Assembly: GCF_030684315.1 (NCBI RefSeq)
Contig: NC_081390.1
Coordinates: 12,958,001 to 13,022,000 of the forward strand
Length of the DNA stretch: 64,000 nt
Reading direction: 5' to 3'
Origin: Stegostoma tigrinum
Taxonomy: Eukaryota
In this document: piece after piece, positions 1 through 64,000 of the stretch
Layout: every line of letters begins with the position of its first letter
Position numbering within the stretch: position 1 is the stretch's first letter
Notes under the pieces: model-generated
Seen by the model: the letters and a program-made list of their open reading frames with translations, nothing else
The model's database searches: none
Told to the model about the DNA's origin: nothing
Program-made: the position numbers and the translations under genes

Positions 1-2259
1 CACAGATAGAAGTAAAAGGATCTCTTCATCACTCCAGAGACACGGTTTCAGAATGAGCACAGCTTAGTGTTAAATATTCCAGGAAACTTGGTTTTTTTGA
101 GCACAGATTGGTAAAAATGGCAAAGTACGAACGACGGTAGCCTAATAAAGGATAAGATAATCTTGGCTTTGTAAAATAAAATGTAGAATTGATTTTGAGG
201 TGGGGCTGAGAGAATAACAGCCAGAAAGCACTAGTGGAAGTAGTCCAAAGGACTCTGCCAACAGTCATAATGACAAGGAGGAGTATAAATTGGAAAATTA
301 AGATGCATATATCATACATAACACTGTACAGGAATCACGGACATCTTTAAACTTCATACAGGTTAGGCAAACCAAATCTGCAGTCACAACACAGTGGACA
401 AATCAAAGAATGCATCCAAAATAATTTCCTAGATCAATATGGTAGGAAACAACTAGACGGCAAGTTACTTAGATCTCAACCTGTGAAAGAGTTAATTACA
501 TGAATCATCTGTTAGTAAAGAAGTCTCTTAATGGATGGAAGTTTACTTTGTAATGAACCCAGCTGATGTTACTACTGGATAAGACAAATCTCAGAATGAA
601 AACAGAGATTTCATAGAACATATTTTTAATTTAATGTGGCAGTCTTTTACTGAAACATAACCACACATAACTAAAGACTTGTATTCAGCAATAAAATAGA
701 AGATTATTGTGCAAAATAAACAACAAAAATATAACCTGAAGTATCAAAATATGATACACTTTGAAAGATTCTGAAGCACACAGCAAAACATAATCCTATC
801 TAATCCCCAACATCATCACTTTCTAATTACTCAGAAACAAGAATCATTTCTTCTCCATCAAATCTGTAGGATATAACTGCCTCTTCTCAGTTCTAGTCCT
901 GTGAGCCAAGAGGCCCTTTCCCTCGACTACTGACAGAGATTTTGACTTTCTCAGTCTTTTTACAGTCTGCAGAGATCTAAGCAAATAGCCTTGTCATGGA
1001 AGTTTCACAAACTTCATCCTTTCACTGAAGTAAATTATTTAATTAATTGTTCTGAAAAATCTCCTTTTCCAGGACAGGCTATACTTGCATTAGAGATTTT
1101 TTAAAATTCTCTCTTGGGATGTAGGTATCACTGGCTGAACCAGCATTTATTGCCCATCCCCAAATGCCCTGCAGAAGATGGTGGTCAGGTGTCTCCTTGA
1201 TTAGCTGTAGTTCATTTTCTGCAGATACCTCTGCAATGTTGTTGGGGAGGGAAATCCAGCATTTCAACCAACGACTTTGAAAGAATGGTGATATAGTTCC
1301 AAGTCAGAATGGCGACCAGCTTGGAAATGCAGGTGATGATGTTCCAAAATGTCTGCTGCCCTTGCCCTTCTGGATGGCAGTGGTTGTGGGTTTGGAAGGT
1401 GCAGTTGAAGGAGCTTTGATGAATTGCTGCTGTGCATCCTGTAGATGGTATTCTCTGTTGCTACTCAGCATTGGTCATAAAAGGAGTGAGTGCTTGTGAC
1501 TGTGGTGCCAAGGGCGTTGCTTTGACCTGGATGGCATCAAGTTGCAGCTGTACCCATCCAGATAGATAGGAAACATTCCATTATAGTCTTGACTTATGCC
1601 TGGTGGAGGATTTCCCGATTTCATTGCATTAAAATTGCAGCATCTACTGCAGTGGGATTTGAACCTGGGTTCCTAGAATATTACCTGAAACATTCTAGGA
1701 AACCTGGAGGTGCCACGTGCACTAACTGCAGTCACATGTGGACCTCAGAGGTCTGAACAACACAAAGGAAATTTGAGGAAATGTTGAGCATTTGGAGACC
1801 TTGTCCAATACCACTTTGCTATTTACCTCTATTGTGAGGTCTCAGTCAGGCCCCCTTGAATTATCCAAAAGTTTTTGAACTATTTCTTTAAAACTTGCTC
1901 ATTCTTGCATCTGCCAAAGTTTTAATATTTTCTCTCTCCAGTCAAAACTCCCACAGTACAAAAAAAAATCTGACATTAGAAACAAACTTTCTTTAACACT
2001 CCAGGAGTCATGTATTTGTTTGAAGTCACAGTTCCAGAAAGACTGACCTGGTTAAACTTTAACCCCCCCCCCTCAGAAAAACAGACCGACTCTCATATGC
2101 TACTAGTTTGAAATCTAAACTATTATGAAATTCTTATATAAATCACACACCTTTCATTACAATTTCAAGACAGAGATAGATTTAGTTAAACTTAAGGCTA
2201 AGGTCTTAAATCAGAAAAACAAACCATGTAGGTACAAAGGACAAGTCAGCCACAGCAGC

Positions 2260-3270
2260 TGAGAAACTAGTCTTAAAGATAGGATGGCTGGTAAACAATT
2301 AAATAAATAATTCCATATTCATAATGAACCTACACAATAAAAGAATAAAATCCCTTCAGTGAAAAACTAGTCCAACTATGGCCAAGAGAATATAAGATTG
2401 CATCATCGTAAGGAAAAGCATTGTAAATTTGCCAGAAAAGCAGTAAACTTAAGGATTTAAGAGAATTCCAGAATTCAGTGATAAATTGATAGAAAAAAAG
2501 AAATAAATGCGAGCAAACTAGCAACAGACATAAAGAAAATTGTGATAGCTTGTGTAAGTAAAAAGAACAGATCAGCAAAGTAACCATGTGGCCCTGACCA
2601 GAAAAGGAAGGATTATTCAGAAAAGGAATAAAGAAATGACAGAGACCTTAGGCATATACTTTGCATGCATCTTCACAGTAAAAAGTCCAAATAGGATACT
2701 GCCACTGATTCTCCTCTATCTGTCCTCTAGTTACGAGCTCAGAAACTTCAAGCTGATCTGTCAGATACCATTTCAACATTTCTGAAATAGTGCAGAACCA
2801 ATGCTCAAGTAAGAATGAGGTACTGAAAGAATTAATATTAGAACAAAATTAGTACTGGAGAACTTAATTGGACCAAAAAAGAACAAATTCATTGGACATA
2901 CATGCTACAGTTTTAAAAGAAATGGCTACAGCAAGTCGGTGCAGTGGCCTTGATCTTTGAGAATTCACTGGATTTTATAACAGATCCATAGACTGGAAGG
3001 TAGCAAGCCTAAGAACAAAGGGAAGAGAGAAAACAGCAAATTATAGGCCAGTTAGTTTGACACAAGTAATAGCAAAATATGGTTGGTATAATGGATAAAC
3101 AATGCACTCAAAAAACATAAATCTGCTACAGCCTACATGGATTTACTACAAGAAAATCATGCTTGAAGAATCTGAGTGATGCTTTGAAGTTGTAATTAGC
3201 AGAGTGGACAGAGGAGAACCTATGTAATTGGATTGTTAGAAAAAAAAAGTGTTCTAAAAGATACCAAACA
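2260..3270 (+). mobile_element. Old, decayed CR1 fragments (further pieces ~5050-5670, 6470-7190, and 7540-7950 on minus)
   Basis: Residual CR1 ORF2 phrases (EMTETLGIYFACIFTV; ..gactggaaggtagcaa..aattataggccagttagtttgac); ORF1-like HTCRKC near 5150. Confidence 0.65.
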
Positions 3271-4732
3271 ACAATTTGTACTTATATAGTACATTCAATA
3301 ATAGTCCAACATCCCAGTGTGTTTCACTGGAGTGTAAGAGTCATTTGATACAGACTCATATACTCCTGTTATAAGCTGCATCCCACCACAGCTTGACATG
3401 GAATTCAGTATAATCATAGCACTGGCCAGTGCATTCAAGGCATTGTTAAAACTTTTGGCAACAAATTTCACTATCAACAAGATTTAGCAATCTAGTCCAA
3501 AGTCCCTGGAAGAGTCTCCTAAACTCGTAAAAGTTGACTTCCATTTTCAAAAAAATGTAATTGAACAGAGGCAAGTAGTAACAATCTTTCTATTCCATAC
3601 ATCTAACTGTACTTGTGAAATTTCTCGACACCTCTTGGCTAGTTATTAAAAAAAATCTATAACATAACCTAGTCTGTGAAGTAGCTCACATCAGGAAAGT
3701 CTATCAAACTGTTTGGAGGATCCATCCATTCTCTCTTTGCCTTAGACTGGCTCAAATTAGTGCAATCTGTGGCCAATGGTATGACAAAGTTTTATTAACA
3801 GGCTACATTAATTCTAAGTAGTCACGCACAGCAGGAGAGACCACACTGTCTGTGAGCCCTCACACACTACATACCTCGGGAGTATGCCTTTACATACTCA
3901 ATATCTGAGTCACTGAGTAAGCCCAGCAATAAAAAAAAAACTCAGCATACTTTGACTTCTAAGAATTCCTAGTCTGAGAAATGACTAAGTTAAAAATGTA
4001 GTTACCACACTGATTTACTAACAGATTGTTGATTGCAATTAGTAAAGTACACACGAGCAAATGATAACCAGGTACACAGAATTTAGCTCCTGCATCTTAG
4101 AATACAGGTATAAAGAATAACTGCACTAACTGCAGTAAAATGGTTATGTAAAACTAAACCCTTACCATTTTTTTATTTAAGAGAGAGGATCTTGTTGACT
4201 TTTGCTTTGTCTTTCTGTTAGCTCTGGAGCAACAGTCGAATTGGATCAAACCAATTTCAATCATACTTTCCAATTACTTTGCAGCTCACCAAGCAAACAT
4301 TAAGTATTTCCAAAGTTTCCCTCATATCCACAAGTCAATAGGTAATATCCTGAATTGCTTGAAAAATGCCTCCAAGGTGTGAACTAAGGTCAAATGGCTT
4401 CTTCCTGTGCAATTTCTACTGAACAGCAGGACTGTTATTTAACTGCACCAGATCTTTGGAACTAATATGAAATAAATCCTCAATTTTCGTACTTTCGTGC
4501 CCTATAATTCTGTACTGCAGCTTGCACAAGGTACATCTGCATTTTAATTTATAACAATCTATTTTTATTTATAAATAATATATTTTTCCAAGAGTAACAG
4601 TTGAAATCTACTACTACAGAGGCTAAGCAGTCTAAGGCAGTGGATTCACGGTCCAGTGTTTGCAGGCATGGGTTTGAATGCCAACATTGCTAATTTTGCT
4701 GGTATACTGACATTTGCAAGCGTTGTTATCTT

Positions 4733-4778
4733 TCAGGGTAAGCTGCACCATCAGGGTAAGCTGCACCGTCAGGGTAAG
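4733..4778 (+). repeat. 18-bp minisatellite, 2.5 copies
   Basis: TCAGGGTAAGCTGCACC(A/G) x2 + TCAGGGTAAG. Confidence 0.9.
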
Positions 4779-6112
4779 GGAGACTAAGGCAGATCTCCAG
4801 AGCGTGAGGGGAGCAACAAGGGAAATGAAGTATGGATCAACAGACTTACTTGTACTGAGATCAATGGTGATGCATTTCACGACTGCAGAGAAAGCAACAG
4901 ATTGGTGAGAATTAGTCAATACTTCCCATATTTTAAGTAAAAGTTGGATATTTAGGGTATCTAAGTTTGTAGACCATTTTTTCCCCTCTCTTTTTCAGAG
5001 AAATATCTTTTCATAATAAGTCTGTATTTACTCAAAAGGTAACCATTAACTTTGGAAGAGTTGTAAGATGGCAGGTCATAAGAGCCAAGTGGAGTGCACA
5101 TCCTACGGTATGTATAAAGCCATCAAAATACCATGCACCCCTGATAAACACACCTGCAGAAAGTGTCACCAGCCACACAAGCATAAGCTCCAGTTTTCAG
5201 AACCTGAGCAGTGACTGGAGTCACTGTTGTACATCACAAGGAAGACGGCTACACAGGGAGGGAACAGTTCGCACCACAGGTTCGAAGCTCACAGGCTGAG
5301 ATGAATAGGGTAAATATCCACTTTGGTAGGAGAAACAGATGTGTAGAGTAATTCTTAAAGGGTAAGAGGTTGAAAAGTACAGATGTACAATGGGGGTCCT
5401 TGTTAATGAGTCACTGAAAGCCATTAGAAATACATAATGGGGATACAATTTTAAAATAAAGGGAATGCCACTTGGTCCAACTCAGTTGCAAACCTTTGGA
5501 GTTCTCTACCACTGTGTTGAGTATGTGTAAAGTAGAGATGGATAGCTTTCTGATTACCAGTGGCGTACAAAGTTATGGGAACTGAGTAAGGTATCAACGT
5601 TTTTGGCCTGCCATATTGTACTGAATAGCAAGAAAAGCTCAATGAGCTACCCCGATTCTATATTCCTAAATCAAGATACTGAAGCATAAAAACCAATTTG
5701 AAGAAACATGAATTTTAGTTTTAAGAGGCACACGGGATAAAAATACACTGTAGCTAATGATGAATCAGTTCCCATTCAAGGTTATATTCCTAATAATGCA
5801 ATCAATTTCCCTAGCCCTCCACCCCATTGTCATTCGTCCGCATCACGTGACTAAAAATCCCCCAGAATCTTATTTATATTCTTCATAAGTTCCTATTTTC
5901 TGAATGTGAAAATTGAAAGAAATTGAAACAAGCATTAAGTTAATTAACTAAAAGCAAAATACTGCAGATGCTACATACCTGAAACAAACACAGCGCTTGA
6001 GAAAGCAGGTTAAGAGTCATCATACCAGACTTAAAACATTAACTTTTACTCTCTCCAGAGATGCTGCCAAACCTGTTGAGTTTCCCCTTGCATACTCTCT
6101 CCCAGTTTATTA

Positions 6113-6430
6113 TAGAATTTCTAAAGTACAGAAGGTGGCATTTGGCCCAGTGATTCCACATTAACCCTCCAAACAGCATCCCACTCAGAGCAACACCCCT
6201 GCTCTATGACTGCAAGCCTGCATTTCTCGTGGCTAATCCACCAAGCCTGCACATCCCTGGACACTATGGACAGTTCAGCATTGCCAATCAACCTAACCTG
6301 CACATCTCTGGACTAAGAGGAAACCCACACAGACACAGGGAAAATGTGCAAACTCCAAACAGACAGTTGCCTGAGGGTGGAATCAAACCCAGGTCCCTGG
6401 TCATGAGGCAGCAGCACTAGCCACTGTGTA
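6113..6430 (-). mobile_element. HE1-type SINE
   Basis: Reverse-complement match to 32760-33061. Confidence 0.8.
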
Positions 6431-9400
6431 ACCCAAAGTTTATTTAACTATTTGTAGCAGACAGCAATTTCACATAAGTATGACTGGGAAGGCTACAAAC
6501 AGCACAGCAAAGTTCATTAGACTGATTCACGGAGTAACAGGGTTGGTCCAATGGTGGAAGATTGAGTAAATAGATCTATGTTTTCCGAAGTTAGAAGGAT
6601 TTAAAGCTCAAAAATACAAGAGTCTCGACAGGGCAAGAATCAAGGATACTGAAAGGTTATTCCCTGTATTTGGAAAGGGTGACACAAAATCAGGATAAGA
6701 GACTGAGATACAGAATTTTTGTAATTCCTAGTCCAGGGACTTGTTGATGCCCCGTTGTTACATGGTGTTCAGTTTTGAAGAAGGGTCACTTGATCCGAAA
6801 TTTTAATTCTATTTTCTCTCCATAGATGTTGCCTGATCTGTTGAGTCTTCCAGCAGTTTCTGTTTGTCCTTCAGTCTATTCAGCACAGTTCTGGTCTCCT
6901 TATTTAAAGGAAGAATGCAAGTACTTTTACAGGCAATTCAGAAGAGGCATACTCAATTGATATCTGGAAAGAATGGATTGTCTCCTGAGGAAGGGTTGTA
7001 AAGACTGCTTGTTTCACTGGAGTGTGAAACAGTGAGGATAACTTAATTGAATGAAATAAGATCCAAAACTTTCTTGACAAGGAGACATGGAAGGAGTACT
7101 GTTTAAAAATTAGGGGTCCCTCCTAGTATTGAGATGACAAGAATTTTATTCTGTCAGACGTTTGTGCACTTTGAAACTCACTACCTCAGAAGTTTTCGTT
7201 TCTTTATTCATTGGAGGTGGACATCACTGAGCAGGCAATATTTACTTCCAACCGTAAGTGCCTAGATGGCATTGTTGTGGGTCTGGGTCTGGAGTCACAT
7301 GCAGACCAGACTAGGAAAGGATCACAGATTACAATCTCTAAAAGGACATTAGTGAATCAGATGGGTCTTTCCTGACAATGGTTTCACTGTCATCATCTGA
7401 CTGTTAATCCCAGATTTTTATTGAATTCAAATTCCACCATCTGCGATTGGTGGGATTTGAATGTTGGTCCCCAGGATATTACCTGAAACTCCAAATTAAC
7501 AGTCCAATGATAATACTACCAGGCCATCCCCTCTCCTTGGGAGCCATACAGCACGAAAACAGAACCTTTAGTCCAAACAGTCCATGCCAAACATAATCTC
7601 AAATTAGACTAGCCCAACCTGCCTACTCCTGGCCCATTTTCTTCCAATCTTTCCTATACGTGTACTCACCCAAATGTCTTTTAAATATTGTAAGTGTATC
7701 CACATCTACCACATCCTCAGGAAGTTCGTTCCTCATGCAAACCACCCTCTAAAAATTTGCGCCCCAATGTCCTTTTTAAATATTTCTCCTTTCAGTTTAA
7801 AAATAAACCCTGTTTTGAAACCCATCATCCTAGGGAAAAGACAACTACTATTGATGCTATCTATACCCGTCATTATTTTAAAAACTTCTATATGGTCACA
7901 TCTCAACCTCCTACACTTCAGTGAAAAAGGTCCTGGCCTATCCAACCTTTCATTCGCGAGATGTGGGCATCGCTGGCTAGGCCAACATTTATTGCTCATT
8001 TCCAATTACCCAGAGAGCAGATAAGAATCAACAGCATTTCTGTGCACCTGGAGCTAGACCCGATGAGAATGGCAGTTTTCTCCCCTAAAGGATAATAATT
8101 AACGAGATGGGTTTTTCTGACAACCAACATTGTTTCATGTTATAATTAGATCCTTAATTACGGATTTTCTTTTGCTGAAATCCCAACTTGTGTCTATCTT
8201 TACAACATGCTCAAAAGATTCATTTATGTGGATTAAACCCCCTTAGGCAGATAGTACATGGAGTTGTGCAGTCTTCTTAACAAGTGGGCAGGACTATTCT
8301 GTCAGTTGATATTCCTCTTTCTTAGTATTAAGGATCTCACCTTCCTAGTGTTTGGGCCTGCACAGCAACTTTGCTAAGTTGGAGTCAGTCAGGTGTTTGG
8401 AAATTTTTACATGTTACAGGTCAATCTTTATGGATGTTGTGATGTCAAATTTCCGGTGAACTCTATGCAGTGAGACACTGTTGACAGCCAGAGGTCCAAC
8501 TGTAAGCAACAGGCCATGATCAAGATGATTCAGGAAAATCACACACTTAACAACCGTGGTGAGCAGTAAGCATGATAAGCATACAGGTGACAGATGCATA
8601 GAGATCCCTTTTGTGCTGGCTGAAAGGTTTGTTACCATGGATACTCCTTTGCGAAGGACATCTTCAGTGGGGTAATAGCATAGCATTTTGCAGATTCTGA
8701 TGACATGGGAACCACTATTTTTGTCTCCTCCAATGAGCCTGATCATTGAAAAGGGGGTATTCTCCTTCAATTTCTTCTCAATCTTTGACTCAAGTGGTCT
8801 GTATTTTCACTTGTATATGGCTCTCCTAATATACGTGGCAGAGGCCCTGAGCCAGCACAGGGTTGTGGCTACCTTGGTGACGTGGTATCTTTTGTTCCTT
8901 TGTATCTTCCACCATCAATTCCTTCTCTCCTGCTGTCTGCCACCGAATTCAAATTCTACCATCTCCCATGGCAGGATTCAAACCCGGGTTCCCAGAACAT
9001 TCCCTGGGTCTTAAGTGTCGAAGGCAGGGTCATTGAATATTTTCAAAACTGAAGATCTAATCTTGTTAAGTAAGTGAATCGAAGGTTATCTGGGGGTAGA
9101 CAGGCTTATGGAATCCTAAATGCAAACAGATCAGCCATAATTTTCAGATTATTACGATGGCAGGCACAAGGGACCAAATAACCTACTTCTGCATCTACCT
9201 TCTTTATTTGGAAACATATGTAACACTAGATAGAAGGATGTATCGTCTCTTAGGCAATCAAGAAATTGAGAGTGGACAAAAGGCTGGAGTTGTAGCTGAA
9301 GAGCAGCTTTAATCATATAGAAGACCAAACAGGCAGATTATCTTCTCTTGCTTCTGTTATTTCTTGTATAATACTATATATTCAGAATCAAACCCCAAAT

Positions 9401-11652
9401 CTGCACTAAGTTCTTTCCCCTTTTCTGATTTCACTGTTTCCAGTTCCTACTGTCCAATTTAATTATTCCTACGGAGCTGCCACTGATTGACAAATTACAG
9501 ACAAAGAGGACATTACAATAAGAGACAGAAAATGCAGTTAATGGTAATGTTGCTTCTATACTAACAAGTGTCATATTACAGATTTATCTTGTTCAAGTGC
9601 ATGTTTTGCAAGAAATTTAGAAGCTCAGAATATTAGGCAGGATCAGCTGTATTTTAGAATAGCCCATGAATGGGAAGAAATTTTGTCACATTTATTCACA
9701 AAGATTAGGGAAGCAGGAGGGAATTGAGTGTTTTCTTAAATGATGTGTCACATCTATAGGCAGCCAACTGGTTCAATTTCAATATGACACGACCTTACTT
9801 GCTCCAGAGTCAACTGACAAAGGATGCTCAGTGCAAACCTCAAGCAGCTACTTACATTGATTCACTGCTTTCCAACTTCTGGAAATACTTTTCAAATTAT
9901 TATTTTTCAAAGCAGTAAAATTTCTTAACAACATTTTCATAACACTGGTCAGCATACGTGGAAACAGCCACATTTGGTTTTGGCCAATCTATTCCTGTAC
10001 ACCACATTAAAGGACGACGATGAAAGATCTAAGATAATGGGAACTGTAGATGCTGGAGAATCCGAGATAACAAAGTGTGAAGCTGGATGAACACAGCATC
10101 TCAGGAGCACAAAAGCTGACGTTTTGGGCCTAGACCCTTCTGTCTGTCTGTCATTTACAAATCACAAGTCTTAAGTCATGATCATGAGTCAGAATAAGGA
10201 AGCTGATGACGAGGCTTCTTGAGGAATGAAACACACCATTACTTAACATTGATCAAAATGTTGGCCCTCAGTAACTATGAACCCTGGCCAATTTGCTGAG
10301 AAAATGGCATTACGATGCCAGTTCTCTCAGTTTGCCATAACTCTACTGTTGAATCTTTTTTCCAATGATGGACTGTTCACACAAATGTATAGAAGCAATT
10401 CGAAATAGGATGATTAACTATGTCACAGCCTATGGAGCATTCAAATTTTTTTTTAATCATTGTAGGTGACTGAAACATATACTTCTGAGCATCATGGCCC
10501 ATAAAATTTCCTGGCTTAAATTTGCAATTTTTGAGAATTTGAGTTAACTTTCCCAGTGGTCTATTCCGATTTCCCCCTAACTGCAGGTCATTTTCTGATT
10601 TCAGATTGTGTGTTATTCTGGCAGCTGTGACTGCCTGAAGTGGGGTACAGATTGGAGGTCTCCAACAGTCTCACAATATAACACTATTAAAAGCCTCAGC
10701 ACAATGTGCTGCATAATTCAAAGGGGCTGAATGAATACATGGACAGGGACCTGTCGTGAGATATTGTGTTGCCTACATTCCACGATTAGTCAGATGGACT
10801 GCACTTATCTTGTTTATTTTGATGTAAACTATAAACCGTACCAGAACCCTTCAAGCAGACCATGTGGTTAGGCCCAGGGAAAAAAAATGAAGAACATTAA
10901 AAAAAATCTGGTTTTGACTACATGAGAGTTTGGCCACTTAATGTTTCAATAGTCTGTCAGAATATGAATTTTAAGGCAATTCATGCTCAGATGTATGAAA
11001 TGTTAGTCTTAGAAAAGGTTTCACTGCAACAAAGTGAAGTCTAACACTGAAAAATGTTAACTTGCTAGCGTTACAAAACTCCATATGATTTCATTTTCAG
11101 AAGTACGTCTGCTAATGACTCTGCCCAGCCAACCCAAATCAAAACCCAAACTTGCCAAACACTAATTTGCGTCTATCAACATCAAGAAGGATCCGATCTA
11201 GGCTACTGCACTGTAACAGTAGCAAAGCTACCATTTCCATTTCATACAATGGAAAATTCGTCAGCTTATATGAGAGAAAGAGAAATGAATCAATTCACAT
11301 CCAGAAATTCATCTACTCGCTGGAGCCAGATCAAATGGGAACAGATCCTACAACTTGTTTCCTCATTGGTGCAGTATTGTATCTATGCTAGGGTTCACCG
11401 ATCCTCAGCCAGATATGTTAAGCAGAATAAACTGGCCTGATTTCGCACAGAACATAAGGTGGGGATTTTATCTGGTAAAGGTTTGTCAGTAAACAGAGTG
11501 TCGCTCAGGCATTCGGGGGATCAGTACAACCAGCGCTCGAGCTCTGGCTCTGGGTCTGGGTCTGGCTGCAGCCCTGAAGACCCTCACAACTGGGCCTTGA
11601 CAACAGTCCCGCTAACACGAACTTAAAACACCCTTAAGTAGCTGTTACTTAC

Positions 11653-11800
11653 CGGCACAGACCCGCTCCGTAACAGGAGCAGATACTGCTTCTTCTTTTA
11701 ACACCGGAGCCCGACCCCCATGTCAGATGAACACGCAAGAAAAACTCCACCTCATCGTCGCCTTCCCACACGCACAACATATCACTGCGTCCCCCGTAGC
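11653..11800 (-). other. Candidate non-coding first exon of the minus-strand neighbouring gene (5' boundary uncertain)
   Basis: Consensus donor GTAAGT on the minus strand (plus-strand acttaccgg at 11647-11655) at the edge of the CpG island; 1-11652 shows no convincing coding exon, consistent with a long first intron. Confidence 0.45.
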
Positions 11801-11995
11801 CCCGCACAACTCGGATAGTGAGCCCCAGGTACAGCGCCACCTGCCGTTCCGGAGGGCCAGAAATACTGCACAACCCCCAGTGTGAACCCCAAGTACAGCG
11901 CCACCTGCAGAACCGGAGGGATAACAAGTCTCGCACGCTCGGAGGGTAAACTCCAGACACAGCGCCACCTGCAGAAGCGGAGGGACAACAAGCTC
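11800..11995 (-). promoter_or_regulatory. Three-unit 64-bp tandem repeat, each unit containing a CTCF-like motif (GCAGGTGGCGCTGT on minus) overlapping an E-box CACCTG
   Basis: ACAGCGCCACCTGC occurs at 11831, 11895 and 11959 (spacing 64, 64), each followed by CGGAGGG. The reverse complement fits the CTCF core CCASYAGRKGGCRS with 1-2 mismatches. Confidence 0.65.
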
Positions 11996-12339
11996 TGAGG
12001 GAGCTGCAAGTGCAGTAGGACGGCACAGTGACCAAGATTAGCCAATGATCAGGAGTTTGATTACAAAGTTTTGTTTCCTCGTGTACTTTGCACTAACCGC
12101 AGGACCAGAGGAGAATCAGTGATATGGTGAACAGGTGGAGCGATTGAATGACAAAGGAGTTAGTTTTATAGGACCAAAGCGAAAAGTGATGTAAAAAGAA
12201 AATAGAGACCAATGATTAGCAAGAAAATGATCTTTGGTCTTCTTCGAATGTGTTATGAGACCACTTAACGTCCAGCCACCTGAGAAAGCAAATATACTCT
12301 CAGTTTCAGGTTTTTTTATGAAGGAGCCCTTAAGTACCA

Positions 12340-13497
12340 CTTGAACTTTGACAGGGTGCCGCACAGGAGTCTGCTGAGTAAGATAAAGGTTCTTGGTGTT
12401 AGAGGTAAGGTGCTAGCGTAGATAGAAGATTGACTGTCTTGCAGAAAGCAGAGTGGGGTTAAAAGAGTCTTTCTCAGGATAACGACAGGTGATAGGTGAT
12501 GTTCCACAAGCTTCAGTGTTGGGACCACAACTTTTCACTCATTGATGATCTGGATGAAAAAACTGAGGGCATTCTGGCTAAGTTTGCAGATGATACAAAG
12601 TTAGTTAAAGGGACAGGTATTATTGAGGATGCCAGGAAACTGCAGAAGGATTTGGACAGGTTAGGAGACTAGGCAAAGAAGTGGCAGATGAGTACAACAT
12701 GGGAAAATGTGAGGTAAGAAGAATAGAGGAATGGATTATTTTCTAAATAGGGAGAAAATTTAGAAGTCTGAAGTGCAAAGAGACTTGAGAGTTCTAGTCC
12801 AGGATTCTGTCAAGATAAACTTGCATGTTGAGTCAGTATTTCAGAAGGCAAGTGAAACTTTTGCATTTATTTTGAGAGGGCTTGAATATGAAAGTAGTGA
12901 TGTAAATCTGAGAGAGTGCTTCTGAGGCTCTGCTCAGGCCACATTTAGAGTATTGTGTGCAGTTTTGGGCCCAATATCTCAGGAAAGATGTACTGGCCCT
13001 AGTCTGCGTTCAGATGACATTAACAAGAATGGTCCCAGGAATGATTAGCTTAACATATAAGGAACATTTGAGGACTCTGGGTATATACTCAGTGGAGTTT
13101 AGAAAGATGAGGGGGATCAAATTGAAACTTACAGACTACTGAATGGTCTGGACAGTGTATGTTGGGAAGATGTTTCCATTGTTAGGACAGACTAGGACCC
13201 AAGGGTACAGCCTTAGAGTAAAGGGAAGACCTTTTTAGAATGGAGATAAGGAGAAACTACTTCAGCCAGAGACCGGTGAATTTATGGAACTCACTACCAC
13301 AGAAAGTTGTGGAAGTCAGGTCATGGACTATATTTAAGACAAAGGTAGATAGGTTCTTGATTGTTAAAGGGATTAAGAATTACAGAGAGAATGCGGGAGA
13401 ATGGGGTTCAGAAACTTATCAGCCATGATTGAATGGCAGAGCAGACTCAATGGGCTGAATGGCCTAATTCCTACTCCAATGTCTTATGGTCTTATAG
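12340..13497 (+). mobile_element. CR1-clade LINE 3' fragment
   Basis: AKFADDTK, VQFWAQYLRKD, LWNSLPQKVVE; same family and tail as 37619-40378. Confidence 0.88.
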
Positions 13498-15454
13498 CTT
13501 ACGTTACATTCTATTGGAAGACGGGATTTCCCTGTCATGTATAATGCAAACTGTGGTGGGGATTATGGGCTGCCAATGTAATATCAGTTGTCTAGATAGG
13601 AGGTGGGGATAAACTGCCTAAAAAAAACAGACTCTCAGACACCACGTTTAACCTTTTCTTGTTGAATAGATTTAAGTTAAAATACGGCCTTAGGATCTAT
13701 AATCCAAGATCAAATTTCTAAATGTTTGGAAAATGTGTAAATAGTCAAAGGGAGTCTGTTATGTACCTCCACAAGTTGTTTGGACTGTATCATTACTTTG
13801 TAATTAAACACATGGAAGCATTAAATTATAGAATGCCAACTTTAGGGAAGTAAAGAAACAGCACACAATCACTTACTTTGGCAGAGTTAGGAAATTGTGT
13901 TACTGGATAATTGAAGGCTTGAGTCAATTTAACTCATCAATGAGACATGGGGTTTAACTAGATCAGTTGGCTGAATGGCTGATTTCGCAACAAAGTGACA
14001 CCAACGCTCTGGGTTGGCTTCCTATACCGGTTGAAATTACAGTAAAGGCCCTGCCTTCCCAAACCTCATTTGAAGTGTGGTGATGCTCAGGTTAAGCTCT
14101 AATGCCAGAGCGGACCATGGCTCTCCCTGAACGTGGTGACTTTCAAAAGGATAATGGAATCATGTGTAGAAAGTTTTCAGTCAGCGACCTGTGATGTTGT
14201 CATTGAAGGAAAGTAACTCAAAATCATTGATCCTGCACCTAAAAATGTGATGGGGAAAGAGTCTCAGTCCAGATACATAGAATTCCTCAGATGTTGTGTG
14301 GCCTCCTGATACAGAATGAGGCTTATTCTTCTGATATGCTGTCAGCCTGAAAGAAAACTAAGTTTGACAGATTTGGTTTCCAGTCAGATGGGGAGTGGGG
14401 CAGAGCTGCAAGTACAGAGTCTGCAGTTACAGAGGCTCATAGATAGTGCGAGCATGGAGGTGGCTCAATCTCTACCCAGAGAGAGGGCTTGATCCAATTT
14501 GGGAGGTGTCTGATCCCCGAGCTGAGGAGGAGGGAAGTGTTATAAGATTAATCTTCTTCATAGTGTACCATGTTTCCTGGTAAGACTCAACAGGGCTTGT
14601 TTGGTTGAGTGTAGTAGAGGAAAACCACTTGGTAGTCGAATGAGAAACACCTTTTATCTTACACAAGATATAGTTTATTTCATTAAAGCAACTCAGTACA
14701 AATTACATCGATATGACATGTATTCTTACTCAGACGGAGCATCCCCCCCCACCCCATATGTACATAAAGATAAGCTTTAATGAATAATGTATATTTTTGC
14801 CATAAAAAATCATTTATGTTTCTCCACAAACTTTACTGATTGAATGTTGCCTTATTCAAGTGAACAGGAGACTCCTTGACACCTCAGTTCCAAGGTGCAT
14901 GTCAGGGAAAATTTGCACAAACTTTGGATTAGTTGTGTGTGCTGAGGAGAACTCGACGTAGTAGCAATTTCTTGATTGAGTTCTGGGCGAATGGCTATTG
15001 TTTTGTGTTTGGACAATACAGCAGTAAGTTCAGCACAACATTGTGGGCCGAAGGACCTGTGCTGTGCTGTACAGTTCTATGCTATATGTTCTTGCATCCA
15101 GCCCATGAAGCAGATATCATCTGTCTGCCTCTCTTTTCTGTGCATGGAAAAGTTAAAAAAAATTCCAAGCAGGTAGCTCCTCTCTTTTTTCCTTGCCAAT
15201 TAACCTCTTGAAAAAAAGAGGAAGAACAGCTTCAAGGACTATGAAAGAGTGAATCCTCAATGGTAAATTGAGAAGCCAGGGTTCCACAACCCCATGTCCT
15301 TAGCAAGGAGTCAAATAGAACGAAAAGGAAACTGGAGGAAAACATCTCAGCAATGCCTAGAATCTGGTCTGGTGACAGAAGTGTGCTTAATGGATCTTCT
15401 TTGTTTCTTCCTCGCCTGAAGTATTGTCTCTTGCGCGTGTGTGTACGTGTGCTG

Positions 15455-15702
15455 CACGGATGCTGCCTGACCTGCTGTGATTTCCAGCATTTGTTATTTT
15501 CGATACAGATTCCAGCATCTGAAGTAGTTTGCTCCTGAAAGATTTTAAGATCCGTTTCTCTTCAGCTTAGTGCAATGGCTACAGTCACTTTTTCCCACGT
15601 AGGCCACAGTTACAAGAAAATCATTGTCCTTCCAACATTTTAGGACCAATAGACATTAATGCCTGAGGCAAATTGTCAGGATCTGCAGGGCACCTCACCT
15701 GC
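15455..15702 (+). repeat. ~248-bp direct repeat, copy 1 (copy 2 at 17365-17612)
   Basis: Colinear from CACGGATGCTGCCTGA to GGGCACCTCACCTGC, including non-TE sequence; roughly 85-90% identical by eye. Confidence 0.9.
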
Positions 15703-15810
15703 GAGTGTGCGTACATGAGTGTGTATGTGTGCGCGTGCATGAATGCAAGTGTGCGTGTGTGTGTGCGCGTACATGAATGCGAGTGTGCACGTGTATGTGT
15801 GTGCGTGTGA
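15703..15810. repeat. Degenerate (GT/GC)n alternating purine-pyrimidine tract
   Basis: gagtgtgcgtacatgagtgtgtatgtgtgcgcgtgcatg... Confidence 0.85.
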
Positions 15811-16611
15811 CTGAAGTGGCTGCTGCCATCACCAGAGGCCAAGGAATGATGGGGAACCCTCGCCAGGTCATGCCGGGAAGGGTTTTCATGGGGTGGGTGT
15901 TACAGGCAGTAGAGTAGGGGCTGTTGGCAGCATGTCGAGAGAGTGGCTCTCAGCTGTTCCATCACGCCCACCCTCAATACTCAATACTGGAGCCCTCAAT
16001 TAGTCAAATGAGTGCCTTTGATGAGGGAGGCTTTCAGATGATGATTGGCATCCTGCACTGTCTTACCAGCTGTGCACGACACACTCCAGGATACCAACTC
16101 TGCTGCAGCAGAGACAAGGCCCTTACAAAGCTCATTAATTATTCACTTAACGGTCTGATTTGACAGACATTGGGAAATCCAATGACAGGCCTGCCTGACC
16201 CAGATTTCATTTCAATGAAAGTGGGAACTCGGAGGTGGGGGGGGGAACTGATTGAATACACTCCCTGCCTCCAAACATGCCACCAGAGTAGAATTCTTCT
16301 CCCTATGTCTGAGAAAACTTTGCACCAATATTTTGTTACCAAACTGAAAATACAAGGATTTTGTTGAAAATTGTTGACTTAATTTGACTTTCATTGTCTG
16401 CTTCATGGTGTTTTATTTTGGCACCTGTAAGATCCAATGAGCCGCTGAATTGGAATATATCATTACTCAGCAGATTCAGCGTGTGCACCTGCTGATATAC
16501 ATCATATCATCTGGAGATGGTCCAAAAACTGGCAGGGAGCGAGTCCACACAGTCAACTGGGAGCAGTCCTTCTGAACCACAAAAGTTACTAAACAAACCT
16601 ATATCACAGTG

Positions 16612-16778
16612 ATGTCAAAGGAGGCAAATCAAACCGGTGGCAATCCCAGTTTTTCCAAGAATTCCAGCCCAAATGCCAAAATGCCTACAGTCATGGAGCT
16701 GGAGGAAATCTTACGTCAAAACAGGGTTCCGCTCAGCCGCATCGACGAGGTCTGGCCTAATCTATACATAGGAGATAT
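16612..16778 (+). CDS. DUSP13A: DUSP13A (MDSP)-like atypical dual-specificity phosphatase, coding exon 1
   Basis: ATG at 16612, reading MSKEANQ...[32 protein letters not shown]; phase-2 donor AT|GTAAGT at 16779. Resembles human MDSP PSILELEELLR...RVDEVWPNLFIGD. Missing from the ORF track because it is under 60 aa. Confidence 0.9.
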
Positions 16779-16926
16779 GTAAGTACTCCTTCAAACGGCA
16801 GAAACACCGTTGGCAAGGTCAGTAGCATTGATTATACAAAAACGTGAAATGCGGATGGCACAGAGTGGGCTGGTAAGAGAAGCTAAAATGACGCCAGCTT
16901 GTCAAAGCTATCACTAAACTTCAAGC

Positions 16927-17083
16927 TGCACCAGAGGATCAGGAAAGCTGATGCATCAGAAGGGGCTGGGCCTGAGGTGTCGGCTTTCCTGCTGCTTTGG
17001 TGCTGCTTGGCCTGCTGTGTTCATCCAGCTCTACACCTTGTTATCTTAGATTCTCCAGCATCGGCTGTTCCTACTATCTCTCC
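16927..17083 (+). mobile_element. Short non-autonomous PLE-derived element with 15-bp TSD
   Basis: pLTR-type tail (..TGCTGCTTGGCCTGCTGTGTTCATCCAGCT..) with a degenerate hammerhead; CACTAAACTTCAAGC at 16912-16926 and 17084-17098. Confidence 0.75.
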
Positions 17084-18107
17084 CACTAAACTTCAAGCAG
17101 TTTGGTTGTATGCTGGGTGGGGTCGTTTCAGTAATTTCAAGGCTTCTGAATTCTCACTGTGTGGCTGGCTTAATCTTTTACTAAATTGTCCAATCCTGAG
17201 ACACGTTTTCTACGAACTTTTAGTACCAGTATCGTGGGCTAAAACAGAATGCAAACAAAAACTTTTCACACTCTTTAGCAGAGCTGACATGAAGTCACTT
17301 CATTACTTCATGTCAGCTCTGATGAAGAGTCATCCAGACTGGAAATGTTAGCTCGCTGACCCTCCACGGATGCTGCCTGACCCGCTGTGATTTCCAGCAT
17401 TTGTTGTTTTCAATGTAGATTCCAGCATCTGAAGTAGTTTGCTCCTGAAAAATTTTAAGATCCGTTTCTGTTTAGCTTAGTGCAATGGCTACAGCCGCTT
17501 TCCCACGTGGGCCACAGTTACAAGGCAATCAATGTACTTCCAACATTTTAGGACCACAACAGACATTTACGTCTGAGGCAACTTATCAGGATCTGCAGGG
17601 CACCTCACCTGCTGGTTCAATCAATGCTTTCAAAATAGAGATGGCAAGAATGGAATGAGAAGTGAAACCTTACCATTTTACCTGCCCAGCAAATCTCTTC
17701 TCACCAGCAGGAGGAGTTAAACATCCCTTTGCCACTGACAATGACCCTGTGCCTGCGTCACCAGCCTCAAAATCTCTCCACCCTCAACCTGTCCATCTTC
17801 CTGCTCACCTATCCACACCACCCTTCCCACTGACCAACCACAATAATCCCTCACCTGCATCCACCTATCTCCATTTCACCTCTTCTCCCACAGACCCCAA
17901 CCCCCTCCTGTATTTCTGTGTTCCCCTCCCCCTCCCAAGTCCTGACAAAAGGTTTTGGCCCAATACATTGACTTTCCTACCCCTCAGATGCTGTCTGATG
18001 GACTGTGCTTTTTCAGCTCCACATTTATTGACTCTAGCTTCCAGCATCTGCAGTCCTTATTGTTTCTGATCAGCTGAAGCTGGCAGGATGGAGGTAAGGT
18101 GAGGATC

Positions 18108-18431
18108 TTAGAATCCCTCCAGTATGGAAGCAGGCCATTCAGCCCATCGAATCCACACCATCCCTCCAAAGACCATCCCACCCAGACCCACCCTCTACCC
18201 CTATCCCTGCAATCCCACGCCCTCCTGCCAAGGCATTATAGGCAATTTAACACAGCCAATCCACCTAACTTGCACATCGTTGGACTGTGGAAGGAAACTG
18301 GAGCACTCGGAGGAAACCCACACAGACACAGGGAGAATGTGCAAACTCTACACAGACAGTCGCCTGAAGCTGGAATCGAACCCAGGTCCCTGGCGCTGTG
18401 TGGCAGCTGTGCTAACCACTGAGCCACCGTG
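18108..18431 (-). mobile_element. HE1-type SINE
   Basis: Reverse-complement match to 32760-33061. Confidence 0.85.
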
Positions 18432-18919
18432 ATGTGACAAAACATTTTTGCACAACTCTCAACATTAGCTGGATATTTGCATACTTCATTTCAGGAATTT
18501 TGTTTTTTTTTAGCTAGGCATCTGAGAGATAAGTAAATTAATGATTCCTTGAGGTTCCTTGAGTAATTACTGAGTATTCTTATAATTAATGTATGTCAAA
18601 GGGAGTAAGGGAACACCAGGCTACAAAAGTAACAACAAATACAACAACAGATGGGAAGTATCTGGTTTGCTGCTTAACCAAGGAACCGCAACCTGCAAAC
18701 TTATGTTTCAACAAAGTAGCAGTGTCATGGGCGATAGCGAGCTGAAACATTACACCAAACACTTTGAATCATGTGTCAAGTGTATAAATAAACTGGGACA
18801 GTTGTTTTAGTTCGAAGACTTGAATTGATTCAATCCAGACTGATGTGCTGATCGCTTGACATTTTTAAAACGGTACCCTTTTGGCTGTGGAGACCTCAAG
18901 ACCAACTGACATTCCTTCA

Positions 18920-19023
18920 GATATAGTAGGAACTGAAGAAGGGTCTAGGCCCGAAACGTCAGCCTTTCTGCTCCTTTGATGCTGCTTGGCCTGCTGTGTT
19001 CATCCAGCTCTAAACCTTGTTAT
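18920..19023 (+). mobile_element. 104-bp PLE-derived element with intact hammerhead core and 14-bp TSD
   Basis: CTGAAGA-A-GGGTC-TA-GGCCC-GAAA-CGTC at 18933-18960; CTGACATTCCTTCA at 18906-18919 and 19024-19037. Confidence 0.8.
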
Positions 19024-19800
19024 CTGACATTCCTTCAAATAGTCTGTAAAATATGATGACACAGAATTATATAGTTATTACAGCAAAGAAAGATGCTGTT
19101 TAGTCCATCACATCTATGAAAACTTTTCGTACAGTAATCCAGTGGGTTCCATTCCCCATTCCATCCCTGTAGCCTATTCCCTTCAAACTTATTCCCTTCA
19201 AGATCCCAACCAACTTCCTTTTATAATCATTTGTCACCTGTGCTCATGGACTATTACACTGGCTGAGTAAAAGAGTTCTTCATTGCATCACTCCCCACAC
19301 AAAACATTCAACCTGTGCCCCATACTCCTTGCATCATCATTTCAGGAATGGCCTTCCTTGTTTACCTTATTCAAGCCCATCATAACCTCTGGACTCCACT
19401 ATCCAAGAACTTGTCAATCTCTTGTGCTCCATGCAGACCAATCTCACCTTCTCTAATCTAACCTCCATTCAAGCTAGAACTTCTCACTGTCAAATCATTC
19501 TGGTAAATCTCTACTTTATCCTCAGAAAAATCCTGACTGGTACAAGGAAGAATATTTGGTAACGTGGTCTGGTGAGTGTAAAAGGAATATTACGTTAGGA
19601 AATACTGCACCTGAGGAGTGCCAGTTTGATGCTGACACAATTGGGTTGAAATTGGGGAAACTGAACCATTTTCATAAGTGGCTTCCCTGACATTGACAAA
19701 CACAATCCCTTGCCAACTGTGCAGAGAAGGATAAGCCAATAACATTGTAAACATGTTTGTGCATTCTTGAAGTATTTTATAATATCTTTTGCTTCATTAG

Positions 19801-20018
19801 GACAATAGCTCATGACAGATTTCGTCTTTGGAAGTTGGGTATCACTCATGTGTTAAATGCAGCACACAAACAGGTTGCGTCCAGTGGATGCCAAGATTTC
19901 TATGGTCCCAGTGTGGATTATTATGGTATTGCAGCTCATGACGTACCAACGTTTGACATTGCTGCCCATTTCTATTCTGCAAGTGACTATATACATAAGG
20001 CACTCGATATATTGGGAG
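19801..20018 (+). CDS. DUSP13A: DUSP13A-like coding exon 2
   Basis: Acceptor ttcattAG|G at 19800; TIAHDRFRLWKLGITHVLNAAH...YYGIAAHDVPTFDIAAHFYSASDYIHKAL includes the general-acid Asp. RF.LWKLGITHVLNAAH and AHD.P.FDI are MDSP-like. Donor G|GTAAGA at 20019; 218 nt, frame-compatible with both neighbours. Confidence 0.93.
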
Positions 20019-20939
20019 GTAAGAGACCATTCTAGCATGTCAAATAGTCCTATAAGCTGGCTTGATTCTTAATTTCATTACAAAGATAATAAAAAGAGAT
20101 GCTGTGGATAATGTTGTTCAGTAATTCAGTTAATTAAGGTTATAATTAACTGAACTATATGTAGTCCAAGGTTTTATCCTCATAACTAACTTCCTAGAAT
20201 CAGCCAGTGCTAAATTTGTACATCTATCAGGAGTTCCACATTTGGCTTTATCAATTTGGGTAAGTACAGGAAAATTTCTTTTTCGTTTGTTCACGGGATG
20301 TGGATATCATTGGCTAAGCCAGAATTTACTGCCCATTCTCGCTTGCCCAGAGGGTACATTGCTGGATGTCCAGAGTCAAATGTAAGCCAGACCAGGTATA
20401 GTTGGCAGGTTTCCTTCCCTAAAGGATCAAATGAACCAGATGAGCTTTTACAATATTCAACGGTAGTTACATGGTTGCCATTAGGTTAGCTTTATATTCC
20501 AGATGTTAACTGATTTCAGATTTCACCAGCTGAAATGGTGGGACTCAAACCCATGTCCCCGGAACATCAATCCAGGATTCTGGGCTACTAGGGCAGATGC
20601 TGCCCACTACGGCACTGCCTGTCCAATTGGGTCACCATCGATAATGTACATTCAGTGATCTCTTCTGGAAGTGTACGTTCGGGAACCTTTTGAGTTTAAA
20701 CAGCCTTCTTTATCATAGATGATCTGGCCATACCTGTGGCATAAAAGTGGCAAATTTTGTGCATTAGAATTAGTTGAAAGAAAGGGCGTTGGAGTTGTTT
20801 CTTAATAAGTAAAACAAGACCCCCTCCCCAATTTACAGACCACCTGTGCTTGAATCAGACTCCTGAAGGCTAAAATCCATCTCTGACAATCATTCCCACA
20901 TTACGAGATAACAGGACAGGCAAACAACAGTTATTAGAG

Positions 20940-21270
20940 TTAAGGATAAGGAACATCTTAAAGAAAAGTTTGAGAGAGTGAATTTTGGATGCATAGGGCA
21001 GCTAGCTACATGGCTATCAATGATTGAGTGAAGGAAATTGGGATGCAGGAGACCAGAATGAGAGGATTGCAGATATCTCGGAGGTGTGTTTGAGGAAGGG
21101 CAGACGGCGGTTACAGAGGTAGGCAAGGCTGAGGCAAAGGAGGGATTTGAAACCAAGGACAAAAATTTTAAAACTGAGGCCATAGAGGACCAGGAAGCAA
21201 TGTTGATGTGATGGGCCTTAGTATGCGTTAGGATACGTACGGCAAACTTTGATACAGCAGGTCCTGTCAA
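20940..21270 (-). mobile_element. L2-type LINE ORF2 C-terminal remnant
   Basis: Minus strand ..PPRYLQSSHSGLL..SII.. resembles L2 ORF2 ends. Confidence 0.5.
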
Positions 21271-21778
21271 AAAAAATGGTACTTCATAAACCATGCAACA
21301 GTTATGTACAACAGAAAATATATGGATGAACAAAGCAGAATTCATTTCTACCCCAAAACATCCTTAATTACATTCACTGTTAATGCTAAAGAAAAGACTG
21401 ATTGACACTGTGCCCCTTGGCTGTTAAAGCTCAATGCTTGTAATAGTTTGCAATGTAAAATGTGGCTTCACTGTAACCATGGGCTCAATACTCAAATGTT
21501 AATTTAAGGCTAAGTTGTCAATTTGTAAAAACACAAACACAGATGGGACAATTACCCAAAAAGCAAAAAATCCATACGATAGTGGATTTCTGTAATGGTT
21601 AGGCTGTTTTGAAAAAGTAGATTGTCCCAATTGTTGATGAGTTAGTTCTATTGTTAAAAAAAAAACTCACTTTGATCAATTCTTCTTGATTTTCATCAAG
21701 ATGTTTGAATGTCAAAAGCTTTTAATGCTGTTTTGTCATTCTCAGGAGCTCAAAAAAGCTCAAAAACTTTCTAAAGTT

Positions 21779-22472
21779 TTAGCAAAGATTTGTAGCTCGG
21801 GTTGTGGGGGAGATTGTTGACTTGCTCACCGAGCTGGCTTGTTCTCGTTCAGACATTTCGTCAACATGCTAGGTAACATCATCAGTGGGGCCTCTGAAGA
21901 AGCGATGTTATTCTACTCTGCTTGGAATTTATACTGTCTGCTCCATTAGGGTGAGTACTGTCATTTCCAGTTTTGTTCTCTATTGGTTTGTATAGGGTCC
22001 AATTGTTTTTGTTTGTTGATCAAATTATGGGTTGAGAATTGTTCTGCTAGGAGTTCCCATGCATGGCTGTGTTTGACTTGGGCTGCTATGGTTACATTGT
22101 CCCAGTTAAACTGATAGCCTTCACTGTCAGAGTGTACTGATTTTAGGGAAAGTTCATCATGTCGTTTTGCTTCTAGCTGATGTTCATGTATTCTGATGGC
22201 TAGTTTCCTTCCTGTCTGTCTGATGTAATGCTTGTGGCCGTCAGGTGTGGCATGGTATTCTGCATGTTGGGGGAATAGAGTTTTCAATCCTTGTGAGTGT
22301 TTGTCATTGAGTGGCTGTGGGCTTGTGCGCCGCATGATTCCTAGTGGTCCTAGGAGTCTTGTTGTAAGTTCTGATATGTTCTTGATATTGGGCTGTGTGG
22401 CTAGTGTGTTAGGATGTACTGTGTCCTCTTCTTGTTGTCTGTTTAGAAGGCAAGTGCAGATGAAGTTCTAGT
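21779..22472 (-). mobile_element. Penelope/Poseidon-type PLE 3' fragment (GIY-YIG + pLTR with hammerhead motif at 21852-21885)
   Basis: ORF 21961-22335 has HYIRQTGRKLAIRIHEHQL; minus strand CTGATGA-TGTTACCTAGCATGTTGAC-GAAATGTC. Confidence 0.85.
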
Positions 22473-22477
22473 TCTGA

Positions 22478-23330
22478 ACTAGACTCCAGTCATAATATGT
22501 TGGAATTCAGTACTATAATGAAACAGGCTACTGTTGAGGAAATTTTTAAAGAGTGAATAAAACGTTCAAGAAATTAAATTCAGAAAAATGTACAATAAAT
22601 CTCACAGCCTTCTCTGTCATAGAAAATATAATGATAGTCCTTTTTAATGATGCTGTGTATTCCAGTCTTTAGAATGGCTACCTCAGTACCGCAGAATCAT
22701 CTATCATAGTCTCAGGAAGAAAGAACAATAAAAGCTGTCCATTTTTCTCAGAAGCCAAACTATAGGATTTAAAAGTATCTTAGCTGCTGAAATATTGACA
22801 TTAGCAGAAGGTATAGATACAGCGACGTATGTAAACAATGTTCTAAAGGAAATGCAATCTCAAAAGTCTGCCCATAGAAGGTTATATGTGGACAACTGTT
22901 CTCTTTGGGACAAAGTACATTTGACAAAGGGCATCACTGAGAAAATGTTGAGGATCAGCCTTCTAGCATCAAAGAAATATTAGAAAGAAAAAGGATTTCC
23001 AAAATAATATGGGCTGTTGCAAATCACCAGTTGTTAGATTATTTCATAGAAGTGCTTGCTCCAAGGAATTACTGAAGAACCTCAAAGACGGATGTCCGGT
23101 GGTATGAGGAGTTATAAGAACATTTAAAAAAAAAGCTTGTGTATAGGCTTGTTTGTGACTAAAAATGTTGCTGTTGATGGTTTAAAGAAAGAAAGGAAAA
23201 TATGAATTGTTGATTGCATTGTATGGAATACGAAGAAAAAATGTTTTTTACAGGTTATCTTAATTTACATTACTTTTAGTTCATAATTATATATTTCCAA
23301 AAGTTTTATTTAAAAAGACGAGGGAAGTTT
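22478..23330 (+). mobile_element. Ty1/copia LTR-retrotransposon remnant (RT C-terminus, RNase H, PPT), GalEa-like
   Basis: MLEFSTIMKQATVEEI, FNDA, KSILAAEILTLAEGID, YVDNCSLWDKVHLTKGITEKMLRI, HQLLDYF; purine tract 23312-23327 followed by TGTAAT. Confidence 0.7.
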
Positions 23331-23687
23331 GTAATTTAGCAAGGAGTTGGGTATGTGTTTGGGATCAATTATTGATTCATTAATTGACTGGGCAGTTATT
23401 GATTGGGAATGTGGTCTCTTGTGGCACACTGGTAGTGACCCTACTTTGAGCCAGAAGGTCTGGGTTCAAGCCCCACCGGCAATAAGGTGTATAATAACAT
23501 CTCTGAACAGGGTGATTAGAAAAATAGGTAAGACTGAATAATAAATCAACTCTATCTACCAAAACAACAGCGTCATTTTCTGACATTTTTGACATTTCAG
23601 CAGATCCACCTGAACACCTTTGCTCATGACCTCCACCCTGCACAACTCCCTGCCCCCAGTACTTCAAAAGAGCTGTCAGTCTCTGAC

Positions 23688-23845
23688 TCAGACATCACAA
23701 GAACTGCTGGTGTCAGAGATAACAGTGTGGAGATTGAGGAAAACAGCAGGCCAGGCAGAAAGGGTCCTGACCTGAAACGTCAACTTTCCTGCTCCTCTGA
23801 TGCTGCCTAACCTGCTGTGCTCTCCAAGCTCCACACGGTGTTATC
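23688..23845 (+). mobile_element. Short fold-back PLE-derived element with 12-bp TSD, later partly tandem-duplicated
   Basis: TCAGTCTCTGAC at 23676-23687 and 23846-23857; inverted arms; 3' half of a hammerhead (GGGTCCTGACCT-GAAACGTC). Confidence 0.75.
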
Positions 23846-24053
23846 TCAGTCTCTGACAGACTGACTGGCGGCCCTCAGTAGATAACACTTTCAACCCCTG
23901 GGGAGGCAGGCCAGGCAGAAAGGGTCCTGACCTGAAACGTCAACTTTCCTGCTCCTCTGATGCTGCCTAACCTGCTGTGCTCTCCAAGCTCCACACAGTC
24001 TCTGACAGTCTGACTGGCGGCCCTCAGTAGGTAACACTTTCAACCCCTGGGGA
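23746..24053 (+). repeat. Recent tandem duplication, period 160 bp
   Basis: 23746-23904 repeated at 23906-24053 with an 11-bp deletion and about 2 substitutions. Confidence 0.92.
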
Positions 24054-25754
24054 TGCTATCTCTGCTTAATTGGCTTATGGTTTGGTGAGCCTTCACAAAT
24101 AGAGACAGTGCGAGTCTCCAGCTGGCATGCAAAACATCTCATCAAGATTCCGCCTGCTACTTCCAGCTCTTTTGAAGTTTATTTCAAGCTATAAAAACTA
24201 ATATTAACAACTGTACTTTAATTTTAATAAAAGCTTTGTTATTCTCAGAATCTGTTTTGATTCAACAAACAGGAGGAAACTTGTAGACTTCACAAAAGAT
24301 CAAGTCATGCACTCACGAGTAATTAATCAAAGCTGCATATTTCTATGGATGAAGTTAAACAGCCAAGATTGTATTTTATTCATAGGATTAAACTTTTTTC
24401 ACTGTCGAATGAGCTAGTTGTCAATTTTAGTACAGTGATGCAAACTATGAAGCTGTGGCATTTAAGATTTTGTATGTAAGCATGACACATTGTTTGGCTA
24501 CCATACTTAGAAAGGTTTTGGGATGTGCCAATCTCACCACACTATCGTGTATTGGTAGGTAACACAGGCCTTAAAGAACAGTATTAATAAAGCGAAATAA
24601 AAAGTCCATTCTGTCTAGAAAGTTCTGCACCAAAAGGCGCAACATCAAACTGATTTCAGTAATCGGTAAATTAAATCCAAAACAAACCTGACTCCTGGAA
24701 TTGAAGGCATGATTAACAACAATTAAAATCTAATGGATTTCAGGAAAGGGTCAATAATTAGATGCTGCGTACTTAAAAGAGCACTCAGGTTATAATTTGG
24801 AATGTTGGTTACTCTTGTTATAAAGCACAAACTAACCGTCCTGTCCTACAGTGAAATTGTGATGCTTCAACACAGTCACAGGACAGAAAACAGTGCACAG
24901 CAGGGCCATAAGGGCAGATGACATTGTCGGCAGGAAGTGAGGTTCTATCCAAAAAGGAAGATAGAAAAGCTCAAAAAATTAAACCATTGACTGTCAAAAT
25001 TAACAACATGAATGTCAATCTCAGAGAGAGCATCTTTTAGGAAAGATATTAATTTGAGACTCATCCGCCTGATCAGGGGTGAAAGATCATATGGCTCAAA
25101 TTGAAAAAAGAGAAGGAATGTTCTTCCAGTGTCCAACCACAATATTGGTGTTCCTTAATTCCCAAGACCACCCGCAAGACTTAACCTTATTTTAGGAGCT
25201 CACATACAGTATATGGGTTCGGGCCTAGATACAGCTATTGTGTCACACTTGTATGAATAACCATTGATTTTAAGGACGAACATCTTAAAAACCTATTTTG
25301 ACACTACAGTTTTGAAGTACAGCAGTTGAAATGTGACTGTTAATCACCTACTGGTCGGCAGGGGGAGCACTACAACAACATTCACAAGATTTCACAGACC
25401 AGGTCCCGATCCAATATAATTGAATTTAAGAACTGCAGATGCTGCAAATCTGAGACAAAAGCAGAAATTGCAATGGAAACTCAGTAAGTCTGGCAACATC
25501 TGTGGGAAGAAAACCTTCTGCTGAGGTTTTCAAGCAATTTATGTTTTTGTTTCAGATCCTGATCCACTTCTGTGCAATCTTTCCCCTACTCCATTCTGTA
25601 CTTCTTCTGGCTGGGCATAGTTTCACAGGTACCAGCTGCTCCTGGTACAATGCCTGTATGACCATTCCTCGTGGGTGAGCTATTGCGCTGGAAATGGAAA
25701 AGCAAAGTTTACTCCTACCTTGCTCTTTTTCAAGTGTAAGCTGGTGATATTGGT

Positions 25755-26110
25755 GAGGAGCTGGTGTAGTGATAATGTGGCTGGACCTATAACCCTGAAG
25801 CCTGAAGTAATGTCCTGGGGAAATGTGTTCAATCACAGCAGCTCATGATGTTTGAGTTCTATGAGAGGAAAATAAAACTCGTAGAGTTTAGTTTTCTTTA
25901 TATAAGCCTGATGGCAATCATATTACTAGAGTCAATTGGTCAGTAAAAACCCATCTGGTTCACTAATACTAATACCATCCTTACCTGGTCTGGCCTACAT
26001 GTGACTCCTGACCCACAGCCATGTGGTTGACTCTTAACTGTCCTCTTTGCAGTTAGGGATGGGTTATAAATGCTGCCCCAGCTGGTAATTCCCACATCCC
26101 ATGAATAGAT
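25755..26110 (+). mobile_element. Second SINE family sharing its 3' tail with a LINE (other copies ~7200-7530 -, 7950-8170 -, 20280-20615 -, 29525-29730 +, 31165-31500 -, 47215-47560 +)
   Basis: Recurrent CCCATCTGGTTCACTAAT..CTTACCTGGTCTGGCCTACATGTGACTCC..GGGATGGG.AATAAATGCT..CCCACATCCC. Confidence 0.7.
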
Positions 26111-26447
26111 TTTAAAATACTGTGTTCGCTGGTTATATTCACCCAATCTGCTCCACTTATAAAACATTCCACTGGGAAATTTGCTGCCTGGATTTAAACC
26201 GTCAATCTACAGGAAATATTCAACATGGAGCCGTATAACTGAATGTTAATCTCCTGTATTTTAAACATTGTTGTTAATGTCACAAAGCAAAATTAAAATC
26301 ATGAGACATATTCCGTCTGTTGGCATTGGCTAATAGTCCCCACGGCTAGTCTGAATCAGTGTCTAATTACAAAGTGGTTTTGTTCTGTCACATTCCAGGT
26401 TATAAATACAGTATTACAGAAGATGCTACGATGTACAAAATGATACA

Positions 26448-26668
26448 GAGATAACAAGGTGTAGAGCTGGATGAACACAGCAGGCCAAGCAGCATCATAG
26501 AAGCAGGAAAGCTGACGTTTCGGGCCTAGACCCCTCTTCAGAAAATGAGAATTTTTGTTTCAGATCCTGATCCACTGCCTGCTCCTCTGATGCTGCTTGG
26601 CCTGCTGTGTTCATCCAGCTCTACACTTTGTTATCTCAGATTCTCCAGCATCTGCAGTTCCTACTACC
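26448..26668. mobile_element. Fold-back PLE-derived element with minus-strand intact hammerhead core (26514-26541), ~60 bp upstream of the DUSP13A-like exon 3 acceptor
   Basis: Inverted arms (gagataacaaggtgtagagctggatgaacacagcaggccaagcagcatc / gatgctgcttggcctgctgtgttcatccagctctacactttgttatctc); minus strand CTGAAGA-GGGGTC-TA-GGCCC-GAAACGTC; TSD-like TA(C/T)A(A/G)AATGATACA at 26434 and 26669. Confidence 0.8.
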
Positions 26669-26730
26669 TATAGAATGATACATTTTATCCAGAAATTTAA
26701 AACAGTGTTTTGTGGTTTTCTCACCCACAG

Positions 26731-26930
26731 GGAAGATCTTTGTACACTGTGCTTTCGGATACAGCAGGTCAGTCTCCTTAGTACTGGCCTACCTCATGAT
26801 TTATCATCACCTTTCTCTGCTCGATGCAGTGAAGACAGTGGCTTCTCATCGACGGATATTTCCCAATCGAGGGTTTTTAAAGCAGTTACGAAACTTTGAC
26901 ATAAAATTACAACAGGAAAGGATTGTTTGA
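26731..26930 (+). CDS. DUSP13A: DUSP13A-like coding exon 3 (catalytic HCxxGxSRS, stop)
   Basis: Acceptor cccacAG|G at 26730; KIFVHCAFGYSRSVSLVLAYLMIYH...IFPNRGFLKQL...*. Spliced CDS 167+218+200=585 nt, 194 aa. AATAAA at 27334-27339. Confidence 0.93.
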
Positions 26931-29900
26931 CTTCTTTCCCTCTATTGAAACCAAACTGTGGCTTTTTGATAACGATAATATTTATCAGTATCTGTGCACA
27001 GCATGGTTCATATTTACTATTATGACCCTAATTTGTGCACCACCGTGACTGTAGCTAGAAGAGTTTAGAGTCCCACCACATTATGAGCAGAGATACTGCA
27101 ATTTGATTCTTATCTCAGTCAGAATGAACTTATATCTGATTTGTAAATGTTTTTGCTTTTTATTTCACCACTACCTGAGCAACATGGCACAAAAGGTCCT
27201 GCGTCAACATAGGTTTTGCAGCATTATCATATCCAAGACCTTAGAGTCATTACAGGCCCCCATCACAAACCAATTCTTTAGTATTCTATTTAAATATAAT
27301 CAGCAATTTTGTGTTGCCTCTCAAAATAGAATGAATAAATATTCAGCTTATCACAAGACTGTCATATTCCATTTGGGATATTGCCTTTCATAGCAATGAA
27401 ACTAGTTTACTTGGTGAATGTTTTGTGTTTAATCCAGTGGCTCAATTTCAAAATGGTTTATTGTTACCTTCTGATTCAGACCACTGGTTTTAATTAAGAC
27501 CTTTTTTTAAGGCTGAGCAGTTGACCTGATGACTTAAATGACCTGATGATTTTTAGGTCAAACTTGGAAGCTTGTGGGTTCAATCCCCATCTTAAAGACT
27601 TGAGCTCTTAACCTCGCGCAGTACTGATGGAATGCTACAGTGTGGAATATGACATTTATTTTTTCTCTGTAATGAATTAAACTGATGCTCCACCTTTCTT
27701 CCCACATGAAAGTAAAAGATCCTGTGGCCCTATGAAAGAGGGTAGAGGAGTTTCACTGCTGGGCAACATTTATCCCTCACCAAACAACATAGCTCACATA
27801 TTGCTGTTTGTAGGATTTTTTGGGTGCAAATTCATTGGGATGTTTGTCTATAAGTATAACAGTGAATGCACTTCAAAAATGATTCATTGCTTTGAAGTCC
27901 CTTCTGAGAAAAGGGGAAGAGGGAGCATAGGTGGGCTATCTTCACTCCCCAAACCTGGGACATTCTTACCATTTTAGGCCACGACTTGACACTCTTTCAT
28001 TTGAGTTTTATTTTCTGCCCATTTTTAAATGGTTCTGCCTCTATAAGTGTTGACTTTGCTCCAGAAGTAACAGAATAGCCCTATTAACAAAACTAGGCTG
28101 CTGTGTACTAGTTGGAATCTCACTGGAATCCCATCCTGCAAACATAATCAGTCCCAATCCAAGCTTTCATACACTACACCACCTGCTCCTCACACACATT
28201 CAGTAAAATCCAAACCTTCCATTCCTGATTCTCAGTAGCAGCAGAGTATACCATCTACAAGGTGCACTGCAAAAATTCACCAAAGTTCCTTAGGCAGCAC
28301 CTTTCAAACCTACAACCACAACCATCTAAAAGGACAAGGGCAGCAGATATATGGGAACACTACTACCTGCAAATTCACCTCCAAACCACTCACCATCCTG
28401 AGTTGGAAATATATTACTTTCCATCTGTGTAGTTAGGTAAGAATCCTGGAACTGATTTCCTAACAGCATTGTGGGCGTACCCACAACAAGTGGACTGCCA
28501 CAGTTCAAGAAGGCAGCTCACCACCAGCTGCTCAAGGGCAAATAGGGATGGGCAATAAATACTTGCCAAGCCAGTGACACCAACCTCTCATCAATGAATT
28601 TAAGAAGCACACACTTGCCTTAGGCAATCACACCTAAAGAATAGCAAGTCCAGAAGGTCTGCCATGCAGTAGCATCGAGTAACTGAGGGAGGGAAATCCT
28701 ACTGGTTTGTCAATATGCCCAGCAAAGGTAGCAATGTGGCAGAATGTTTGATTACTAAACCAAGGATTGTGGATACAACTTCAAACTGTGATTTCACTGG
28801 GAAAGAGTTACTGAGCTCCCAGCCAACTCGTGAAAGTGAACTAAGGGAGTGAAAGTCTGATTGAAATAATCTTATCCTAGTTTCCAATTACATGGCAGGG
28901 AACTTAATGAATGGAACCATGGCTGACTAAATTTTGCTGTTCCTGATAAATCGAGGGAGTGGAGAGGTGAAGAAAGGAAAGTAGACATTTAACACATCAC
29001 TAACTAGGGAGAACACAAAAGAATCCTTGAAAACATGAACTAAGTAACAAATAGTGGACATTGCAATGTAATGCAAATATTTTCATTAAAACTCATGTGT
29101 GGTTGAAGTTGGGAGGTTCAAATTCCAGTCCTTTTTATGATGGTTATATTTGATGGTGTATGGAGATTAAGTCACTGAATATATTCAAAAAATAAATCAA
29201 TAGGTTTCTAGAGATCAAGAATGTAAGAACTAAGAAGTAAGAGAAAAAGTGGGCAATTCCACTCCTTGAGCCTGCTCCAAGGTGTGAATGGAAACAGGGA
29301 GAGAGCAGTAGTATCACACTGGGGTAAAGGGTCAGCCATGACCATAATGAATGGTGGAACAGCCTCAATGGGGTAAATGGTCTGTCCTATCCCTTATTTT
29401 CTATGCTTCTATCACACCATTATTTCAGAAGTCAGTGCTTTATTTTCAGTGGAGAGCTGTCAGAGCAGACGTACAGTATTGACAGCCCCCTTCACTAGCA
29501 CAAAAAAACTAGCCTAATGGCAAAGATGTAACTAATTGTCAATTATTGTAAAAATCCACCTGGTTCATTCATGTTCCTTAGGGAAGGGAACTATCTTTAC
29601 TTGGTCTGGTGTACACATGACTCTGGATCCTTGGGAATCTGTTTGACTCTTAACCAAACCCGAAGCGATTAGGGATAGGTGATAAACATCGTCCTGGTTT
29701 GTGACACCCTTATCCCCGAACAAATAAACAAGAAAAACACAAAGAAGTCAGAAGGTCCTCCAATCCACAGACAGGAGTAGCTAATAATTAACAGTCTATG
29801 TAGTACATTTGCTCCTGAGCCATTGGAGGCTTCCTTACCAAGTGTGAATAATGTAAAGTTTAGAGTTATTTAGGGATTCACTGATTTCCGTTAAGGGCAA

Positions 29901-30214
29901 AACAAAGACAAACCTGAAAGACTTCTTATAATAAAAATGAAATAAAGCAGACACTGGAAATCTGAAGTAAAAACAGCAAATGCTGGAGAAATTTGACAGG
30001 CCTGGCCACATCTGAGGAAAGAAAAACAAATTTAACATTTTGGGTCTGATGTGACTCTCCTTCCAGTTTCAGAGAGTCATGTTGGACTCGAAACGTTAAA
30101 TCTGTTTCTGTCTGAAACATTTCTTTCCTGGTCAGTAGAATCAAAACAGATCACAAACAGTAGAGTGTATAAAACCATTTTTTGTTACATAGACATCTGT
30201 GGAAATTCTGGAAA

Positions 30215-30600
30215 GGTTGTGGTCCAACGATTGTGCTCTCACCTCTGACTCAAAAGGTTGTGAGTTAATGTCCCACTGCAGAGATATGAATATATACTGA
30301 CATTTCATTGCAGAAGTTGGGGAGGGCTGCTTTGTCGGAGGTTCTGTCTTCATTTGAGATTTTAAACAGGTGTTAAGGTGGGTTCATAAGATCCTGTGGC
30401 AATCACTCCATTAAAAAGTAGTGTAGACTTCTGGTGAATATTTATTCTTCAGCCAATATGACTCAAAAAAAACATTTGATTATTATCACATTGTTGTTTG
30501 GGGTGAGTGTTCTATGTACAAATTAGACGTCATTGCTTCCAGCATTAGAACATTAATGGCATTCAATGAGCACCTAAAGGGTTTTAAAGCACATTGAAAT
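30215..30600 (+). mobile_element. Deu-domain SINE-like element (second copy ~27560-27900, fragment ~63600-63745 on minus)
   Basis: GAGGGCTGCTTTGTCGGAGGTTCTGTCTT..TGAGAT.TTAAAC..AAGATCCTGTGGCA resembles the AmnSINE1/SacSINE1 Deu core as recalled; tRNA-like head. Confidence 0.55.
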
Positions 30601-30636
30601 GCCCTTAGCTAGAACATGATATGATCTCTCATATCA

Positions 30637-30925
30637 GAGAATCTCAACAGTATCGAAACAGGCCCTTTGGCCTAACAAGTCCACATTAACTCCCAGAGCA
30701 TCCCACCCAAACCCATCCCCCTATAACCCACCTAATCTACACATCCCTGAACACTATGGGCATTTATCATGGCCAATCCACCCTAACCTGCACATCTTTG
30801 GACTGTGGGAGGAAACCAGAGCACCCAGAGGAAAATCCACACAGACAGTTGCCCAAGGGTGGAATCAAACCCAGGTTTCTGGTGCTGTGAAGCAGCAGTG
30901 CTAATCACTGAGCCACTGTGCCACC
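30637..30925 (-). mobile_element. HE1-type SINE
   Basis: Reverse-complement match with an internal deletion. Confidence 0.8.
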
Positions 30926-32672
30926 CCAGCCACTGTACTGCTCTATTTTCCATTGATCAATCTCCATTGATCTATTTTGAAGCTGAGACTGCCACTCTAG
31001 ATAAGCCTGTTCAATTAAGCCATTGCCATCAAGCACAAAGCTTTCTTTTACATCTGTTCTGGTTGAAGTGTTGTCAAACCAGTTGTATAGGTAGTCTGAG
31101 CTCAGCACACATCAGCAATTCCTCTCCCTCTATCTGGCAGATCAGAAACTGAGAAGTTTTTTTTTCTTTTGCTGTTCCATGAGGTGTGAACGTCACAGGC
31201 AAGGCCAGTATTTGATGCCCATCCCTAACAGTCCTTGAATTGAGTGGCTCGCTGGATCACAAGAGTTATCTATGTTGCCCACACAATGGCTAGACCAGAT
31301 AAGGATAGCAGATTTCCTTGCCTTAAAAGGCATTAGTGAACTAGATGGGTTTTTACAACAATTGATGTGCCATCATTACTGAGTCAGGCTTTTTATTCCA
31401 GATTTATTAATTGAACTAAAAGTTGCTATGTCAGGATTTGGATCCATATCCACAGAGCATTAACTTGTCCGTGTAGATTACTAATCCAGCAACATTACCG
31501 CTTCACCCGCATCTGTCTGCTTTTCTGCTTGCTCCTTATAAATCTTGATTCTCTTCTGGATCAAATATCTGTCTAACTCTGCTTTGAACATATTCAATGG
31601 CCAAGTTTTCACTGCTGGCTGAGGTCAGAAATCCCAAACACTAACAATTCTCTGACAGGTCCTTCTCCTCATCTCCAACTTGAGTAATGTTCAATGTTGT
31701 TGTTCATGTGGGTCCAAGATTCAAGTCAACCCCAGAACTTCAGGCCCTAACCAAAATTTCCTTCAGGGGCCTCAAGACATATCTGTGAAGCACCGGATTT
31801 GCATGTCACACAATGCAAGAAAATGTTTATTAACTGTGGCATACTCCTTTTCTGCTGTTGCAAGATAATTTAGTCACAGAATCATACCTTCTGTCTAGAG
31901 TCTGTAATATCCGCATCTCACTCCAAACGGGTTTCATAAAAATGCGCATTATATATTAAATAAATAATTAGAGACAACACTTCCTAAAGCACCACATGCC
32001 TGTTTGTCTAATTACTGGCACTGCTTCGGGCACCTTGCACTTGCCAACTCAAAAAGCAACCACTTTGACTCAAAATACCTTTCTCCTTAATAAACAATGA
32101 CATGCAAACCAACGCCCCTCCGCCTCCGGCCACCATGATTCAGTCTCCTGCAGCCTAGCCTTCAAGTGAACTCTACTTATAACTACAGAATCTCTCCACT
32201 GTACATCATAAGGTTACTTTTCATATCTGTACCCTATCAAGGACAAACACATAGAGCGAGGCAGACGACAAACCCAACCTATGGAAACATTTCCTTTCTG
32301 CTTCTAACACAGAAAGAAAGCAAAGACAATGGCTTAAGGCCCAGAAAGATATTCAATCCAGAAACAAATCCTATAATGAGTTCTTTGTGCTTCAAAAATG
32401 CTAATTAAATACATACTAATTACTAAAAAAGCATGTTCTATTTGTGTGTACAGCCACTGCATCAAAGCAAAGAATTTAATACAAAACCTTAAAATATAAA
32501 TGATAGGCAACAATAATTTATTAAAAGATTGCAGGCATCCCCTGTCAATCAAAGTATATCTGTATTCAGTCATCGACTGACCTGCTATCTGGTATATTGC
32601 CTCGTCTTGTCATCTATACAGTGTCAACGAACACAATATGATGATGTGGATTATGTTGCAATAGCATACATT

Positions 32673-32676
<4 letters not shown>

Positions 32677-32706
<30 letters not shown>

Positions 32707-32707
32707 A
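32677..32707. repeat. (CA)n microsatellite
   Basis: gcgcgcacacacaca... run. Confidence 0.95.
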
Positions 32708-32759
32708 ACTGTGACTTTACTATCAGAACAGCTTGCAGTTAACAATGTCATGAGAACAT

Positions 32760-33061
32760 GGGCGCCACGGTGGCTCAGTGGTTAGCACTGCAGCCTCACA
32801 GCTCCAGGGACCCGGGTTTGATTCCAGCCTATGGTAACCGTCTGTGCGGAGTTTGCACATTCTCCCCGTGTCTGCGTGGGTTTCCTCCGGGTGTTCCGGT
32901 TTCCTCCCACAGTTCAAAGATGTGCAGGCTAGGTGGATCGGCAATGCTAAATTGCCCATAGTGTTTAGGGGGATGGGTCTGGGTGGAATGCTCCAACAGG
33001 TAGTGTGGACTTGTTGGGCCGAAGGGCCTATTTCCACAGTAACGGAATCTAATCTAATCTA
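32760..33061 (+). mobile_element. HE1-type tRNA-derived SINE
   Basis: tRNA-like head GGTGGCTCAGTGGTTAGCACT...GGGTTTGATTCC (A/B boxes), core TGTGCGGAGTTTGCACATTCTCCCCGTGTCTGCGTGGGTTTCCTCCGGG, CR1-like tail and (AATCT)n. Confidence 0.88.
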
Positions 33062-34090
33062 AACACTGGCACTTTTATTTCACACATCCTCTAGAACTTA
33101 AATGGTAAGGGGGTAAAACTCTTACCAGTGCCATCCTGCCCAATTATTTTCCTTTCTCAAACATAAAGTTCCCACCATGCTGCCCCTCCAAACACCTACA
33201 CCCAATCCGTCAACATCCCCATCACATCTAGGGAGGATGAAACTTCACCCAAAGGTTTTGGTCTTCCCAATATTTAATTGAAAAAGATTTCTGCTCATCC
33301 AATACTGGATTTTGGAAACCTGAATGACAAATCGGAGGTTGTAGTCAGGTTGAGAGATGCTGGGAAGATGGGGCTGGGACATCAGAATCCAGCAAACTAC
33401 AATTGAAGATTGTTAAAGTAAGCAAAGACAGAGATTCTCAAAAAACTGTGTACAATGCAATGAAATTTGTGATGCTTGAAAATCAACACACATATATAGA
33501 ATGTCAAAGATCTAAAAGTCAACACTGAACTCAAACCAAACCATATGAACACTGGTGGCTACAAGTGCAGGTCAGATACTGTCAGTTCTGTGCAAAATAA
33601 CTTTATCTCCTGACTCCCCAAAATACATTACTCATCCACAAGGCACACATCGAACCCACTTGCATGGATGGGTATAGCTCCAACAACACTCAAAAAACTT
33701 GACACTTTCAAGGACAAAGCAGTCCACTTGATCGGCATCACATCTATGATTTTAAATATTCACTCTTTCCACCACCATTGCACATTGATAGCAGCATGTA
33801 CAGTCAATAAGATGTACTGCAGTGACTCTCCATGCTCCTTAGAAAGGACTTTTCAGACCTGCAACCTCTACTCCCAAGAAGAGCAAGTGTTACAGATGCA
33901 CGGAAACAAGGCCAGCTGCAAGTTCCCCTCCAAGCAACACATTACCCTGAGTTAGAGCTGTATGGATGTTCCTTCACAATGACTGGGTTAAAAATCCTGT
34001 AACTGCCTTTTTCCCTGCACTGTGGGCGAACTGACATCACATGGGCTGCAACCTTTCAAGAAACCAGCTCATCACCATCATCACCATCTT

Positions 34091-35533
34091 TGAAGACTGG
34101 ACGATAGCAAATGTTGTCACCTTGTTCAAGAAGAGGAGTAGAGACAACCCTAGTAATTAGAGACCAGTGAGCCTTATTTCAGTTGTTGGTAAAGTGTTGG
34201 AAAGGATTATAAGTGATCGGATTTATAATCATCTAGAAAGGAATAATTTGTATAGGGATAGTCAACACAGTGTTGTGAAGGGTAGGTTGTGCCTCACAAA
34301 CCTTACTGAGTTCTTTGAGAAGGTGACCAAACAGGTGGATGAGGGTAAAGGGGTTGATGTGGTGTATATGGATTTCAGTAAAGCATTTGATCATGTTCCC
34401 CACAGTAGGCTATTGCAGAGAATACGGAGACATGGGGTTGAGGGTGAATTAGCAGTTTGGATCAGAAATTGGCTAGCTGTAAGAAGACAGAGGGTGGTGG
34501 TTGACGGGAAATGTTCATCCTGGAGTTCAATTACTAGTGGTGTACCGTAAGAATCTGTTTTGGGGCCACTGCTGTTTGTCATTTTTATAAATGGCCTGTA
34601 TGAGGGCGTAGAAGGATGGGCTAGTAAATTTGCGGATAACACTAAAGTTGGTGGAGTTGTGGATAGTGCGGAAGAATGTTGCAGGTTACAGAGGGACATA
34701 GATAAACTGCAGAGCTGGGCTGAGAGGTGGCAAATGGAGTTTACTGCGGAAAAGTGTGAGGTGATTCAGTTTGGAAGTAGTAACAGGAATACAGAGTACT
34801 GGGCTAATGGTAAGATTCTTGGTAGTGTGGATGAGCTGAGAGATCTCGGTGTCCATGTACATAGATCCCTGAAAGTTGCCACCCAGGTTGACAGGGTTGT
34901 TAGGAAGGCGTACGGAGTGTTAGGTTTTATTGATGGAGGGATTGCGTTTTGGAGCCATGAGGTCATGTTGCAGCTGTACAAAACTCTGGTGCGGCCGCAC
35001 ATGGAGTATTGCATACGGTGCTGGTCGCCGCATTATAGGAAGGATATGGAAACATTGGAAAGGATGCAGGGGAGATTTACCAGGATGTTGCCTGGTATGA
35101 AGGGAAGATCTTATGAGGAGAGGCTGAGGGACTTGAGGCTGTTTTCGTTAGATGGAAGAAGGTTGAGAGGTGACTTAATAGAAACATACAAGATGATCAG
35201 AGGATTAGACAGAGTGGGCAGTGAGAGCTTTTTTCCTCTGATGGTGATGGCTAGCACAAGGGAACATAGTCTTTAATTGAGGGGTGATAGATATAGGACA
35301 GATGTCAGAGGTAGGTTCTTTAATCAGAGAGTAGTGAGGGTGTGGAATGCCCTCCTGCAACAGTAATAGACTCGACAACTTTAAGGGCATTTAAATGGTC
35401 ATTGGATAAATATATAGATAATAATGGAATAGTGTAGGTTAGATGGGCTTCAGATTGGTTTCACAGGTCGGTGTAACATCGAGGGCCAAAGGTACTGCCT
35501 TGTAATGTTCTACGTTCTATCTTCCTATGTTCT
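34091..35533 (+). mobile_element. CR1-clade LINE 3' fragment (RT), inserted into an older LINE tail
   Basis: CLTNLTEFFEKVT..YMDFSKAFD..SGVP*, SKFADNTKVGG; tail GTTCTACGTTCTAT; the flanks rejoin as one older element. Confidence 0.9.
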
Positions 35534-36016
35534 GAAGGCCAACTACAAATAGGCAATAAATACTGGCCTGACCAGAACATCTACGTCATTTGGTTTAATA
35601 AATTAAAAAAAGTTGATGCAGCGTGTTGGATTCATACTCCAGAGTTGAAAAGATTTTATTCAGGAATCAGAAAAGCAGGAGAGTTCTCAAAGATCATTGA
35701 CATCACAGAAACAAACCATTCAGTTCATAATGCTTATGCTGGTTCTTGGAAAGAGTTCCAATTGTCTGATCTCTCCTGTGCTCCTGCAAAATTTTCCATT
35801 TCCTTTACATTTAATTCTTTTACAATTTGGTTTCAATTACATTTTCAACTTACGCATTTCAGATTATAACAATTTGCTGTTCAAAAACAAAGGCTTCCTC
35901 ATCTACCCTCTGGTTCTTTTCCTAATCGCATTAAATATGTCGACTCATTATCAACTTGACTGTCAGTAGAACTTGTTTCTTCCTATCCACCAAAATCCTC
36001 CATAATTTCACACATT

Positions 36017-36720
36017 CATAGAGTCATAAAGACATATAACATGGAAACACATCCTTCAGTCCAACCAGCCCATGCCGACCATGATTTCAAACTAAACTAG
36101 TCCCAACTGTCTGCATTTGGCCTATATCTCTCCAAACCTTTCCTACCCATGTACATATTAAACATTGTAACATTGTAACTGTACCTGCATGCATCACTTC
36201 CTTTGACAGTTCATTCTACACATGAGCCGCTCTCCATGTAAAAATGTTGCCCCACATGTTCTTTTTAAAACTTTCTCCTCCCAACTTAAAAATGTGCCCC
36301 TGAGCTTTGAATTCCCCCACCCTAGGGAAAAGACCCCTGCTGCTTCGACTTATGTGTATACCCCTCATGATTTTATAAACCTCTATATGGTCACAGCTAA
36401 CTCTCCCACACTCCAGTGAAACATGTCCTATCCTATCCAGCCTATATTTTTAACTCAAACCCTCCATTCCTGGCAACAGCCTGGTGGATCTTTTCTGAAC
36501 ACTCTCCGATTTAATAATATCCTTCCTATAATAGGGCAACCAGAACGCGACGAAGTACTCCAGAAAAGGCTTCACCAACGTTCTATACAATCTCAAAATG
36601 ACATCCCAACTCCATTGAAAGTTTTGAGTAATGAAGGCAAGTGTGCTAAATACGTTCTTAACAACCCTGTCTACTTGTGATGTAAATTTCAAAGAATTAT
36701 GTACCTGAACCCTACGTCTT
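36017..36720 (-). mobile_element. CR1 LINE 3' fragment
   Basis: ORF 36450-36734 LRLYRTLVKPFLEYFVAFWLPYYRKD; typical CR1 3' UTR. Confidence 0.85.
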
Positions 36721-37399
36721 CCTTTACCTTTCACATCTCTAAAGAGAATAATTCAAACACTTTGACATCCTTCCTAAGGTGTGAAGGTTAGAATAGGACA
36801 CAATATCCAAGTGAGGGATAACTAGTGTTTTATGTCTACCTTCTCCGGATGCTTTCATTGGTTTGCAAAAGGTACAGGATGGTTGGTTTATACTCATAAA
36901 AATTTATGAAAGAGTCACAGCTTTTAACAACCCTTGAAGGAAAGATGAAATTATTTTGTTCAGGCTTAATGCATTTTTTTTACTGTCAAAAGCAGAGAAA
37001 GCACCCGAGCCAGTGGAGATCTAAAGCATCCCCAACCTGTTCACAGCTACCTGAGAACCAATCAAGTAGTTGTTGTCAGGCAGAGAATGTTGCCATTGAT
37101 AATGGTCATTTGTCCACAGACCAATCAGTTTCTTGCTGCCTGATGCATCTCCATTTGTATATACTGCTCAGCTCCAGCTCTGCTGCAAACTTCACCTCAA
37201 TTACTGTTGTAACAAACAGCTATGTAAACAGCACTTACAATCAGTTGTGGTTACATGCTTTTAAAATCTACAAAAATCCTTCAGCAATCCTTGGTTTTAA
37301 AACAGTTTTTCCCCTCATTTTAGCCCACAATTAAAATACAGAAAAATAAAAGACTCAAGCTTTACACCTTGACCTCACCTTCTGTCTTAATCCTATCTG

Positions 37400-40300
37400 T
37401 GTTCAATATTGCCCTCAGCAAAATGTTCTCTAAGCTTCTGCTGAGGCTCATTGGAACACTGCAGTGAGGCCTGCAACAGAGACGTTGATGTGGGAACATA
37501 GTGGTGTGTTGAAGTGACAGGCAATTCATGGTTATTTTTGCAGACAGAGTGTAGGTTTTCTGCAAAGCAGCCAACCAATCTCTGTTTCATCACCCAGTGT
37601 AGAGGAGACCACATTGTGCAGGGAGTTCAGGACTGGCAGTTAAACATCCAAGGATTCATAACTTATCGAAGAGACAGGGAGGTGGGCAGAGGGGGCGGGG
37701 TTGCCTTGTTAGTTAAGAATGAAATTAAATCTATGGGACTGAATGACATAGTTTTAGAGGATGTGGAGTGTGTGTGGGTAGAGTTGAGGAACCACAAAGG
37801 CAAAAAAACCATAATGGGAGTTATGTACAGACCTCCTAACAGTGATCAGGACCAGGGGTGCAAGATGCACCGGGAAATAGATAGGGCATGTCAGAAAGGC
37901 AAGGTCACGGTGATCATGGGCAACTTCAATATGCAGGTGGGTTGGGTGAAAAATGTTGCTGATGGATCCAAAGAAAGAATGTTTGCAAGATGTCTTTTTG
38001 GAACAGCTTGTGATGGAGCCCACAAGGGAGCAGGCTATTCTGGACTTAGTGCTATGTAATGAGCCAGACTTTATAAAAGATCTTAAAGTAAGGGAACACT
38101 TAGGAGGCAGCGACCATAATATGGTGGAGTTCAGTCTGCAGTTTGAAAGAGAGAAGGCAAAATCGGATGTAATGATGTCACAGTTAAATAAAGGTAATTA
38201 CAGGGGCATGAGAGAGGAACTGATGAAAATCAACTGGAAGCAGAGCCTAGCGGGGAAGACAGTTGAGCAACAATGGCAGGAGTTTCTGGGTATAATTGAG
38301 GACACAGTACAGAGGCTCATCCGAAAGAAAAGAAAGATTATCTGAGGTGGGATTAGACAGCCATGGCTGACAAAGGAAGTCAGGAAATATATCAAAGAAA
38401 AAGAGACAGTCTATAAAGTGGCCAAGAGCACTGGGAAATCAGAAGATTGGGAAGGCTACCAAAACAAACCGAGGATAACAAAGAGAGAAATAAGGAAGGA
38501 GAAGATCAAATATGAAGGTAGGCTAGCTAGTAATATTAGAAATCACAGTAAAAGCTTCTTTCAATACATAAGAAACAAACAGGAGGCAAAAGTAGATATT
38601 GGGCCGCTCCAAATTGATGCTGGAAGGCTAGTGATGGGAGATAAGGAAATAGCTGAAGAACTTAATAAGAACTTTGCGTCAGTCTTCACAGTGGAAGACA
38701 TGAGGAGTATGCCAACAATTAGGGAGAGTCAGGGGGAAGAGTTGAGTATGGTAGGCATTACAAAAGAGAAAGTGCTAGAAAAGCTAAAAGGTCTAAAAAT
38801 TGATAAATCTTCTGGCCCCAATGGGCTACAGCCTAGAGTTCTGAGGGAGGTGGCTGAGGAAATAGCAGAGGCTTTGGTCGTGATCTTTCAAAAGTCACTG
38901 GAATCAGGGAAAGTCCCAGATGATTGGAAAATTGCTGTTGTAACCCCCTTGTTTAAGAAAGGATCAAGGCAAAAGATGGAAAATGATAGCCCGATTAGCC
39001 TAACCTCGGTTTTTGGTATAATTCTAGATTCCATTGTTAAGGATGAGATTTCTAAATTCCTGGAAGTGCAGGGTCAGATTAGAACAAGTCAGCATGGATT
39101 TAGTAAGGGGAGGTCGTGCCTGACAAACCTGTTAGAATTCTGTGAAGAGGTAACAAGTATGTTAGACCAGGGAAACCCAGTAGATGTTTTCTATCTAGAC
39201 TTCCAAACGGCCTTTGATAAGGTGCCTCACGGGAGGCTGCTGAGGGCCCATGGTGTTCGAGGTGAGCTACTGGCTTGGATTGAGGATTGGCTGTCTGACA
39301 GAAGGCAGAGAGTTGGGATAAAAGGCTCTTTTTTCGGAATGGCAACCGGTGACGAGCGGTGTCCCACAGGATTCAGTGTTGGGGCCACAGCTGTTCACTT
39401 AATATATTAATGATCTGGATGAAGGGACTGGGGGCATTCTGGCGAAGTTTGCCGATGATACAAAGATAGTTGGACAGGCAGGTAGTACTGAGGAGGTGGG
39501 GAGGCTGCAGAAAGATTTAGACAGTTTAGGAGAGTGGTCCAGGAAATGGCTGATGAAATTCAACGTGAGCAAATGTGAGGTTTTGCACTTTGGAAAAAAG
39601 AATACAGGCATGGACTATTTTCTAAAGGGTGGGAAAATTCGTAAAGCTGAAGTACAAAGGGATCTGGGAGTGTTGGTCCAGGATTCTCTAAAAGTTAACT
39701 TGCAGGCAGAGGCCGTGATTAAGAAAGCGAATGTAATGTTGTTGTTTATCTCAAGAGGGTTGGAATATAAAAGCAGTGATGTGCTTCTGAGGCTTTATAA
39801 AGCTCTAGTTAGGCCCCATGTAGAATACTGTGTCCAATTTTGGGTCCCACACCTCAGGAAGGACATATTGGCCCTGGGGCGTGTCCAGCAGAGATTCACA
39901 CGGATGATCCCTGGAATAGTAGGTTTAACGTACGATGAATGGCTAAGGATTCTGGGATTTTATTCATTAGAGTTTAGAAGGTTGAGGGGAGATCTAATAG
40001 AAACTTACAAGATAATGCATGGCTTACAAAGGGTGGACGCTGGAAAGTTGTTCCCGTTAGGTGGGGAAACTAGGACCCATGGGCACAGCCTTAGAATTAG
40101 AGGGGGCAAATTTGAAATGGAAATGAGGAGACATTTCTTCAGCCAGTGAGTGGTGGGATTGTGTAATTCATTACCACGGAGTGCAGTGGAGGCCGGGACG
40201 TTGGATGCCTTCAAGGCAGAGATTGATAAATTCTTGGTCTCACAAGGAATCAAGGGCTATGGGGAGAGTGCAGAGAAGTGCAGTTGAAATGCCCATCAGC

Positions 40301-41325
40301 CATGATTTAAATGGCGGAGTGGACTCGATGGGCCGAGTGGCCTTACTTCCACTCCTATGTCTCATGGTCTTATGGTCTTAAATGAATCCAGTGAATTACA
40401 TTGAGTGAAATGTAGGTAAATTGCTTCTTCACTTGGGAGCTGAGTTCGAGACCTTGAATAACTGAGAAGGGAAGAGGTAAATGGGCAGGTGTTACACCTT
40501 CTGCAATTTCAGCAGAAGTTGCCATTGGGCTGTGTGGTTTGTTGGGAGTGAAGGAGGAGTGGTCTAGGATGTCCTGGAGGGGACATTTCCTTTGGAATGC
40601 TGATAAGGGCGGGCACAGGAAGATGTGTCTGGTCATGGCATCCTGTTAGAGGTGGTGGAAATGGGAGCTTACAACCCTGCTAATTCAGAGGCTAGTGGGG
40701 TGGTAAGTGACAACCGAGGGGACCTTATCATTGTTGTGGGAGGGAAGGGAAGGGAAGGGGTGAGGGAAGAAGAATGGGAGATGTGCTAGACATGGCTAAA
40801 GGGCTTGTTGGCCTTGGTCTTAGGGAATCCTTGGTTGAGGAAAATGGTGGACATTTCAGAGGCCTCCCAGCTGAAACTAGCATCATCAGAATGGATGTGA
40901 CAGAGCCAGAGGAACTGGGAGATTGGGATGCAGTCCCTAGAGGAAGTAAGGTGTGAGTATGTTTCGTCAAGGTAACCATGGAAGTCAGTGGGCTTATAAT
41001 CGATTTTGGTGGCCAGTCTATCCCCATAGATAGAAACAGAGATGTGGAGGAAGGAAAGGGAGGAATCAGAGATAGAGAGCGGGGTGGAGATAGAAAACAA
41101 AATTGAAAACTTTTTCTAGTTCAGAACAAGAGAGTAAACAGCACCAATGGTGTCATTGATATGCCGGAAAAAGAGTTGCAGGTGGGGAAGCAGAAGCAGG
41201 ATTGAAACAAGGACCGTTCCATATACTCTACAAAGAGATAGGCATAAATGGGGCCCATGTGGGTACCCATGGCCACCCCTTCGATCTGAAGAAAGTGGGT
41301 GGGGTTAAAGGGGAAGTTATGGAGT
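37400..41325 (-). mobile_element. Older Neptune-type PLE fragment split by a CR1 insertion (PLE parts ~37400-37618 and ~40379-41325)
   Basis: Both flanks are colinear with 58500-59700 (e.g. CCCAGTGTAGAGGAG..CATTGTG left of the CR1, continuing right); ORF 40786-41100 GDRLATKIDYKPTD..YLD..SH...IPISQFLWL. Confidence 0.8.
37619..40378 (+). mobile_element. CR1-clade LINE (HER1-like), 5'-truncated ORF2 from the endonuclease through RT to the 3' tail; frameshifted
   Basis: QDWQLNIQG..GGGVALLVK, YRPPNS, LGGSDHNMVEF (APE); QHGFSKGRSCLTNL, YLDFQTAFDKVPH, KFADD (RT); 3' end (ATGGTCTT)2. Confidence 0.92.
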
Positions 41326-41770
41326 TATAGAGCCATACAACATAGAAACAGACCCTTCAGTCCAATTTGTCCATGCCAACCAGGTTTCCCAAGCTGAACT
41401 CGTCTCATTTGCCTGTGTTTGGCCCATATTCCTCTAAAACTTTCTTATTCATGTATTTCCAAATGCCTCTTAAATGTTGTAACTGTACCCACATCTACCA
41501 CTTCCTCTGGGCAGCTCATTCCAAATATACACCATCCACTTTGTGAAAAAATTGCCCCTGAGGACCCTTTTAAATATTTCTTTTCTCACCTTAAAAATTT
41601 GCCCCCTAGTTTTGAACTCACATCTCTTAGGGAAAAGGCCTTTGCTCTTCACCTTATAGACACCCCTCATGGTGTTATAAACTTGTATAAACTCACCCCT
41701 CAACCTCCTATGCTCCAGAGAAAGATGTCCTAGCCTATCCAGCCTCTCCTTATAACTCACGCCCTCTATT
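41326..41770 (-). mobile_element. CR1 LINE 3' end
   Basis: SYKERLDRLG.LSLEHRRLRG...WNELP. Confidence 0.85.
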
Positions 41771-42055
41771 TAGAGTTATTTTTATTTCAAAAGTATACTT
41801 TATTCATAAATATATTTTTGTAAATATACATCGCTGTAATTACAGTTTAGTTCTGTACAGTAGCACATCAAACAAACATAGGAGTTTGACTGTATCTAAC
41901 TAGACCAACAGGATCTCTTACACATACAAGATTATATTCAAGCCATTAGGAAGGTCCAATAACTGAACTGACCCTCATTTAACTTCAGCAGAAAGACCTC
42001 AGACTGTGGTCTCTCCAAGCTGCTTCTTGGCAGCAGCTGCCCCAACTTTTGGCAT
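41770..42055 (-). mobile_element. Tx1/L1-type LINE 3' end
   Basis: Minus strand reads ..KLGAAAAKKQLGETTV* (with an indel), followed by AATAAA and an A-rich tail. Confidence 0.5.
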
Positions 42056-42479
42056 GATCAGTTACAGATAGTTTCAGAGATGTGATTACAACCTCTGGAA
42101 CAGTTGGGACTTGAACCTGGTCCTTTGAGCTCAGAGGTAGGGTCTCTACCACTGCACCACATAAGCCCTCAAAGACATACAGCATGCAGTTAACATCATT
42201 CCACCAGTTCTAAACTAAACTGTAATGAAATGTTTTGAAGCCTCCTCTTTTATGCATTGTGTTTAAAAGCTAAATTTAAAAGCTGCGCTGCATAAAATGA
42301 TGACTACTCTTATTATTTTTGTAACGGCATGAAATGGAGCAGGGAATCACAGCTGTTTGCAAATGTCAGAGAGAGAGCAACACTGTTGCATTCACAGTCA
42401 TAATCATTCGGACAGAAAATGTTGTGAAGGGCTGACGAGCCTTCAAAAGCAATACTTCTGGAGAAACTGAAGTGTACCC

Positions 42480-42649
42480 ATGTCAGCAACAGAATCTCTT
42501 TCTGGAGTTGGTCTTGATTCCTCCACCGATAATATAATCCATGATCCAACAACACCTTCTGTAACAGAACTGGAGATGATCCTGGAGGGCAGCAAAGCCC
42601 AGCTTAACCATATCGATGAAGTGTGGCCTAACCTCTACATTGGGGATTT
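42480..42649 (+). CDS. DUSP13/DUSP26/DUSP29-family paralogue (middle gene), coding exon 1
   Basis: In-frame TGA at 42468 precedes ATG 42480; [56 protein letters not shown]; phase-2 donor TT|GTAAGT at 42650. Confidence 0.9.
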
Positions 42650-42855
42650 GTAAGTACACGCAGTCGTCACAGAGATAGTACACTTGGAGCAAACGCCACT
42701 TTGGATAAGTAACTCAGTATAGATTTATTTATTTAACCATATTCATTGGCACTGACAATTGGCTTTAGTACATTGTTTTGGGTGGTTTGCTATATGAGGA
42801 GACATTTGGTGGTAGGTCGGTGTAAAGTCTAAAACCCCCCACAGTTTGTGCAAGG

Positions 42856-43142
42856 ATGGTACAATGGTTAGCACTGCAGCCTCACGGCACCAGTAACCAG
42901 GTTCAATTCCAACCTTGAGCAACTGCCTGTGAGGAGTTTTCACATTCTCCCTGTGTCTGCATGGGTTTGCTCCAGTTCCCTCCCACAGTCCAAAGATGAG
43001 CAGGTTAGGTGAATTGGCTGTGTTAAGTTGCCCCTGGTGTTCAGGGATGTGTAGGCTTTGTAGGTTAGCCATGGGAATAGGTGGAATATTGTTTGGCAGG
43101 ACAGTATAGGCTGAATGGCTGCTCCCATGCTGTAGGGAATCA
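42856..43142 (+). mobile_element. HE1-type SINE
   Basis: GGTTAGCACTGCAGCCTCAC..GGTTCAATTCC head plus core. Confidence 0.8.
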
Positions 43143-44061
43143 ACAACTACAGTTTGTGCTGGAAACAACTTCTGAAATTTATATAATTGTGTGTCCATTA
43201 TTTCCATAGTGAGTAATCTGTGGTAAAAGGAGGGGCAAAGATGTTTTTATTTTTTCTCCAATGATTAATGGTAATCTGAAGGAAGGGTGCTTCTCGTGAG
43301 GACAATGAGGTTTTTGATGTTTTATTCTTTGTGAAATAACAAGGCACTCTTAAGTAACAATGCATCAAAGTGGCCCAGGTGAAAACCAGCATAACTCTCC
43401 AAAGATGTTCGTTAGATCTATCAAAGCTAGCACTTGAATTCTCAATTGTGTATCAGAAAAATAGGACCAGGAGGTGACCATACTGCCTTGGGAGTTTGAT
43501 CCACCATTCAGTCAGATCATAGCTCACTGTCTGAGGTGAGATGAGAACAACTCCCAATATTTTAATCATAATTGCTTCATCAGTGAGATAATCTCAGTCA
43601 GTTAGCTCCTCATGACTGGACCTGAATGTGAGATTCTCCTTCTGTATGCTGTGGACAAACAGTTAAAATGTGAACAGTTGTTTCTATTTGCTGAATTAAC
43701 ACCAAGTTGGAACATAAACATATGCATTTGATGCTAAAAATATTACATTTTTAGTCCACTTTTCATCCTCCATATCTGGAAGATGTGTAAGCAGTCAATT
43801 TTCCAGTAACTCATTGAACAACCAATACCTTGTACAGGAATTTAGACTTTTTGACCCCAGCCTAACCAATGTTCCTCCTAACTAAAACTCTCAAGTCCAG
43901 GCAACATCCTTGTACACTTCTTTCGTTTTCTGTCTCCACTGCAAACACTTCTTTCCATCATACGATGACCAGAAATTCATACTGTCATCTGGCTGTGACC
44001 TCACTCTTGTATGCTGTTAACTTCCAAGCTCTGAGACTCTGGCTAATGAAGCTAATAAAGG

Positions 44062-44560
44062 CCATTTGCCTGGATGGGTTCAGGCCCAACAAAACGAAAC
44101 AAGCTTGCCACCATCCAGGTCAAAGCAGCCTGTTATATTGCCATTACATCAACAAGCATCTACTCCCTCCACCACTAACCCTCAGAAGCAGTAGTGTGCA
44201 CAACCTACAAGATGCACTGCAGAAACTCACCCAAGATTCTCAGACTGCACCTTCCAAACCCATGAACACTTCCACCTAGAAGGACAAGGGCAACAGATAT
44301 AGGGGTAAATCGTCACCTTCAAGCTCCTCTCCAAGCCACTCACCGTCCTAATGTGGAAATATATTGCTGTTCCTTCTCTGTTGCTGGGTCAAAATCCTGG
44401 AATTCTCCCCGCTAATGGCATTATGGGTCACCCCATAGCAGTGGGCTGCAGCGGTTCAAGAAGGCAGTTCACCACCACCTTCTCAAGAGCAACTAGGGAT
44501 GGGCAAGAAATGCTGGTCAGCCAGCGACACCCACATCCTGCACGTGAATAAATAAAAAAA
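44062..44560 (+). mobile_element. LINE 3' fragment (L2/CR1-group) with the same tail as the second SINE family (others ~1110-1620 -, 28232-28600 +, 33545-34090 +, 63800-63945 +)
   Basis: Recurrent AAGATGCACTGCAG..CACCTTCCAAACC..AGAAGGACAAGGGCA..AAGAAGGCAG.TCACCACCACCTTCTCAAG..GGGATGGGCA. Confidence 0.7.
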
Positions 44561-44965
44561 ATGTTATCTTCTGGCCTAGTCACTTTCGAGGATCTGTCTT
44601 TCTACACTTCATCAGTATGCTCTTGTGTGTTCCTTTTCCTTGTTAGCTTGGATTGAATTCCATTTGCCACTGCCTATTGATATTTTCCTGCAGTCTAATA
44701 CTTGCGTCTTCATTACCAACCACACAGTCAATACTGAATCACGTGCAAACTTCTCAGTTTACCCCCTAACATACAGTTCCAAACCAATGGTATATTCCAT
44801 AACAGAACAAGTCTCCTAGTACTGAGCCCTGCGGACATATCACTGACTGAGCTATTGACTAACTCAATGCACACTAGAGACTGTGCCACAGGCTTTCCTA
44901 ATCTTTACAGTAAATAGTATAACATCACATTGTCGTCTTACATGATCATTCTGTTCTCGTTATAG

Positions 44966-45183
44966 AGTGATAGCCCATGACAAAAAACAATTAAAGAAGA
45001 TGGGGATCACCCATGTGTTAAATGCTGCACATTCCAAATGGGGTAGTGTGGGAGATCAAATCTTCTATGGCAAGAAAATAAATTACTTTGGTATAGCAGC
45101 TGATGATTCCCCAGATTTTGACCTGAGTGTATATTTCTACACTGCAGCTGAACAGATACATCAAACACTGAACTCTCCGAATG
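44966..45183 (+). CDS. Middle DUSP paralogue, coding exon 2
   Basis: Acceptor ttatAG|A at 44965; VIAHDKKQLKKMGITHVLNAAHSKWGSVGDQIFYGKKINYFGIAADDSPDFDLSVYF...; donor G|GTAAGG at 45184; 218 nt, same length as gene 1 exon 2. Confidence 0.93.
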
Positions 45184-45402
45184 GTAAGGCATGTTTTGGC
45201 ATTCATTATATTTAAATATACTAAGCCGACAACACCATTATTGGCAAACCTGCTTATTGTATGAAAACACTCCATTAGTGTAGAAGAGGAGGGTGCTATA
45301 TTTTGTAAAATGCTAATCCTTTCATAGTATAAGGCACCACTCTGCCGAAAAGGGACAGTCGTGTGGTGTGTTCCATTGGCACATCATGGACCAGCAAAGA
45401 GG

Positions 45403-46653
45403 TTCCGGATGTGAGTTTGCTCGCTGAGCTGGAAGGTTCGTTTTCAGACGTTTGGTCACCATTCTAGGTAACATCATCTGTGAGCCTCCGATGAAGCGCT
45501 GGTGTTATGTCCCGCTTTCTATTTATCTGTTTAGGTTTCCTTGGGTTGGTGATGTCATTTCCTTCGTTCGTGGTGTCATTTCCTGTTCTTTTTCTCAGAG
45601 GATGGTAGATTGGCTCCAAATCAATACGTTTGTTGATGGAGTTCTGGTTGGAATGCCATGCTTCTAGGAATTTTCGTGCGTGTCTCTGTTTGGCTTGTCC
45701 TAGGATGGATGTGTTGTCCCAATCAAAGTGGTGTCCTTCCTCATCTGTATGTAAGGATACTAGTGATGGTGGGTCATGTCATTTTGTGGCTAATTGATGT
45801 TCATGTATCCTGGTGGCTAGTTTTCTGCCTGTTTGTCCAATGTAGTGTTTGTCACAGTTCTTGCAAGGTATTTTGCAAATGACGTTCGTTTTGCTTGTTA
45901 TCTGTGTATGGTCTTTTAAGTTCATTAGCTGCTGTTTTAGTGTGTTGGTGGGTTTGTGGGCTACCGTGATGCCAAGAGGTCCGAGTAGTCTGGCAGTCAT
46001 TTCGGAAATGTCTTTGATGGAGGGGAGAGTGGTTATGGTTTCTGGGCTGGCTTTGTCTGTTTGTTGGGGTTTGTTGCTGAGAAATCGGCGGACTGTGTTC
46101 ATTAGGTACCCTATACAGACAACAAGCAAAACAAACGTCATTTCCAAAATACCTTGCAAGAGCTGTGACAAACACTACATTGGACAAACAGGCAGAAAGC
46201 TAGCCACTAGGATATATGAATATCAACTAGCCACAAAAAGACATGATCTACTGTCACTAGTATCCTTACATACAGATGAGGAAGGGCACCACTTTGATTG
46301 GGACAACACATCCATCCTAGGACAAGCCAAACAGAGACACGCATGAAAATTCCTAGAAGCATGGCATTCCAACCGGAACTCCACCAACAAATGTATTGAT
46401 CTGGAGCCAGTCTACCATCCTCTGAGAAAAAGAACAGGAAATGACATCATCAACACAGGAAATGACATCGCCAACCCAAGGAAACCTAAACAGATAAATA
46501 GAAAGCGGAACATAACACCAGTGCTTCACCGGAGGCTCACTGATGATGTTACCTAGAATGGTGACGAAACGTCTGAAAACGAACCTTCCAGCTCAGCGAG
46601 CAAACTCACATCCAGAACGTCAACCTGAGCTACAAATCTTCTCAAAACCCGCT
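45403..46653. mobile_element. Fold-back Penelope/Poseidon-type element (two inverted GIY-YIG/pLTR arms) with 13-bp TSD, in intron 2 of the middle DUSP gene
   Basis: NVI.KIPCK.CDKHYIGQTGRKLATRI.E.QLA is encoded on both strands; 45403-45912 is an inverted copy of ~46109-46617; ACCAGCAAAGAGG at 45390-45402 and 46654-46666. Confidence 0.9.
46537..46576 (+). ncRNA. Intact minimal hammerhead ribozyme motif (sense to the DUSP pre-mRNA)
   Basis: TCA-CTGATGA-T-GTTACC-TAGAAT-GGTGAC-GAAA-C-GTC-TGA: all core nucleotides present, helix II GUUACC/GGUGAC, palindromic ACGU in place of helix III, GUC cleavage triplet, 3-bp helix I. Confidence 0.8.
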
Positions 46654-48239
46654 ACCAGCAAAGAGGGGCAGGAAGACCCTGCATCTGCATTTGAAGCTTC
46701 TAATTTTAAGGGGTGGAGACAAAGGAAAGGCTAAATATACAGTTACAATGAGGGAGAGAAAGAGATTAAGCATTAAAGGAAGTCAACTTACATGCGAACA
46801 TTTGAACTAGAAGCAAGAGTAGGCCATTCAGCCCCTCGAGCCTGCTCTGCCATTCAGTAAGGACTTTTGATCTGATTGTAACCCCCTAATCCCATTTTCC
46901 CACCTACCCTGGTAAGCTTTCAGCCCCTTCCTTAACAAGAACCTAGTGATGATTGTACACCTATTCACGACCAGGTACAGCAATGCGTTGAAACATGACA
47001 ACATTTAGTGGGGTCAATAATCATCCTTCATGCAGTGGATTAATTCTAGGACCCAGCAGAAACACACAATATCATAAGAATTATTCTTGAATGCATAGAC
47101 AATACCCACATATGCTAAAGATTAAAACCACAAACCTTTTGCTAAACAGACAGTAATTAGGTTGGAAGAATGCTATGGGCTAATATTACTGATTGATATT
47201 TTAATTTGAGGCAGAGAGTGGCATGTGGTATTGTCATTGTTTTAGTAATTGAGAGACATAGACTAGTGGTCTGAGGACATAGCAGCTATAGAATTTAAAT
47301 TCAAGTAATAATTCTGAAATTGACAGCAACCTGCAGTGATGTTAACTGTGAAACTATTATTGACTGTTGCAAAAGCTATGTCGTTCACTAATGTTCTTTA
47401 GAAAAGGAAATCTACTATCCTCACCTTGTCTGGCCAACACATGACTGTAGATCCACAGTAAATGTGCTTGACTCTTAATTAACCTCTGATTAAGCTGAGT
47501 AAATCACTCAGTTCAAGGACAATCACAGAGAGGCTGGTTTGCCAGTAACACATGTTAGAGTAAATGTTACAAAAGCCTTCACAGCATTCTTAGCTTGGCC
47601 GAGTGTCAATGCTCCCCCCCAATGTTGTGTGACCATTCAGCTTGAATGTTCCTACTCAGGCCACTTACCAGTTATTGCCTGCGCAAAAATAAATTAAACA
47701 GACCAGAAGCACATTCGGAAAGAAGTGAGAGGCCAAAGTGCACAGCATTTGTATTAATTGACAGCTGCACCAGACACAGTCTCTACTGGAATTTTTGCAT
47801 TTTGTTTTGGCAACTCACCACCAAATGAACTAATTAAAATAACTAAACATGTAACAACAAATAATCACTGCCCTCCAGGGGCTGCCTAAGTCAGTTATTA
47901 ATATTTTTAAGCAAGCTACTCAGAATCAAAGTGATACATCAAGTGTTGCTGGTATTTGCACCAAGATTTGCTGCACTGGAGATATGGACACTACCACTAC
48001 GGCTCAAAAGCTCATCCTTAGGCAGCTGTTCATTTCTTTTGTATTGGCATCAAGACTTTATAACCAATAAAGATCAAAGACAAATTAAACGCCAAATTTT
48101 AATATCCCTGTGATTATGCATCAACCTCGGTATTCACCCAAGATTTTGGAAAAGGTAGTTAAATTAGCACAAAACAGAGAAAGGCTAGACTAATGTAAAT
48201 AGAGTCAGAGGCATTTTATTTACTCTGGCTAATAATTCA

Positions 48240-48750
48240 ACCTTTATTTAAGGAAGGATGCTAAAGCTGTGGAGAGGGTGCAAAGGAGATTTACAAGAAT
48301 GATGTCAGGAATGAGGGATTTTAGATACAAGGAAAGATTAGAGAAATTGGGCTTAGTCTTCTTGGAGCAGAGAAGATTAAGAGATGACGTTATTGAGGTG
48401 CTCAAAATGATGAACAATTTTGACAGGGGAAAGAAGGATATTCTGTTTCTACCAGTTGGTATGTCAGCAACTAGAGATCACAACTTCAAGCCTGTCAGCC
48501 AGAGAGCTAGGAATGAGAGGAGGAGAAACCTCCTTTAATCAGAGAGTTGTCAGGATTTGGAATGTGCTGCCCGGGAGCACGGTGGAGGCGGATTCTTAGA
48601 AGTTTCATAAGAGAGCTGGATACATATTTGAAAGTGAAGAATTTAGAAGCTACACAGACAGGGCTGAAGAATAGGATTAGCTTGGTAGTGTTTTCTGGAG
48701 CTGGCGCAGACATGATGGGCCAAATGGCCTGCTCTGGTACTGTAAAATTT
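48240..48750 (+). mobile_element. CR1 LINE 3' end
   Basis: ERVQRRFTRM..YKERLEKLGL..LEQRRLR. Confidence 0.85.
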
Positions 48751-49320
48751 GATGCTTCTAGTTCCCTGAAGATAATTCAGTAGTGATATTATCTGTTTAA
48801 ACAAAACTATTTGTTAATAAGCGAATAATAAGACAGTCACAATGTCACCTGGGTAGAGTTTCTGTCTCTCTTTTTCTGACACAGGGGCATTGCTCTCTAA
48901 TGTCCACAGGTTTCTGTTCCCTCACCCACTGTCTGGATGTGAGGTTCACAGAGGGGTCAGCAGGTTGATCCTCTAGGAAGTTGATCTACTTCAGCCAAAC
49001 CCTAATCCTGACGTCATGTCAACTCATGTCAATTTTTCAGCATGTGATTTTGGACAGTAACCGACATCAAAAACCCTCCACTGACCTTTCCCCTCCAAAG
49101 CCCTGGTGTAATATGGGTAGGTATTACCACCTTGATGAAAATCAGCCAATGCTGCACGAGTTGGGCCTTCCCAGTTGAGTCTAGCTTGGTGCCAGGCTCT
49201 TCTTCACACTGTCACTGGGAAGCCCAGTCTTTTCCCATGTTTGGAATGTAAAATGAAGCAATTCTGGGATGGCCTGTCACTAACAATCCAAACACTCAGG
49301 TGTTATCTCTTTCTCTGCAG

Positions 49321-49547
49321 TGAAGCTCCTGGTGCATTGCATTCTTGGGATGAGCAGATCAGCCTCCCTGGTACTGGCATACCTTATGATTCATCACAAC
49401 CGCTCTCTGCTCGATGCAGTAAACCGGCTCATTTTATACAGGCCTGTTTCACCCAACCGGGGTTTTCTGGAACAATTACGCAAATTAGACATAAAGCTAA
49501 ATGAAGAGAAGAAACTACAGTCCATCAAAGGTGCCTCATATTGCTGA
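49321..49547 (+). CDS. Middle DUSP paralogue, coding exon 3 (catalytic motif, stop)
   Basis: Acceptor tctctgcAG at 49320; KLLVHCILGMSRSASLVLAYLMIHH...PNRGFLEQLRKLD...GASYC*. Spliced CDS 170+218+227=615 nt, 204 aa. AATAAA at 49706 and 50025. Confidence 0.93.
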
Positions 49548-50439
49548 GGACAACCAGCTGATGCTGTTATTGCCTCTTGCACAAGGTTTAAAATATTTTC
49601 TAACTGCAGAGGGATATTGCAATCCTTTTGGGCCGTTTACTGAAGTAATGTAACTGTATTATCTGCGACGTTTTGCACCGCGAATGTGTCCTGTAAGATT
49701 AATACAATAAAAAGATCACACAGTCCCTATGATCTACACAGCTATTTTCACTTTTGGAGATATGCATTGATCCACGATATTAGCGGCTCTCATTTCTTAT
49801 TCCCCAACACCAGACAAAGTCCGCCCAGGAAAAGCCACACAGTTTTGCAATCAACTGGACAACACTTGTATTCTGATTTCAGTTTTCCTTCAATTCGAAG
49901 TGAGAGTCGACTGCAGTAACTTGCAGGCAATTTCTCTGATTGTCCCGTCTTCACTATTGGACTTCTGAGCCACCTCATATTATCCGTTTGGGACAAAGGG
50001 TTAAGAGATGGTTGTGATTTTTCAAATAAACAAAATTGAAATACAATTTATCATCAATGATTCTGTGTGTACTGACATCGCAATATTAAAGAAAAAGTCA
50101 GAAGTTAGGGAATACTTTGCATTATTTGGATAGCCATTACCATTGTTTCAACCGAATGATCATATTCATTGTTTATTAAAGGAATTTTCTACCTGAAGGA
50201 ATAGTTTGTGATTTTCCATCACATCTAATTTCTCTAATTGTAACCCTTCCATAATATTTAACACTTTAAAAACAATTGTTTGTAACTCACAACGTGATGG
50301 AATAAAGCATATCATTATGTCACTTATTTGTAATGCCTTTTGTATGAAAATGAGATACCTGTGTGGTACGTGAAAAATATTTTCCAACACATTTTTTCCT
50401 CCTGCCTCCTAACACAATGGAACGTTGGAGAAATGCAAT

Positions 50440-50709
50440 GGGAGGGAATTTAAAGGTTCCCATGTATCTGCCAGCCTGGGGTAATTAGCCATTGGTCACA
50501 CTTTCTGGCAGTAACCCAGGCTGACGTCTGGCAGCAACCTGAGAAGTTGTGCAGTTTAGGCGATGACAGTGCGCACAGAGACAGTCATATGTTTTGCTCA
50601 GTAAACTGATAGGGGAGAAGGGCACAGCGCATCGCTTAGTAACTGGGGAATGGAGTAGGGGCAGGAAGGAAGAGCCCGTGAAACAAATTCACAGTAAGAA
50701 TTAAAGACG
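50440..50709 (+). promoter_or_regulatory. Candidate promoter and non-coding exon 1 of the DUSP13B-like gene
   Basis: Unique, relatively GC-rich segment with inverted CCAAT (~50491), CRE-like TGACGTCT (50522-50529), RFX half-site-like AGTAAC/AGCAAC, and a consensus donor ACG|GTAAGT at 50709|50710 that can pair with the acceptor at 54839. Confidence 0.5.
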
Positions 50710-51287
50710 GTAAGTTCCACAAATTGCATAACGGGGAGAGAGACAATGTTCGTGTCAGTTTAAAACTGTTCTTGCTGGCTGACAGGAATGCTTCAGAAGC
50801 AGACAGCTATTTTTACTGGAACAAATGTTGGATGGTCTGCAGCTTGAAAACCAAGTGCAGTTGATCTTTTTCAACTTTGGCCAAATGCTGTTCCTTGCTT
50901 TTGCATCTCAAAGCTTTTAACAGACAATGAGTTATGCCTTCTGATAGACAGTAATTGTTGCTAAATGGTCAAATGTGGCAGTAAATGTGCATCCCTACAG
51001 GAGAAAAGATTAAAATAAGTTAGCAAATACTGAATGGTGCATGGATTCATGCTATGATGGGCTATCATAAGGCATTAGATTGCAGATTTACATCTACGTG
51101 AATGTCCAGACATAACTGGGCTGTCACCAGATGATAGTTCACTGGACAAGAAGTGATATAAAAGTTAATGTCTGTATATACAACCAAATAAAAACAGAGC
51201 ATACCTGTAGGCAAAGAATGTTTCGGTGATTTTACTAGCTGTTTAACCAGTCTAAGTGCATAATAGAGTTTAAAGAAAATGACTGAT

Positions 51288-51802
51288 AGAACATAGAACA
51301 TAGAACATAGAACAGTACAGCACAGAACAGGCCCTTCAGCCCACGATGTTGTGCCGACCATTGATCCTCATGTATGCACCCTCAAATTTCTGTGACCATA
51401 TGCAGGTCCAGTAGTCTCTTAAATGACCCCAATGACCTTGCTTCCACAACTGCTGCTGGCAACGCATTCCATGCTCTCACAACTCTCTGTGTAAAGAACC
51501 CGCCTCTGACATCCCCTCTATACTTTCCTCCAACCAGTTTAAAACTATGACCCCTCATGCTAGCCATTTCTGCCCTGGGAAATAGTCTCTGGCTATCAAC
51601 TCTATCTATGCCTCTCATTATCTTGTATACCTCAATTGGGTCCCCTCTCCTCCTCCTTTTCTCCAATGAAAAGAGTCCGAGCTCAGTCAACCTCTCTTCA
51701 TAAGATAAGCCCTCCAGTCCAGGCAGCATCCTGGTAAACATCCTCTGAACCCTCTCTAAAGCATCCACATCTTTCCTATAATAGGGCGACCAGAACTGGA
51801 CG
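51288..51802 (-). mobile_element. Young CR1 LINE 3' end with (ATGTTCT)n tail
   Basis: Uninterrupted ORF2 C-terminus 51382-51768; AGAACAT repeats at 51288-51313. Confidence 0.9.
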
Positions 51803-52199
51803 ATGAAAGCAAATATTCAGTTTGGTCACCTTTCTTCATTAACAAGTAACTGGTACAGTTTCCACAAGTTCTCCTTTGTTAAATTTTAATGTTGCTTATT
51901 TTTTTTTAACCAGAAGGCCTAGAAAAATGATCACTGATTTCTGACAGTGAGGTTATTTTATTAATGTGGAATTAACATTCCATATGGGGAATGCTGCAAT
52001 TGACCACAATTATACTTATTCGCTTCTAAAGGTGTACATGCAGTAAATGGAAGCAAGTTGAAGTTAAGAAGCTTTTCAATGTAGTTTGAGAGTGCATCTC
52101 TGAAGTTACATCCCTGTTCTTCTCTGATGATTGTTGTGCTAAGTAGATGTCATGTTCAGACAAACACCTGCCCAGCTTTCAATGAGTGTGCTTCATTAA

Positions 52200-52495
52200 T
52201 GGCACGGTGGCTCAGTGGTTAGCACTGCAGCCTCACAGCACCAGGGACCCAGGTTCAATTCCAGCCTCAGGTAACTGTCTCCATTCTCCCCATGTCTGTG
52301 TGGGTTTCCTCCGGGTGCTCCAGTTTCCTCCCACAGTCCAAAGATGTGCAGGCTCGGTGGATTGGCCATGCTAAATTGCCCATAGTGTTCAGGGGTATGT
52401 GGGTTATAGGGGAATGGGTCTGGGTGGGATGCCTCAAGGGGCGGTGTGGACTTGTTGGGCCAAAGGCCCTGTTTCCACACCGTAGGGAATCTAAT
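52200..52495 (+). mobile_element. HE1-type SINE
   Basis: GGCACGGTGGCTCAGTGGTTAGCACTGCAGCCTCAC head plus core and tail. Confidence 0.85.
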
Positions 52496-52589
52496 CGACA
52501 GGATTCACACTTGCAGTCAAAGTAACTTCAACTATTGGGATACAATATCCAATGGTATAACATTCAACATTAAAAATCTGTTCAAAAAC

Positions 52590-52800
52590 AAAGCTGGCTG
52601 GAAAAACTCAGCAGGTCTGGCCGCATCTGTTGAGAAAAGCAGAGTTAATGTTTTGGGTCCAGTGATCATTCTTCAGAACTCAGACTTAAAATGTTAACTC
52701 TGCTTTCTCGCCACAGATGCTGCCAGACCTGCTGAGTTTTTCCAGCAATTGTTGTTCTTGTTTCTGACTTCCAATATCTGCAGTTCTTTGATTTTGTTTT
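52590..52800. mobile_element. Fold-back PLE-derived short element with degenerate hammerhead (similar degenerate copies ~5950-6100, 6775-6865, 10035-10140, 17315-17445, 17750-18065, 25430-25555, 29945-30125, 54275-54360)
   Basis: Arms gctggaaaaactcagcaggtctgg / ccagacctgctgagtttttccagc; minus strand CTGAAGA...CCCAAAACATT. Confidence 0.7.
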
Positions 52801-53357
52801 GAAAGTTCTGCTCAATGGTTTCCACAACAATTAATGTACGTTTAATAACAAAAAGCTGCTCGAACTAAATAATCTGATATTGATAGTTTAGTTCATTAAT
52901 AACTGACATAGCCTTGTTCAGATAGGGGATCTAAACAGAAAGATGTAAGTTAATGTCCTCATTGATCTTCCTGGCAACAAAAGGACAAGACAAATAGATT
53001 TGATTTCATCGTGCTTTAATTACTATCATTGCTATCCAATACCAGGGCAGCAATGCAGATATAATGGAATATCTTGTACTCTGCCTTGTCTTTTTCTTCT
53101 ACTTGTGGGTGTGAATGACTGATAAGAAAAAAGTTTAAAAATAGATAGAGCTCAAGCTGAAGTAAATGAACTTGATGCATATTTTTCTGCTGGCATACAT
53201 GAATCAAATACTATTTCAGAATCTGGATGATTGTCCATATAAAGTAAGGCAGTAAAAAATGTCTAAAAGTTTTTGGAAGACTATACATGTTGTCTATCTT
53301 TAGGTCTAGGCTTGTGCCTAGAGAAAAAGACTCTGTGTGGTGAGAGTACTTTAAGGT

Positions 53358-53706
53358 TAGAATCATAAAATCCCCTACAGTATTGAAGCAGGCCGTTTAG
53401 CCCATCAAGTCCACACTGAACCTCCGAAAAGCATCCCACCGAGATCATATTTCTGCAACGCTGCATTTCCCACAGTCAATCCACCTAACCTGTACATCCC
53501 TAGATACAACAGGACAATTTGACATGACCCATCCATCAAAACTGCACATCTTTGGACTGTGGGAGGAAACCAGAGCACCCAGAGGAAACCCACACAGACA
53601 CAGGGAGAATGTGCAAATTCCACACAGTCAGGCAAATGAGGGTGGAATCAAATCCAAGTCCCTGGTGCCATGAGGAGTAGTGCTAACACTTCAGCCACTG
53701 TGCCAC
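53358..53706 (-). mobile_element. HE1-type SINE
   Basis: Reverse-complement match to the other copies. Confidence 0.8.
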
Positions 53707-54841
53707 CCAGCAGTTAGGTACAGCAAAACTATTTCCCCTGCTGCAGAAACCAGAGTAAGATAACACAGTCTCAAAATTAAACAAACACTACGGAGGACTG
53801 ATTTTAAGAAATGTATTTTTCAGATAAAGATCAATGGAAATCTGGAAACCCTGTCCACCCCAAAGACTAGGAGAGATGTTGATGAACTGGATTTCCAAGT
53901 CCAAAATTGGTGGATATATGTTAGATTTAGGAATCAAAGGTATGAAGCAAAGATATGGGAATAGAGTTCAGGTGTAGGTCAGCCCTTTAGGTATTGGTGG
54001 GTCTGGATATGAAAGGCTGGGAATGGGAGGTTGGGTAGTTTGACTTCCATAGGAGAAGAGAACCTACCAAAGGAAGTACCTACTCCCTCTTCTTGTCTCA
54101 CCCAGTAAAATGTGCCAGGCTTTCCAACTAGGTAGATAAAATGATTGAGAGATTTGGCACAAGGTGTTTATCTGGGCAGTAATTTTCTATATAATGATCT
54201 CTTAAGCTCCAGGGGTGGATCACTGCCTCCACCCATCAGTAAAAGGGATGAAAAGCCAGGGTAGGCAGGCCCATTCCTGAAAAACAATTGCTGAACTTGA
54301 AATGTTAACTCTACTTTCTCTCCACAGAGGATGCCAGACCTGCTGAGATTCTCTGTTTCTGGGCAGGTCACATGCTGTGTTCATTCAGCCATCTCCCATT
54401 CCTGGCATCCTGCTGCGCCGTGGAATTCGAGGTGGAAAATCCAGTCAGTTACATCCCTGAGTTTTTAATTGTTCACACAATGTGGGAAATACAAAGGATT
54501 AAATTGTAAATATCCACTAACTGGCAGCAAAAGATATCCAAAACGTTAGCTGGAAACATTCAACAGCCTGACTATCTGGCCTTAATCAAGGAATTGTATC
54601 AATAAGAAAACTGAAAGTCTAATCCCGTAGTGACATATCTGATTGCAGAATTTGCACAGCAAATTTACAATGAATTGTAGTAAATGAAACACACACGGAC
54701 TCTCAAACTGACTCAACCACTCATTCCAGTTTCTATTCTTCATTTTACAATCATTATGCTTTAAAAACAGTGACAAGACTCAATAGCAACACGGAAGTAC
54801 AACTTTTAAAAGAAATAATAACAAACCCTTGCATTTCAGAA

Positions 54842-54993
54842 ATGGACACCCTTGTATCACGGTCTGGTTTAACACAGAGGAAGGATGAGTATGAGCCTCC
54901 GAGTATATCAGACCTCAATCGGCTTCTGTGGACCAAAGCTGGAGGAAGTGGACACGTGGATCGCGTTTGGCCAAACCTACACCTGGGAGATGC
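54842..54993 (+). CDS. DUSP13B: DUSP13B (TMDP)-like phosphatase, coding exon 1
   Basis: Acceptor tttcAG|AA ATG; MDTL...YEPPSISDLNRLLW...HVDRVWPNLHLGDA resembles human TMDP MDSL...YQPPTLASLQRLLW...HIDEVWPSLFLGDA; phase-2 donor GC|GTAAGA at 54994. Confidence 0.88.
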
Positions 54994-55869
54994 GTAAGAG
55001 CATGCCTGCAAAAGATTACTCAGTTAACAGCCCTTGTTGCATTGTCAAATACAGGGTGGGTATTAAAAAGGAGCAGGAAACCAGTGGGAATAGGCTCCTG
55101 AGAGTTAATGTCTTACTCAGCAGACAGTCTGGCGTTTTTAATCACTTGGACTCATTGACATTACACTACCTGCAGGGGTTAGTGGAGTAGCCCAAGCCAC
55201 TCACTGATTCCAGGTAAGTACTGCAAAACAGGGCCCAAGGACAGAAAGGTGAGGGCTGGGAGTGTTGGGAGACTGGTGCAGGTGTCGTTCCCTGTAGGGA
55301 CAGCATCGTGCTTCTCCGAGGCTTGGAACAGGAGAATTAAAATCTGTCTTACAGGCCAGAGGCCCTTGTGCCATTGTTGTTTCTGGCAACAGGTTAAGGC
55401 TGAATGTAATGATCAGCTCTCACTAGGTTTAACAGAATCACAGGATTCTTACAGGGCAGATGGAGGCCATTTGGCCCACTGTGACTGTGCTGTAGTTGTT
55501 TGAATGATTGTTTCACTTAATGCCCTTCTCCCTGTAACCCTGCAGTTTGTTCCTTTTCAACTAACAGTCTAACGCCCTTTTGAACACATTGACCTACTTC
55601 CACCACACTTGAGGTGATTATTTAACGTGCCCTCACAGCTTCATTAGTTAAAACTGGAACTGGTTATTGGTCATGGACAAGTAAGCAATGTGCTCACTTG
55701 AACTACTCACCAGAACAGTACAAATGTTCATTGAAATGTTATGGATACTTCCAAGTGCTTTTTTTAGGTCTTATTTTACATATCATTTTCATTCTATTAT
55801 TTTATTTTTGTTTCAGGTGCACGTAGTTAGTGGCATGTTCTGCAGAAACGATGGGCTTAGAACACTAAT

Positions 55870-57115
55870 ACCCACTGAGCCGGTGGATTTGGTGCAAACA
55901 TTCTGTCACCATTAGGTAACACTGTCAGTGTGCCCCCAGTGAAGCGTCAGTGTTCTGTCCCGCTTATTATTTATGTGCCTCAGTTTGCTGGGGTGGTGAA
56001 TATTATTTCCAGTTTCTCAGTGGTTGGTATACCAGCTCTAATTCAATGTGTTTGTGGATGGATTCTGGTTGGAATACCAGGCCTCCAGAAACTCCCTGGC
56101 GTGTCTCTGTTTGGCTCGTGCCATTATGGATTGTGGATGCCAGTCGAGTTCATGTCCCTCATTGTCTGTGTGTAGAGAGGTAAGTGAGAATTGGTCAGGT
56201 CTCTTGGTGGTGAGTTGGTGTTGGTGTATCCATATTGTCAATTTTCTTCCAGTTTGGTCTATGTTGTGTTTCGCACAGTTCTTGCATGGTATTTACTAAA
56301 TTACACAGTTTTGCTGGTTTTGGGTATGGGGTCCTTGACGTTCTTCAGTAGCTGTCATAGGGTGGTTGTTGGTTTGTGGGCTACCCTGATACCTAGGGAT
56401 CTGAGTAGTCTTGTGGTCATCTCTGAAATGTCCTTGATGTACAATAGGGTGATAGGTAATTCTGGTCATGTTGTGTCTTCTTGTTGTGGTCTGATTAGAG
56501 GTGGTGGCGGATTGTATTTTTTGGGTATCCATTCCTTTTGAAGGCTTCGTATAGGTGCTCCTGTTCTGCTTTGCATAGTTCCAGGTTGCTGCGATGTGTT
56601 ATGGCTTGTTTAAACAGTGTCCTGATGCAACTCCATTTGTGGGCATTGGGGTGTTTGTCAGTGTGACTGAGTATCTGGTCTTATGTGTGGTCTTTCTATA
56701 TATGCTAGCCTGGAGTCCCCCGTTGTTTTTGCGTTGTACCATTTTGTCCAGGAAGGGTAGTTGTTGCTGTTCTCTTCTTTTGTGAATTTTATCCCAGTGA
56801 AGATGTTGCTTATGTGTAGGTGGGTTTCTTCCGGTTTGGTGCGTTTAATAATCACCAAGGTGTAATCTCCATATTGGACCCAAAGTTAAGGTTGTATAGT
56901 GGGGAGCTTTGTCCGTTCTAACCTTTTTTATTACAGCTTCTGCAATCAGTCCTGATATTGGGAATCCCATTGGTGTTCTGTTGATATGTTTGCATAAATC
57001 GATGACGATGTAACCTAGCAGGGTGGCGAAACATTTGCAATCAAACCCACTGGCTCAGCGAGCATGTCTACAACCTCATGCACAACCCGAGCAACAAATC
57101 TTCTCAAAAACTTTA
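55870..57115 (-). mobile_element. Penelope/Poseidon-type PLE fragment with an inverted pLTR at its far end; in the DUSP13B-like intron
   Basis: Same family as 45403-46653 (ARAKQRHAREFLEAWYS); degenerate hammerhead boxes at ~55895-55928 (minus) and ~57002-57036 (plus, TGACGA...GGTGGCGAAAC). Confidence 0.8.
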
Positions 57116-57539
57116 AACATCTAATGCTGTGTTGGCTCAGGCACTACCCAGGCCTGCTTTAAATCGGTGTGGTGTGCAGTTTATCAGTAGTCTGCCCAGC
57201 AAGTGTGCCTTGTTCTCAGCGTACCTGAATGTGGAGGGGCGGCAGTGACTAGTGTGGACTGCTGCTTGGCTATGAAAACTAACTATGAGAACCTGAACTT
57301 CGAGACCCTACCTGAAAACCTCTGTCAGTATCAGACCTGGAAGTGGAGAGATAACTGGTGATCTGCACTGAGACAAGAGATTGACAGCTGTGAGGTGTTC
57401 GGCTCTAGCAATGTCTGGGTAAATGCCTGTGTTTGTGCGTGTGAGGGCAGTGAAATTGCCTATCATCGCCACCACAACAAGTCACTGAAAGCATTTTATG
57501 TACTAAACCAGCTTAAAATAATTATTTAATGTTCTCCAG

Positions 57540-57760
57540 GTGGACTGCTCGAGACAAGGGAACTCTAAAGAGACTGAGGATTACACACATCCTCAATGCT
57601 GCTGATGGAAAGTTCAATATTAACACCGGAGCCACATATTATAAGGACATGGGGATACATTACTATGGAGTAGAAGCATTTGATGACCCAAACTTCAACC
57701 TTAGCCCTTTCTTTTACCCAGCTGCTAAATTCATCAGAGCTGGACTAAACACACTTGGTG
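57540..57760 (+). CDS. DUSP13B: DUSP13B-like coding exon 2 (catalytic exon 3 not found inside the window)
   Basis: Acceptor ttctccAG|G; WTARDKGTLKRLRITHILNAADGKFNINTGATYYKDMGIHYYGVEAFDDPNFNLSPFFYPAAKFIRAGL resembles TMDP AARDK...NAAAGKFQVDTGAKFYRGM..EYYGIEADDNPFFDLSVYF; donor G|GTAAGT at 57761. Confidence 0.9.
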
Positions 57761-58092
57761 GTAAGTAAATGTCCAGGGTTATTTCAAAGTAAGGTCAGAT
57801 CTATCGTCTCATATGGTCCTGCTCTTTAGGTTTCATCACATTTCCATCTGCAATGGGATTAGAAAAAAGGGAAAAGTTTTACGCCACTTGTAAGAAGTGG
57901 TACACTTTATTACCTGGAACCGAGGTGGAATTTTTCCTGGTACAAGCAGAGATTTCTTTGTGTTTATAGCATGTTACACAAGCCCTGATTCTTTAGTGCA
58001 GCCGTGAATGGAACCCACCAAAACACTTTTCCAGGCAATTGCTCCTAGCTTTTTACAGACAATACAATACATAACAAAAAGTTGTTTTAACT

Positions 58093-61075
58093 AAAAACAA
58101 CTGAAAGAACTGCGGATGCTGTAAATCAGGAACAAAAACAAAGTTGCTGGAAAAGCTCAGGAGGTCTGGTGGCATCTGTGAAGGAAGAAACAAAGTTAAT
58201 GTTTCGGGTCCGGTGACCCTTCCTCAGAACTGATGGTGGCTGGGAAAACGCCAGTTTAGATGCAAGAAATGGGGAGGTGGATGGGGTAGGGAGTAAATGA
58301 TAGGATAGAGCCCACAGAGAGAGAACGCAGTTGGACAGACAAAGGAGTTGCTAATGATCAGGCTGGGAGGGTGAATAGTTGTTAATGGGGACTGTTAGTG
58401 ACTAACAACGTGGGGGCGTGTAGTGGCAGGCTATGTGGTAACAAGGCCCGGTGTGTGGGGTGGGGGGACTGGGACATGGGGGAGTTAAAGCCCTAAAATT
58501 ATTGAACTCAATATTGAGTGCGGAGGGCTGCAGGGTTCCCAAGTGGAAAATGAGGTGTTGTTTCTCCAGCTTGCGCTGGGCTTTGCTGGAACACTGGAGC
58601 AAGCCGGAGACAGAGATGTTGGCCAGTGAGCAAGGTGGTCCGTTGAAATGGCAGGCAACAGGTAGTTCAGGGATTTTTTTACGAGCAGAACGTAGATGCT
58701 CTGCGAAGTGGTCGCTAAGTCTACGCTTCGTTTCCCCAGTGTAGAGGAGGCCATATTGTGAGCAGTGAATGCAGTAGGCTAGATTGTGGGAAGTGCAGGT
58801 GAAATGTTGCTTCACCTGGAAGGTATGTTTGGGCCCTTGGATACTGGGGAGGGAGGAGGTAAATGGGCGGGTGTTGCACCTTCGCCGGTTGCAGGGGAAG
58901 GTGCCATAGGGCTGTGGGGAGGTGTTGGGGGTGAAGAAAGTGAGGACCAGGGTGTCCCTGAGGGAACAGACCCTGCAGAAGGCGGACAAGAGAGGGGAGG
59001 GGAATATGTGTCTGGAGGTTGCATCTCACTGGAGGTGGCGGAAATGGCGTCTGATGATCTTCTGGATGTGGATGCTGGTGGGATGGTCAGTGAGCATAAG
59101 GGATTGAGGATAAGGTAGGATAAGGCTTTTGTGAGAGGGAAGAGAAGGGGTGAGGGTGGAAGTGCAGGAAATGGGGCGGACCTGTTTGAGGGCCTGATCA
59201 ACAATGGAGCTGGGAATCCTCGGTTGAGGAAGAAGGTGGACATTTTTGAAGCTCCCTTGTCAAAGTTGGTCTCATCTGAACATATGTGACGGAGACAGAG
59301 GACCTGAGAGAATGGGATGAAGTCTTTACAGGAAGCAGGGTGTGAGGACATACAGTCCAGGTAGCTGTGGCAGTCAGTGGGTTTGTAAAGGATATTTGTG
59401 GCCAGTCTATCCCCAAAAATGTAAACAGAAATGTTGAGGATGGGAAGGGAGGAGTCAGAGATAAACCAGGTGAATGTGAGGGCAGGGTGGAAATTGGAGG
59501 CCAAATTGATGAAGTTTTCCAATTCTAGAGAGAGAGGGAAGCAGCACTGATGACATCATCGATGTATCCGAGAAAGAGTTGTGGGTGGGTGCCTCTGAAA
59601 TAGGACAGGAACAAGGAATGTTCCATGTACCCCATGAAGAGACAGGCTAACTGGGGCCCATGTGGGTACCCACAGCAACCCCTCTTACCTGAAAAAAATG
59701 AGGGCAGTTGAAAGAGAAGTTGTTGAGGGTGAGGACACACTCGGCCAAGCAGGGGAGTGTAATAGTGGGTCCTATCGCAGGTTCAGGTCCTTGCTCCACA
59801 AAGAAGCAGACAGCCCTAAGACCATCCTGGTGGGGAATGGACGTGTAAAGGGATTGCAGGACCATGGTGAAAAGGAGGAGACTGGAACCGATAAACTGGA
59901 AGTTTTGAAACCAGTGTTAGGTCTCAGAGGAATCATGGGCAGGGATTGGACCAGTGGGGAGAAGACTGAGTCAAGGTAGGAAGAGATAAGTTCTGTGGGG
60001 CAGGAGCAGGCTGAAACAATGGGTCTGCCCCGGACAGTCCTGTTTGTGGATTTTTGGCAGGAGGTAGAAATGAGCTGTGCAGGATTGGGGGCCTATTAGC
60101 TGGAAGGCGGATGGAGGATGATCACCACATGAAATGAGATCAGTAACCGCAGTGGATACAATGACCTGATGTGCCATGGTGGGGTCATGGTCCACGGGAA
60201 GGTAGGAGGGGGTACCTGAGAGCTGGCGCTCAGCCTCTGTAAGGTAGAGGTCAGTACGCCAGACTATAGCAGCACCACCCTTATCGGCAGGCTTAGTGAC
60301 AGAGTTAGGGTTGGATCTGAGTGCACGGAGTGCAGTCAGCTCGGAGGGAGATAGGTTGGATTTAGTGAAGAGGGCAGCAAAATTGAGATGGCTAATGTCA
60401 CGTTGACAGTTCTCGGGTAAAAGGCCGGAGGGAGGGGTCCAGGTGGAGGGAGAGCGTTGGAACTGGGCGAAAGGGTCTGTGGGCTGGGAGAGGGCTCTTG
60501 TCCAAAGAAATGAACATAGAAGTGAAGACAGCAGGAGAAGAGTTCGGGGTCATGTCATGCCCAAAATCCCTAAAGGTGGAGATGCAGATGGATAAAGCTG
60601 AGGCCTTTGCTGAGTACAGAGCATTGAGGGTCAGACAGCAGAAGGTTAGGGGGGATGTGAATACCTTACAGGAGGTGGGGATGGGCGTGGGTGGGGGGTT
60701 TGGGGGAGGGGATGGAGTCAGAGGGAAGGGATGGGGTGGAAGGTCTAAGAGGGTCATGGGTATTTTTGAGTTGTTGCATCTGTGGGCCTTGATGCCTGAA
60801 AGGAAAGTTTCTTGTCAGCACAGCGAATGAGCTGGAGGATGAAGTGGAACTGCAGAGTGGTGCAGCCCTGAGCCAGTGTGTTGCAATGCTGTTAGAGAGA
60901 AAGGTTGAGAGTGCGCATGTGACGCCGCACAGCACAGAGTGTGGATCTCAGGATGTGGCGAGAGCAGCTGTCTGTGAAACATTGAACATCATGGAGATAA
61001 CTGTGATCCTGGGAGGATTCAAAACATGAGGGATGAAACTTCAGTTGAAATCCACGTGGGGCGGATCTGAGCCAG
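58093..61075 (-). mobile_element. Penelope-like retroelement (Neptune-type), degenerate RT + GIY-YIG, hammerhead-bearing 3' end, 13-bp TSD
   Basis: Minus-strand fragments SLYTSIPHQDGL, NNFSFN..FQVRGVAVGTHMGPS, FLGYIDD (PLE RT); FPCNRRRCNT linker; NLAYCIHC..LLYTGETKRRL..FAEH (GIY-YIG). AGTTGTTTTAACT duplicated at 58080-58092 and 61076-61088. Confidence 0.88.
58194..58231 (-). ncRNA. Minimal type I hammerhead ribozyme motif at the PLE 3' end
   Basis: Minus strand AGTT-CTGAGGA-A-GGGTC-ACCG-GACCC-GAAA-CATT-AACT: helix I (AGUU/AACU), CUGANGA box, helix II, GAAA box; one probable CpG-decay change (CGUU to CAUU). Confidence 0.7.
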
Positions 61076-62029
61076 AGTTGTTTTAACTCTTCGCTATGAA
61101 CTGATGCTTGGTAACACAGCCCATGGAATCTGAAATCAGATTAAAAGTCAACCCTGAGCAGCACAAACACGAATTGTCACATTGCTATGAAGGAAGATGA
61201 TGGAGATAAAAACACTGTTTATCTGAATCAGATTACCTGATGTGTGACAGAGACCTATTTAAGTCCATATCAATTTGGAAATGCAAACTCCAGTTTTCCT
61301 GTCCATAAAGTCAACAACCAGTAAAATGTACATTGTTCTGAAGAGATCCACTTAACACTCTACGGGAAAATGTTTCTCAGATTGGCCTTTGCATTATATT
61401 TCCTTGAGAATACTTGATAAATACACACCTATATCTGTAGCGTCTGCTAGCTCCAATGTTTCAGAACCTTTTAACTGAACTGTTTATTTTTGGGTTTCCC
61501 AGGCCATTGGACAATATTTATTATTCTTTCCCAATAAGTCTTATAAACCCTGTTGTACTCAAATAGATCCTGAATATTAGCATATGAATCACCACTGATA
61601 AGGATGAGCTTTGTGTTGTTACATTATACTGCATTAGCAGGTAGAAAACGATGCCAGCAATTCCCAGAGTTATCTCAGAAGTTAAAGATTTTACAAAAGT
61701 ATACTAAAATCTACAATTTACTCACCTGTTAGACCCAAGTTGACAGGAAGGGCAGACTAGCACTTAGCAAGAATGACTATTTATTGCAAATGAATAGTTT
61801 TTAGCTCCATGTAAACAATTACGAATCATTGATATGTAACTCTACTAAAGGAAACTCTAATCCTTTTATAAAAAGTATTGGTGTTATAGGTAAGGGAAAG
61901 GCTAGGAATGCAGTTCATTGGTCCCCGTCCATGTAATTTGCTGAGATCACTGTTTGGCTTGTCAGGATCTGCTGCTCCTCACCCAACCGGTGGAAGAGTT
62001 GGCCCCTGATACCCATTGGTTCCATTTTA

Positions 62030-63172
62030 AATTAGATCACATGGGATCCAGCGAGAGCGAGCCAACTGGATAAAAAATTGGCTTGGTGGTAGGAGATAGA
62101 GCATGATGGCAGAGGGTTGTTTTTTGGACTAGAAGCCTGTGACTATTTATTCTGCAGCATTTGGTGCTCGTTCCGTTGTTTATGATTTATGTAAGTGATC
62201 TGGATGAGAATGTTGGAAGCATGGTTAGTTAGTTTACAGATTAGATTAGACTAGCTTAGATTCCCTACAGTGTGGAAATGACACCAAAATTGGTGGCAAC
62301 GTAGTCAGTGAAGAAGTTTATCTAAGAGTATAACGGGATCCTGATCAGTTGGTCCAATGGGCCAAGGAGTGGCAGATATTGGTTAACTTAGATAGATATG
62401 AAGTATTGAATTTTGATAAGCCAAACCAGGGCAGGGCTTATACAGTTAATGGTAGGGCCCTGGGAGTGTTGTCGAACAGAGAGACCTTGGGGTTCAGGTA
62501 CCTAGTTCCTTGAAAGTGGAGTCGCAGTAGACAGGGCGGTAAAGAAGGCATCTGGCATGTGTACTTCATTGATCAGATCAATGAGTCTATGAGTTGGAGC
62601 GTTATGCTGTACAAAGCAGATTGGTGAGGCCATTTTTGGAATGCTACATTTAGCTCTGGTCACCCTGTTATAGTAAAGATATTATTAAACTTAAAATGGA
62701 GCAGAAAAGATTTGCACAGGTATTACTGGGGCTAGACGGCTTGTGTTATGAGGAGAGGCTGGGTAATCAGGGACTTTTTTCCCTGAAGCATAAGAGGTTG
62801 AAGGGTGACCTTATAGATGCTAATAAAATCATGAGGAGCATGGATAGGATGGATAGTCAAGGTCTTTTCCCCAGGTTAGGGGAGTTCAAAACTAGAGGGC
62901 ATAGGTTTAAGGTGAGAGGGGAAAGATCTAAAAGGGACCAAAGGAGCAACTTTTTCACACAGAGGGTGGTGCATGCGTGGAATGAGCTGCCAGAGGAAGT
63001 GGTGGAGGCTGGTACAATTACATCATTTAAAAGGCATCTGGATGGGTACATGAATACGGGCCAAATGCTGGCAAATGGGACTAGGTTAATTTAGGATATC
63101 TGTCAGCATGGATGAGTTGGACTAAAGGGCCTGTTTCCATGTTGTACACCTCTATGACTCTATCACTCTATG
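62030..63172 (+). mobile_element. CR1 LINE 3' fragment
   Basis: ORF 62696-63094 YEERLG..GLFSL..RLKGDLI...WNELPEEVVEAG; (GACTCTAT)-type tail. Confidence 0.87.
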
Positions 63173-64000
63173 AGGGGGCAGCCTGAAGCTGCAAATGGCA
63201 GCTTCTCTCAAGAAAACCAGGCCACTACCGGAATGGCAGGTTTTATCAGGAACTGGGCAATGTTATCCCTTGATTATGATCCAGTGTTGTTTTTGGAAAC
63301 CCCTGTACAGATTTACTGAGACTGATTCCTGTTAATTCTAAAAAAGCGGAGATCTGAGATGAGGATGAGGATTCAGTGGGAATGACTCAGCCTGTCACTG
63401 TGGAAGTCTAGGGAAAGTCACACTGATGGATTTATGGTAAAGACAGGACCATTCACTGTGTGGAAGATGAGGTTATTAAAACCACCACATGCCATTTGGT
63501 TGGATTTCTTCAATAATATTCACCAGTCATGGGTCTTCATCAAATTAGAGGCAAACTTCTTTTGCTTTAATCAGAGACAGCAGACCGTGTCTTGGTTTAA
63601 TGCCTTATACAGAATTCAGTATCACTGAGAGTGCAGCATTCCCTCTGTACTGGCACCATAGTATTGGCTCAGATTTTTGTTCCAGTCTCTGGGCAGGGGC
63701 TTGTACCTACAATCAGTTGACTCGGAAGCTATGGCCTGGCTAATACTATCATACTCTTCATCGGGCACAAGTGCTAGACTGTCTCTTCAATAAACAAACC
63801 AGCAACTACTGCAACTGTACCTGCACCGTATGGCCTGCAGTGGTCTAAGAAGGCAGCTCATGACCATCTTCTCAAAGATATTTGGGGATGGACAACAAAT
63901 AAGGACCTTTGCCAGCGATGTTTACATCCCAAGAAAGAATTGCAACAAGAATTCTCAGGATGGTAATGCAATCTAAACGTAGTCAGTTTCTGGTACACAG

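Follow-up and report, generated by a model that had tools for sequence, protein, structure and literature searches.

PLE ends of the kind considered here occur commonly in the genomes of fish, amphibians, and invertebrates. An expansion of PLEs in introns has been reported for the whale shark. For the EN+ PLEs (Neptune, Penelope/Poseidon), PMC8557442 (legend of Fig. 2), PMC3846280, and PMC2377424 describe 5′ truncation, an adjacent inverted copy, a tail at one end only, and a target-site duplication (TSD); the inverted partner is itself 5′-truncated and the one-sided tail measures 30-40 bp in PMC8557442, and TSDs of 8-10 bp are given for Adineta PLEs in PMC3846280. Minimal type I hammerheads have been described in metazoan PLEs (PMC4209133). 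In vitro, the Anolis Poseidon PAc cuts and extends both strands and uses two adjacent internal reverse transcription start sites, and the 5′ end of the RNA determines how long the product is (PMC11167929); in the main text of that paper, no link is drawn from two-strand priming to fold-backs or to TSD length. Twin priming by L1 leaves duplications and templated inserts at its junctions (10.1101/2024.08.27.596794). Non-LTR retrozymes, tandem head-to-tail arrays that contain at least two complete hammerheads and have circular RNAs, are related to PLE pseudo-LTRs (PMC7229834; 10.64898/2026.07.22.740005).

The stretch analysed, referred to as the window, is 64 kb of the Stegostoma tigrinum genome. 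It includes a DUSP13A-like gene (16615..26927, + strand; coding exons about 16615-16778, 19801-20018, and 26733-26927), the best PDB match of which is DUSP13 isoform A (E 7e-26), with a Pfam DSPc match. A preliminary description, made from the sequence, placed four hammerhead-bearing fold-back insertions in the introns of this gene, and both the intronic setting and the coordinates of the four are borne out. Inserts A and B share one intron; C and D are in the next.

Insert A (16927..17083, +) has a TSD matching at 15/15 positions (16912-16926 / 17084-17098). Its inverted arm of ~33 nt comes first, beginning inside the element where 5 nt match the target end, and its sense arm runs from about +5 of a decayed hammerhead core up to the end of the tail. 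Insert B (18920..19023, +; TSD 18906-18919 / 19024-19037, 14/14) starts with 16 nt of inverted tail; a microhomology of 3 nt (CTG) links this to a sense arm that spans CUGAAGA to the tail-less end. Insert C (23688..23845, +; TSD 23676-23687 / 23846-23857, 12/12), from a related subfamily, joins a tail-bearing inverted arm of ~71 nt to a sense arm that begins at about +5 and extends as far as the tail-less end. In insert D (26448..26668, +), a tail-less inverted arm from 26448 to about 26548 is followed by filler and then by a tail-bearing sense arm (26578-26668), the arms being identical at 57/60 positions. The bodies of A, B, and D are 55-56/59 identical to one another. The exact TSDs of 15, 14, and 12 bp reported for A, B, and C were recovered; for D, the proposed TSD of ~14 bp holds as a 14-nt span (26434-26447 / 26669-26682) with 12/14 matches, but it is weaker than the others, exactness being limited to 9 nt. 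When 3000 random intervals were drawn, some of which may fall on real inserts, abutting exact repeats of at least 12 nt were found at 3 and of at least 9 nt at 5.

Each of the four was said to be a PLE 3′-end segment with an inverted piece of itself, and this is supported, since the arms align with the 3′ end of a long Neptune-type element at 58093..61075 (− strand). This element is 5′-truncated and frameshifted, has an exact 13-bp TSD, and carries a reverse transcriptase (RT), a CxxxxC linker, a GIY-YIG-like end, a related tail, and an intact minimal hammerhead at 58200-58227. Its proteins match RT/GIY-YIG PLE proteins, the best named being from Chiloscyllium punctatum and Hemitrygon akajei, and these relatives give RT and GIY-YIG Pfam matches; the GIY-YIG match of the window copy itself is weak (E 0.085). 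A search with its N-terminal 60 aa gave no protein match. The Cys linker between RT and EN, a trait of Neptune and Nematis, reads CxxxRCxTC in the relatives and is present in the window copy with one Cys lost; it does not formally separate Neptune from Nematis. The traits of EN+ PLEs are all present: 3′ pseudo-LTR homology, the Cys linker, a one-sided tail of 30-40 bp, and a TSD. The tail is about 33 nt, against 31-37 nt in the published accounts (PMC8557442, PMC3846280, PMC2377424), and the hammerhead likewise lies within the pseudo-LTR. Unlike in the elements described there, the arms here are very short, and the TSDs, at 12-15 bp, are longer than the 8-10 bp of Adineta. The staggered cut of ~13 bp that had been proposed is supported, at 12-15 bp. 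Truncation, the inverted partner, the one-sided tail, TSDs, and minimal hammerheads are already published PLE traits, and as the description of a family these inserts are ordinary.

We put a probability of about 0.75 on the reading that the inserts are short 3′-end (pseudo-LTR) copies of Neptune-type PLEs with TSDs of 9-15 bp, and that the fold-back of each was probably made at its own insertion by cDNA priming from two ends. The evidence comes from ten two-armed PLE inserts in the window. Exactly one end bears a tail in 10/10, with the tail arms of B and C taken from separate alignments. The other end lies 32-43 nt further in (6/10 inserts) or 57-96 nt in (4/10). The inner junctions are all different. 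At the junction of D there is a 25-nt filler (26552..26576, +) identical to 25544-25568, these being its exactly two occurrences in the window. The source, 1 kb upstream, is the end of insert E, an older fold-back of a sister family (25414..25552, +; TSD 12/14), together with the right-hand target copy of E, so that the filler bridges a junction of element and target present only at this locus. Among nine junctions, that of D is the only one with a non-family exact match of at least 14 nt to distant sequence in the window. Based on the unique junctions, the single tail-bearing end, and the local filler, it is most likely that fold-backs are made at each insertion. Of the options in the preliminary description, that of truncation and inversion products is therefore the one supported, and a propagating family of mini-elements, for which shared breakpoints would be expected, is not.

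The same evidence bears on a fold-back mini-element or non-LTR retrozyme family excised by its hammerheads and spreading through small or circular RNA. Such a family would be in keeping with the high density of copies and with the presence of minimal hammerhead cores in two of the four inserts, B and D, as well as with the relation of vertebrate retrozymes, including those in one chondrichthyan, to PLE pseudo-LTRs (10.64898/2026.07.22.740005), and the inserts share with non-LTR retrozymes a type I hammerhead, this pseudo-LTR relation, and the lack of coding capacity. However, the inserts are head-to-head, dispersed, and individually joined; no junction is shared among the ten, the filler of D is specific to its locus, and head-to-tail units having two intact hammerheads are absent from the window, where the sole local duplicate, of C, is without CUGANGA. 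Stem I is missing or 2 bp, and the ends are off the cleavage site. This explanation is largely refuted locally and is most improbable; most likely, the inserts are not a propagating fold-back or retrozyme family.

It has been proposed in the Discussion of PMC3846280 that fold-backs of Adineta Penelope arise by self-priming on an antisense template. A 26-bp hairpin at the 5′ end of insert G (17270..17612, +), which also has a longer 3′ end, would suit this mechanism, yet in none of A, B, C, and D is the junction the centre of a palindrome, the arms of these inserts are unequal and offset, those of B do not overlap, and D contains foreign filler. Self-priming is accordingly very unlikely here.

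For two-ended priming, the following course is envisaged. The PLE protein would nick both strands 12-15 nt apart. One 3′ end would then prime cDNA at the start site that defines the tail, and the other would prime some 33 nt deeper into the element, or where a few bases happen to be homologous. Synthesis of each cDNA would end by drop-off or at a fixed boundary a short way upstream of the hammerhead, and the two products would be joined head to head, with microhomology or a filler taken from neighbouring DNA at the join. The arms overlap in 9/10 two-armed inserts, with none in B, therefore copying a single RNA once would not suffice and two templates or strand displacement have to be assumed. 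The Anolis Poseidon PAc (PMC11167929), although from another clade than the Neptune-type inserts, has the corresponding properties of two nearby start sites defining a tail and extension of both strands. It also has a start codon adjoining the hammerhead, seen here in a Poseidon copy at 46543 and in L013. Likewise, in L1 twin priming (10.1101/2024.08.27.596794) the second target end primes an inverted cDNA, and joins show microhomology and fillers from nearby DNA. The PLE inserts differ from L1 in being without poly(A) priming and in a second priming that favours a fixed site; their arms overlap by about 30-510 nt, whereas the L1 median is 22 bp, and the filler source is 1 kb away rather than typically within 15 bp.

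The inner ends of the arms are not scattered. Among arms reaching the core, 12/14 stop within about 15 nt of the 5′ edge of the hammerhead (−15 to +7 of CUGA), although for three of the 12 (the solo copies F, I, and M) the original upstream sequence is not known. Clustering has P 6e-12 under a constant hazard and 6e-6 with a tripled hazard and a seven-window correction, on a table built by eye and a stop window picked after the data had been seen. Plain random truncation is not the whole story, because the inner ends pile up in this way. Among 25 Neptune-like loci of other animals, four have a second copy of the region, and two of these four end at +1 and −9; only 1/5 Poseidon-type arms stops at the core. 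Such a pile-up was not found in the parts of the published PLE accounts available. The stops suggest run-off cDNAs reaching a fixed RNA boundary, and the hammerhead edge may be where the element RNA begins. In the proposed course the boundary would most likely be the RNA 5′ end, because PLE RT initiates internally on the RNA, near whose 5′ end the same start sites recur. An initiator-like motif is present at −6/−7 in 5/14 rows, a count not set against chance; among metagenome loci, just 2/18 have it at −5 to −7.

If the template were instead long and randomly truncated, the boundary could reflect stalling of RT at a folded or protein-bound hammerhead, or annealing of cDNAs through its self-complementary stems. 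Stem II is self-complementary, folding of the hammerhead is assisted by the PAc protein, both arms of the fold-back K (29928..30111, −; TSD 11/14) end at the hammerhead 5′ edge, and one arm of J ends inside stem II. The stops, however, are at or just upstream of CUGA, beyond stem II; the solo copies F, I, and M share them, and the stems measure just 4 bp and fold weakly. We regard stalling or annealing as rather improbable.

A short template would account for the sharpness of the boundary: a non-autonomous sense RNA of ~140 nt, from the hammerhead edge to the tail, could be transcribed from an internal promoter of solo pseudo-LTRs and then be mobilised in trans in the manner of a SINE, with the fold-back still made at each insertion. 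The A, B, C, D, and F arms extending to the core, five in number, all have their stops between −10 and +5, the A, B, and D bodies are closely alike, and the window has no long copy of their subfamily. An internal promoter is described for D. virilis Penelope in PMC2377424, and non-autonomous PLEs are known in Chlamydomonas. Nevertheless, the same boundary is seen in several diverged subfamilies, one with a 3-kb member in the window, and the bases upstream of CUGA are lost in most short copies, making such a template unlikely.

Within two-ended priming of PLE RNA, one further step is put forward tentatively, as rather less probable than not. Neptune PLEs may mass-produce ‘strong-stop’ inserts, with reverse transcription from the 5′-proximal copy of the two internal start sites running off the RNA 5′ end at the first hammerhead strand, and with one tail-plus and one tail-minus cDNA primed across the staggered 12-15 bp cut by a two-ended protein complex. 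If so, a single cycle would account for the one-sided tail and the head-to-head fold-backs as well as for solo minimal hammerheads and pseudo-LTRs of fixed size, and its products would be the seeds of retrozymes.

The hammerheads themselves match those of metazoan PLEs (PMC4209133) in CUGANGA, the extra nucleotide before stem II, a G-C base pair, the palindromic ACGU replacing stem III, and their occurrence as scattered singles from truncated PLEs, some close together and on opposite strands; they differ in a stem II of 4-5 bp rather than 7-8 and in the loss or weakness of stem I in the four inserts. Among these, only B (18933..18960, +; CUGAAGA, 4-bp stem II, GAAAC GUC) and D (26514..26541, −, antisense to the host gene) have the complete CUGAAGA-stem II-GAAAC-GUC, C having no CUGANGA. 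That two inserts keep a complete core thus stands, but stem I is 2 bp in D and lost in B, where the inverted tail has taken the place of its 5′ strand, the first two pairs mismatch, and 0 bp remain next to the core. Stem I of 4-5 bp is found in the long Neptune copy and in G, in which the hammerhead is near-complete, with stem I of 4 bp and one stem II pair broken. The catalytic core (CUGANGA / GAAA / NUH with stem II) is also in the long Neptune and Poseidon copies. No hammerhead was matched in an Rfam search at E up to 5, which gave five weak matches of other families, and folding of four hammerhead regions gave no significant z-score. In a covariation table of stems I and II, 80.5% of 82 cells are paired, against 22-49% in slid controls, but 33-204/500 shuffles reach the observed values. 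The cleavage site is at about +28 from CUGA, and of the 23 arms tabulated none has its end precisely there; the inverted arm of A comes closest, at about +25. The making of insert ends by hammerhead cleavage was rejected on the position of the ends, and the suggested family of ribozyme-terminated units is not supported. The hammerheads of the four inserts are predicted not to cleave, as passengers within the pseudo-LTR.

Outside the window, seven inverted-repeat pairs in metagenome loci showed no TSD, and a 25-nt body pattern matched 0 stretches in metagenome contigs. Eight viral-contig stretches matching a 16-nt pattern were taken as chance, their likeness to B or D being at most 21 nt. Half or more of the words were present in 4/22 sequencing-run rows, with no RNA run among the matches listed.

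The window is a dense natural record of PLE integration, the later steps of which are still unproven, and the evidence base is this one 64-kb stretch. A shark assembly would allow the one-tail rule, the stagger of 12-15 bp, and the stopping of arms at the hammerhead edge to be counted, and the PAc in vitro system would allow them to be tested. TSDs were sought and not found for G, L, F, and I, and that of the fold-back J (52583..52801, +; tail-less inverted arm, tail-bearing sense arm) is decayed and uncertain. The region 15452-15702, where a 14/17 TSD was found, was dropped as a local duplicate of G. One-tail geometry extends to a 1.25-kb Poseidon-type fold-back (45403..46653, +), in which one of two arms of ~510-550 nt, identical at 478/514 positions, has a ~34-nt tail absent from the other. 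Its TSD is, as in the Neptune-type copy, an exact 13 bp, as stated earlier for the long PLEs. The estimate of about a dozen copies per 64 kb also holds, with 15 short Neptune-type pieces counted, amounting to 2750 bp (4.3%) of the window.

The four short Penelope-like element (PLE) ends in the introns of the DUSP13A-like gene (inserts A, 16927-17083; B, 18920-19023; C, 23688-23845; and D, 26448-26668) are real, were correctly seen in the preliminary description and are mostly ordinary. Their placement was borne out on re-reading of the coordinates, and the direct repeats of 15, 14 and 12 bp proposed as target-site duplications (TSDs) of A, B and C are exact (15/15, 14/14 and 12/12), each abutting its insert. 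The repeat of about 14 bp proposed for D matches at 12 of 14 positions, although its exact run is only 9. Among 3000 random intervals, abutting exact repeats of at least 12 were found in three and of at least 9 in five, and some of these hits were the real inserts themselves. In a looser TSD search, the score of 9 seen for D was equalled by 13 of 150 random intervals, therefore its duplication rests on position at both insert ends. Translation of the host exons gives a dual-specificity phosphatase whose HCxxGxSRS motif is intact, and the top PDB match of the product is DUSP13 isoform A.

Truncation, an inverted partner, a one-sided tail of 30-40 bp and TSDs have already been described for PLEs (accessible parts of PMC8557442 and PMC3846280), and new inserts in Chlamys measure 128 bp at the median. 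The present inserts add new shark members to this known pattern and yield one mechanistic lead that can be tested. In the literature searched, most subscription papers aside, nothing turned up on PLE ends in sharks, on twin priming by PLEs or on arms stopping at the hammerhead edge.

A BLAST survey of the window identified 21 clusters of PLE 3′-end sequence. They represent three Poseidon-type elements, a single long Neptune-type element and 15 short pieces of Neptune type that total 2750 bp and include a locally duplicated copy of C; about a dozen copies in 64 kb had been estimated, in keeping with the 15 short pieces. The long element (58093-61075) is 5′-truncated and its 3′ end aligns with the insert arms. 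Proteins of RT/GIY-YIG PLEs match its frames, 229 of the 1774 candidates passing E 1e-5 and the best coming from Chiloscyllium punctatum and Hemitrygon akajei, and its C-terminal part is matched by 2858 representatives. It has a Cys-rich linker that fits Neptune and Nematis alike, such a linker being given for both in PMC8557442. The 13-bp TSDs ascribed to long PLEs are present here and at the Poseidon-type element 45403-46653. Older Poseidon-type copies lie at 21778-22530 and 55871-57112, the latter with a 1.1-kb inverted arm paired with a 110-nt arm beginning at the hammerhead core, and a decayed TSD of ~13 bp. A predicted zebra shark Mx1-like isoform (P0271, residues 1-26) opens with a reading of the same PLE tail, therefore the subfamily is present in at least one named shark; exonisation and a gene-model artefact are both possible origins of this start. 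These protein matches are the ground for reading the window as shark DNA.

Ten inserts are two-armed: A, B, C, D, four further pieces (E, from 25414; J, from 52583; K, from 29928; and L, from about 5950) and two Poseidon-type copies. Piece G, with a short 5′ hairpin, was excluded, and the arm ends of B and C were read by hand, automatic alignment having missed the 16-nt arm of B and overrun the junction of C. Each of the ten has exactly one tail-bearing end, the tail-less end sitting 32-43 nt in (six) or 57-96 nt in (four). The arms overlap in 9 of 10, and all ten inner junctions differ from one another. The junction of B has CTG microhomology, and the inverted arm of A starts where 5 nt match the target end. 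The junction filler of D repeats 25544-25568 without mismatch over 25 nt, a stretch that runs from the end of E into its right-hand target copy; the filler matches that copy, not the left, and is absent elsewhere in the window. Judged from sequence, the fold-back of D would have formed at this locus, later than E, because a master element could not carry locus-specific filler. Antisense self-priming as the maker of fold-backs, and a short SINE-like master RNA as their template, are rival readings of lower probability.

A twin-primed origin of the inserts is preferred, with a probability of roughly 0.85. Starting from what is directly observed (TSDs, two arms, a single tail, unique joints, filler and clustered arm ends), the target would receive a staggered double cut and both target ends would prime, at two nearby internal start sites. 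The model for this is PAc, which primes in vitro at two nearby internal start sites on either strand (PMC11167929). The cDNA from an upstream copy of the start sites would run off at the RNA 5′ boundary, and the cDNAs would be joined via microhomology or templated filler, resembling the joints of L1 twin priming (10.1101/2024.08.27.596794). The RNA-boundary step is finely balanced between being right and wrong.

Evidence on that boundary comes from 23 Neptune-type arms tabulated by hand, leaving out the inverted arm of G and the duplicate of C. Nine arms end before the hammerhead core and 14 reach it; in 12 of the latter the end falls from -15 to +7 relative to the CUGA cytosine. With a constant hazard from the nine earlier stops, P for clustering is 6e-12, or 6e-6 with the hazard tripled and a seven-fold window correction, in both cases for a window picked after viewing the data. 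A partner arm or filler adjoins nine of the 12 clustered ends, which are therefore unambiguous, and the other three (F, I and M) belong to solo copies. Piece H is tabulated as long, although 14 of 100 shuffles aligned upstream with the long element as well as it does. Poseidon-type arms stop at the core in only one of five. Outside sharks, a second copy of the region is present in 4 of 25 hammerhead-bearing loci. In two Neptune-like metagenome loci it stops at this edge, 1 nt inside CUGA (+1) in L015 (copies 2-61 and 2413-2473) and 9 nt upstream (-9) in L029 (21-158 and 3440-3577); the other two run 335 and >600 nt further. Five of the 14 rows have an initiator-like motif beginning at -6/-7, whereas of 18 metagenome loci just two have one at -5 to -7; both figures are raw counts without chance control. 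Cutting by the ribozyme was rejected as the origin of these ends, given a cleavage position of about +28. The boundary could also be set by reverse transcription stalling, or cDNAs annealing, at the ribozyme. A splice boundary is an alternative explanation of the stop, because the D. virilis intron terminates on the 5′ side of helix I (PMC4209133).

The CTGANGA-gap-GAAAC pattern occurs six times in the window, four of them in PLE ends; 1.43 occurrences would be expected, and six were attained in 1 of 100 shuffles. The core (CUGANGA-stem II-GAAAC-GUC) is kept in 5 of 12 regions examined (B, D, G, the long Neptune and one Poseidon), confirming that two of the four inserts retain it complete. The stem I adjoining it measures 4 bp in both G and the long Neptune, but only 3 bp in the Poseidon and 2 bp in D; in B it is absent, with inverted tail in its place. 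Stem pair counts over 15 arms exceed those of slid controls but not of shuffles, predicted folding of the hammerhead regions was nothing out of the ordinary, and an Rfam search of the window gave no hammerhead match. A true retrozyme family is a further, improbable reading of these head-to-head inserts; retrozymes are by definition head-to-tail tandems with complete hammerheads (10.64898/2026.07.22.740005 and PMC7229834). None of the copies in these introns has a complete ribozyme in host-gene sense orientation, therefore they would not be expected to cleave host pre-mRNA. Among 80 Neptune-like metagenome loci, a minimal hammerhead is on the sense strand in 25 and antisense in none, agreeing with PMC4209133.

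Downstream of the hammerhead, D has an ATG-led frame of 27 codons (26590-26673), and the Poseidon copy at 46543-46653 is open across the tail from the ATG within CUGAUGA, an arrangement shared with PAc; these frames may be the start of the parent ORF. Two PLE-end copies (15452-15702 and 17362-17612) are 89.7% alike, extend ~165 nt beyond the usual tail and end at the same base, the former with a 14/17 TSD within a GT-rich microsatellite; they probably represent a family whose RT starts more distally. Most of C and ~60 nt of flank are duplicated in tandem (23746-23907 and 23906-24056) with a short deletion, after insertion, since the copies are 99% alike over 94 nt.

Among other repeats, disrupted LINE-like frames for endonuclease and reverse transcriptase, presumably CR1/L2-like, lie at 34161-35276, 37502-40149, 51382-51816 and 62654-63094. 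A family of ~300-bp repeats, 68-85% alike and SINE-like by size, is found at 6121-6435, 30633-30926, 32759-33054, 42862-43077, 52200-52496 and 53352-53709.
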